Shown here piece by piece: positions 1-64,000 of a DNA stretch of 64,000 nt. Source of the DNA: Eledone cirrhosa (lineage: Eukaryota); contig OZ024752.1 of the NCBI GenBank assembly GCA_964016885.1, positions 16,120,001-16,184,000 on the forward strand, written 5' to 3'. The notes below the pieces were generated by a model. It searched no databases. It saw nothing but the letters and a program-made list of their open reading frames with translations, and was not told where the DNA came from. The position numbers were made by a program, and so were the translations under genes. Position 1 is the stretch's first letter, and each line of letters begins with the position of its first letter.

Positions 1-242
1 GTCAAACTCACATTTTCTTTATTAAACATTATTTACAACATGGAGATTGTTTCTACTAGTACTTCTCATATACATTTTACTATCAAGTCTGCCAGCCAAC
101 ACGGAAACAGTTACATGTTTGTTGTTCTCTCTCTTAGAAATAGAAGCAATATCTCGCTCAAATTATATCCAAACTTCTTACAAATCATGGGATGGTCTTG
201 GCTAGAATTTCTTTTATTATAGGTATGACCAGGGCTATGTTT

Positions 243-450
243 TGGCAATATCGGTAGTGCGTTGGACGACATGCTTTGTGGCATAGAGTTACATCCCTTT
301 ACGTCCTGAGTTCAACTTCCGCCAAGGTTAGCTTTGCCTTTCATCCTTACAAGGTCATGAAATAAAGTACCAGTAACACACTGGAATCGATTTAATCGAC
401 TTTCCCCTCAAAAACATTGTTGGCCTTGTACCTAAATCGGAAACTATTAT
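243..450 (+). mobile_element. tRNA-derived SINE, family A (Meta-domain-like core)
   Basis: B-box-like GAGTTCAAC, core GCCTTTCATCCT..AAATAAAGTACCAGT, 3' GGCCTTGT..GAAAC(TAT)n. Many related copies in the window. Confidence 0.8.
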
Positions 451-1582
451 AGGTTTACCCAATCAGCGTCTATTTTGGGAGCTAAAGAACAACACCAACC
501 TCAACAACATTTATGTATTCTAATTTTGTTAACATCTCAATATTTTCTAAAACAACTGTACTACTGAATAAACTATTCATAGATCAATAAAGAGATCAAT
601 TAATTGATTGTTGTCCAAATAATTCTAAAATATATTTTATTAGACGAACGACATTTACAGGAGATTTAATCTTTGTTGGTTACGGTGGTCAAATAGAGCA
701 CAGCTATTTATATTCCGACGGAGGATATTGTCATTTTAAATTTACCTTTCTTTATAAGTTTGGTTGAGTGTCATTTAAGAGATACTTTACTGCCCTGCTG
801 TAGTCAATCTAACTCACATTTTTGTTTGTGTGTTTTGTTTGTATTTTTACAGTCAACAAAGCTATTGACTCGAGGAGGTAAATTTTGTAGATTTTTAGGC
901 TTACCGTGCTAATGCTTTGTTATTGTAAATGTATAGTAATAAATCATGTGTTTGTGCCAGAAACAAAAGAAGTTAGTTTAGTATTTCATAGTTACGGCTT
1001 CAATTCGCTTTTTATTCAAAACCATTTCTACTGGTCCAAACATACATACATTGTCCAAATTATTATTGTAAAATTCTTTGGAAGAAGTGAAAATTGATTA
1101 GAGAATTCGAATACATCACACTCATTTTTGATGAATGTGGCTCACTATAAACTGCATAGATGTTGGCTGGTTGTTTCATAGCACATCATACAAAACTTTT
1201 TCTATCATATATCATATTCTCTCTCTCTGTTCATCTTCATATATGTGTGTATATAGATGTGTAGAAAGAGTGTTCAATACGTCATATAGAGTTTATGTTT
1301 GCAGTTTAACAGTTAAACCCTCCCACGCTCCATTTTAGTAGCTAGGAACATTTGTACCAAAATGTTGGTTCAGTTAGCATCCAGTAGAGTAATTTACTGG
1401 AGTAGTGTGAAGATTGAAACCCAGTTGATGTTTAGTAAGGATTATATTTTGTTTGTTAGATGCATTTGAAATAAAATGAAATTATATTTCTCTCCACCCA
1501 TTCTCTATCTCTCTTCCTCTCTCTCTCCCTATCTATCTATCTATCTATCTATCTCTTTATATATATATATATATATATATAT

Positions 1583-1931
1583 GAAACACAAATTTCAATA
1601 ATTTTGAAGCCCAAACAATGTAATAGAAAGAAAAGATAATCGCGCGCTAAGGTAACAAAAGAATCTTACCTTAGCAAGTTTAATGAACCCAATTATTTTC
1701 GGGTTTAAAAACGCATTATGAAGGGAATGACTTTATTAGTGAATTTAGGTTAAATCCGATCGATTTGTTTAAAGTCTCTAATAAGGTTACTCCCTTAATA
1801 ATGGGTTTTTAAACTCAAATTCTTTTGTTTTCTTGGAATTTAATTTTCTTCCTAACGCATTGTTTGGGCTTCAACATTATTTAAATGTCTGTTTCCTATT
1901 CCACAATGCGTCAAGCAAGCTACAGCACTGT
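1583..1931. mobile_element. Old inverted-repeat PLE-pLTR-like insertion with degenerate HHR
   Basis: 1583-1635 is the reverse complement of ~1843-1895 and the inner arms also pair. Minus strand 1685-1727 reads ccc TTCATAA tgcgtttttaaaccc GAAA ataatt ggg. Flanked by (TA)n, with a ~36-nt unpaired tail. Confidence 0.55.
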
Positions 1932-2001
1932 TATATATATATATATATAATTCTCACTCATCACACACATACATATACATAGACACATGCACACACACAC
2001 G

Positions 2002-2044
<43 letters not shown>

Positions 2045-2619
2045 CATTTGTAGCTGCGTTATTTCACCAATAATCCAAATACCATACCCTGGAACAGGCA
2101 GGTTGGTATATATACAGAGTGTTTCAAAATATTTTATATCAAATGAGATGTTCCTAAGTTTGTCACATCAACATATATATTGTGAATTATTGTTATATTC
2201 TTAACAAGTGTTGACCAATTAATCTTATGTTGCTCAACATTAATCCTGTTCAGTCCTATCTTGGATGATGTAGGTTTTTTGGAATATTTACATCTCAAAT
2301 GATATCTAAGTCTTTCAATACCTTGTATATCTTGTAGCTCCAATAACAGGTATGTGATTCAATGTGTATTTTGACTCCTGGACTTACAAACTCCTCCTCA
2401 ATGGCCCGTATAAACCTCGCCTCTTTTCATATCTTTCTTGCTACAGTGACATCGAGATGACAGCTGACTTTTATATTTGCACCTCCATAAAACAGCATCA
2501 AGCCGGTTGTGTTTTAATTTGATAGCCGACAGACAAGATCCCAGTCCTCATTCACTTAACAAGTGGGGTGGAGCTCGTCAAATCGGACCGAGGATACAAT
2601 GTTTCCATTGGTCTTTCCA

Positions 2620-2770
2620 ATTGCTAATACTACCTATTGGTCGCAAATCCAAGCAGAAGGAGAAACCTGAAATAAAGTGTCTTGCTCAAGAAAATAAAGC
2701 ATCGCCCTGTCCAGGAATCGAAATCACAACCTCCCGATTCCGAATCCAATTCACATCCACGCGCCTTCAC
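2620..2770 (-). mobile_element. tRNA-derived SINE, family B fragment
   Basis: gaaataaagtgtcttgctcaaga...ggaatcgaa (B box on minus strand). Similar to 23700-23855 and 29490-29817. Confidence 0.6.
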
Positions 2771-3947
2771 ACGTGTATGAAAATATTTGGCTATTCAATT
2801 CTATTTATATTTTGATCAATACATTTTTATTTCGGCGAACAACATAGGTAGGGGAGTGGGGTTGAATTGCGTTCATTTCTCTGTTGCCGTTCATTTTGAG
2901 AAGAGATCAACATGGCAACACTATGTTTCAACTGTTCACTAACAATATATCGGGTCAGATTGAAATATCATAACCATTGTTCCTCCTGTATTGTCATAAT
3001 AATGTTGCAGTCTACAAATTGAAACAAGTAAAAGAATAAAAGAATATATTTAAGAAATCACAAATAGTAAATTGGTGAAGTCGTTAGCGTCGGACTAAAA
3101 TATCTGGGTATATCTGAGTTCAAATCCCGCCCTGGTCAACTTTGCTACCATGCTTTCGAGGTCGATAAATAAAATACCACTTCATTACTAGAGTCGATTG
3201 TTTACCCTCTATACATTTTTCTGTATTTCTCTCTCTCTCACTCTCTTTCTATATTTTCTGGAAGAAATCGGCTGTGTTTGGACCTGGAAAGTAATGGGCT
3301 CCGTCCTATTTAACATCCCTAAAATACGGTACGCCATTTGTCAGAACGGTGTTCATATCACTCGATCAATTGTTATGCGCCCTTTATCCTGTATATTTAT
3401 GTCTATATTTACCTACAAGCCAGCTCGTTCAAATTGCCTTGTCGTGAGATGATAGATGCTTCTTTCAAATATGAAATAGGAAGATATTTTAAGTTAAAGG
3501 CGGATTGTATCGCAACAATGGCATTTTATTGAATTGAAAGATGAACCTGCTTGATTTCCTCGTATGACGGATTTTGATCTTCTCAATATTGGCAACAAGT
3601 AAAGCAAGCTAATTTTATTTAAGAAAGGAAGTGGTGTGGTGTGGATTTATCTAGTTTAGGTTTCTTGTAGGGTGGGATGTGTAAGGAAAGATTATATATA
3701 TCGTATCAAGCTTCTCATGCTGTATGAATTATGATACGAAAGGATTTGCTTTTGCAGTTTTAATTTTCAATTTAATTTTCGAAAACGGGATAATTGTATT
3801 TTGGATGGTATGAATTTGGCTACTATAGGCTTGATGTGTTTAGCGGTTGGGTAGGTCTTTAGGTTTTTGTATCATGTCTCATATACTGGATGGACTAAAG
3901 TTCTGATTGTAATGTCTGGTGGACGAACGGTTTATGCTAGGTTTTAT

Positions 3948-4345
3948 TCTTCTTCTTCTTCGCCCATTTATTCTGAGAAGGCCTTGGGGGCAGAGTCCTC
4001 AAACACGCCTTCCAGTGGATTCTGCCAGAAGTAACCCTCTCCAACTGATCTGGCTGGATACCCAAGCGAGACTAGCCAATCTCAGGGTCTACCCCTGGCT
4101 CACCTATCGGTTGGTTTTGCCCGTAAAATCTGTCCAGCCATACATATGCCCGTAATATCGGAGCTGTGATCTTTCAATTTGGAGAAGTAGCAGCTCTACC
4201 TGGAGTGACTCTCTGATCTCCGAGTTACACACTCTATGGAGTAACTTTAATCCAAAGACCATTCGGAGGAACCCCATTTCAGCTACTTTTATTTGCGATC
4301 GTATTCTTTCAGTCATAACCCAAGATTCATAATTATAGCTAAGGG
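3948..4345 (-). mobile_element. RTE-clade LINE 3' fragment
   Basis: Translation YNYESWVMTERIRSQIKVAEMGFLR..SEIRESLQVE..ERSQLRYYGH is typical of the RTE C-terminus. Ends in a (GAA)n tail. Confidence 0.85.
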
Positions 4346-4492
4346 TTAGCAATTACTGTATGGGTATTAATTTTATTTTATTTAACTGGGTTATTATATT
4401 TTGTGTGGTGTATTTGGCTAGTTTAGACATATTGTATTTTTGATTGCGGTAGGAAAAACTAGATATATTATGCCATGTCTCTGATATTGCGT

Positions 4493-4772
4493 TAGGATCG
4501 GATTTAATGGGGAGCAAAGGGGGAATTTGCCCCGGGCCTCATGCAGTGAGGGGGGTGCACCAGTGACAGACATAGCAGTTTATTTGTGCCTTCAGGTGGG
4601 ATTTTTAGTTTTAGGGTGGCTAGATTTTTTTTTATTTAATACCTGTATATATAACATTTCAATCCCAATTACTTGCGCCAAGCTAACTTTGATATGTAAA
4701 ATTAGGGGTGGGAGTGCTGTGTGTTCTAATGTTTGGGGTATGAGGGGCTACCAAGGTCTAAATCCAACCGTA
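4493..4772. mobile_element. hAT-like MITE
   Basis: Imperfect TIRs taggatcggattta / taaatccaaccgta, flanked by a duplicated attgcg. Confidence 0.5.
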
Positions 4773-5674
4773 ATTGCGGGGACTAAGATCCTCACTGAAT
4801 TTTCCTCCAGTCTGAAACCTTTCTCTGATGACAAAGTAAAGTATTTAGTACACGGTACTAAGATTTCTGGACGACACAGCTCGAAAATATCAATTTAAGA
4901 GGCGAGTCTTAATTTTAATTGTATTTAATTGGGAATAGGTATTTGGAGTAGTGTGTTTTGTGGTTAGTTTAGGTTTGTTGTGTTTAGTTGTTTAGGAGGT
5001 TTTATAAGGAACAACTGTAAACCATTTCGGAAAATTAAAGAAATTATGTAGTTAGAGTATAGTTAGTTTCAAGTCAATTATTATGGAAATATACAGAAAC
5101 GTGAGATTAATATAAATTCGATAATAAATAAACAAATGCTAGAAGAAAATATGCAAGTGATGAAGGGCTTCTCTCTCTTTTTTCTAACTCTCACTCTTTT
5201 CCTTTTAAACACAGAAAAATATAGAATATGAGATACTTTGCAGATTAAGTGATTCCTTCCCATTCTACTTTCAGTATTTGTTCTGAAATACATAAAACAA
5301 CATCGATATCAAAACAAGTGTCTCTTATCTGCAGGTAACTTCAAATAAAGCAAACTATCACAATGTTTATTTTCAATAAGGAACATGTGATTGCTGTTGA
5401 GGCGAATAAATCGGCATAAATTTGAAATAAAGCTTCCGTAGTGCTGTGCTAGCGTTCTGTTTAACGAAGGTGACAGCAACACATAGCACTAAATAAACAA
5501 ACAGACGTCTGTGAAGTGTCGGACATTAAGATATGTATACGAAAGATAAGTTTATTTCAATTTACATTCAAGTACAGATATATCTTCTGCAAATAGTTTC
5601 AAGTACTTCTAGAAATACTGGGAAGTTTAAGGAATCGAATTGCATATATTTATGGTAAATACTACGTCAACATA

Positions 5675-5713
<39 letters not shown>

Positions 5714-6323
5714 TGGCTGCCAACTCGTTTTCGAGTACGGCCACTACTTTATATCCATGTAGGAGAACCCCTACCGGTGCGCTGAACGAGTGTGGGTTTT
5801 TAGTCCAGCCACGACTTGAAAACTCTGGTACAAACACTACACTTGTGACAATTATTGACACATAGTGCTGGACCCATGGTACCATGTGACGACAAGTGCA
5901 GAGAGATCTCCAGATATAAAGCAATGCCTGTGCCGTGAAGCTTTTATAGTGAGCAAAGGCACTGCACAAAGCCAGTCCCACTCTCTTAACCAAGATGATA
6001 TTTACCAAAAAGAAGAACAAGTCAACATCATTGGATACCATCAGGGTTGCGGGTGTTATATCAGAGTTTTCATTCTCCTAGAATTCTGCCTTGACAAAGG
6101 CTAAGGGGTCATCTCTCCCGGTGATTTTGGATGGCCATTTACTCTCAAGATCTCCTTTGCTATATACATATACATACAATCATTTAGATATACATACATC
6201 TATATATATACATGCATACGTATATATATATATATATATACATACATACAGTTATATATATATATATATATACATATACAAACAAACATTTAGATATACA
6301 TACATCTATATATACATGCATAC

Positions 6324-6374
<51 letters not shown>

Positions 6375-6526
6375 AACAGTTATATATATATAAGTAGAAA
6401 GGATATTTAATTTGTTGGAAATACAAGTATAAATGTTTATAACTAATTCAGAGCACTCGACAGCTTTCTGGAGTAAATATTCACTGATATTAAATAAATG
6501 GAAACTATATTTATAAAACCATATTT

Positions 6527-6584
6527 ATTCTATTATATATATTTCAAGGGTACCAAAATTTTGGTACGCTATCATCAGATAAAA
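6527..6584 (-). ncRNA. Type I hammerhead ribozyme motif in PLE-pLTR-like repeat (6395-6660)
   Basis: Minus strand: ttttat CTGATGA tagc gtaccaaaattttggtac cctt GAAA t atat a TA atagaa. Flank is related to 30828-31030. Confidence 0.8.
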
Positions 6585-7720
6585 TACAAAATGTTTTATA
6601 AATATTTGACATAACCAAGGATAATATACCTTAACGGTTCAAGTTATCCCTGGAAAGTGAAGGGAAGAGAAAAAAAAACAGATATTTAAAATTATTAATA
6701 TGAGTATGCAAATGAGGTTTATGTAAAAGGGTTGAAAAAAAAAAGTTATTTTAGACGCTATGGAAATTTTAAATAATTATGATAAGTTATTGTATGCGTA
6801 CGAAAGAAGAGAAAGGAATAACGTTAATTTGGGGGAAAAGGTTTGTTACCTATATTATGAATTATAATATTGTATATATAATCAATTAGATTATATGAAG
6901 AATTATGGTTGTAATTATTTTTATCTTATTACATTAGGATAGGTTATGTGTATATAAATATCTATGTATATATTAAGTTGCGTATGTATTGATTGATTTG
7001 TGGGAGTAGAATAATTTGTGGATTCAAAATTTTGTTCAACATTGAGAATGTTTTCAGAATATTGTTAATTTAACGAACGTCAAACAAAAAATCGTTAAAG
7101 AAGAAGGAAAAATAAGAAGAAGGAAAAGGAAAAGGTAAAGGAAGACCACTTAAACGTTAATTTGGGGGAATATATTCAAACATTTGTCTATATTATGTAT
7201 ATATTTATATGGAGAATTATGTTTGTAAGTATTTATCTTATTATAATAATATATAAATATATATATATATTTTAATAATAGCATATCTATTTTTATTAAA
7301 AGGATAGTTTGTTTATAATATGAGTTACGAGGGATGTTGATGTCTATAAACTCCGTGTGCAATTTGATACTTGTAGTATTTTAAACTGCATGCGGACATT
7401 ATGGACACCCTGTATTGATTTTGAAAACCTACAACCACCACACACAATCTAAGAGTTTTTAGATGTACATGCAGTTGTATGTAATAACTGACACCCTCAC
7501 GACCTCATCTTCTTTCATCTGGTGAATGATCCAGTATGTGTGAGTTCCATCACTGGCCAGGATATTTTCTTTACCAAACCTGAAACAGTGAAAGATAACG
7601 GGGACCTTGCTGGGATTTGAACTGAGAACGCAGCGTTACGGAACACGCAACCAACACCAGACGCTTTAATAACTCTGCTCCATCAAACGTTGTATTATAC
7701 TTAAAATAAAACACATCCAA

Positions 7721-8157
7721 TAATGGTTTCTGATTGAGGCACAAGGCCAACAATTTTTGGCGGAGGGGAAAGTCAATTAAATCATCCCAGTGCATTACTG
7801 GTACTTTATTTATCGAGCCTGTAAGGATAAAAGGCTAAGTTAACCTCGGCGAGATATGAACTCAGAACGTAAAGGGCCATCAAATCTATGATGCAAAGCA
7901 AGGTGTCCGTCGCTCTACCGATACTGCCAATCCACCACCCTAAACACACCAAATAAGGATTTTTACTATAGTCACAAGGCCAACATTTTATGGGAGAGGG
8001 GAAAGTTGATTAAATTGACACCATTGCACAACTGGTACTTTATTTATCGAACCCATAAAGATGAAAGTCAAAGCTAACTTCGACGGGATTTGAACACAGA
8101 ATGTAAAGGACCTCTATGCCGCGAAGCATGTTGTCCGACGCTCTACCAATACTGCCC
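7721..8157 (-). mobile_element. Two tandem family A SINEs
   Basis: Two reverse-complement copies (7721-7940, 7955-8157) with actggtactttattt..aaaggc..tttgaac. Confidence 0.8.
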
Positions 8158-8478
8158 TAAACACACCAAGTATATTAGTCACTTTATAGCGAAATATATT
8201 TAGCTAGATGCAAATGCACAAATGAGCGCGTCTTAATTTGAATTCTTAATTTCATTAGGGTTTGATTTGTTTTACAAAATGGTGATGATCGTTTCTGTAT
8301 ATAGAATGTAATATTGATTAAATATATCCGAAGTCTTCCCAATATAATCGAACAAAAATGGTAAGTAAACTCTAGTTATAACGAAACTCAGAACTGTTGA
8401 AATCCAAATTCTTAGTTATTTGTATTGGAGCATTTGATCTGAGAATATCGAGAAACACACACACACACTCACACATAA

Positions 8479-8528
<50 letters not shown>

Positions 8529-8653
8529 AGGAGGTGAGTTTTATTGTAGTACAATAAAGCAATGCTGATATCGGATAAGTAGCACTCTACAGTTTGTAGG
8601 ACTGGAGTATAAATAATATAAGATCAAAAGATGGTTAAAAGAGTTCCATGTAT

Positions 8654-8719
8654 ATTATTATGCGCATTTCAAAAACAAATATCATCATGAGATGATATTT
8701 GCGTTTTCGTCAGATAAAA
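8654..8719 (-). ncRNA. Type I hammerhead ribozyme (mirror copy)
   Basis: Exact reverse complement of 8842-8907. Confidence 0.85.
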
Positions 8720-8841
8720 TAGGGATACATGATATGAAGGTTAAAAAACACTTGTGAATAGTGAATTTTTAAATCAACATATGTTGATTTAAAAATTCAC
8801 TATTCACAAGTGTTTTTTAACCTTCATATCATGTATCCCTA

Positions 8842-8907
8842 TTTTATCTGACGAAAACGCAAATATCATCTCATGATGATATTTGTTTTTGAAATGCGCA
8901 TAATAAT
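8842..8907 (+). ncRNA. Type I hammerhead ribozyme
   Basis: ttat CTGACGA aaacgcaaatatcatc-tcat-gatgatatttgttttt GAAA t gcgc a TA ataa. Predicted cleavage after AUA (8902). Confidence 0.85.
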
Positions 8908-9045
8908 ATACATGGAACTCTTTTAACCATCTTTTGATCTTATATTATATATATATATATATATATATAAAACGAAGGAAATGGGGTAAGGAACCAGATG
9001 GTAAGGAACCAGATGTTCCTATATATATATATATATATATTATTC

Positions 9046-9255
9046 AAAATATTCTCATAATAAAAATATATACTTTATTATATATATTTCAAAGGTACTG
9101 TGTTGTTTTTTCAGTACGTCTTCATCACACAAAATATATAGCGGTATGTCATATATCAAATCATATATTTTGTCTGATGAGGACGTACTGAAAAAGAAAC
9201 ACAGTACCTTTGAAATATATATAATAAAGTATATATTTTGATTATGAGAATATTT
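9046..9255. mobile_element. Inverted-repeat element with HHR pair
   Basis: Arms 9046-9139 / 9163-9255. Plus-strand HHR 9168-9228: ttttgt CTGATGA ggacgtactg..cagtaccttt GAAA tatata TA ataaa. The minus copy has GTGATGA. Confidence 0.8.
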
Positions 9256-10079
9256 TTCATTTGTTAATATTTTGAATAATATTAAAAACTCCAGGAAAAC
9301 CTTTTTTTTTAGTGCTTCTAATCTATTGTAAAATTTTCTTCATTGAGTAATCAATATCCCTGAGAACTACATTAAGATTACCCGTGTCTGTGGAATGCTC
9401 AGCTACTTTGCATCTTACGGGATCGATGAAATAAAATACCAGTAACGTACTGAGGTCGACAAAATTGTTGGCCTTGTGACTATAGTAGGAATCAAAGTTC
9501 CACTGAGGTTAATTTTGACTTTCATACTTACGAGGTCGATAAAATAAAGTACCAGTAATGCACTGAATAATTTCTGACCTTGTGCCCAAAATAGAAACAA
9601 TTATTATTATAAATCTTAAATTGGTAGTATCTTTACTAATATTCATGATATTAGAACCAATAGGAACAATATTGTTATTTGAAAGATCATCGAGAGACGG
9701 TATTTAGTTATATTTATTTACACTGTTTGAATTCCATCAAGCTCGATAAAATAAACAGCAGACATGTAGTTCTATATAATCGACTATGTGCCCACAACAT
9801 TCGTGTGATATTCTGTTTATATTAGAAATCAATATCATTGGTAAAAGAGATAATGTGTATGAAAAAATGTCATTGCATTATTTAGTTTCATATCTTTACA
9901 TACTCAGTTCACAGCTTACCAGGGTCGGCTTCACGTTTCATTGATCCTATGTTAATAAAATTACTACCAGTAATATACTTGTCGTTGTTTTAAATCGACA
10001 AGAGTTTCCCTATGTTTGATTTTGCGTATTATAAGACACCAATAACATGATTGTTAAAATGAGAAAGAGATTTAGAGGA

Positions 10080-10235
10080 AGAATAGACCCCAGTACTAGG
10101 CTGATACTTTTTTTATCGACCTCGAATGGATGACAAGCAAAGTTGACTTGGGTGGGATTTGAACTCGACGAGCAGAGAGCCGGAACCAATACCATAAAAC
10201 ATTCTATCCGACGTTCTACAACTCTACCAATTCGC
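10080..10235 (-). mobile_element. SINE family A variant
   Basis: tttatcgacctcgaatggatga..aaagttgac..ggatttgaactc. Confidence 0.65.
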
Positions 10236-12924
10236 CTCCTATATAGAATATGTACCAATCAAGTATTGAGTCAATTCCATCTCCTACACCCATCCCTTTC
10301 TAAAACGTGTGGCATCATTATATCGTTATAAAATCATAATATGGTTACTAAGAGGGTTGTTCTCATAGGTAATAGATTCTCGGGAAACCTCATTATGTTT
10401 TTGTTGTGGTTATGCTTCAAATTCTAGTTTTATACTGATACATTTTAAAACATATATTTACCGTCACAAGTGCCATCACATTGATCAATGACTAGTAATG
10501 GTCCTTAATATGGTCCTTGCGTTGGGTGTCTTGAATGAAATATATGAACTGTATTGGAAGGACGAGATTGGTGAAAGAAGTAAAACGTGTGACAGAAGAG
10601 AAAGAAAATAAAAATAAAAATGAATGTGAGGGAGGAAAAAGAAGTATAGGAATGAATGAAGAACTGAATGTATCAAAATGAATTATTCTAAATGTGAGAG
10701 CGAATCAATGTTTGAAAATACTCAATTAAATATATTTCCAACTGCTGTAATAAAATATATGTGTATCACTCAAACTAAGATCACAACATATAATAAATTT
10801 CCATGTCAATCTAATTCATCTCCCTAGCGACTTCAACGTTCTTCAAAAAATATATGAATTTCACATACTCTCTCACTTTAAACCGCAAGCAAATGGTAAT
10901 AAAATTGTAACTGTAAATATTGATTTTTAATATCATAAATATTGATAAGCAAACTATAGCTTTAAAATTGTGTTTAAAGAAATGTGAAACAAATATTGTA
11001 ATTTAACTTATAAAACGAATTTCTGTAAGTTGGAAGTCGAGAACATCTATAGCCGCTTATTAGAAACTGTTCCTGGATAATTCCTTGCTAGAAGTGTTGC
11101 AACTTCGTCGCCATCGACATGAATACATTTAACCAATCTTTGTAACATCAATTCACTTAGTATATATTTCGTTATTTGTTTAATTTTAAATTTGCTCGCA
11201 ATACTGGCTGTTATTTTTTTTAACTACAGTAGATTGTACAGAACATCATCCATCACTTGAGATACTTCTACTTCAATGTTTGTTCGCCTGTTATTGATAA
11301 CGTGGCTGGCGATCTAAATAGGAATTCAGAAACAAGACTGACATTATAAACAAAAACATAGTGGCCTCCAGCACATCTCCGACTCAACTCCACATGTAAT
11401 CTATTGTACAATTTTCAAACTATTTCTCTTCTTTTTCAAACATAAGATGAATCCAAACGATTGTTCTCTTTGTTCAGGAATCGTTCTAAATATATCATTC
11501 AGTATGTCCATTTATGAATTCCGTTGTGATAATATTAAAAATATGAACTATGATTGTAAATTAATCTGTAAAGCACTTCATGTCATTATATTTTTAGAAC
11601 CTTTGTCGATAAGTGATTCTCTTCTAGTTTGAAACATTCAATAACATTCAATAAGGAAAAGGTTCCAGGCTCTGATTTGAGGTTCGAAGCATACCTTTAA
11701 CTGTCAGAATCATACGTCTCCACAACCAATTACATACGTAGTCTATTTCAAATATTCATGATTTTTCTGTTTTGTTTTTGTTTATATTTATTTATATTTA
11801 TATAAAACATGAATCGCATTTAAATAAAATATACATATGCTAAAGTTTATTAAATAAATTTTAACTTGGTTTCACTGTAAAATATAACATGAATTCTACA
11901 AACTACGTGATGTATTAGTAGGTAATTCAAATAACGAAATTGATGTAATACTTATCGACAGAGAATCTACATTGATCTTTATTGGCGGGTTATATCACAA
12001 GTTTTAAGAAACAGTTTCAGATTTGTTCATAATATTTTTGAACATATAAAAACAACAGAAATATGCTCCAATGATCAGTCGCTCTTGTGCATTTTTTTAA
12101 TGTTAATAACTGTGTTGTTTATAGAAATATATACTTATCCTTTTTATTTCTAGGTTTGTGGCATGATTTGTAACAATATAATTATTAATGTAGTTTAATA
12201 TCCTCTTCGATCTCATCGTAGAAGTATATAAAAAAGTCTTAAAGTTATTTATTTATAAAGTATACAAAGAAAGAATATCAGTGTGTCTTACGCCACCAAC
12301 TGTATGTATGTGTTAGTTGGAGTAAAAGATAGTGTGAATGTTAGAGTAACATCATTTGCTTATGGCTTTTTCGTGTGTGATGTAAAAATGGCGTTGGTAA
12401 TACATTGTCATGTGGTTTCTTGCGAAACAAGTTCAATATATTTTTTTGAATTTTCTTTCTTTAAAAGTTTCTTTTCTTTTCGTTATAGACATTGTATCAA
12501 TTAATAAATTATTGAACAAGTACTTGGACGAAAACAACTTGTAGTTTGTCCATTTTGTTATGGTTACACAGTAAGTATTTGAGCTGTTCCTTATAATTAT
12601 GCTATAGATTCACATAATTCTGTATACTACCCAGTGTCTTTGTTGCAATTATTGAATGAATATCTTAAATATGAACATTTTAAAAGTTGTTACTCTTGTT
12701 TTTATTGATTTCCAATTTTTTTCTTCTATTAACTCAGAACAGAACATCAAAATTATAGAACACTGAACTTGCAATCAGCGTAAAAAGACGCACATATCCA
12801 GTTTAAAACAAAGGAAAATAGTACAAAGCAAACATTGTTCTTCATCGAAAGACTTTCTGGAATAACATCATTTGCATCATAAGTTTGTCCTACCATTCTG
12901 GTCTGTTTACTCCAGAGTATATTG

Positions 12925-13263
12925 ATAAACAAGAAGTATAAGTCAACTAGATAAAATTAACTTCGTTTATTCATAGTCGATGTTGTATATATCTCGGTGA
13001 TAACCGTTATGCAACAGCTATGACCTCATCGGACAGCTAGAATTTGAACAGAAAAAAACATAAAAACATAACGATGGAATAAAGCTTGCTTCTGTGAAGG
13101 AATCAAAACAACTGAAGTAAGCTTTAATCCATCGTTATGTTCAAACTCCAGCTGTCTGATGAGGTCATAGCTGTTACATAACAGTTATCACCGAAATATA
13201 TATAACAGCGACTATGTATAAACAAAGTTAAATTTATTCTGTTGACTTATACTTCATGTTTAT
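12925..13263. mobile_element. Inverted-repeat element with HHR pair
   Basis: Plus-strand HHR 13151-13209: gctgt CTGATGA ggt catagctgtta-cat-aacagttat cacc GAAA t atat a TA acagc. Degenerate minus copy at ~12980-13038. Abuts (TA)n. Confidence 0.85.
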
Positions 13264-13373
13264 ATATGTACATATATATATATAGAGAGAGAGAGAGATA
13301 GATAACAGGCATGGCGTCTATATGAACTCTGCTAGAGTAGGATTTCAAACCTTAGCATTAAACCGTACTGAGG

Positions 13374-13482
<109 letters not shown>

Positions 13483-14264
13483 AACACACACACATAAATA
13501 TATATATGTGTGTGTGTGTATGTATGTATTTACATATGCATTTTTAATAAATAATAAATGCAAAAATTCAGCTATGATTTTCATGTTTTGTGGTCTCAAG
13601 CGCATTTCCACAAATGAATTAGGTTACAGTTAGTCAAGGATTCTCAGTATATGTATGTAAATCTATTTATTAGTCATCCGACATGAACCAAAAAGAAACG
13701 TCTCATGACTAATATTTACTCTATCTTTTTTTCTTTTATCAGAGACGTTTAACAAATACATAATATTTAGGAGAAGACAGTCTCCAAAAGAGGAAACGTC
13801 TGAATTTATCAAGTCCTTTTTGATAAATGGTTTAAGTCACTATACTGATTGCAGTCGTGGGTTTTATATCGAAAAACATTCGATACGTTTGCAAGGAGAC
13901 AGCCACATTACTCTGTGTCTTTTTATTACCATCGCCCTCCTTGTGTTCTAGCGGTGACAGAGAGAATCCACCGAAAATATTGTTTCTGGGCCATTGCCAT
14001 TTGTCAAGATTGTGTATCTCTCTTCTGTCATTCATTAGAACTCTTGAGAATATATAGTACTAAATGGCCCGTCTGGCTGGCGTTATACCGGCATTTCATC
14101 CTTTCAGGAATCCGCCTCCACTCCAGTGCAAAGATACCGCATGCCCTCTCAAGTCAGCGAGGATGGTGGGAGTGTGGGGGGGGGGATAACGTGCTCTGAT
14201 GTTGGGTTTGAATAGTTTTTAGGATTCCCCAGTTCAGCAGCCAGTACGTTAAAGAAAATTGATA

Positions 14265-15046
14265 GGTACAACAATAAAGGCTGAACAGAGAACACATTTT
14301 TTAACAAACTTTTAATAATTTGTACATCCATAATGGAAATTCCAAGTAACAGAAAATACATAAATTACATTGTCAGAGCCTCAGAGTATACAATATTTAT
14401 TGTTCGGCCCTCGGGAGCAAAGATGAAGAGATTGTTTGGCGAGCTCACCCTAGAGCATCCTACATACAATTGACCATGGGAGAAGAATGGTTTTCCCAGA
14501 TGAAGGCCAGCCACTTTTAGGGTTTGACCCTGAGCTTTGTTGATGGTAATTGCGAATCTTAGTCTCTCTGTTGGTCTAGTAACATTTTTTCTTCTGGAAA
14601 ATCTGATCTTGCGGCCAGGCTGGGACTTTTTGGGTGGCATATCGGCAGTAACAATGACGATAAGCCGTCTGTTTTTTAGTGAAATAAATACGTTTGTTTA
14701 TATGTTGTTGTTGTGTATGCAAAAATATCTGTACACGAATATATAATTATATATATATATTAAAATAACAGATTAAAGTTTAAGCAAAGAATCGCTGCTT
14801 TCACCCGTAACGGGATCTTCTGAAAGTAAAAAAATCAATCTGTGAACGCAAAAGTAAATATTTCGAAAAACGTTGCAACCGAAGGAAAAGAGGAAGAATA
14901 TACTGTGGTTCGTGAAGACGTTCCCTGGCAATGAACGGAAAAAAGCAGTGAGAACAATATTTACTCTAGGGTTCTTATATATTTGGTATATATTTATCCT
15001 TATCGAGCCCTCTTTGGTTTTTTGTCTTCACATTTATTATTATTAC

Positions 15047-15085
<39 letters not shown>

Positions 15086-15269
15086 CGAAGGAAATGTGGT
15101 AAGGAACCAGATGGACCATAACGCACCAAAGTACTCAATACTTAGGGTAGTAGAGTGGGTAATAGGAACAAGTATGACCCCGACGGCAGAGCTCAAGCCG
15201 TTTCGACGGCTAATTCAGAATTAGCCGTCGACACGGCTTGAGCTCTGCCGTCGGGGTCATACTTGTTCC

Positions 15270-15301
<32 letters not shown>

Positions 15302-15746
15302 TTGTGAGGGCGTGCGGTATCTTTGCAATGAATTAATTAAATAATTAAAAGTTGGTTAGAAGCGAAGTCAATGCATACAGGCAGCCACACAGATATTATA
15401 AGCCTGCGACGTTATAGCTATGTAACTAATACAGACAGCCAGACATACAGAGACATATTATAAGGGCGCGACGTTATAGCTATGTATCTATCTAAAAAGA
15501 CAGACAGAGAAAGAGAGAGGAATGTCGTATAACCGGAAGTGCTGACATTTGAAAATGTTAAAGAAGTGCATATTTAAATAAACGATAAAATATCTTTAAT
15601 CTTTTTACGAAATTCAGAAGACAAAAATACCCTCACTTTCTTACTTGGGAAAAGTTAAATCTATGGTGCAAATTTGATGCTGTTTGGTCCAGCTGTTTGG
15701 CGAAAAGTTTCTTACATACATATGGCCGTTAGCTTTATAGTATAGA
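14265..15746 (-). mobile_element. Helitron derivative with PIF1-type helicase C-terminal fragment
   Basis: ORF 14365-14640 contains FAITINKAQGQTL..FSHGQLYVGCSRV..NIVYSEAL (RepHel helicase motifs V/VI). Probable 5' end TCTATACTATAAAG at 15746. 15433-15476 is shared with the Helitron at 27341. 3' boundary uncertain. Confidence 0.7.
15083..15272. mobile_element. PLE pLTR 3' fragment folded back inside its HHR (palindrome 15162-15272)
   Basis: 55-bp arms centred on 15217 with one mismatch. Arm matches the HHR at 40755-40855. The end aacgaaggaaatg.ggtaaggaaccagatg recurs at 8970-9020. In (TA)n. Confidence 0.75.
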
Positions 15747-15979
15747 TTCTCTACAGTATACAGCGGCTGAATATATTGATTCATTCATTTAAAATATGAT
15801 ATGATAAGTGTAGAAAACTACATTAAGTTATAAATGTAGATGGGTAATAAAAGGAAACGTTAGTTTCTGGAATATAATAAAGAAAGGAGGTGGAGTGAGA
15901 AGTAAAGAGGGAATGTAGAGAAAGATGTGGTGAGAATTAGTGCAACATATGATGTATGAATAAGGGCGGAAGATAAAGT

Positions 15980-16350
15980 CATCGTCTTCTTCGCCCACTT
16001 ATTCCTGTGAGGGTTGTGGAAGCAGTGCCCTCAAACACTCCTTTCAGCCAGTCCTTTCAGATACAACTGTGTCCAACTGGTCCCCAGCCAAGCTCAGGGA
16101 TGTTATCCAACCATCTTGCTCGGGGTCTACCACTGGGTCTCCTTGATTTTGCCCGTAAAATCTGTCCAGCGATTCTTTCATGAGACATCACATAGAGAGA
16201 TTCTTTTATCTCCGAGCTACACATTCTATCGAGTAACGTTACTATAAAATCCCTTGAGAGGAACCCCATTTTCATATTATTTCGGTCATTACCCAAGATT
16301 CATGACCATAGGTAAGGGTTGGAATACCGAATTGAAGATAGCGAGTTTGG
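15980..16350 (-). mobile_element. RTE-clade LINE 3' fragment
   Basis: Same family as 3948-4345 (MGFL..TLLDRMCSSEIKESL..RRPSGRPRARW). Confidence 0.8.
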
Positions 16351-16739
16351 TTCATACACCTACTTCCCTTCTTCTGATTACCGAATGCTGAACCATGGCG
16401 AATTTTTGAAACCCTATTAATGATTTAAATACAGAGAGATGGAAGGGAGGTAATACAAGGAATGAAAATCAAGTTTGTGACAATCATTAAATAGAGATTG
16501 TGAGAAAGACATTTATATAAATACGAAGAGTAATAAATCTATTGTGAAATATTATGGTTTCTCTCACTAGAAGAGGAAATAAGTTTAATATAGGTGGTGT
16601 TAATATGTTTAAGTAAATTTATGGCTAGGAATGAAATTACACTGGTTATATATTTCATATTCATTAAAAAATTATAAAATTTCAATGCATATAAAGATAT
16701 ATTTAATACTACAACACTAATATATCTATATGGCAAAAA

Positions 16740-16835
16740 GCTTAGTTAAATATAAAGCAGTATATATAGACTTAATACCACACACAAAAAGTTTAGTTAA
16801 ATATAAAGCAGTATATATAGACTTAATACCACACA
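16740..16835. repeat. ~51-bp tandem duplication
   Basis: ttagttaaatataaagcagtatatatagacttaataccacacaca occurs twice. Confidence 0.85.
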
Positions 16836-16913
16836 CACACCTACTCTCTCTCTCTCACACACACACACATACACTCACACACATACACACCTACACTCTC
16901 TCTCTCTCTGTTG

Positions 16914-16951
<38 letters not shown>

Positions 16952-17625
16952 CACACACACTCAATAGATTAATAGAGTGTAAACATCAAATTTAATATCA
17001 GGGTTTTCCTGATGATTTCTTTCAAAGAAAACATTTCTAGTCCTGTAGAAGGACTATATTAAATGTGATGATTATACTCTCCTAATATATTGAGTACCTT
17101 ACTTATTGTGGATGTATATATATATATATATATATTAATTTCAACAATGTCAGTATTCCGTGTGTCATAATTCTCGATTATCATTGGTTCATAGGTTTCA
17201 AATGACTCCGCCCACCCCAACGAGGCCAAACTTAAATTAATATGCATAATGCCAATGAGGGAGTGAGAGGGGAGAGTAAGAAACAGAGAGGCAAAGTGAA
17301 CGCTGAAACTATTACCATGTGTGCGTGTGTATGTACGTGCGCGTATTTTTATGTGTGTGCGTGCGTGCAGCGTTCCACAGAAAGTAAAAGCAATTCGACT
17401 TTATCAAACACTGAACTAGCGACGGCGACGGCGTGCAGCCAGGAATGAAGAAAAACCGGCCGAAACGCCGAACTTCAGAGGCGAATAAGTGCCGCCATGA
17501 ATGAAGAGGAGCTGGCTGAACAAGGCCAAAGATACACAGGAGCCAAACAGCGACGACGGCGGGCTGCGATGGTTGAAGACAAACTGGCTGAGCATCATCT
17601 TTTATATTAATTATCTATATCTATA

Positions 17626-17973
17626 TCTACATATAATATAAAAGATTGGAACTTCCATCATCCTTTTGAGAAACGTGGAACAACCACGTCTATGCAATGA
17701 TAAACGTTTTACAGTCAGGCAGAAGATGAACGATCTTCTAGAGGTCACTATTCTAGGTGGGAGCACCTAGAATTGTTCATATACTATGCACAAATGGTAC
17801 AACGAAGAATCTGGTATATCTGGAAGATTTCTTTTACTGTTTTTTTGTATCGCACAGACACCACGGACTCGCCTCATACTGTAAGCAGACAAACATCCAA
17901 TACAATCATTTTCTCTTTTACTTGTCTTCTCTTATGATCTGTTTACCCGGGCGAAGCTGGGTACGCCAGCTAG
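17626..17973 (+). mobile_element. Non-autonomous Helitron
   Basis: 5' TCTACATATAATATAAAA; 3' hairpin acccgggcgaagctgggt followed by CTAG|T. Internal VGAPRIVHIL..GTTKNLVY resembles the helicase C-terminus. Confidence 0.75.
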
Positions 17974-17999
17974 TATATATATACATATGTATGTAAAAG

Positions 18000-18354
18000 G
18001 TAAACAGAAATAACAACACAATGGGTAAAGTATATGGAAGGGATATATTAGGTTAACGCTTGATATAGCAGGAAGAGGGTCTTAACGCTTCGGACACTAG
18101 TCCTTCATCAGAAGAAAGAATGAGAAATATAATAGATTGAGGGGACGGGCGGGATGTAATTGGAAAAAATGTATTTAGACAAAAATAATAGGTCCATTCA
18201 TGTTGACATTTCTTGCAAAACTGTTGGTGCTGGCGTTTTGTGTATGATTATTTTTTAGAAAAGTGGATGATTGCGCGCGTCCACCTGAAATGGAAAAAAA
18301 AACGTTTTTTTTAAAGAACTGTCTCTGTGTCTGTGTGTGTGTGTGTGTGTGTGT

Positions 18355-18404
<50 letters not shown>

Positions 18405-20430
18405 ATAGGTCCGTACGAAGCTAAGAAGAGATATGTGTGTATATGTGAGTAAAAGAGTGTGTGCATGTAAGTACAAAGCTATGAGCAAAGAGAAAGCGAT
18501 AGAAATCTAGGGGTGTGATAATGGACGGGGTATTAGAGATATTGGGGAGGTGAGTTGAGTCCAAGAGGAAAATAGGACCCAAGACGGTGAATCAGACTTT
18601 GTTCAGTCCTGGTGCGCGAGGCCTGTGATCCATGATGTAAAAGGACACCCAGGACTGAAACATGTAAGATGAATGGCCAGCAGAACAGAAATAACGGGTG
18701 ACAGGAGTATCCAAACCGAGTCGTATGTCCCTCAAATGTTCGGCAAAACGGTCCGCCATACGACGTCCCGTTTGTCCGATATATAAAGACCCACAAAGGG
18801 AACACCGGAGGGCATAGACAACGTGGGCGGATGTGCAGGTGAAGAAATGGCAGATACGGAAAGACCCGTTAGGGCCTGTAAGAGTGGTGAGGGTGGAAAT
18901 AAAGGAAGATGTGTTGCAGCGGGAACGGGAACAAGGATGAGAGCCGGGTGGAGTCGTGGGAGAGGACGAAAAAAAACTGCGAACCAGGAGGTCGCGGAGG
19001 TTTCGGGCGCGCTTAAAAGCAGTAATGGGTGGGTTTGGAAAAAAGCGAGAAGTGCCGGGGTCAGAAGAGTGGATACGGAAGGAACGGAGGATATGTCGTC
19101 GGAGTGGTAAGGTGATGGGGTGGTAGGTGAGAGGGAAAGGAACACAGGTGTTGGGAGGGCGGGGGTGAGGTGTGAGGGTTGCGGTGCGGTCTGTTTCACG
19201 GGCGTGGGTGAATGCAGCTTGGATCAAGGTGGGGATATCCACGCTGGATGAAGCAGGAAGCCATGTGAAGGAAATGGGTTTCGAAATCGTCGTCCTGGCT
19301 ACAGAGGCGACGAAGACGGAGTAATTGGGAATAGGCTATGGAGTGTTTGGTGTGGGTTGGATGGGAGGAGGTGAAGTCGAGATAAGATTAGGAGTCTGTT
19401 GGTTTAATGAAGATGGAACTTGAGAGGGTGTGGTGAGAGTGATTAATAGATAGAGAGATGTCTAGAAAAGCGACAGAAGAATCAGAGATGGAGGTGGTGA
19501 AAGTGAGAGCAGGATGGAATGATTGAACAAAAGAAAGAAAACAGTCGAGCTGCTCTCGTGATAGATAGGTGACGCCTATACAGTGGTCGATATAACGAGC
19601 GTATAGCCCAGGAGTCGGTCCAGCGTACTGGGAGAAGATCTGGGCTTCGACGTAGCCAACCAACAAGTTGGCATAGTTTGGACCCATTCTGATTCCCATC
19701 GCTACCTCAGAGACCTGCTGGTAAAATTCACCCGAAAAAGAAAATCCTTTAAGGGTGAGAACAAGCTCAGCCAGACGGAGAAGAGTGGTAGTGCTGGGGT
19801 AAGCGGTGGGGCGTAAATCTAAAAATAGCTGGGGAGAGCGGAGGTCGTCATTATGAGGGATGACGGTATAGAGAGAAGTGATCTCCAGGGTAAAGAGAAG
19901 GCGGGAGGGACTAGCAGGGAAGGAGAAAGAGTTGAAAAGTCTAAGGGCATGATTTGTATCGTGGATGTGGGAGGGGAGATTGCCAACCAACGGGGCAAGA
20001 ATGGTGTCTAAATATTCATAAAATTATCTCCGTGTGGCAGTTGCACCCAGAAACGATAGGACGGCCAGGATTATTTTGTTTGTGTATTTTGGGGAGGAAG
20101 TAATGGTGGGTGTGGGAGTGGTGCGTACAATAAGGTTGGTGGGTGTGGGGAGGTAGGTGAGAGGAGGAGATGAGCTCGTGGATGGTGGAGGACATGAGTT
20201 GTTGTTGGTAGCCAGGAGTGAGGTCGGAGGATAAAGGGCGGTAAAAAATGTTATTGTGAAGCTGGCGAAGAGCCTCAACACTATAGAGGTCAGCGCTCCA
20301 AATCACCACAGCGCCACCTTTGTCAGCGGGTTTGATGACAATGTCATCGCGACACCGAAGTTTGAGAAAAGCCGAGAGCTCAGTTCCCGTGATGTTAGAG
20401 CGACGAGAATGCTGGAGGAAACGGGACCGA
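18000..20430 (-). mobile_element. Penelope-like element (Neptune-like), degenerate
   Basis: RT fragments (IVIKPADKGGAVV, LPKIHK..PGRPIVS, SLYT, MGIRMGPNYANL, RYIDH), Cys-rich linker, GIY-YIG (VVYALRCSLCGSLYIGQTGR..RFAEH). Frameshifted. Confidence 0.9.
18078..18116 (-). ncRNA. Minimal HHR in the 3' pLTR of the Neptune-like PLE
   Basis: Minus strand: tctt CTGATGA aggac tagt gtcc GAAG cgtt aaga (GAAA mutated). The copy at 22955-22992 keeps GAAACGTT. Confidence 0.7.
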
Positions 20431-20782
20431 TTCACAATATATATATATATATATATATTCTTAGTAAATGTAAGAAGTCTCAAAACTAGAAAAGTACTGT
20501 AAACATAACTGATTGCTATAAATTACAACTTTGAAAATCGGGTAAAAAACGCCTCTTGAGGGAAAAGGTGACCCGCCCTAAACAAACCCCGACAACTACA
20601 ATTACAGATTAGATATACGGTTTTGATAATGTGATCGCAAAGAAATACCATTCGGAATGTAGATATTCTTTGAGAATAATATTTTGAAATTATCTACCGA
20701 CAAAAATACAACAGTTGATATAAAACTGTTAAAGCGCCAAACAAATAACTTACGGAAGTCACTCCTTAAACATGTGCGGTGT

Positions 20783-20839
<57 letters not shown>

Positions 20840-21298
20840 CAGGTCTGGACACAATGGAACCAAACTCCCATTGTTACTACCTATTTATCTTAAATTCACT
20901 TAGCCTTTAACTCTACAAAATACTTCAGCAACGTTGGTATAGTCACTCCCTCCGTCTCTTCAACTTCCCCATCTCTAACTTCGCTATGAACCATAGCGAA
21001 TTTTTAAAGCCCTAATAATTGTTTCTACTTTTTGGCACAAGGCCAGCAATTACTCAATGCATTACTGGTACTTTATTTTATCGACCACGTAATGATGAAA
21101 GGCAAAGTTAACCTTGGCGGGATTCGAACTCATTAATGATTTAAATATAGAGAGGGGGAAGGGAGGTAATACAAAGAAGGAAAATCAAGTTTGTGACAAT
21201 CATGATATAGAGATTGTGAGAAATACATTTATATAAATACAAAGAATAGTAAATCTATTGTGAAATATTATAGTTTCTCTTACTATTATGAGCAAATG

Positions 21299-21508
21299 GT
21301 AAGACAGGCGTTGACCGCCCTACGGCCACGGTGGACAAAACAGAGAAGGCGTTTCGCCGGAGGATAGTGAGGGAGATGTACTGGAAGAGTCATTCCAGCT
21401 CAGGAGGCTCACACCTGCGGGTAGCCAATCTGACCCGATGGTGGTGAGTAGAGAGTTGGTCCTGTGGACATCTGAGTGTGAAATGTCGCTCTAATTTGTT
21501 CTGCCCAT
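21299..21508 (-). mobile_element. CRE-like (RLE) LINE 3' fragment with TSD
   Basis: Reverse complement matches 26690-26815. Flanked by ctatta(t/c)gagcaaatg direct repeats. Confidence 0.6.
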
Positions 21509-21858
21509 CTATTACGAGCAAATGAGGGCTCGCGCTGGACGCAAATATCGTTATATTTAAAAAGCTAATTATTTAGCTTATATCTAGACAGTAATTATCG
21601 TCATGTTTTCTTAAGCTTCGCGGTACAATGCAATTAACGAGAGTTTGAGAAGTTTAGAGTTCGATCCTCTAAGGCAGATACAAGCCACTTTTTCCCTCTA
21701 TACGGATATTTTACTCGATTTTGTAAGTTAAAATTTATAGCAATCTACAGTGCTCAAAGTTGTTTCCTGAGTTCGAGAGTTTCTATATTTAATAAGAATT
21801 TCAACTCACTCGACGCTCTGATGGCTAATTTACAAATGTTGTTGCATTATATATACAT

Positions 21859-21904
<46 letters not shown>

Positions 21905-21910
<6 letters not shown>

Positions 21911-22581
21911 AGATCAAAAGATGGTTAAAATAGGGATACATGATATGAAGCTTAAAATGAAGCTTAAAAAACACTTGTGAATAATAAAGTTTTAAATCAA
22001 CATATGAAAAATAATTTAAGATTGATGTATGAGATTGGGAGAAAGTGAAGAGGGGTTGGAAAAGGTAAGGAAGAGGAGGAGATGAGAGTAAAGAATGGTG
22101 GGGGAGAATTATAAGAAGGAAGGATGGAGAGGAGGAGAGATGGGTGATAGAGAGAGAGAGATAGCCTTTACAACTGAGAAAAATATATATAATGTCTCAC
22201 AGAGAGAAATTAAAAAGCCGTTGGAAGATAATAGATAATTTAAAAGAATTTGAAATTAAAAGTTAATGAGGTTTATGCATGAAGAAAAAGGAATTAAGAA
22301 TAATATTAAATTAAGGTTTGTATTTTTCATATGTTGATTTAAAACTTCACTATTCACAAGTGTTTTTTAAGCTTCATATCATGTATCCCTATTTTATCTT
22401 ATGAGAACGCAGATATCATCCCATGATGATATTTGTTTTTGAAATGCGCATAATAAAATACTTGGAACTCTTTTAACCATCTTTTGATCTTATATTATTT
22501 ATACTCCAGTCCTACAAACTGTAGAGTGCTACTTATCCGATATTTGCATTGCTTTATTGTGCTACAATAAAACTCACCTCC

Positions 22582-22585
<4 letters not shown>
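21905..22585. mobile_element. Second copy of the 8526-8948 pLTR family, inverted arms with ~320-bp spacer
   Basis: Right arm 22329-22585 has a mutated HHR (CTTATGA..GAAAtgcgcATA). Left arm is deleted across the HHR. (TA)n on both sides. Confidence 0.8.
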
Positions 22586-22679
<94 letters not shown>

Positions 22680-22771
22680 GACATAAACTTTATCCTAAAG
22701 AGATAATAAAAAATATTTTTAAATATGAAAAGTGTAAATATATCTACAAATATGCGCATACATACATACGC

Positions 22772-22804
<33 letters not shown>

Positions 22805-22869
22805 CGTGCGTACGTGTGTGTATATACATGTATATATGTATACATATGTATGTATACATGTATGTATGC

Positions 22870-23035
22870 AAAACGTAAATAGAAATAACAACACAATCGG
22901 TACAGTATATGGAAGGAATATATTAGTTTTACTCTTGAAGTAGCAGAAAGAGGGTCTTAACGTTTCGGACGCTAGTCCTTCATGAGAAGAAAGAATGAGA
23001 AATAATATAGATTGAGGGGACGGGCAAGATGGAAT
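22870..23035 (-). mobile_element. Solo pLTR of the Neptune-like PLE
   Basis: Near-duplicate of 18000-18155, including the HHR. Confidence 0.75.
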
Positions 23036-23184
23036 CGATATCAACATAGACGGAATACTTATACAGATATAATCGCGACAACAATTATATATACATTATC
23101 TTCAAACGCCAAATCTAGTAATAAAAAAAGATATTTATAGCTTTTTTTACATGAATAATATGTCATTATTAAACATCAAGTTAG

Positions 23185-23373
23185 GGCCGTGGATTGGCTG
23201 ATCGGTGGTGGGTCGGACGCCATACTTTCCAGCATAGTTAAGCCCCTTTACGGTCTGAGTTCAAATCCCGTCGAGGTTGACTTTGCCTTTCATCCTTTCG
23301 GGGTCGATAAAATAAAGTACCAGTAATGTACTGGGTTATTGCTGGCCTTGTGCCAAAAGTAGAAACAATTATT
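23185..23373 (+). mobile_element. SINE family A
   Basis: GAGTTCAAATCCCG B box, core, ggccttgtgccaaaagtagaaacaattatt. Flanked by duplicated attattaaacatcaagtt. Confidence 0.85.
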
Positions 23374-24670
23374 AAACATCAAGTTTTAACGTAAATTAAT
23401 TTTATCCTCGGATGGCAAACATTGTACATTATTAAAACTATTTCTCGAAGATCAACTATTTACTGAATTAACTTCATTGTCTAAAATATTTTATCTTTTA
23501 GTTGTGATATTTATGTCTGTATGACATCATGCCGCATAGGATGGTAGCGTTTAGTTGATAATAAATAAAGGTAATACGTAAATAAATGAGGATGTTCTGA
23601 AGTAAATAATTACTGAACCATAAAAGGAGGAAGAACACTATGTCTGGTTTATCAATGTGTAACTAAAGTGTAAAATCTGTATCAAGCCAGAAACCTCGTT
23701 AGGTCCATCGCTGGGTTAAAACCGCAGCTATTGCTGGTACTCATTTTCAGCCAAGTATACTGGAGCAACGTGAAATGAAGTGTTTTGCTCAAGAACACAA
23801 CACAAAACACAGCCTAGGAATCGAACCCACGACATTATGATCGTAAGTCCAACACATTTTGGTAGTTATGGACCGGAGGTAAATTCTTATCAATGATTTC
23901 AAAGAATTGCTCAGTTAAATTTGATACTAAATGGACACCTTATGTGGGGTCATATGATAGGCCCCTTGTGTGGGATCATCTGATAGGCCCTTGTGTGGGG
24001 TCATATGAAGTATTTTTCTTCTTCAACGTCTCTGCTAACAAGTTACTGTTATCCCTTATTTGCAATGTAGAGCCATTACTATCCTCAATTAAATGTTGTT
24101 TAGGGTTAAACATAGTATTATTATTCCCCAAATTCCGCCGAGGTTAACTTTGCCTTTCACCCTTACGGGGTCGATAAAATAAAGTACCAGTAATGTACTG
24201 GGTAATTACTGGCCTTGTGCCAAAAGTAGAAATAATTATTATTCTCCTCATGGATCCAAATTTAGATCTGTTTTATATAGTGCAGTTTGGTTAGGTAATT
24301 AAAGTTCCTATACTGGGGTTTTATATGATCAACCAATCTAATATCTTCGTAAATATCCACTATGGTAGAGCAGAAAAGCAATTCCAATGTAATATCATTT
24401 ATATGCTTTTAATTGCTCTTTCCCGATGATCCATTATCATCAAGCTTTAGATTTTATTATTTTTATTAGGTTCACTTTTATTCCTACGTTTAATAGTGAC
24501 TATGTTCCATAAACCGGTTCTTCATCCGTTATTGTTACTGGTAGAATAGTTTACTTTTGTTAATATACAAAACTTGCTACCGCTTCAATATAATAATTAG
24601 CACTTTAGTTGGAAATCTCCTCATTAGCCAACAGTTTAGGAATTCTGTTGAAAACCTTAATCACTCTAGG

Positions 24671-24821
24671 TAGGTGGTTCCCAAAGTGGGTTCCGCAAAA
24701 GAGCGTCTGGGGTCCCGTGAAAAACGGTAGAATAGTATATTTATATTACATATAACGGTATTAGAATTTGGAGTTCTGAACGAAAAAGGGTTCCGTGTTG
24801 GAAAACGTTTGGGAAACCCTG
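24671..24821. mobile_element. hAT-Charlie-like MITE
   Basis: TIRs taggtggttcccaaa / tttgggaaaccctg with ctcta(g/a) flanks. Confidence 0.65.
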
Positions 24822-25243
24822 CTCTAAGGGATGTTGAAAGCCTCTATACATAAAGCAGTTATTCTCCTGGGTTATGGTAAGGTTTATATAAGCCAGTGTC
24901 TAATTCGAGAGTAACATCTAAAAAATGAACAATTTTATTATTTCTATCAATGCTATTAGTTAAACCATATTTTTAAAAATCTGTGCATTTCTTCAATGCG
25001 TTTAATTCCGGGTTATTAAAGTTCCTGGGAACAAATAACGTAACGGTTCTGTATAGTCCACCTTGTAAATAAGGGAGTTCAATTTTTTATTTATATAACA
25101 GAAACAATACAAGTTCAGTGACCTCAGCAGAATCATTGGATCCTATTTTAATATCGAGGTTAAGTTGAGTCAATCTTTCTTTATCCAACAGCTACTTTTA
25201 AACCCGATAATAGCACGCCAGCAGCGATAGCTATATCGAATTA

Positions 25244-26210
25244 CTAGCAGTAAAGCCCGGTGTTGCTCGGGGTCGCTCAGTAGCTGTGTTAAAGTTACAA
25301 TGTTAAGTTTCTTTCTTGGCTTAAAAACTGTAGTGTCTACTGTGCAGACTTGCATGTGGTGTTTTTGATTAATATTCCCTCAACCAACAATATGCCTTAT
25401 GAAGTTAAGAAAACAACGATAACCCGAATGTTATAACAAAAGAGGATGCTGGGGATAGAAACTGCACTGGTTATTTATTAACAAAGATCGAAAATGTAAA
25501 CACTGCAACGCAGAGAAAAACATTAGCGTAACCAAATTATCAGTTATGTCTGTCTGCACGCCTATATCACCTCTCTGCACGACTGTCTGTCTGCACGCCT
25601 ATATCACCTCTCTGCACGACTGTCTGTCTGCACGCCTATATCACCTCTCTGCACGACTGTCTGTCTGCACGCCTATATCACCTCTCTGCACGACTGTCTG
25701 TCTGCACGCGTATATCACCTCTCTGCACGACTGTCTGTCTGCACGCCTAACGACGAAATATTTGCTTGTTTTACGTAGTCTTTAAATAGACTTGTTTTCA
25801 AGTAAAAATATTGTTTTAAAATGCTTTTAAATGGAAATGAAGCAAAACGGAAGCTTAGTGTTCGAACTGATGAATTTTGCAGGTCAATATTTTGCTGGCT
25901 CGACAACTGTTCGTGTATTGTGTTAATGTCATTTTAAACGCTGAGAAAGCCAGCGTAATTTTTTACGTAAGACGCTCAATGTAAACAGAACAAAGGGAAA
26001 TAACTGATAACTTACGCTCAAAAATCGATACATTATATTCGATTTCGTCACATAGGGTGGGTCAATTTGAAATATTTTTTTTCCGATGTCTTCGCTAGGG
26101 CTCAATGTACAAGTATAGTAATTTCGGTGCAATTCCGGGAGAGATTCTAAGAGGAGATGTGTGCCAAAAATCGATAGACAGACAGACAACCACAGTTTTA
26201 TATATATAGA
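25244..26210 (-). mobile_element. Non-autonomous Helitron
   Basis: Minus-strand 5' TCTATATATATAAAA at 26210; 3' hairpin ccccgagcaacaccggg then CTAG at 25244. Confidence 0.8.
25547..25749. repeat. 37-bp minisatellite x5.5 inside Helitron
   Basis: Unit tgtctgtctgcacgcctatatcacctctctgcacgac. Confidence 0.95.
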
Positions 26211-26344
26211 TTGTCTAAATATGTCAGTAAATATACGGACTAGGATGACAGCTTAATCAAGAAGAACAGAGGAAATGAAAGAGTAAAATTACAAGAATTT
26301 CATTTGTTTCTTATCCTTAAGGTCAATGAACCAATCCATGACAT

Positions 26345-26533
26345 GGTGGATTGGCGGTATTGGTAGAGGGTCGGGCGCAATGCTTTGAAGCATAGAGTTC
26401 CCTCCCTTTATGATCTGAGTTCAAATCCCGCCGAGGTTAACTTTGCCTTTCATCCTTATGGGGTCGAGAAAATAAAGTACTTGTAATGTACTGGGATAAT
26501 TGCTGGCCTGGTGACAAAAGTAGAAACAATTAT
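26345..26533 (+). mobile_element. SINE family A
   Basis: Full head, core and tail. Confidence 0.85.
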
Positions 26534-26634
26534 TTCATAATTCAAGTGCTCATTTCTCTTTTATTTCAGGTGTCAATCTATCTAAAATGTGTTTACTTAT
26601 TCTCCCTATGTTTGAAGTGGAGGACCTTATCGCT

Positions 26635-26830
26635 CTCCGACAGGTTCGCGGTCGTGCCCTTGGCAATGGTGACTTCTGGTGTCCTTGCCCCTACTCACCA
26701 GGATAGGCGCTGAGCTGGCCAGCCGCAGGTGTGAGCCTCACGAGTTGGAATGGCTCTTCCAGCGCATCCGCCTTACCATCCTCCGGGGAAACGCCTTCTC
26801 CATTCTGTCCGCCGGAGCTGTGGGGAGGCC
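26635..26830 (+). mobile_element. CRE-like RLE LINE C-terminal fragment
   Basis: WLFQRIRLTILRGNAFSILSAG resembles the QRxSxxxxRGNA end of RLE domains. Related remnant at 30090-30150. Confidence 0.6.
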
Positions 26831-27004
26831 AGCACGTGGGACTCCATTTTCTCACCATACGGAGAGATGGGAGGCGAGGGATATGGAGGCGATGACAGTG
26901 GGAGTTCCGACCATATCCTTGAGGTTGTGTTCATCAAGCCCTAGTGCAGTAAAACTAAAGTCATAGCTGCCGCAGAAAAAAACATCATTATCTATATAGG
27001 GTGG

Positions 27005-27338
27005 AAGGCGGTGGATTGGCAGTATCGGTAGAGGGTCGGACGCAATGCTTTGACGGAAAGAGTTACGGTCCTTGCCATTCTGAGTTCAAATCTCGCCGAG
27101 ATTTACTTTGCCTTTCATCCTTACGGGGTCGATGAAATAAAGTACCAGTAATGCACTGGGTAATTGCTGGCCTTATGCCAAAAAGTAAAAACAATTATCT
27201 ATATATATATATATATATACATTCTGAGTTCAAATCCCGCCGAGGTTTACTTTGTCTTTTATCCTTACGGGGTCGATAAAATAAAGTAACAGTAATACAC
27301 TGGGTAATTGCTGGCTTTGTGCCAAAAGTAGAAACAAG
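27005..27338 (+). mobile_element. SINE family A, full copy plus partial copy
   Basis: 27005-27198 and 27221-27338. Confidence 0.85.
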
Positions 27339-27340
27339 TA

Positions 27341-27934
27341 TCTATATATATAAAACTGAGGATGTCTGTCTGTGTGTGTGTGTGAGTTTGAATCCCTAAA
27401 AATATAGAAGCACCAAACCGACTGTTTTCAAACTTTACATATGTAATACTTATGTTTCAGGGAGTGTTCTGAGCGAAAAGCATTTCAAATTTTCAATGCC
27501 CTAGGGACCGCATTAGGCGATTTAGCGATCTCTCTCTATAATTCTTAGTCTTTCTCTTTTTAGATAGATACATACATATAACGTAGCGCCCTTATAATAT
27601 CTGTCTGTATGTCTGGCTGTCTGCATTACGTCACTTCCTACAATTCGCTCTGCATCCAGAACGCGCCCTTATAATATGTGTCTGTATGTCTGGCTGTCTG
27701 TTGCATCCGGTTATTCTGCCACCCTTGCTCAAGACAAATCTCACACTCATTCCCCAAACAGTTGGTAAGTGCACACAACTTCTTCCTCACGTTTTAAGCC
27801 ACAGTGTTGCTTACTTACGTACCACCAGACCCTTACTTCTTTGCCAGCTGTCGTTGTGGCAATACTAAGCTTAGATAAGGCGGTTATATATTTCACAATA
27901 CTTTATCCCGTGCAATGCCGAGTACCACTGCTAG
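27341..27934 (+). mobile_element. Non-autonomous Helitron
   Basis: A|TCTATATATATAAAA 5' end; cccgtgcaatgccgagt hairpin then CTAG|T 3' end. Confidence 0.8.
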
Positions 27935-28322
27935 TATATGATAAAAAAGAACATTATTAGAAGGCTTATAATTCAAATCTGATTTATGATCCTTTGAGGT
28001 CCATTTAGGTATTAGTTTCAGATATTTGTCAATGTCAAACTCCTTAATAATATGCTTCCCTTCCCTATTAATATCAATTCAGTTATTATATTTAGTTATA
28101 TATATATCACAGAAAAAAGAGAATCAGTGTTTCGACGAAAGGAATTTATTGGACATATTACAATTGATTCTCTTTTTTCTGTGATACATACTTTACTGTT
28201 CGAGGGCATTGAGTGCTCATACGGCCTACCGCATACGGACGGTTTAAGCATCCAACACCAATTATATATATATATATTTACTTTTAAGTTCACTGTAAAT
28301 GAAATTTTTGCAAACTTCAATA

Positions 28323-28353
<31 letters not shown>

Positions 28354-28390
28354 GTATTTATGCATAGCAGTATATATATGTGGGGGGGGG

Positions 28391-28466
<76 letters not shown>

Positions 28467-28637
28467 AATGATTCTTTCTCTATACATATATTTTTTTTTA
28501 ATTTGAATAATTGATGCTCTGAACGAAGGTCTTATTGAGAAACACGAAAATCATGCATATTAAATATATATTGATACCTTAACATAGTATATATGTGTGT
28601 GTATATATATAAACATATATATGCGTGTGTGTGTCTA

Positions 28638-28673
<36 letters not shown>

Positions 28674-29489
28674 GTGGAGAAGGAGCACACGAGTTGGAAT
28701 ATATATATATGTAAATAGGGAGAAAGAGACGATTATTAGGAAGAAAAAAAAATGTTTCCTTCATTTTTTTCTTTTTCTTCTCGGTTAGAAAATGTTTAAA
28801 ACAAAATATTTTACTTTGTGTGAAGTGTTAAGGTATTAGTTAATTTATTTATTAATTAACAATAGCATTGATTTATTTATTTATTTATATATTTAATAAT
28901 TATTTATTACCGGTTTCAGCATTTTATGCATTATCCAAGGGGGGAATTTGTATTGGTATAAAATGTAGGGGAGAAGATAAGGTGATGTTGAACATGTTAA
29001 GGAAATGGGAAAGAAAGAATAATATTATTTACAGGCATAGTTCTTGAGGATAAGCAGTTCAAAAAGTGTTATTATGGCAAGAGCGCTTGGTTGATCCATG
29101 ATGGAGATATATATATATATAGTTGTATAGTTGCAAGAAAAATTGCGTCCGTAGGCGGTATGCTGGTTGAGCACTCGATGCTCGCGCAGAGTAGAATATA
29201 ATACTATAAGAATATAAACATATATGTGTGTCTGTGTGTGTGTATGTATAGATATCTGTGTATATATGTCCACATATATGTACTACTTTATGTATATGTA
29301 AATTGATATTTATTACTATTTGAATTATTCACTATTTCCATCAAGTATTAAACGTCTTTTTACATGTATTGAAATTTTTTAATTTCTATAAATATAACCT
29401 TTATTCATTCCTAACCATAAACATATTTATATATCTTAGTAACTTCTTAAGTTTATTTCCTCTCCTAGTAATGTAAACCCTAAAAGTAA

Positions 29490-29817
29490 AGACCCACCCA
29501 CCCAACCCTGGTCATGAATGACTAGGGGATTTGCATCTAGAGGCACAAGTCCGGGTAAAGTTGTTTGTGGCGGACTAGCATTTGCCCATGCATACCAGTC
29601 CCCTCTCTCTGCACCACCGATGCTGTCCAAGGGAAAGGGAAATGCCGATACAACTTGGCACCAGAGACATCGTCGCAACTCATTTCTACAGCTGAGTGAA
29701 CTGAAGCAACATGAAATAAAGTGTATTACTGAAGAACACAAGCTAAGCCTGGTCCGACAATCGAACTCACAACCTCCCGATTATAAGCCCGACGCTCTAA
29801 CCACTAAGCCATGCGCC
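29490..29817 (-). mobile_element. tRNA-derived SINE family B
   Basis: Minus strand ggcgcatggcttagtggttagagcgtcgg (A box)..gagttcgatt (B box). Confidence 0.8.
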
Positions 29818-30827
29818 TAATATTCCGCGAATTCACATCCCTCTTCCTTCATATTTCACTTTATTTCTCCCCTTCACTATTTATATGTCATAAACTCGCT
29901 CTTAGTTTCCTCCTATTTTGTCTACTTTTCTATTTAACTCATAAACGTGTATTATCTCCCTTCTCCTTCCTTTACGTATCATATGTTTCACTAATTTTCA
30001 CCCTATTTCTCTCCTTTTCATTCTTTTTATCTCTCTTTCTCTCCCTTTTTCGTTAGCAGCCTATCTGAGGAAAGAGTCCAGCGAGGTGAGGTCGCTGTTG
30101 CAACGTGTATCGCTGGACATTTTCCGCGGAAATGCCATCGCCATTTTTTCCACGCTGTACAGCTGTTACACCACTATGACCTAGGTGTAATAGTTGTCAC
30201 CCACTCTCCTTTCTCCTTTCTTTGTTCCCTTGTCTATTAGTCCTTGCTCTTTACCTCCTTTTCCTCTTATTCGTGGCTTTTATAGTCCTTTCCAATTCTG
30301 CTTTCTTATTCTGTATCTTTAACCTAATAAAAAACATATTTAAAATTCAAAAACTAAACATTACTTTCTCTTTGTTTTTCTATTTCCTATTCTTTTTCTT
30401 CAAGCCTCAGTCTTTATAACTTATACTATGACATAGTATAGCATATTATTTCACTGTTATTTATAATTCATCTATTTCTATTTTTAAATATAGCCTCCTG
30501 TATTATATAGTTGGAGATATTCTCGAGTTGTTCATGTGGCATTGAGATATTTAAATATTTCTACCTTAGGAGAGTTGCCTCTCCTAAATTATATGAATAT
30601 TTCTGATAAAACAATGTAGATGGAATTGATATGTTTTGGAAAATATTGGTTGGGGCGGGGGGTGGGGGCGTTCGTGTCGGATAGCTAAAACTTCCATACA
30701 CTGGAATCTTACTTAATTGAGAATCTTTGACTGACAATGTCTTTACTTTTTATTTGTGGAAATGCACTGAAGACAAATACAAATGTTGTCAATTCCGTCT
30801 GAATATATATATATATATATATATATA

Positions 30828-31290
30828 CATGGAAAGTTATATTTAAAATTGTTGGGTTACAACTAGTAAATATTTATAACCGATATAAAAGCACTCGACA
30901 AATATTTGGAGTATATTTACAATATTAAATAAATGGAAACTATATTTATAAAACCATATTTATTTCATTATATATATTTCGGGGATATCATATTAACAAT
31001 ATGCTATACCTTCCTCAGACAAAATACAATATAAACAGTTTTATAGATAAATAGATTCGACATACCGTAACAACACCGACTTGCATTTGGAGAGGTTGAG
31101 CTGCCAGCTCAACCTCTCCAAATGCAAGTCGGTGTTGTTACGGTATGTCGAATCTATTTATCTATAAAACTGTTTATATTGTATTTTGTCTGAGGAAGGC
31201 ATAGCATATTGTTAATATGATATCCCCGAAATATATATAATGAAATAAATATGGTTTTATAAATATAGTTTCCATTTATTTAATATTGTA
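30828..31290. mobile_element. Fold-back pLTR element: 373-bp palindrome (30918-31290) with HHR pair
   Basis: Centre gagctg-c-cagctc at 31104, one arm mismatch. Plus-strand HHR 31184-31245: ttttgt CTGAGGA agg..cccc GAAA t atat a TA atgaaa. Mirror copy 30963-31024. (TA)n flanks. Confidence 0.85.
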
Positions 31291-31292
31291 TA

Positions 31293-31419
<127 letters not shown>

Positions 31420-31661
31420 CCCGGTTCAGTCGGGGGTAACCACAGTAAGTAAGGTACTCAATACATAGCAGAGTATCAATACTTAATATAGAAATGGCAT
31501 CTACATGAATAGAACTGTTTAATTCTGATGAAACCGTTATAGTCATGTAGAAGCCATTTCTATATATATATCCGTGTGTAATAAAAGGACGAGAGAAAAG
31601 AGTACTCAATACCGAAGTGGAGTTTAAATACATATTTATTATGGGTAATTAGTGAGTTTTG

Positions 31662-31706
31662 TTACTCTGACAATTCTGAGTGTGCGTAGGTGAAACGCCA
31701 TAGTAA
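31662..31706 (+). ncRNA. Degenerate HHR
   Basis: ttact CTGACAA ..aggt GAAAC gccat agtaa. Stem I intact, core mutated. Confidence 0.45.
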
Positions 31707-32296
31707 GACTAGCTATTTAACCATAAGAAATGAATACATATATGTATATGTATATGTGTGTGTGTGTGTGTGTGCGCGTGCGTGTGTGTGTGAGTGTGTG
31801 CTATAGATATATACAGAGAGCAAAAGACAAACAACTACATACACACATAAATATATAACTATGGTAGTATGTAAGTGCATGTTTAAAAATCAATATAGTC
31901 CGTTGCCACTAAATGCTTTTGACATTCTCTGTGACAAAAGATAACCGTGAGTAACAGATCAAAATCATAAATTAAAGAAAATCACATTATCAGCAAAATG
32001 TTTAACAATACAATGTGTCAAGTAATATAGTAATATTAAATAGAAAAAAAAGTATTCCATTGAAGGTTTTAATAGAAAATAACGTAGCTCGCAATTTACA
32101 AAACGTTGAATATATTTTCCATTGTTAAATGACAATATACAAACAATAAGCACATATTGAAACGTATATATTTATATAGTTTACTATTGATTCAACTTCA
32201 GTTCAAGTCATTTATCAGCAGATCTTATTGAATGTATTGTGATGAACCACACACACGCGCACACACACACAAACACACACACGCACACACACACAA

Positions 32297-32333
<37 letters not shown>

Positions 32334-32369
32334 AGGAGAAAGATTATATGTATGTATATATATATATAT

Positions 32370-32555
32370 AATTGTTCCTACTTTAGGCACAAGGCTAGAA
32401 ATTATCCCAGTGTATTACTGGTACTTTATTTTATCGACCCCGTAAGGATGAAAGGCAAAGTAAACCTCGGCGGGATTTGAACTCAGATCACAAAGGGCCG
32501 TAACTCTATGCGACCAAAGCATGTCGTCCGACCCTCTACCGATGCTGCCAATCCA
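32370..32555 (-). mobile_element. SINE family A
   Basis: Reverse-complement full copy. Confidence 0.85.
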
Positions 32556-32737
32556 CTATATATAAGGAGTTGACAACCCCAGCATATTTATCAATGCCAG
32601 AGCCGGTTGTATCTCAGCGTACTCAATAGGCAATGTAAGATACATTCCCAGAGTATACACATAGTTATTTGCTTCGATACAACACACGTAAAACGGGTGC
32701 CTATAGGAACTTCCGATACAACCACTTGGTTTTCTAC

Positions 32738-32839
<102 letters not shown>

Positions 32840-33096
32840 GATAAATCAAATGAATTTAATCTATATCAAAATTATGGGTGTCATGCCAGAAAGACATGCG
32901 CCATATCACCCGTAAAATAAGCTCTAAGATTCTAACAAGTAGGTCCGAGCATTTTATAATAACTAGAGATTGATTAACATATAAATAAACATGAATAATC
33001 ACAGGAGATAATTTTTACAAGTGTGTAACCACACATAGCTAGGTAGGTAACTAAATAAAGTCGACCAGAACTTCAAAAGAACTTCTTGTTGTTTTG

Positions 33097-33141
33097 ATTG
33101 CCCTGATGAGTCCTTAATAGGACGAAACATTGTTGGCTAAT
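33097..33141 (+). ncRNA. Minimal type I hammerhead ribozyme
   Basis: attgcc CTGATGA gtcc ttaata ggac GAAA c att g TT ggctaat. Canonical core and perfect stem II. Confidence 0.85.
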
Positions 33142-33182
33142 AAAGACTTTTGATGTATTGAAGGCTTCTTTGTTTTATTTTC

Positions 33183-33268
<86 letters not shown>

Positions 33269-33440
33269 TAAAAAAATAATGAATAAAACAATGAAACAGT
33301 TCCTTATATTAAACAAAAAAAGTTCATTATTTAACGATCGTTTCTAGGATATATATGTGTTAGAATTGGCATGCATATTCAACAGATCTATCTACACATA
33401 TATATATATATATAGTTGTTATATAGTAAGGTGCATTATT

Positions 33441-33628
33441 GTGAATTGGCAGTATTGGTAGAGGGTCGGACGCCATGCTTTGACGCATAGAGTTACGGCC
33501 CTTGCCATTCTGAGTTCAAATCCCGCCGACGTTAACTTTGCCTTTCATCCTTACAGGGTCGATAAAATAAAGTACCAGCAATGTACTGGGTAATTGCTGG
33601 CCTTGTGCCAATAGTAGAAACAATTATT
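33441..33628 (+). mobile_element. SINE family A
   Basis: Full copy. Confidence 0.85.
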
Positions 33629-33988
33629 GGTTGTGTAAAATGGTCCAATAACTTTATGTTAGCAATATTAAGTTCTCCGCGCTTTTGTATATCTCCAATT
33701 CCATTCAAGGGAACAGCTAGATGATGTAAAACGGAGTATTTGTATCAAAATGAAAATCCGAAGGCAAGGTAAAATTGCAATCATTTAATCACGACACATG
33801 TTTCAATAAGAGATAGATCGATTGTGAAGCCATGATCGATTATCACTGATCACATCAGGTGAAAATGAATTGTCTTCAAATTCTTGTTATGTGGGAGAAA
33901 AAATAACGATGTTCTCTCACAGAATTCATTCCTTCATATGGAGACACACCAGTCAATCAGAGACATGGCGACTGCTAGTAGCTTCAGT

Positions 33989-34038
<50 letters not shown>

Positions 34039-34189
34039 GTAGAAAACCGGGTGGTTATATTGGAAGTTCCTAGAGCACTCAGTCCAAAGGATGAGTTCGG
34101 TATAGAGATCGTCCCACAACAAATTAGAAAACCATATTCGAGGACACTTGTTTCACCGGAGCGGGGGGGGGGTTCAACCCGGGTTGAAT

Positions 34190-34980
34190 ATTCCCTCGTT
34201 GAAACACGTGTCCTCAAAGGCACTGTGTTGAGCCCACTTCTTTTCATTATCTATATAAATGACGTTACTGACGTCATCAGTCACAGCAACATATTTGCAG
34301 ATAATTCCAAGCTCCAAAAGGTCATCAATGGAGTGGGTGACCGGAGACAAAAGGTCATCAATGGAGTGGGTGACCGGGAACAAAGGGTCATAAATGGAGT
34401 CGGTGACCGGAGACAAAAGGTCATCAATGGAGTGGATGACCGGACACAAAAGGTCATCAATGGAGTGGGTGACCGGGAACAAAGGGTCATAAATGGTGTG
34501 GGTGACCGGAGACAAAAGGTCATCAATGGAGTGGGTGACCGGACACAAAAGGTCATCAATGGAGTGGGTGACCGGAGACAAAAGGTCATCAATGGAGTGG
34601 GTGACCGGACACAAAAGGTCATCAATGGAGTGGGTAACCGGGAACAAAAAGTCATCAATGGAGTGGGTGACCGGACATACCTTCAGTCAGATCTACTTTC
34701 TTTTATCCAATATGCCGCTGAACGAGGATAAATTTGAATTCATCCATTTTGGAAAAGAGGAAGCACGGAAACTCCCATATTGCCTTCCTTCGGGTGAAAC
34801 TCTTGTGGTATCAAACATCAGAGACTTGGGAGTAATTGTTGATAACAACATAAGCTGGGCCACTCATATAAACAGCAAAGTTGACATGGCCTGCAGAATG
34901 TGTTCCTGGATTCTCAGAACTTTCCAGTCGATTATCCTTAATCTTCTCTATATTTTCTCGACCCCCACCTTGAATATTGT
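34190..34980 (+). mobile_element. CR1/L2/Jockey-group LINE RT fragment
   Basis: GTVLSPLLFIIYIND..IFADNSKL..LQSDL..IRDLGVIVDNNISW. Confidence 0.8.
34315..34677 (+). repeat. 33-bp in-frame tandem repeat x11
   Basis: Unit caaaaggtcatcaatggagtgggtgaccgg(aga/aca/gaa) = QKVINGVGDRx. Confidence 0.95.
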
Positions 34981-35963
34981 TGTTTCACATGTGAGACCTG
35001 CTATAATACACCAAAGCTGGAGGTATTAACTAGATATATTTGGTTGTTGAGGTTTTACAAGCATCATTTATAACAGGCATGGGCAAATTGAAACCAGCGA
35101 GTAGCACGCGGCCCGTTTGGCTTTCTGAATGGCACACCTAATTTCAAAATTGCCTTGAAAGAGAAATGGAATTCATAAAAGAAAGTTTAATAATCGGTGC
35201 AAGATGGAGTATCTGGAGGTAAAGAACGAATGGAAATAAAAGATTAAAATAACAATCAGGAAGAGATAAAAAGAGAAAAAAAAGGGGGAAAGAGAAAAGG
35301 CCAAACGAGATATATGAGTCAAAATTCACTCCCTTGGCAGACCAATGTATCTCAGCTGCGCTATACAAACAAAATAGCGACCCCATTGCCGCAGAGAATA
35401 GCTATTGACACTCAGTCCATTAGTCATGCCAGAGGAGCTCCTTCACTTGGCGGGATAGGCTCCTACCGATTTCGAGAAAGTAAACGGCAATCAGTGTGTC
35501 GAAGTCACCGGAGGTTTTAACGATAAACGTGTATACGTAGGTAAATAAAATGGTCGGTATTTGGATAACTTCCTCTTGTTTGTGTAATGGGGACGGGGCA
35601 GTGCCCAGGTTTCAGGAGATAATTCGATATCTTTTTCTAGACTCTGATAATTTCTGGGTGTTCGACACACCAAATTCTCTTCCTACCACATGGTTATATA
35701 TCTATTCGGCAGCTTCAGTTACTTATCTTCCATGATACTGTTTACTTTTATTACGTGGGAGACTTTTCTTTACAAAAGTCAAATAATCTTAATTCCCAAA
35801 CCGCAACAATATATTTTACATCTGATAAACGAGAAGTAAACCCACCATTTTCTTCAATTGTATAATCTCCTGAACTCTGTGGTAGATAAAAAATGAAGAC
35901 TCATTGGTTGAGAAATATTGCGTTCCGTCGTTTGCCTGGTATCTCGTGTTCAGTTTAATGTCG

Positions 35964-36238
35964 TTGTGCCGCTTATATGGCGTCGTTGCGTTGGGAAAAA
36001 TTGTGTTCCGTCACTTGCTTGATATCGTCGCGTTCAGTTATATGGCGTTGTGCCGCTTATATGGGGTTGTTACGTTGTGCCGCTTATATGGCGACGTTAC
36101 GTTGTGCCGCTTATATGGCGCCGTTGTGTTGTGCCGCTTACATGGGGCCGTTACGTTGTGCCGCTTATATGGGGTCGTTACGTTGTGCCGCTTATATGGC
36201 GTCGTTACGTTGTGCCGCTTATATGGCGTCGTTACGTT
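35964..36238. repeat. 27-bp minisatellite
   Basis: Unit ttgtgccgcttatatggcgtcgttacg; ~7 tandem copies at 36048-36238 plus one upstream. Confidence 0.9.
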
Positions 36239-36639
36239 GAGAATAACTGTGTTCTGTCGCTCCCCTATTGACAGTGGTTAAACTACACCACGGCTGTGAA
36301 TTATCTAGGTGATATAGACAGGTGGAGCAATGTGTACTGGTAAGTAAGAACGAACCATGCGTAATTACGATGTGTGATATTGTTAAATACGAGATGTGTA
36401 GCTTATATAATAAAGTACGATGTAATGTATTTTGTACCATACATTATACAACAGTAGTTGAGGTGATCTTTCCATAATCAACTTGGGAAATTCTTAAACT
36501 AATGTTTATGTAATGGTACGTCAACCCCTAGCAACGGAGTGTGTGATCACTAATTTCATAACCGGAACAATTTCGTCTATGATTACACACCTATACATGG
36601 TGTAAATAAAAGATCTAAATATGAGGGAATGTGGGTTTG

Positions 36640-37300
<661 letters not shown>

Positions 37301-37788
37301 TCCCGAATATTTTTTGCGGATATAGAGGTTATCTCCCTTGCTGAATTCCATGTGCGTTTTTTCAACTCGGGTTATGCCTTTTTATTCGTTCAGACAAAAG
37401 CTCGTTGAGGAAGTAAATTCCGGTCCGCTGCTTTCTAGAAGTCTTATATATTTTTATGTGGGCTGATAGAGGGCGGTTTAAGGATTTACAGAAACCCAAG
37501 AAGCTAGATTTACCATCTTTCTAGCGGGTCCGGGTATGCTTTTTACATTCATTTGATTTATTGATTTATTGATATTTTATCTGAGTGTCCCGAATCTTCC
37601 AGATCGTAATTTTTCGGTCGTATGGTTGATTTTAGACATGTTCTATGTGTGTCGGTATTTTAACGATAGTTATAGCTCTGATTTATCTGAATTATTGAGC
37701 CCTCTGCCGCTCATTTCGAATTTTGTTTATCGTGAACTCGTGCGCCGATTTTTCGATACTCGATTATTCTACTATATATATATATATA

Positions 37789-37851
<63 letters not shown>

Positions 37852-38876
37852 TCTGGTGGTAATAGTAATTGTATAGAATGTCTTGATATGGGCATAAACA
37901 TTGTGCAATAAATTTAATCATAAATATATGCAGTGTTGGCACTCTTAATGTGTGTGGGTCCTTCACCGGTTGCGACTCCGAATATTCCAATTTTTCCATA
38001 AACGAAACCATCTGCTCGTGAAATGAACGTGTAAGGTGCTGAATATTACAATGGCAACCTATTTTTCAGGGAGATTTAACACTACACAGTGTGTGATGAA
38101 GCTCACCAATTGAATTGGGGATGCAACTTTGTTTTTTCAGCTGAGAGAACTGGAGCGATGTGCAATAAAAAGTTCTGTCCATAGAGAAAAACGCAGCTGA
38201 TAATGATTGTGAGCCGAATACCCTAACCACTAAGCTACGAACTTCATGATTCACAGCTCATGCATTTTTGATGGAAGTGTTCCCGTCTAATTCATCTCTA
38301 AATAAAGGTATCGTCTGCTAACTCCAGCTGATTTCTTCCAGAGACGGATGGAAAGTGAGAGAGATGGGAGATTTGAAAGAGATATAAAGGAAGAATAGAC
38401 CCCAGTACTAGACGGGTACTCTTTTTATTGACCACGGACGGATGAAAGGCAAAGTTGATCTCAACGATATTTGAACGATATTCTAACGACTCTGCCATTT
38501 CGTCATCTACTCTATATAACAATGGTTTCTGATTTAGGCACAACGCCAACAATTTTTTGGAGGGGTGAAGTCGATTAAATCGACCCCAGTGTACATTTCA
38601 AATATAATATGATAATGACATTGCAAATGTTTCGTACTGAAGACGATGTTTCAAAATGGCTGGTTTAACGAAATTAAAACGACAGTCCTTGTAAACTGAC
38701 TAGCAGCTCCGAAAAGCTCCAAACAACTCATGTGACATTACACGTCATCACATCTCTACTGTAATCGATAAGAAATATATCCAGGGTATCCCAAAAATTG
38801 TATACACACATCAACAACATTCTAATAAATATTGCCTGTACAAGTAATCAAAGTGTGTATACACTTTGGGGAGGAC

Positions 38877-38919
<43 letters not shown>

Positions 38920-39515
38920 CTTTCTCTCTCTCTATATATATATATATATATGCATATGTGTGTGTGAGTGCGTGTGTCTGTTGTGTGTGTGTGCGTGTCT
39001 GTCTGCCTGTGTGTCTGTGTCTGTGTGAGTATGTGTGTGTGTGTCTGTGTTTATGTACCGTGATTTAGCGGTTAGAGACAAAAGAAAAAGATAAGCACAA
39101 GAATTCAAAATAAAATAAATACTAGGATCGATATGATTGACTAACATTAGGTGGTGCCCCAGCATTCCCGGAATCTATTGATTAAAAATAACTAAGAGAA
39201 CACAAGAGTCAAAGAATATACATATACAAAGTCGATTGGAAAGATAGATAAATGTCTTTTTATAAACACACCTGTCACTGAAATATTTTTTCTTGTCATA
39301 AAATTTGACACTCACTCTTTTCTAAAAGCAAAAGTTTCTATTTCTAACAATGTGCCAAATATCGTGCAAGCCTCCACATAGAAACTTGTTCTTCTTCTTC
39401 CTTTCCTTTATTATTTGGCTTCTTGTTACAGTAGTTTCTTGCTTATATTTCTATTTTCAGTGTGTCTACCGTCTACATTTCACATATTATGGAGATATAT
39501 TTATGTGAGTGTAAA

Positions 39516-39750
39516 GGCGCGTGGTTTTGTGGTTAGGGTATTTGGCTTACTATCGTAACGTCGTGAGTTCAATTCCCAGCGGCGTGTTGTTTCCTTCAGC
39601 AGGACACTTTCTTTCATGTACTCCAATCCACTCAGCTAGCAAAATTGAGTTGTGTCTGTAATTCGAAGGGACACCATTGTTACATTCTGTGTCACGCAGA
39701 ATCTCCCTGACAACTACGTTAAGGGTGCGCTTGTCCGTTTACATCGTGTA
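39516..39750 (+). mobile_element. tRNA-derived SINE (family B-like)
   Basis: ggcgcgtggttttgtggttagggt..gagttcaattccc. Related minus copy at 38065-38240. Confidence 0.7.
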
Positions 39751-39840
39751 CTGTAAATTTGCATGTATATATATAAAAATAAAATTGTAGGTACATCTTC
39801 AAGCCTTTATTATTATATTCCCTAAACTTATACTCACACT

Positions 39841-39906
<66 letters not shown>

Positions 39907-39911
<5 letters not shown>

Positions 39912-40343
39912 ATTAAGGTATGTTGCCAAACACTATTATCTATATCATAATTCAATTTACAATTGTTTCATCCTCGGGGCACTCATCGGAATCAAATTAG
40001 TATATAAATAAATTACATTAAAATGTAAACAAAACATTCTACGGACTATTTGTGAGTTTGAAAGGTATTCATTTTTGAGGTATATGATTTATATAATGGT
40101 TGATTCCGATGGGTCCCACGAGGATGAAACAATTGTAAATTAAATTATGATATAAATAATAGTGTTTGATAACATATTTTAATGGATAATTCACGCAACG
40201 TGTCAATAATCTAGCACAGTGGGATTTCATCTCATTTTTTTTAATATCCGTGTGTACAGTTTATTACAATAAATTATTGTATTTTGAGCTGATATTACTT
40301 TTTCACCTACAGGTTTCCAGTTTTCATATTTTAAAACAAATTT

Positions 40344-40350
<7 letters not shown>
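39907..40350. mobile_element. Inverted-repeat element with degenerate HHR pair
   Basis: Arms 39907-40008 / 40088-40188. Plus 40100-40143: ttgatt CCGATGG gtccc acg aggat GAAA c aatt g TA aattaa. Minus copy 39952-39995 has CCGATGA. (TA)n flanks. Confidence 0.75.
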
Positions 40351-40382
<32 letters not shown>

Positions 40383-40742
40383 TGTGTCTGTGAATGGGGT
40401 TGAAGCCAAATATAGCAGGTAGTGAGATCGAACTCGAGGCTTGATGGTTTTGAAGCGAATTCCTTAACACTCGGTTATGCTACATCCACGGAACAACATT
40501 CCGCCATAGAATATTATATTTCTCTGTAGCACAATTGTAATCTCTATTATCTATGCAACCAACATGCCTAGCGCCTAGCCAGGTGCAGCTACAACCACTT
40601 CAGTAAATGTCACAATATTTTTAGTTTAATGCTTGTTGAATATTTTTTCTTTTATCCCAATTATTTCTGCAACATACCTATATACCTATATGTGTATATA
40701 TATGTGTGTGTGTATATATATACACATATATATATATATATA

Positions 40743-42330
40743 TAGGAAAATGTATGATCCCGACGGCAGAACTCAAGCCGTTTCGACGGCTATTTCTGGA
40801 CTAAATTATAATTTTTAGCCTGGTAAATACTTAGCCGAACTTTTCAAGGGGTACTTCCTTATATGGGAAGATTGTAGTTGTCAAGAGTATTGAATTTCTT
40901 GTAAACACAATTAAGTCTATCATATCATTGGGTGGGAGGTGGAGGTAGCTGAAATTGCCTGTAGAGCAATGAGGGAGTAGGTGGAGCCGGTCAAGCGTTG
41001 AAAGTGAAATCTATACAGCAAATTCTAAGGATTGTGTATGAAAGTAGGCCAGAGGAAGTAGGCGAAAAAGGGTTCTGGAGAAAATAGAGGAGGGACGTTA
41101 TAGTATAGGTAAATGAATTGAGATTTGGAGACAATAAAAAATAAAAGATATATAAAAATATAAAATTGGATAGTAAGGACTGATAAAAAACAAACACTGT
41201 GGAGCCTAAAACAGCTGCTATATTTAGTTGGTGTTGCTTTTTTGGCCAATGCTATAGAATAGGTTAATAAGTTGAAAATAGAAGATACTAAATAAGAATT
41301 TTTGAAATTATAGAATTGAGTAGCAAAAGGTAATACAAAAAATCTGGGATCTAACACAGCTGCTATGATTAGTTAGTATTGCGTTTTCGGCCAATGCTAT
41401 CTTTAATTGACTGGAGTGGCGTTAATGGGGCTACAGAGGCCCGATGGGCTGCATCGGGGTAGGCGAAAAAGGAAAAAAAGAGGAAAAAGATCGGGAGTGG
41501 AAGGAAGTGATAGAAGGAGACAAATGGAAGAAGAAAACAGAGAGGAAAAGAAGAGGTACATCTACATATGTAAGATGGGTTTTCCCCTATCTTATACAGC
41601 AAGTGGGGTGTTTCAGCCATTGTCTACCCACTCGGCTCGTTAGGGGGTTTGAGGGCGAGGTAAGTCCTACGCAATAGGTGTTTGCATGCAGTTACCAGTT
41701 CGTCTTTTTTGTTTAGGAGTTGGTCCTTCGTAAACAGCATTTGTAATGTTTCCTCCGAGCATAAGTTACACGGACGGCGTCTTCCCGTGTAGGAGTTATT
41801 TCTGGACAGTAAGCTCCAACTGAGATTATAGGTTATGTTATTATCTTGGAGGTCCCAGATGTGGCTACGAAAGTGTAGTAGCATGACGCCGAAGCGGGTT
41901 TCGGAACGTATGTCGGTGTTGGTAGAGCCGCGTCTTAAAGTCACAAGCGGTTAATCCTATATAAGCTTTGTTGGAGGTGTCCGTCCTTACGTTGCACTGG
42001 TAGATCACGATATGTTCTCGGCATCTGTTGTTGAGGGGGCACGCAGATCTATCAGGGCAGTTACACCTCCTGGTCGGCTCTCCACTAATGTCTAGGTTGT
42101 TTCTTCCATAGGGGTTGATTTTTTTGTTGTTTGAGGTGACGATGTTTTGTGCGAAGTTGGGTGTGGTGCTGTAGTAGAGTTTGATAGTGTTTTTGTTGAT
42201 TATGTCGTGGTAGCGGTTTTGTGGTGGGAAATGTTTTTCGAGGAGCCTAAAGAAGATTTTTCCGATAGGTGTTGCCACCTCGGCATTGTATTACTTTTTG
42301 TTACCCAATTCTATAATTTCAAAAATTATA
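40743..42330 (-). mobile_element. Penelope-like element (Nematis-like), 5'-truncated with inverted 5' segment
   Basis: PIGKIFFRLLEKHFP..NTIKLYYS..CNCPDRSACPLNNRC..IYQC..YIGLT..FKTRLYQH (GIY-YIG). 42285-42328 is the reverse complement of 41298-41341. Confidence 0.85.
40755..40855 (-). ncRNA. Type I HHR with long stems II/III in the Nematis-like pLTR (core mutated)
   Basis: Minus strand: tacccc TTGAAAA gttcggcta..tagccgtc GAA ACGGC ttgagttct GCCGT C gggat. Confidence 0.65.
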
Positions 42331-42921
42331 GTAAATGTTCGGTGAATCCATACGTACATGTATATATGTGTGCATGTATGTATATATATATACATACCAC
42401 TGTACGTCTGTATACATATATGTGTGTACGTGTACATACTTATATTTAAGTAACAACCGTACTAAGAGTGGGAAATGAAATTTCGTTTCATTTTTTCCGT
42501 TTATCGTTTTCGGTGCACCCGACCGATTAACCCACTCGATATGCAAATTGGTCTACTCAGCCGTTAACATGCATAAGGTAAGTATATGCGTTCAACAATC
42601 TGGCAGGAAGGTATACGTTGCTGACGATAGCTAATAAGCTTGAAACTAGTACAGCGTTCCTTTGTCAGTGTTGAACAAACGAGCAACGATGGTTGCTGGA
42701 CACTACGGCTTAATACGGGATGTTTGTTTACAAACACACCGAGCATTATAATAAATGTTCGGTGAATCCATACGTACATGTATATATGTGTGCATGTATG
42801 TATATATATATACATACTACTGTACGTCTGTATACATATATGTGTGTACGTGTACATACTTATATTTAAGTAACGGCCGTACTAAGAGTGGGAAATGAAA
42901 TTTCGTTTCATTTATTCCGTT

Positions 42922-42922
<1 letters not shown>
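42330..42922. repeat. ~170-bp direct duplication
   Basis: 42332-42502 is repeated at 42752-42922. Confidence 0.85.
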
Positions 42923-42955
<33 letters not shown>

Positions 42956-42963
42956 CATTTATG

Positions 42964-43038
<75 letters not shown>

Positions 43039-43043
43039 TTATG

Positions 43044-43075
<32 letters not shown>

Positions 43076-43190
43076 TATACACATATATATACACATATAT
43101 ATATATACACATATATATATATATACACATATATATACACATATATATATATATATATATACACATATATACACATATATATATATACAC

Positions 43191-43277
<87 letters not shown>

Positions 43278-43298
43278 TGTATGTGTGTTACTTCCAAT

Positions 43299-43336
<38 letters not shown>

Positions 43337-43645
43337 CTATATGTGTGCATGTGTGTGTTGTGTTGTATTGTTTATTCATCGTTGGCGTATAGGTACGTAT
43401 AAAAGGTGAGAGAAAAATGTTCGTTCAGATAACTAAAAAGTACATAGAATCGAGTATTCTGCAAACATCCTGAAGATTCTCACACATTTTGGTATGTCTT
43501 CTATCCGTTGGAAAAACAATCTTCGAGCAATTTATTTCTTCAAAGAAAATATTACACTGTGGAATTATTCAGTTTCTTGGAATGCTCCTATTATTTGTGT
43601 TTTTCGTTCTTAAAAACAGGAAACTGTAAATTTACGTCGGCTTCT

Positions 43646-43684
<39 letters not shown>

Positions 43685-44046
43685 GAAGTAATTTATGTAT
43701 CTTCCTTGCCAACATTTCAAACCTCTTGTGTTGGAAAACTTCCAAGCTATGGTATTCACAATCTGTAGAAGTTTAAGTAAGTATGTGCTGTCTGTTTAAA
43801 CACAGAAGCTCTCTCGTGTGAATCTTCAGATTAATTATTCGAAATTCTCTTCTATACATAGCACTATACCAACTTGTTTATTCAATGATAATTATGGCAT
43901 CGTTTCTGTTAAAATGAATGTGAATTAGGCTTAATAAGTTTGAATTGAACCCAATTAGTACTAATTAAGCCTGAAAGCTTTGTTCTTACCGTTTACAGAT
44001 ATCTCAAAGTGAAATTAAAAGATATTGAAATAATGTGTTAATGTCG

Positions 44047-44094
<48 letters not shown>

Positions 44095-44123
44095 AATGTG
44101 TATATATATATATATTATTATTA

Positions 44124-44312
44124 GTGGATTGGCAGTATTGGTAGAGGGTCGGATGCCATGCTTTCCAGCAGAGTTACGTCCCTTTACGATCTAAGTTCAA
44201 ATCCCGCCGAGGTTAACTTTGCCTTTCATCATTACGAGGTCGATAAAATAAAGTACCAGTAATGCACTGTGTAATTGCTGGCCTTCTGCCTAAAGTAGAA
44301 ACAATTATTATT
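44124..44312 (+). mobile_element. SINE family A
   Basis: Full copy with (ATT) tail. Confidence 0.85.
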
Positions 44313-44339
44313 AGTAGTAGTAGTAGTAGTATTATACTA

Positions 44340-44526
44340 ATAATTGTTTCTACGTTTGGCACAAGACCAGCAATTACCCAGTGTATTACTGGTACTTTAC
44401 TTTTCGACACCGTAAGGAAGAAAGGCAAAGTTAACCTTGGCGGCATTTGAACTATGGCAAGGGCCGTAACTCTATAAGTCAAAACATGGCGTCCGACCCT
44501 TTACCAGTACTAACAATCCACCGCCC
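44340..44526 (-). mobile_element. SINE family A
   Basis: Reverse-complement copy, tail-to-tail with the previous SINE. Confidence 0.85.
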
Positions 44527-44529
44527 TAG

Positions 44530-44576
<47 letters not shown>

Positions 44577-44823
44577 TTTCTTTATTAACCACAAGGGTTT
44601 ACATAAAGTAGACATTAAGGACAGTGCAGGACAATGCAGGACGGTACAAATGGGCATTTCTGCGTGTAAAAAACAAAAACAGAGGATGTAACAAAAATAA
44701 CAATGAAAAATTCCCCAATAGGGGGGAGACTTCGGAGGGACATTTGTGGAGAAAGCCCAGTAAAAAGCCACAATTACCCTGACCACCAAGACAAGTGCCC
44801 TCGCCCAGTTTTCCACCTTTAAT

Positions 44824-47800
44824 TTACAGATATATACTCAGAGTAGGCCCATTCACTCGGGCCATTCTTGCTTCTCTCACCCATCTTTCAACAAAATGCT
44901 GGGAAGAGAGCACTTCCCTCTCTACTCTGATTTTCCTTTTCAAATTAAATTTGAAAAAGTCAATCAGAGCATCACCGAAGAGGTAAGTGCTCGTCTTCAG
45001 CCCTTTCAAACGTGTCCACCATACTATCTCTTTCGCCATGGCCACCAGACAGATAAAAACTGCCTGCCCTTCCCGGCTAAAGGAGGAGGGCGGGGCAATC
45101 CTCACGATGGACTCAGATGATAGCTGGATCCGTCCTAAACGCGACAGCAGGTGTTCGACATAAACCCACAAGTCAGGAATTTTCGGACACTGGACGAGTG
45201 CGTGCAGGACGGTTTCGTCGCCCTGCGAGCATCTGGGACATGCCTGGCTGACGGCACCTCCATGCCTGTAGAGTTTATCCCGAACTGGCAAGGCTCCTCG
45301 GTAGCACTGCCAGGCCAGAGATTTCTGGAAGTTGTCCATAGGCCCCGGCCCGAAAGTTCTTCCGAAGAGATTGGCTAGTTGATTTTCGTCGACGCCTAGA
45401 GTTTCCCCAAGTACGTCGTCGCTCTTACCCTCCACTAATCCTCTATAGAACGCCGAGGTGGAGTTTCCACCGATCACATTGCCCGATTGGTCGAGGGCTG
45501 TGAGCGCCTGAAGACATTCCAGTCTCCAGGCGCTCCCTCTCGGTCTTCGCTTGACCCAGGACTACAGCTCCGTCAAGGAAACGAGCTGGGGAAATACGCG
45601 CCTAGCAAACGGCGACCACACCTGATCACCGTCGAGGAAGAGGTAGAGATGTCGTAGCCTGAGCGCGTGCCTGCGCATCATCAGCCACAGCATGCCCAGC
45701 CCTCCACGTAGCGGGTGTTGACAACAGATGGACCGCCTGACCATCGGAGCACGTCGCTTCCACAAAAAGCGAAAGAGCAAACGCTCCAGCGCAGTCAGGC
45801 GAGGCTTAGGACAAGTTACGACGGTCAGGCGGTAGCAGATGACAGACGCGATGTACGCGTTAGCCACCTCCGCTCGACCTTTTAGGGATAGCTTCCTCTC
45901 CGCCCATTTCTGGGTGAGAGAAGCCACCCTGCTCGTCACCTCGTCCCAGTTTTTGTCCGTCTGGAGGTCCGGACCGAACCAGACCCCTAGCAATTTAACC
46001 GGTCCGTCCGTCCAGCGTCCGACGACGCTGTTGGACGGCATGGACCTGCCTCTCCAGGTGCCGAGCTGCAGGCCCACTGACTTTTCCTTGTTGATCATTG
46101 CTCCTGTCACCGCTTCGTATTCTCTTAGTGTAGTGCCGATCGCCTCGATGTGTTTGGCGTTCGACACCACTACGGTGACATCGTCCGCATATGCTGACAC
46201 GGATCTTCCGCATCCTAGTTCGCGCGGGACTCCCCTCAACGTCTCCAGTTTGTGCAGTAATGGCTCGAGAGTCAATACGTACAAGAGGGACGAGAGGGGA
46301 CATCCTTGGCGGACCTAGCGCATGATGTTGAACGGTTCCGACAGGTGACCGTTCACTCTCACCACAGAGCAGATGTCGCTGTGCATGGCAGCGATCCAGC
46401 CTCTGAAGACGGGCCCAAAGCCAGCCGCCCTCAGGACTGCCGCTAGGTAACGATGGTCGACCCTATCGAAAGCTTTCGACTGATCTAAATTGATCAAGGA
46501 CCCACCCGTGCCAGGTTCCCTAGCTACCCTCTCTACGATGTATCGCATGAGGTGGAGATTGTCGTGGATGGATCTGTCGGGAATGGCGCATGTCTGCGCC
46601 TCTCCCACCAGACCACCAACGACAAGCGCCAACCTCTTTGCTAGCACCTTGGCCAAAATCTTAAACTCTGTGTTTAGCAGAGTTATGGGCCGGAAATTTT
46701 CTATGTTATCCCCCTTGTTCGGATCCTTTCTCAGCAGTGCCACCGCTCCTCGGCTCACAGAACTGGGAATTCTCCCGTTCTGTTGCCAGTTGCAGTAGAC
46801 GTCCGCCAAGAGGCCTCCGAACAAGTCTGGCATCTGTACGTAAAGTTCATAGGGCAGACCATCCAAACCAGGCGATTTACCCCTTGTGCAGCCAGTCATT
46901 GCCTCCCTTACTTCAGCGGCTGTTATCGGCTTTTCGCAACACTTCGCCTCAGTGGCCGAGAGCCGCGGCAGTCCCTCGAGGTAGACACTAAAGTCCATCC
47001 CTCTACCCGGCCCACCGCTGCCCCCGAACAGCTGAGCGAAGTGTCGCTGAAAAGCTTCACACATTTGCCCGGGATCGAGTAGCATGCGCCCGTCGTGGTC
47101 CACCAAAGACCGGATCGTGGCTTTGTTGCCACGACGCGCCTCCGCCACTCGGGCCCATTGAACGGCTTTCGTCCCCTCGTGTCTGAGAGCACGCACCCTA
47201 GCTCTGACAACGCAGCCTTCGTGCTTTGCATTGAAGAATTGGTCAAGGGCCAATTTCGCCGCAAGCACGTCGGTCGCAATGCCTTTGCTAAGCGCCTCGT
47301 CTAATTTTCTAACTAGTTCTCCCTCTGCTCTATTTTTCTCTATTGCTAAAGCCTTACTAAACCTAATCGATTCTATTCTAATCGCTCTTTTCCGAGCAAA
47401 CCACCACTTGTTGTTGACGATGGCCCCCGTCAACGCCCGCTTAACTAGTTCGCTAATCCGGTCTCTGTAGGCCTTGCGCGCTGGTAAGGACGCGTTTAGC
47501 TTCCAGTAGCCGGGTCCTCGTCTATGAAGCCTATCTAAGTCAAGCACACAGGTCACGAATTTGTGGTCCGTGTAGCTGACTATCTTGAATTGTGGACAGC
47601 CTATGCTAGACCTATCTATTTCCCTACAAAATACTCTATCTAGATATGATCTGGATGACCCTATGCGGTTTGTCCAAGTCCACATTGGCACATTCGGGAA
47701 ATCCAATCGGTACCTGTCAGACAGTTCAAAACGCCTGAGCAGGTTGGTGAGGCTCTTGCACCCTCCACCCCTATCCGCTAATCCCACACAGTCCCAGTGT

Positions 47801-48243
47801 GCATCTAAGATCCCGTTCCAGTCGCCCACTAACACTAAAGAGCGGGACGTTCCAAGAAAGGTCTCCAGACGCCGGAAGAAATCAGGCCTCCCTGCTCCTG
47901 TCGGGGCATAGACGGCCACTAGCCTGAAAGCTTGCCCGTCTCCGCTGGTCACGTCCAGCACCACCAGCTTACCCTCTGGGTCCAGGAAGATGGCCCGTAT
48001 GGCGAGATCCAAACCTCTCCGAAAAAGCACAGCAACTCCTCCACCCGATCCAGGACGGCTGGGAGATGCGTACACATCGTAGCCGCCGAAGATCGGTGCG
48101 AAGGCCCGTGCTTCGGAGATTCTGGTCTCGCTGATGGCCACTACATCTATGTTTAGTGACCTGAGGTCGTTGAGCAGGTGACCCTGCTTCCATGACGACC
48201 CCAAGCCACGCGCATTTATGCTGCCTATTCTGAGTGAGGTCAT
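44824..48243 (-). pseudogene. Tx1 ORF2 (APE endonuclease-RT-CCHC) with two in-frame TAG stops
   Basis: Collinear with the intact ORF2 at 58232-61651. Stops at 46315 and 45562. Confidence 0.93.
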
Positions 48244-48278
48244 GTTTAAAATAGAGTGGAAAAGATGGGAAAGACCAC

Positions 48279-50370
48279 TTACCGTACTTTTGGTAGAGGA
48301 GGGATGGTTTTTACATCCCTTTTCACTTGATCGTCTGGTGAAGGGACCGTTGAATCGTCCCTTCGGCTGGTCGTCGGCTCTTCTAAGAGAATGTCTGAAT
48401 ATACTCTTCGATTAATGGTTCCTCCTAGGTCCCTGAAATCACCAACTGCGTTGGGGAATTTCGTTTTAATGTTTGTGTATTGTTTCTGTGCTATTTTTAG
48501 CAGTCTTATGTTAGTTGGCGTTTTGATTGGTGCTGGTATTATGTAGTCCTGTTGTGAAATGTCTGTGTGTTCAATTATGTAAGTCATTAGTTTCTTGTTG
48601 TGTGTGTTTATTGCCGTGCATTTGTTTTTCTGGGGGTGGGGTGTGGTTCTGCTATTTTCTTGTCGTTGTTGCTGGGTGTGTGTGTTTTGTTGTTGTGTTT
48701 GCGATGTTGGTGCTTGTGGTGGTGGTGTTGAAGGTGTTGTTGGCGGTGGGGTTGTCGCCGGTGGTGATGGTGGTGCTGGTGTGGGTGGTGATGGTGTTGG
48801 TGGTGTTGCTGCTGTGGGTCTCTTTGCAGTAGACTTTACCCTTTTCTCATTTCTTTCCTCCCTTTTCAAAGGCGACGATGCGCTGCTTCTGCGTTTGTGC
48901 CTTCTTGCGACCTTTTGCCATCCCTCTCCCACCTCACACTCCATGTCTGATTCTGTAAGGTCGGGGAGGGGTACCAGCTCCACTCTTTCACTTGTTGTTG
49001 TTGGTGATGTTTGCACTGGAGTCTCTGTTGCAGCTGCATTTGGTATTGCTGTTGTTGTTGTTAATATTTCCACTGCTGCTGCTGTCTTTGATTTCCGTGG
49101 AGTGGGTATGGGTGCCACGGACCTATCGTTCCTGGTTGCCGCTTGTCCTGTTGCTGGTAGCCGTGGAGCCGGATTCGGAAGGAGGGGGGTTTTCTCCTTT
49201 CTCAGGGTCTTCTCGTTGCAGAAGGCCCTGAGGTGAGTCTTCGATCCACAGCGAAAGCATTTCGGGCGTTTGCCCTCAACACTTATGGGCAGTTGAGTGC
49301 CGTTATCGAAGTCTATCACATCCGGGATAGTTTCGATGCACTCCTGGTTGGTTTGGATTAGCATCTCAATGGAGGAGCCGACCCAATCTTCTCTTACTTT
49401 TTTCTGTACTTGCAGTACAGTTGTTTTGTCCTCGATTCCGACGAGGACAGACGCGGCCAGCCAAGAAGGGTTCATTCCGGGGGGGGACGTGGGTCAGTTT
49501 GACCCTCACAATTTTTTGCCCGCAGTAGGAGGGCACCAACACCATTTCCTCGCTCCTTAGGGTCACTACTGATTGGGTCTTTGCCTCCTGGGGTGTGGCA
49601 AAAAGTACGTCTACGGTGGCGTATTTTTTGCCTCGGGTGATGTGCGTTTTCCTCTGCCACACAGACCCCAAGGCTTTTTGTATTTGGGCCTCTGTGGCTC
49701 TTTCCACCCTACGGGATTTTGTACTTACTGTACGGTACGTGACCGTACAGTGCTCTTGGGTTTCGAAAAAATTTTTCGCTGCCTTGCAGATTGCTCGGTG
49801 TCCGTTCTTTGTCACCATCTTCTTCGCTTCCTCTAATTCCTCATTTGTTATGAGGATTGTTTCCAAGTTTTTCGCAATACCTGCAAATGAGATTGGTTTT
49901 TCTCTGCTGTTGTTGTTGTCGTCAGAGCTGCTGGTACTTTTGTTGTTGCTGCAGGTACTACGACTACTGCCTCCGCCGCTGTTGCTGTGGTTGTTGTTGG
50001 TGTTGCTGCTGCTAATGCTGTTGTTGTTTATGCTGCTGGTGATGCTGTTGCGGCTGCTACTGTTGTTTTCATTGTCACTGTTGCTGTTGTTATTACGGCT
50101 GCTACTGCTATTATTCCTGACGTCAGACGAATGAACTGGGTTTTCGTATTTCCCGCACACCTGTTTCGTCACTGTCGTCGTGGAGAAACCTTGCACGCTT
50201 TGCACGAGACTTTTCTTTTCTTTCGTCGCTTGCGAAAGAGAAGGGAGGGAGAGAGACACATTTAAAGAAGGGAGGGAGAGAGACAATCTTCTCTCTGCTG
50301 TAGTGATGATTGAGGAAGAAGAAGACGGAATGAGTGGGAGTGACGTATGAAATTTCTTTTTCGTAGCCAT
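48279..50370 (-). pseudogene. Tx1 ORF1 (gag-like, zinc knuckle), frameshifted in a G-run near 49480
   Basis: CFRCGSKTHLRAFC (CX2CX4HX4C). N/S-rich N-terminus and P/T/Q-rich C-terminal region. Confidence 0.88.
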
Positions 50371-50609
50371 GTTGTTTTTTGTTTAAAATGAAATTTTGGG
50401 TACAAAACCCCAATAACTGGTTATTTAACCCCGAAGGGCCAAATAACGGACAGAAAGACCCCTCTCACGAGGAGGAGGGTGTCTTTATCAACAATTTGGT
50501 TCAAGTTTTAAACAATTTACAATTGTTTTAACGGTTAAAAATTACTATACCTTACAGAGCCGAGCCTCCGTCAACCATGGCATTCAATAATAATAATAAT
50601 AATAATAAA

Positions 50610-52379
50610 ACCTAGAGATCTTCAAGGTGGCAGATAACATCAGACAGTTGTTGGAAAACAGAGTTAACATCAGCTGGAGAATCCTTGGGAGGCGTGACGA
50701 TTAAGAGAGGTGTCTTCCAGGGAGATAGTCTGTCCCCTCTGTTGTTTTTCCTTGCCCTGATGCCCCTGACCATTATACTGCGAAAAGTGAGAGCAGGATA
50801 CAAGTTGGGAAAGGGAGAACTTCCCATCAATCACCTCCTCTTCATGGACGATCTTAAGCTCTTCGGGAAGAGTGAGAAGGAGTTGGATGTGCTTGTTGAC
50901 ACTGTCCGTATTTTCAGCAATGATATATGTATGCAATTTGGTATTAGTAAGTGTGGTGTCCTTCTGATGAAGAGGGGTAAATTGAGCAGAAGCAACGGAA
51001 TCCAGGTATCAACAGGTGAGATGATAAAGGAAATTGACACTGAAGAAGGATACAAGTATTTGGGTGTTCTGGAGGCTGATGACATCAAGAACAAAAAAAT
51101 GAAGGAATTGATAAGATCTGAATACATTCGGAGAGTAAGGAGCGTATTAAAGTCACATCTGAACAGTAGGAATGCCATAAGTGCAGTAAATTCCCGAGCT
51201 GTGTCTATTATTAGGTACAGTGCGGGAATTCTGAGATGGAATGTTGCTGAACAAAAAGAAATGGATAGGAAGACTAGGAAGCTATTGACTATCTACAACA
51301 TGTTCCACAAGAGGAGTGATGTCGATAGACTCTATTTAAGGAGATCTGAAGGTGGAAGAGGTCTTATCAGCATAGAGGACTGTGTTCAGATGGAGAAAAA
51401 CAACCTACACAAATACGTGACTGATAGTAAGGAGCCAATGCTCAGAATTGTACTGAAGGAGAGGACAATAGACCAGGGGATGTCCAAGGAGGAAATAACA
51501 ACAAGGAGAAAGAGCAGCCTTCATGAAAAATCCCTTCATAGTACCTTCTTTGAGAAAACTGAATTCAGAGATCCACAGACATGGAACTGGTTGAAAACAG
51601 GAGACCTTAAAAAGGATACAGAAGGAATGCTAATGGCTGCACAAGAGCAGGCCCTCAAAACGACGTGGTAGAAACACCATATTTACAAGGAGGAGGCTAG
51701 CCCACTGTGCAGGATCTGTGGAGAGAGAGAGAGGAGACTGTGGCTCACATTGTATCCGAGTGTAAACACCTAGCCCACACCCACTATAAGGGCTGGAGAC
51801 ATGATGTGATGGGCAGGGTGATCCACTGGCACCTATGCAAAGTAAACAATTTACCACATTTTGAGAAGTGGTATGAGCATAAGCCATAGTCGGTGATAGA
51901 AAACGATCAGGTGAAGGTGCTGTGGGATTTTAGGATACAGACGGACAAGAAACTGGAACACAATAGACCTGACCTGGTGGTTTTGGACAAGGAAAAAAGA
52001 TCGTGCCTGATTGTGGATGTGGCCTGCCCATTCGACACGAGAGTGCAAGAGAAGGAGAGGGAGAAAATTAACCGATACCAGGACTTAAAGTGGGAGGTAA
52101 AAGGATTTGGAACTGCCATGAAGTCAAAGTGGTTCCGATTGTCATAGGCGCACTAGGTACTATCTCAAAAGGTTTCCAGGGATGGTTAAAGAAAATTGGC
52201 CCCGCCACGCTTTTTGGAACGCTTCAAAAGGCATGCTTGCTGGGAACAGCAAGAACCCTCCGATACGTCCTGAATATCTGAGGCTGCAGGTAATGGCTTG
52301 ATATTCATTTCAACAAACTTTCCTGGTAACTAACATCAATGACTGAGACTCAAAGAACAATAATAATAATAATAATAAT
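50610..52379 (+). mobile_element. Dong/R4-type RLE LINE, 5'-truncated, subfamily 1
   Basis: FQGDSLSPLLF, HLLFMDDLKL, zinc knuckle (CRIC..H..C), RHD, RPDLVV..IVDVACP (PD-D/ExK). Ends in (AAT)n. Confidence 0.9.
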
Positions 52380-53103
52380 GATTTCTTTATTAACCACAAG
52401 GGTTTACATAAAGTAGACATTAAGGACAGTACAGGACAATACAGGACGGTCGATACAAATGGGCATTTCTGCGTGTAAAAAAACAAAAAAAAACAGAGGA
52501 TGTCATAAAAGAACAATGAAAAATTCCCCAATAGGGGGGAGACTTCCGAGGGCCATCGTGGAGAAAGCCCATTAAAAAAAGCCACGGTGACCCTGACCAC
52601 CAGGGCAATTCTCCTCTCCCAGTTTTCCACCTTCAATTTACAGGCATATACTCAGAGTAGGTCCACTCACTCGGGCCTTTCTTACCGCTCTCACCCATCT
52701 TTCAACAAAAAGCTGGGAAGAGAGCACCTCCCTCTCTACTCTGATTTTCCTTTTCAAATGAAATTGGAAAAAGTTAATCAGAGCATCACCGAAGAGGTAA
52801 GTGCTCGTCTTCAGCCCTTTCAGACGCGTTCACCATACTATCTCTTTCGCCATGGCCACCAGACAGATAAAAACTGCCTGCCCTTCCCGGCTAAAGGAAG
52901 AGGGCGGGGCAATCCTCACAATGGACTCAGCTGATAGTCGGATCCGTTCTACACGCGACAGCAGGTGTTCGACATAAACCCACAAGTCAGCAATGCTCGG
53001 TCACTAGACGAGTGCATGCAGGACGGTTTCGTCGCCCTGCGCGCATCTCGGACATGCCCGGCTGACGGCACCTCCATGCCTGTAGAGTTTATCCCGAACT
53101 GGA
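52380..53103 (-). mobile_element. 5'-truncated Tx1 copy (diverged)
   Basis: Homologous to 44576-45287. Both ends abut (AAT)n. Confidence 0.92.
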
Positions 53104-53120
53104 AATAATAATAATAATAA

Positions 53121-56100
53121 AGCAAAAAATACTGAATTAGCGTGCAGTAGTAAGACATTCTAGTATAAATGAAAGAGCACCACTTCAAAAACTCCCAAAT
53201 ACAATCCAAAATAGAAAACAAATAATTGTTTCTACTTTAGGCACAAGGCCAGCAATTACCCAGTGCATTACTGGTACTTTATTTTATCGACCCCGTAAGG
53301 ATGAAAGGCAAAGTCAACCTCGGCGGGATTTGAACTCAGATCGTAAAGGGACGTAACTATGCTGGAAAGCATGGCGTCCGACTTTCTACCGATACTGCCA
53401 ATCCACCTTTCTTAGAAAACAAATAATGATTCGTAATTCTGTGACAAAAGAAATCAGAGAAGAACTAGAACCTTATCTTACTGAGTTGAATGAAATCATT
53501 TATGCATCTGCTATAGTAATTGAAACAAGTTGTTTGCCACAAAAAAAAAAACGAAAAAAGTCGCACCTTCGAGTTAAACCAATTTGGAGGAGTAGAACCG
53601 AAAAGGAGATTGACGTAATGAGAAGAGAAATATCTTTATTGAGTGAGTTAACCACTAGAAATGATATAAGATCCAAGAAGGTAAGAAAACTAAAGAGAAA
53701 ATATGGACTGTCTTCTAGAGAAGCAATAGTTTCACTAAAAGAATCTCTAAAACAAAAAGTCCAAGTAAAAGCCCAACGAATTCGTAGATTCGAGAAGCGA
53801 AACAACTTCTACAGGCAAAATAAGTTGTTCTCATCCAATGCCAAGTCATTTTATAGAGAAGTAGGGAAGAAAAAAATAATTATAGAAGAGGTTGAAAACT
53901 TCTGGAGTAAGATTTGGAGTGGTGAGAAGACATATAATGCTAATGTTGATTGGATTAGTCGCCTGGAAAAATCCTACACAAATTTAGAAAAACAGGCGTG
54001 GGAAGACATCTCTATAGCGGACTTAAGGACAGCACTCAATAAATCTCATAAATGGAAATCTCCTGGTAGAAACTGGGTGCAAAATTTCTTGCTTTCCTCA
54101 CTCCCGTGCACTCACAATATATTGGTGAAGTTGTTTAATGGAATTATGAAAGATCCAAAAAATATTCCTGATTTGATAGCAAGTGGCATTACCTACCATC
54201 TACCAAAGAACAACGAAACCAAAGATCAAAATAACTATCGGCCCATAACCTGCTTGTCCACCACTTATAAACTATTAACCTATATTCTCATGGAAAAAGC
54301 ATACGTGTTTTTGGAGGAGAACAATCTTTTCCCCATTGAACAAAAAGGGTGCCGACGAGGTTCATATGGTTGCAAAGATCAACTTTTGATTAATCGTATG
54401 ATCCTTGAGAACTGTCATAATAAACACAGAAATCTCAGTTCTGTATGGATCGATTATAAAAATGCCTTTGACAGCATACCACACTCATGGATTCTGAAAT
54501 CACTGGACATCTTCAAAATCTCACCTGTGATCTCAAACTTCATGAAACACAATATGTCATTATGGAAAACAAATCTCCAATTGTCTCATTCCACTGGGGT
54601 ACTGTGCTCTAGGAATATAATCATCAACTGTGGTATATTCCAGGGTGACTCACTTTCACCCTTGCTTTTTTGCATAGCTTTAATACCCCTTACATCCGAA
54701 CATAATAGAACAGGGTACGGTTATAGAATTGACAAAAAAAAAAATAAGCCACCTATTTTATATGGATGATTTAAAGCTATATTGCAAAGATAATGACGAA
54801 CTGGAAGGCCTTTTGCGGATAGTAAAAACGTTTAGCGATGACATCAGGAGGGAGTTTGGACTTGACAAGTGTGCAAAAGCCACTTTCAAGAAAGGGAAGC
54901 TTGTCAACTCAGACTCAGTTCAATTGGATGCTGAAACAATCATAAAGGAACTTGAGCAGGAACAAACCTACTTAGGTTAATGAGGGGGGGGGGCTCTGGC
55001 ATACAGCATGCAAGTATGAAAGAGAGGATAAGGAAAGAATGTTACAAGAGAGTACGTGCAGTTCTGAGATCAGAACTAAACGCTCGTAAAAGGTGCTAGC
55101 CATAAATTTCTTGGCAGTCCCAGCTGTCACTTATAGCTTCGGTGTGTTGAACTGGAATATGAGTGAAATCAAAAGAATCGATACCAAAGTCCGTAAGCTA
55201 CTGACCTGTAATAGGATGCACCACCCAAAAGCAGATGTGGATCGTCTTTACCTTCCTAGAACTCAAGGAGGCCGTGGCCTGATCCAATTTGAACTTGCTT
55301 ACAAAACCACCATCATTGGACTGGCCAAATACCTTGAAACAACTAACGACTATATGTGGAAACTTGTTGATAAGCATCAGAGAAGTAAGAAGCTTCATTC
55401 TATCTCGAAGGAGAGCAAAACATATGCTACTGATCTCATGCTTGATACCCAGGCTGGACAGACTAAAGAAACTGTTGCAACTGATGCCGCTAGGCACATA
55501 AAATCACTGGCAAAAGCAAAAGGGCAAGGACAATTAGCATCTAATTGGGAGCAGAAACCGCTGTATGGCAAATACGTGGCCCGTTGACCAAAAGCACACC
55601 CATCAGTGGCTACGTAGTTCAGGGTTAAAGGAGGAGAGTAAAAGCTTCATCTTAGCTGCCCAAGATCAAAGCTTATTGACTCGTAATTACCAGGACAATG
55701 TGATGAGAAACGGAATAAACCCAAAGTGCCGATTCTGCAAAGCTGAGGTTGAAACAGTGGATCACTTAGAGTCTGGATGTAAAGTTTTAGCACCAGTAGA
55801 ATACAAATATAGACATGACAGAGTTGGCCAATATCTACACTGGCTAATATGTCGGCATTACAAAATCAAAGCTGAAGACAAGTGGTACAATCATCATCCT
55901 GAGGCTGTAACTGAAGGGCAAAAAGTAACAATTCTCTGGGACTTTTCTGTACATACTAACAGGACCATAAAAGTAATTAGACCTGACATCATTGTAAAAG
56001 ATCAACATAACAAGGTATGTTTGTTGATAGATATGAGCATCCCATGTGATCACAATATCGCAGCAAAAGAATTTCACAAGCTACGAAAATATAAAGATCT

Positions 56101-56489
56101 GAGAAAATGTGGCACCTCAAGGCCGTTTACAATACCAGTGATTGTTGGAGTACTGGGTATGATCAAGAAAGGAACATAACACTATTTGCGAATGATTCCT
56201 GGTTTTCCCTCTCTGTACGAAGTGCAAAAAATTGTTTTGACTGGTACTGCACACGTATTGAGAAGAGCACTATCTCTGTAAGATTGATATCCCTCATTGT
56301 ATTTACATATGCATATGTACATGTGTATATATGTATACTGTTTTTTTTTATTATAATCAATGTGCTGTATTAACTAGATTACCAAAGCACACTGTGAATT
56401 TATTTGCCCAAGGTGTCACAAGACATTCGGCATATATCTCAGATTCAATAATGAAAGAAAATTAAAATAATAATAATAATAATAATAAT
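53121..56489 (+). mobile_element. Dong/R4-type RLE LINE, subfamily 2, frameshifted and interrupted by a SINE
   Basis: WKSPG, YRPITCLST, EQKGC, FQGDSLSP, YMDDLKL, CRFC..H..C, RHD, RPDIIV..IDMSIP..KY. (AAT)n tail at 56467-56489. Confidence 0.92.
53224..53412 (-). mobile_element. SINE family A with 15-bp TSD
   Basis: tagaaaacaaataat at 53212-53226 and 53413-53427. Confidence 0.9.
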
Positions 56490-57725
56490 GTTTTCTTTAG
56501 TGGCCACAAGGGCTGACACGAAGAAAAAACATTAGATACGGCACAGAACAGTACAGGACGATACAAAGTGGATTCTGGTCGTGTAAACAGGTTATAACAT
56601 AATTGGGCTAGAAATCCAAAAAAAATTCAAACAACAAAAATCGCGGCCAGCCAAGGTATGGGCACGTACGGCGGGACCTGGGTCACTTTGACCCTCACAA
56701 TTTTCTGCCCGCAGTAGGAGGGCACCAAGATTATCTCCTCACTCTTTAGGGTTTCCAAAGAGTGAGACCTCGCCTCTTGGGGGGTGGCGAAAAGTACGTC
56801 TACTGTGGCGTACTTTTTGCCTCGGGTGATGTGGGTTTTGCGCGCCCAGACGCACCCCCAAAGCCTTTTGGATTTGAGCCTCCGTGGCTCTCTCCACCCG
56901 ATGTGACATTTTGCTTACGGTGCGGTAAGTCACCGTGCGCAGCTGTTGGTCTTTGAAAAAATCAGGTGGAGGTTTCAGGGAAACTCTATTGTCATTTCTT
57001 GTCACGATGGTCTTGCGACTGCCATCTCCTCCTCCGTGACTAGCACTGTTTCTATATTTCGGGCCACACCTGCGAAAGAAGTGGTCCCTTTTTCAGCGGC
57101 ACCATTATTGCTGCTGGTCTTGTTGTTGGTGCTGTAGCTGTTGCTACTGCTACAAACGGTGTTGTTGCTGTTATCACTGTTGTAGTTGGTTGTGTTTTTG
57201 GGGCCACCGTTGTTGTTGTTTTCGGTGCAATTTGTATTGTTGATGTTGGTGTTGTCGTTGTTTATTTTCTTGTTAGTGGTGTTTATATCGTTGTTGCATT
57301 TGTTGTCATTTTTTTCTGTTGTCTGTATTTTGGTTGACGCTGTTATTGTTGTAGTTGGTGTGGTAATTTTTTCAAAATTAGTGTTCTCAGTGTTGCTGTC
57401 TTTGTTCACGTTGTTTGTGGTGGTGTCTGTTGTAACAATTTTTGTAACCCTCCTCTCAACTTTTACGCCGTTGTCAGACGACAGCAGACATATTGCTGGG
57501 GTCGTGGCTCAGCCATGTTTTTTTGTTTTTTTTTAAACAGTTTTTTTTTAAAGTAAAATGTTCAAATATTTGGGCCAAAAGGCCCAAATATTATACTTTC
57601 TCCTTCACAGGGCAAAGTCTAAGGGCTTATATCCCTTACACACCAAGAAATATTTAACAACAAATAATTTTAACAGGCAAATAAAGCGACTTACTGGGAG
57701 CGAGCAAAAAGCGTCCGAAAGACCG
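56490..57725 (-). mobile_element. Internally deleted Tx1 of a second subfamily
   Basis: 5'UTR and ORF1 N-terminus (SFAGVARNIETVLVTEEE, RVERATEAQIQKALG) joined near 56640 to a 3'UTR ending cccttgtggccactaaagaaaac(ATT)n. Confidence 0.85.
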
Positions 57726-57737
57726 ATAATAAAAAAA

Positions 57738-57929
57738 ATAATTGTTTCTACTTTTGGCACAAGGCCAGCAATAACCCAGTACATTACTGGTACTTTATTT
57801 TATCGACCCCGTAAGGATGAAAGGCAAAGTTAACTTCGGCGGGATTTGAACTCAGATCATAAAGGGCAGTAACTCTATGCTGCAAAGAATGGCGTCCGAC
57901 CCTGTACCGATACTGCCAATCAACCGCCC
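57738..57929 (-). mobile_element. SINE family A
   Basis: Reverse-complement full copy. Confidence 0.85.
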
Positions 57930-57950
57930 TCATAATACTACTACTACTAC

Positions 57951-57983
<33 letters not shown>

Positions 57984-58231
57984 TTTCTTTATTAACCACA
58001 AGGGTTTACATAAAGTATACATTAAGGACAGTGCAGGACAATGCAGGACGGTACAAATGGGCATTTCTGCGTGTAAAAAACAAAAACAGAGGATGTAACA
58101 AAAAATAACAATGAAAAATTCCCCAATAGGGGGCAGACTTCGGAGGGACATTTGTGGAGAAAGCCCAGTAAAAAGCCACAATGACCCTGACCACCAAGGC
58201 AAGTGCCCTCTCCCAGTTTTCCACCTTTAAT

Positions 58232-61200
58232 TTACAGATATATACTCAGAGTAGGCCCATTCACTCGGGCCATTCTTGCTTCTCTCACCCATCTTTCAAC
58301 AAAATGCTGGGAAGAGAGCACTTCCCTCTCTACTCTGATTTTCCTTTTCAAATGAAATTTGAAAAAGTCAATCAGAGCATCACCGAAGAGGTAAGTGCTC
58401 ATCTTCAGCCCTTTCAAACGTGTCCACCATACTATCTCTTTCACCATGGCCACCAGGCAGATAAAAACTGCCTGCCCTTCCCGGCTAAAGGAGGAGGGCG
58501 GGGCAATCCTCACGATGGACTCAGATGATAGCCGGATCCGTCCTAAACGCGACAGCAGGTGTTCGACATAAACCCACAAGTCAGCAATTTTCGGACACTG
58601 GACGAGTGCGTGCAGGACGGTTTCGTCGCCCTGCGCGCATCTCGGACATGCCCGGCTGACGGCACCTCCATGCCTGTAGAGTTTATCCCGAACTGGCAAG
58701 GCTCCTCGGTAGCACTGCCAGGCCAGAGATTTCTGGAAGTTGTCCATAGGCCCTGGCCCGAAAGTTCTTCCGAAGAGATTGTCTAGTTGATTTTCGTCGA
58801 CGCCTAGAGTTTCCCCAAGTACGTCGTCGCTCTTCCCCTCCACTAATCCTCTATAGAACGCCGAGGTGGAGTTTCCACCGATCACATTGCCCGATTGGTC
58901 GAGGGCTGTGAGCGCCTGAAGACATTCCAGTCTCCAGGCGCTCCCTCTCGGTCTTCGCTTGACCCAGGACTGCAGCTCCGTCAAGGAAACGAGCTGGGGA
59001 AAAACGCGTCTAGCAAACGGCGACCACACCTGATCACCGTCGAGGAAGAGGTGGAGATGTCGTAGCCTGAGCGCGTGCCTGCGCATCATCAGCCACGGCA
59101 TGCCCAGCCCTCCACGTAGCGGGTGTTGACAACAGATGGACCGCCTGACCATCGGAGCGCGTCCCTTCCACAAAAAGCGAAAGAGCAAACGCTCCAGCGC
59201 AGTCAGGCGAGGCTTAGGACAAGGTACGACGGTCAGGCGGTAGCAGATGACAGACGCAATGTACGCGTTCGCCACCTGCGCTCGACCTTTCAGGGATAGC
59301 TTCCTCTCCGCCCATTTCTGGGTGAGAGAAGCCACCCTGCTCGTCACCTCGTCCCAGTTTTTGTCCGTCTGGAGGTCCGGACCGAACCAGACCCCTAGCA
59401 ATTTAACCGGTCCGTCCGTCCAGCGTCCGACGACGCTGTTGGACGGCATGGACCTGCCTCTCCAGGTGCCGAGCTGCAGCCCCACTGACTTTTCCTGGTT
59501 GATCATTGCTCCTGTCACCGCTTCGTATTCTCTTAGTGTAGTGCCGATCGCCTCGATGTGTTTGGCGTTCGACACCACTACGGTGACATCGTCCGCATAT
59601 GCTGACACGGATCTTCCGCATCCTAGTTCGCGCGGGACGCCCCTCAACGTCTCCAGTTTGTGCAGTAATGGCTCGAGAGTCAATACGTACAAGAGGGACG
59701 AGAGGGGACATCCTTGGCGGACCGAGCGCATGATGTTGAACGGTTCCGACAGGTGACCGTTCACTCTCACCACAGAGCAGATGTCGCTGTGCATGGCAGC
59801 GATCCAGCCTCTGAAGACGGGCCCAAAGCCAGCCGCCCTCAGGACTGCCGCTAGGTAACGATGGTCGACCCTATCGAAAGCTTTCGACTGATCTAAATTG
59901 ATCAAGGACCCACCCGTGCCAGGTTCCCTAGCTACCCTCTCTACGAGGTATCGCATGAGGTGGAGGTTGTCGTGGATGGATCTGTCGGGAATGGCGCATG
60001 TCTGCGCCTCTCCCACCAGACCACCAACGACAAGCGCCAACCTCTTTGCTAGCACCTTGGCCAAAATCTTGAACTCTGGGTTTAGCAGAGTTATGGGCCG
60101 GAAATTATCTATGTTATCCCCCTTGTTCGGATCCTTTCTCAGCAGTGCCACCGCTCCTCGGCTCACAGAACTGGGAATTCTCCCGTTCTGTTGCCAGTTG
60201 CAGTAGACGTCCGTCAAGAGGCCTCCGAACAAGTCTGGCATCTGTACGTAAAGTTCATAGGGCAGACCATCCAAACCAGGCGATTTACCCCTTGTGCAGC
60301 CAGTCATTGCCTCCCTTACTTCAGCGGCTGTTATCGGCTTTTCGCAACACTTCGCCTCAGTGGCCGAGAGCCGCGGCAGTCCGTCGAGGTAGACACTAAA
60401 GTCCATCCCCCTACCCGGCCCACCGCTGCCCCCGAACAGCTGAGCGAAGTGTCGCTGAAAAGCTTCACACATTTGCCCGGGATCGAGTAGCATGCGCCCG
60501 TCGTGGTCCACCAAAGACCGGATCGTGGCTTTGTTGCCACGACGCGCCTCCGCCACTCGGGCCCATTGAACGGCTTTCGTCCCCTCGTGTCTGAGAGCAC
60601 GCACCCTTGCTCTGACAACGCAGCCTTCGTGCTTTGCATTGAAGAATTGGTAAACGGCCAATTTCGCCGCAAGCACGTCGGTCGCAATGCCTTTGCTAAG
60701 CGCCTCGTCTAATTTTCTAACTAGTTCTCCCTCTGCTCTATTTTTCTCTATTGCTAAAGCCTTACTAAACCTAATCGATTCTATTCTAATCGCTCTTTTC
60801 AGAGCAAACCACCACTTGTTGTTGACTATGGCCCCCGTCAACGCCCACTTAACTAGTTCGCTAATCCGGTCTCTGTAGGCCTTGCGCGCTGGTAAGGACG
60901 CGTATAGCTTCCAGTAGCCGGGTCCTCGTCTATGAAGCCTATCTAAGTCAAGCACACAGATCACGAATTTGTGGTCCGTGTAGCTGACTATCTTGAATTT
61001 TGGACAGCCTATGCTAGACCTATCTATTTCCCTACAAAATACTCTATCTAGATATGATCTGGATGACCCTATGCGGTTTGTCCAAGTCCACATTGGCACA
61101 ATCGGGAAATCCAATCGGTACCTGTCAGACAGTTCAAAACGCCTGAGCAGGTTGGTGAGGCTCTTGCACCCTCCACCCCTATCCGCTAATCCCACACAGT

Positions 61201-61651
61201 CCCAGCGTACATCTAAGATCCCGTTCCAGTCGCCCACTAACACTAAAGAGCGGGACGTTCCAAGAAAGGTCTCCAGACGCCGGAAGAAATCAGACTGCCC
61301 TGCTCCTGTCGGGGCATAGACGGCCACTAGCCTGAAAGCTTGCCCGTCTCCGCTGGTCATGTCCAGCACCACCAACTTACCCTCTGGGTCCAGGAAGATG
61401 GCCCGTATGGCGAGATCCAAACCTCTCCGAAAAAGCACAGCAACTCCTCCCCCCGATCCAGGACGGCTGGGAGATGCGTACACATCGTAGCTGCCGAAGA
61501 TCGGTGCGAAGGCCCGTGCTTCGGAGATTCTGGTCTCGCTGATGGCCACTACATCTATGTTTAGTGACCTGAGGTCGTTGAGCAGGTGACCCTGCTTCCA
61601 TGACGACCCCAAGCCACGCGCATTTATGCTGCCTATTCTGAGTGAGGTCAT
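58232..61651 (-). CDS. Tx1 ORF2 polyprotein: APE endonuclease + reverse transcriptase + C-terminal CCHC, intact 1139 aa
   Basis: SINARGL, SETR, VYAP, GDWN, LDR, TDH (APE); PGLDG, FRPITLLN, KAFDRV, QGCPLS, YADD (RT); CPRC..HALVQC. Confidence 0.95.
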   Translation of the reverse strand: MTSLRIGSINARGLGSSWKQGHLLNDLRSLNIDVVAISETRISEARAFAPIFGSYDVYASPSRPGSGGGVAVLFRRGLDLAIRAIFLDPEGKLVVLDMTSGDGQAFRLVAVYAPTGAGQSDFFRRLETFLGTSRSLVLVGDWNGILDVRWDCVGLADRGGGCKSLTNLLRRFELSDRYRLDFPIVPMWTWTNRIGSSRSYLDRVFCREIDRSSIGCPKFKIVSYTDHKFVICVLDLDRLHRRGPGYWKLYASLPARKAYRDRISELVKWALTGAIVNNKWWFALKRAIRIESIRFSKALAIEKNRAEGELVRKLDEALSKGIATDVLAAKLAVYQFFNAKHEGCVVRARVRALRHEGTKAVQWARVAEARRGNKATIRSLVDHDGRMLLDPGQMCEAFQRHFAQLFGGSGGPGRGMDFSVYLDGLPRLSATEAKCCEKPITAAEVREAMTGCTRGKSPGLDGLPYELYVQMPDLFGGLLTDVYCNWQQNGRIPSSVSRGAVALLRKDPNKGDNIDNFRPITLLNPEFKILAKVLAKRLALVVGGLVGEAQTCAIPDRSIHDNLHLMRYLVERVAREPGTGGSLINLDQSKAFDRVDHRYLAAVLRAAGFGPVFRGWIAAMHSDICSVVRVNGHLSEPFNIMRSVRQGCPLSSLLYVLTLEPLLHKLETLRGVPRELGCGRSVSAYADDVTVVVSNAKHIEAIGTTLREYEAVTGAMINQEKSVGLQLGTWRGRSMPSNSVVGRWTDGPVKLLGVWFGPDLQTDKNWDEVTSRVASLTQKWAERKLSLKGRAQVANAYIASVICYRLTVVPCPKPRLTALERLLFRFLWKGRAPMVRRSICCQHPLRGGLGMPWLMMRRHALRLRHLHLFLDGDQVWSPFARRVFPQLVSLTELQSWVKRRPRGSAWRLECLQALTALDQSGNVIGGNSTSAFYRGLVEGKSDDVLGETLGVDENQLDNLFGRTFGPGPMDNFQKSLAWQCYRGALPVRDKLYRHGGAVSRACPRCAQGDETVLHALVQCPKIADLWVYVEHLLSRLGRIRLSSESIVRIAPPSSFSREGQAVFICLVAMVKEIVWWTRLKGLKMSTYLFGDALIDFFKFHLKRKIRVEREVLSSQHFVERWVREARMARVNGPTLSIYL

Positions 61652-61686
61652 GTTTAAAATAGAGTGGAAAAGATGGGAAAGACCAC

Positions 61687-63786
61687 TTACCTTACTTTTC
61701 GTAGAGGAGGGATGGTTTTTCCATCCCTTTTCACTTGATCGTCTGGTGAAGGGACCGTTGAATCGTCCCTTCGGCTGGTCGTCGGCTCTTCTATGAGTAT
61801 GTCCGAATATACTCTTCGGTTGACAGTTCCTCCTAGGTCTCTGAAAGCACCAACTGCGTTGGGGAATTTCGTTTTAATGTTTGTGTATTGTTTCTGTGCT
61901 ATTTTTAGTAGTCTTATGTTAGTTGGCGTTTTGATTGGTGCTGGTATTATGTAGTCGTGTTGTGAAATGTCAGTGTGTTCAATTATGTAAGTCATTAGTT
62001 TCTTGTTGTGTGTATTTATTGCCGTGCATTTGTTTTTCTGGGGGTGGGGTGTGGTTCTGCTATTTTCTTGTCGTTGTTGCTGGGTGTGTGTGTTTTGTTG
62101 TTGTGTTTGCGATGTTGGTGCTTGTGGTGGTGGTGTTGAAGGTGTTGTTGGCGGTGGGGTTGTCGCCGGTGGTGATGGTGGTGCTAGTGTGGGTGGTGAT
62201 GGTGTTGGTGGTGTTGCTGCTGTGAGTCTCTTTGCAGTAGACTTTACCCTTTTTTCATTTCTTTCCTCCCTTTTCAAAGGCGACGATGCGCTGCTTCTGC
62301 GTTTGTGCCTTCTTACGACCTTTTGCCATCCCTCTCCCACCTCACACTCCATTCTGATTCTGTGAGGTCGGGGAGGGGTACCAGTTCCACTCTTTCACTT
62401 GTTGTTGTTGGTGATGTTTGCACTGGAGTCTCTGTTGCAGCTGCATTTGGTATTGCTGTTGTTGTTGTTAATACTTCCACTGCTGCTGCTGTTTTTGATT
62501 TCCGTGGCGTGGGTATGAGTGCCACGGCCCTATCGTTCCTGGTTGCCGCTTGTCCTGTTGCTGGTAGCCGTGGACCGGTTTCGGAAGGAGGGGGGTTTTC
62601 TCCTTTCTCAGGGTCTTCTCGTTGCAGAAGGCCCTGAGGTGAGTCTTCGATCCACAGCGAAAGCATTTCGGGCGTTTGCCCTCAACACTTATGGGCAGTT
62701 GAGTGCCGTTATCGAAGTCTATCACATCCGGGATAGCTTCGATGCACTCCTGGTTGGTTTGGATTAACATCTCAATGGAGGTGCCAACCCAATCTTCTCT
62801 TACTTGTTTCTGTACTTGCAGTACAGTTGTTTTGTCCTCGATTCCGACGAGGACAGACGCCGCCAGCCAAGAAGGGGCCAACCCGGGGGGGACGTGGGTC
62901 AGTTTGACCCTCACAATTTTTTGCCCGCAGTAGGAGGGCACCAACACCATTTCCTAGCTCCTTAGGGTCACTACGGATTGAGCCTTTGCCTCCTGGGGTG
63001 TGGCAAAAAGTACGTCTATGGTGGCATATTTCTTGCCTCGGGTGATGTGCTTTTTCCGCTGCCACACAGACCCCAAGGCTTTTTGTATTTGAGCCTCTGT
63101 GGCTCTTTCAACCCTACGGGATTTTGTACTTACTGTACGGTACGTGACCGTACAGTGCTGTTGGGTTTCGAAAAATTTTTCCGCTGCCTTGCAGATTGCT
63201 CGGTGTCCTGTTTTTGTCACCATCGTCTTCGCTTCCTCTAATTCCTCATTTGTTATGAGGATTGTTTCCAGGTTCTTCGCGATACCTGCAAACGAGATTG
63301 CTTTTTCTTTGCTGCTGTTGTTGTTGTTGTTGTCGTCAGAGCTGCTGTTACTTTTGTTGTTGCTGCAGGTACTACGACTACTGCCGCCGCCGCTGTTGCT
63401 GTGGTTGTTGTTGTTGTTGCTGCTGCTAATGCTGTTGTTGTTTATGCTGCTGCTGATGCTGTTGCGGCTGCTACTGTTGTTTTCATTGTCACTGTTGCTG
63501 TTGTTATTACGGCTGCTACTGCTATTATTCCTGACGTCAGACGAATGAAATGGGTTTTCGTATTTCCCGCACACCTGTTTCGTCTTTGTCGTCGTCGTCG
63601 TGGAGAAATCTTGCACGCTTTGCACGAGACTTTTCTTTTCTGTCGCCGCTTGCGAAAGAGAAGGGGGGGAGACACGTTTAAAGAAGGGAGGGAGAGAGAC
63701 AATCTTCTCTCTGCTGTAGTGACGATTGAGGAAGAAGAAGACGGAATGAGTGGGAGTGACCTATGAAAATTCTTTTTCGTAGCCAT
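61687..63786 (-). pseudogene. Tx1 ORF1 copy B, several frameshifts
   Basis: Pieces 63442-63786, 62954-63625, 62468-62950, 62313-62666 and 61687-62352 align to ORF1 of copy A. Confidence 0.85.
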
Positions 63787-64000
63787 GTTGTTTTTTGTTT
63801 AAAATAAATATTGGGCACAAAACCCCAATAAGCAGCTATTTAACCCCGAAGGGCCAAATAACGGGCAGAAAGACCCCTCTCACGAGGAGGAGGGTGTTTT
63901 TGTCTACGAGTTGGTTAAAGTTTTAAACAATTTACAATTGTTATAGCGTTCAAAATTTACAATACCTTACAGAGCCGAGCCTCCGTCAACCATAGCATTC

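What the first reader, a model, noticed from the sequence alone, without database searches (positions are those of the whole stretch)
44340..64000. 20-kb (AAT)n nest: Tx1 and Dong/R4 LINEs exploit opposite strands of one microsatellite
Seen: order is SINE(-), Tx1(-), Dong(+), Tx1(-), Dong(+, with SINE-), Tx1del(-), SINE(-), Tx1(-). LINE junctions are (AAT)n on the plus strand (44530, 50586, 52359, 53104, 56467, 57955; only a short AATAAT at ~57726). All Tx1/SINE copies point one way with (TTA)n tails and both RLE elements point the other way with (TAA)n tails. Known: Dong targets (TAA)n. Inference: each insertion regenerates a target for both clades, giving a self-growing head-to-head/tail-to-tail cluster that could yield antisense read-through or piRNAs.
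Basis: partly seen in the sequence, partly recalled or inferred. Interest (0 to 1): 0.75.

Follow-up and report, generated by a model that had tools for sequence, protein, structure and literature searches.

The report
Retrotransposons share AAT repeats, opposite strands
Two unrelated kinds of jumping gene and a short hitch-hiker element sit stacked in runs of the three-letter repeat AAT, each kind almost always facing its own way across the sampled genome, likely because their enzymes cut opposite strands of the same repeat; repeat-targeting is known, and the proposed silencing role is untested.

Summary
Observation confirmed element by element. The strand rule holds across this octopod-like genome. 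All 30 full-length Tx1 copies have ATTATT directly upstream. 25 of 30 full-length Dong copies have AAT upstream and none has ATT. 210 of 211 AAT-bridged junctions, and 33 of 35 contacts in 800 kb of unselected DNA, follow the rule. The nest grew by separate insertions of different ages, not by duplication.

The alternation is not special: a neighbour's class does not depend on the anchor's class (odds ratios 0.91 and 1.02, small n). The SINE carries a Tx1-type 3' hairpin with compensatory changes, absent from 100 Dong ends. It duplicates 15-18 bp starting ATTATT (4 of 7 nested cases). Antisense read-through and piRNAs could not be tested; Tx1 ends carry AATAAA (30 of 30).

Dong on (TAA)n and opposite-strand sharing (TRAS/SART) are known. 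An ATT-targeting Tx1 paired with an RLE element was not found in print. The scan has noted the same pattern at other loci of this genome. New variant of a known kind; interest 0.45.

The parts
44124..44309 (+). SINE just outside the nest, tail-to-tail with the first nest SINE
44339..44521 (-). SINE (tRNA-like A/B boxes judged by eye, motif recalled); 85-86% identical to the other three window SINEs compared
44531..44572 (+). (AAT)14 tract: Tx1A tail and target
44575..50585 (-). Tx1A copy 1, full length; ORF1 frameshifted, ORF2 in three pieces; 99.0% identical to its nearest copy elsewhere
50586..50606 (+). (AAT)7 head-to-head junction
50607..52358 (+). DongA, 5'-truncated (last 1.75 kb of about 4.9 kb); RT and RLE motif; 3' end 98% identical to other copies
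52359..52379 (+). (AAT)7 tail-to-tail junction
52380..53105 (-). Tx1A copy 2, 3' 730-bp fragment; older (best 92.6% to another copy)
53104..53118 (+). (AAT)5 junction between two truncated 5' ends
53118..56465 (+). DongB, 5'-truncated and frameshifted; RT, CCHC, RLE motif; 3' end 93% identical to the best other copies
53221..53406 (-). SINE nested in DongB, with a 15-bp target-site duplication (53212-53226 and 53413-53427) that begins ATTATT on the SINE strand
56466..56489 (+). (AAT)8 tail-to-tail junction
56492..57725 (-). Tx1B (second Tx1 family) with both ends and an internal deletion of about 4.6 kb
57737..57924 (-). SINE
57951..57980 (+). (AAT)10 tract
57982..64000 (-). Tx1A copy 3, full length; ORF2 open (1213 aa stop to stop), ORF1 broken; (AAT)7 follows at 64001-64021

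Best explanation
The stretch is a nest of eight separate retroelement insertions strung on (AAT)n tracts, with Tx1-type LINEs and the SINE reading on the ATT strand and Dong-type LINEs on the AAT strand, likely because their different endonucleases nick opposite strands of the same repeat and their repeat-tailed RNAs prime there. Shown: the polarity, the target, and stepwise growth. Inferred: Tx1 (APE) nicks the AAT strand after AATAAT and its AUU tail pairs with the freed end; Dong (RLE) does the reverse; the SINE borrows Tx1 enzymes through a shared 3' hairpin. Each insertion leaves repeat on both sides, so target number grows and nests lengthen. Which class lands next is independent of the neighbour, so head-to-head and tail-to-tail pairs are a by-product of shared targeting, not a partnership.
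For: 5' flanks, which are target and not tail: Tx1A 30 of 30 ATT, all ending in exactly ATTATT (26 independent flanks after dropping array repeats). Full-length Dong 25 of 30 AAT and 0 ATT; the other 5 have (AAG)n; 7 of the 30 come from one array. 5'-truncated DongA 28 of 44 rows AAT and 0 ATT (7 rows are not true ends); DongB 16 of 23. 3' ends: Tx1A 29 of 30 ATT; DongA and DongB 29 of 30 AAT each. Junction polarity 210 of 211. Unselected 800 kb: 25 of 37 tracts touch one of these families and 33 of 35 contacts obey. 19 of 29 Tx1A 3' ends have a family neighbour within 160 bp (8 Dong), against 0.5%, 0.4% and 2.1% (Dong, Tx1, SINE) for a random point. No alternation bias: [[8,4],[11,5]] and [[10,9],[12,11]], p=1.0. 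Independent insertions: window Tx1 copy 1 is 99.0% to copies elsewhere but 97.1% to copy 3, and the SINEs beside them are 84.7% alike. SINE hairpin: CTTGT loop, commonest position 16 nt from the tail, in Tx1A 27 of 32, Tx1C 12 of 13, Tx1B 3 of 4, SINE 90 of 103 and Dong 0 of 100 ends; stem pair 2 is C-G in Tx1 and G-C in the SINE, pair 3 is A-T in Tx1A and G-C in Tx1B/C and the SINE. SINE duplications of 15, 15, 17 and 18 bp, all starting ATTATT. Dong on (TAA)n is known in insects, molluscs and cnidarians (PMC7998251 and PMC3812793, passages).
Against: No cleavage or retrotransposition was assayed, so endonuclease choice and tail-primer pairing are not separated. Targeted loci are the best-matching (young) 30 of several hundred to about 2,000 candidates, not a random draw. 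Truncated or internally deleted Tx1 rows are less clean: 6 of 18 ATT, 1 AAT. 4 of 20 full-length Tx1 copies have under 15 nt of pure ATT downstream, which does not fit a 15-18 bp duplication for the LINE itself. 3 of 7 nested SINE cases show no clear duplication. The alternation test is small and would miss a modest bias. Some nests also grow by near-identical tandem amplification.
Confidence: 0.85

Rival explanations
1. Tail-annealing only: the endonucleases are loosely AT-specific and the orientation is set by the RNA's repeat tail pairing with whichever strand is complementary.
For: Tails match target strands in every family. SINEs insert at sites with as little as ATTATT. The tracts are often retroelement tails themselves (25 of 37 tracts touch a family member).
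Against: The exact ATTATT register at the 5' junction in 30 of 30 full-length Tx1 copies suggests a defined cut. In TRAS/SART, swapping the endonuclease swaps the specificity (PMC7265360, passage).
Confidence: 0.3
2. The nest is a functional or selected antisense/piRNA source in which Tx1 and Dong silence each other.
For: Convergent and divergent pairs are common (70 Dong-Tx1 junctions, all opposite). DongA 3' ends lack AATAAA (0 of 30). Bombyx Dong self-cleaves from co-transcripts (PMC3774820, passages). Molluscs express piRNAs (PMC6128900, search listing and start of abstract only).
Against: No excess of alternation. Tx1A (30 of 30) and DongB (27 of 30) carry AATAAA at the 3' end, which would limit read-through. 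Both clades remain young and abundant: many Tx1A copies have both ORFs open, and Tx1 and Dong cover 3.1% and 2.7% of 800 kb.
Confidence: 0.15
3. The 20-kb block arose mainly by segmental duplication or assembly error (SINE+Tx1 appears twice).
For: 44339-50585 aligns to 57737-64000 at 96.4%. Tandem arrays with 98-100% identical units exist elsewhere.
Against: The two SINEs are only 84.7% alike, and Tx1 copy 1 is closer to copies at other loci (99.0%) than to copy 3 (97.1%). Element identities to their best relatives range from about 90 to 99%.
Confidence: 0.03
4. Passive accumulation: elements insert anywhere and survive only in AAT tracts.
For: PMC3812793 (passage) offers this for Drosophila Waldo elements near CA repeats.
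Against: Survival does not explain the strand polarity (210 of 211) or the exact register in the youngest copies.
Confidence: 0.03

Closest known systems
TRAS and SART of Bombyx mori on (TTAGG)n (PMC7265360, passages)
   Same: Two LINE families insert into one tandem repeat in opposite directions, each on its own strand; specificity follows the endonuclease.
   Different: Both are R1-clade APE elements (clade recalled) at telomeres. Here an L1-group APE element and an RLE element converge on a dispersed trinucleotide microsatellite, and a SINE joins in.
Dong (R4 clade): B. mori Dong, DongAg, DongBg, ostracod Dong (PMC3812793, PMC7998251, PMC3774820; passages)
   Same: RT plus C-terminal RLE; inserts in (TAA)n, with the repeat on the sense strand upstream.
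   Different: No difference in targeting. At least three families coexist here (DongA and DongC 41% identical in protein). No HDV-like ribozyme was detected at the DongA 5' end.
Microsatellite-targeting Tx1 elements Kibi (TC)n, Koshi (TTC)n and crocodilian Tx1 on (TTCC)n/(TTTC)n (PMC4494074, passages and section 15)
   Same: Two-ORF APE-RT LINE of the L1/Tx1 group with a microsatellite target.
   Different: The target is (ATT)n, not listed in the passages seen.
Stringent SINE-LINE pairs with a shared 3' stem-loop, including the monocot L1 lineage with maize and sorghum SINEs (PMC3747384, passages); SINEU/Tx1-Mar in crocodilians (PMC4494074, passages)
   Same: The SINE shares a 3' hairpin with compensatory changes and the target of an L1-group LINE.
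   Different: Here a very abundant octopod SINE (107 fragments in 800 kb) pairs with ATT-targeting Tx1.

Membership tests
Tx1 group (L1 clade) | Two ORFs; ORF2 = N-terminal APE + RT + C-terminal CCHC | tested here: met
   702-aa and 1204-aa frames in intact copies; Pfam Exo_endo_phos, RVT_1, zf-RVT
Tx1 group (L1 clade) | RT closer to L1 than to R2 | tested here: met
   PDB search: L1 ORF2 E=2e-52, R2 E=5e-21
Tx1 group (L1 clade) | Groups with reference Tx1/Kibi/Koshi/Keno in an RT tree | tested here: inconclusive
   Groups 100/100 with a set that includes a coral protein named 'Transposon TX1 149 kDa' (38% identical), but only against Dong-type rows; no curated references were available
Tx1 group (L1 clade) | Target-sequence preference | tested here: met
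   30 of 30 5' flanks end in ATTATT
Dong / R4 clade | Single ORF, RT followed by CCHC and RLE (PD..D), no APE | tested here: met
   P0123; motifs in the window copies; no APE hit; best PDB hits are R2 proteins
Dong / R4 clade | Inserts in (TAA)n with the repeat on the sense strand | tested here: met
Dong / R4 clade | Divergent N-terminal SANT/Myb-like domain, no N-terminal zinc fingers | tested here: inconclusive
   No Pfam hit in the N-terminus of P0123, which may be incomplete; the published detection needed HHpred (PMC7998251)
Dong / R4 clade | Groups with reference R4/Dong in an RT tree | not testable with these tools
   No named R4 or Dong sequence among the 120 homologues listed
Dong / R4 clade | 5' HDV-like ribozyme (shown for B. 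mori Dong and R4) | tested here: inconclusive
   No ribozyme family among Rfam hits on 2 Dong 5' loci; no match to a rough descriptor of my own that had no positive control
Stringent SINE-LINE pair | Shared 3' structure with compensatory changes | tested here: met
Stringent SINE-LINE pair | Shared target and tail | tested here: met
   SINE 5' flanks ATT-dominant in 22 of 29, AAT-dominant in 0; same strand as Tx1 in 22 of 22 junctions
Stringent SINE-LINE pair | Trans-mobilisation shown by assay | not testable with these tools
   needs a cell assay
piRNA cluster | Produces 24-32 nt 1U small RNAs; antisense to resident elements | not testable with these tools
   No RNA holder was listed

The most novel reading that the evidence does not exclude
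Strand-polarised AAT nests form a dispersed, self-assembling mutual antisense trap. About one chain of three or more elements occurs per 200 kb (4 in 80 unselected windows). Transcription of a Dong without a poly(A) signal would run into antisense Tx1 and SINE, and vice versa, so sharing one microsatellite from opposite strands would build piRNA or dsRNA sources against both of the genome's most active LINE clades.
Probability: 0.15. Interest if true: 0.75.

Novelty: new variant of a known kind. Interest (0 to 1): 0.45.

Why it matters
It gives a sequence-level cause for LINE/SINE hotspots in octopod genomes, where Dong-R4 and L1-Tx1 are among the recently active LINEs (PMC13282606, Table 1). 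The passages I read there do not discuss targeting. It adds (ATT)n as a Tx1 target and names a likely motor for a very abundant SINE. It also provides a natural pair of unrelated endonucleases (APE and RLE) that read one 3-bp repeat from opposite strands, a clean system for asking whether the nick or the RNA tail sets orientation. Most AAT microsatellites here abut retroelements, which matters for marker design. If nests prove to make piRNAs, it would be a new route to dispersed silencing loci.

Tried and rejected
Alternation as a rule: rejected. Segmental duplication of SINE+Tx1: rejected. RNA evidence: no RNA holder listed, which is no evidence either way. Contigs of four runs of unrecorded kind laid on the DongA/Tx1 junction cover both elements in all four runs, including runs labelled as two other organisms, but no listed piece spans the repeat, so junction conservation could not be judged. 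HDV-like ribozyme at Dong and Tx1 5' ends: nothing found, weak tests. Distance control at 500-5000 bp: 26 of 39 pairs follow the rule; SINE-SINE (6 same, 7 opposite) and Dong-SINE (3 same, 4 opposite) look random, while Dong-Tx1 stays 7 of 7 opposite. The tree with named homologues cannot fix clades without references. Kojima & Fujiwara 2004 and Xiong & Eickbush 1993 are not held, so they are cited through later papers. Searches for an ATT/AAT-targeting Tx1 or this pairing found nothing relevant; Repbase and Dfam entries and subscription papers were not searchable, and no supplements were read (those of PMC4494074 and PMC13282606 may list further Tx1 targets). PMC12988792: none of six terms found.
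Full report
1. Observation. The annotation holds. The six + strand runs of four or more AAT units in the 64-kb window are exactly the six LINE junctions. The minus-strand LINEs encode APE, RT and zf-RVT; the plus-strand ones encode RT with an RLE-type RPD..D motif. The nest closes with (AAT)7 at 64001-64021, followed by DNA without these LINEs. The genome is 3.0 Gb. The closest homologue of the Tx1 RT that names an organism is from Argonauta hians (73%), so the host is probably an octopod (inference).

2. Families. Tx1A is 6.0 kb with 702-aa and 1204-aa frames, both open in many copies (e.g. L124, L126, L128, L130, L132, L134, L139, L161). It resembles L1 ORF2 (E=2e-52) more than R2. At least 40 copies have a 5' end identical to the window's over 296 bp, so the family is young. 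Tx1B and Tx1C are about 75-85% relatives. DongA is about 4.9 kb with one ORF (RT, CCHC, RLE), and its best PDB hits are R2 proteins. DongB and DongC are further families; DongA and DongC are 41% identical in protein. The clade labels rest on anatomy, homologues and target. A tree separated the two groups (100/100) but had no curated references.

3. Is the rule genome-wide? Yes, in every sample drawn. 3' ends: Tx1A ATT 29 of 30, DongA AAT 29 of 30, DongB AAT 29 of 30; each set includes the window's own copy. A tail can be encoded by the element, so the 5' flank is the real target test. Full-length Tx1A: 30 of 30 ATT, every one ending in ATTATT (26 independent flanks). Full-length Dong (A or C): 25 of 30 AAT, 0 ATT, 5 with (AAG)n (7 rows come from one array). 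Truncated DongA 28 of 44 rows (7 rows are not true ends) and DongB 16 of 23 have AAT. Full-length SINEs have ATT-dominant flanks in 22 of 29 and AAT-dominant in none. Truncated or deleted Tx1 rows are weaker, 6 of 18. Across de-duplicated junctions bridged by three or more units, outside the window's own loci, 210 of 211 follow 'Tx1 and SINE one way, Dong the other': Dong-Tx1 70 of 70 opposite, Dong-SINE 35 of 35 opposite, SINE-Tx1 22 of 22 same, Dong-Dong 57 of 58 same. These loci were chosen as best matches, so I also took 80 10-kb windows at round coordinates. There, 25 of 37 tracts of four or more units touch one of the families, 33 of 35 contacts obey the rule (6 tracts come from one window), and 4 of 80 windows hold a chain of three or more elements.

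4. How the nest grew. Window Tx1 copy 1 is 99.0% identical to copies elsewhere but 97.1% to copy 3, and the SINEs beside them are 84.7% alike, so this is not a duplication. Identity to the best relative suggests an older core (Tx1B 90%, Tx1A copy 2 92.6%, DongB 93%) with younger additions (copy 3 97.4%, DongA 98%, copy 1 99.0%); these are rough age proxies from the sampled copies. Target is regenerated: 16 of 20 full-length Tx1 copies have 12 nt or more of ATT on both sides. Where a SINE sits inside a Dong copy and the empty site is known, the duplication is 15, 15, 17 and 18 bp and always starts ATTATT (4 of 7 nested cases, one being the window's own; 3 unclear). This implies a first nick on the AAT strand after AATAAT (inference from target-primed reverse transcription). 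In a pure tract it would add 5-6 repeat units. Against generalising this to the LINE: 4 of 20 full-length Tx1 copies have under 15 nt of ATT downstream.

5. Alternation is a by-product. 19 of 29 Tx1A 3' ends have a family neighbour within 160 bp, far above a random point (0.4-2.1% per class). But the class of the neighbour is the same whether the anchor is Tx1 or Dong (odds ratios 0.91 and 1.02, p=1.0; small samples). Random tracts have a Dong on their left in 10 of 37 cases, matching 8 of 29 for Tx1-occupied tracts. Shared targeting is enough to explain the clustering.

6. Why the SINE follows Tx1. Tx1A, Tx1B, Tx1C and the SINE carry a CTTGT loop closed by a short stem, most often 16 nt from the tail. 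Stem pairs change on both sides between families, and none of 100 Dong ends has the loop. By plain local alignment the SINE end scores higher against Tx1 ends (27-31) than against Dong ends (15-17), but the scores are only near the top of the background, so the hairpin, not raw identity, carries the claim. An earlier scan note (e1-9580941) proposed the same pairing; I tested it after reading that note. Trans-mobilisation is inferred.

7. Antisense and piRNA. Not testable: no RNA holder was listed. Sequence hints cut both ways. Tx1A (30 of 30) and DongB (27 of 30) have AATAAA at the 3' end, DongA (0 of 30) does not, and none of the 90 ends has a poly(A) tail of 10 or more. Bombyx Dong self-cleaves from co-transcripts (PMC3774820, passages), but no ribozyme was detected here with weak tests. 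I put a functional silencing role at about 15%.

8. Comparison with what is known. Dong on (TAA)n is established, in molluscs too (PMC7998251 and PMC3812793, passages). Tx1 families target (TC)n, (TTC)n, (TTCC)n and (TTTC)n (PMC4494074, passages and section 15). TRAS and SART enter (TTAGG)n in opposite directions (PMC7265360, passages). Dong-R4 and L1-Tx1 are abundant and recently active in octopuses (PMC13282606, first third of the text and passages; PMC8967140, passages), with no targeting described in what I read. Passages of PMC3747384, PMC4758252 and PMC4640811 gave context only. An (ATT)n-targeting Tx1, or an APE/RLE pair on opposite strands of one microsatellite, did not appear; Repbase, subscription journals and supplements were not seen. 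The scan had noted the same pattern at other loci of this genome.

9. Verdict. Real, genome-wide and mechanistically intelligible: a new combination of known habits. Novelty: new variant of a known kind. Interest 0.45.

Noticed in passing
L145:3196-3900, L243:7264-7968 and L234-L252: DongA and DongC, only 41% identical in protein and with no BLASTN match between their bodies, share a 5' leader of about 700 nt at 88-97% identity. 9 rows continue into a DongA body and about 10 into 2 kb or more of DongC body. This suggests a recent 5' UTR swap or capture between co-oriented families.
   Followed up: partly
G000:C2:353611525-353641300 (L211-L216, L219) and C2:124761042-124779836 (L110-L113): Tandem arrays: 7 DongC units 4.9 kb apart and 4 or more Tx1A units 6.15 kb apart, with units 98.2-100% identical and, in the Tx1A array, about 130-160 bp of repeated flank; also L096/L097 with a 286-bp repeated flank. 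Recent tandem amplification between AAT tracts, or assembly error.
   Followed up: partly
L259:3914-4082, L265:5427-5572; upstream flank of L107: A short inverted-repeat element whose arms enclose AAT and ATT runs facing each other (MITE-like). Its inner part also lies upstream of a Tx1A copy.
   Followed up: no
L205, L207, L209, L223, L232: 5 of 30 full-length Dong 5' junctions have (AAG)n in place of, or after, (AAT)n; the element itself starts GGAAGAAG, which suggests slippage at the junction.
   Followed up: no
window 18592-19335 (-): Weak GIY-YIG match (E=0.003), possibly a Penelope-like element.
   Followed up: no
L012:2125-2206; also L031 near 960-1010 and the flank of L027: A recurring near-perfect hairpin of about 80 bp next to (AT)n runs; its Rfam matches look like hairpin artefacts.
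   Followed up: no
window 25547-25749, 34315-34675, 35907-36239: Minisatellites with 37-, 33-, 84- and 27-bp periods.
   Followed up: no
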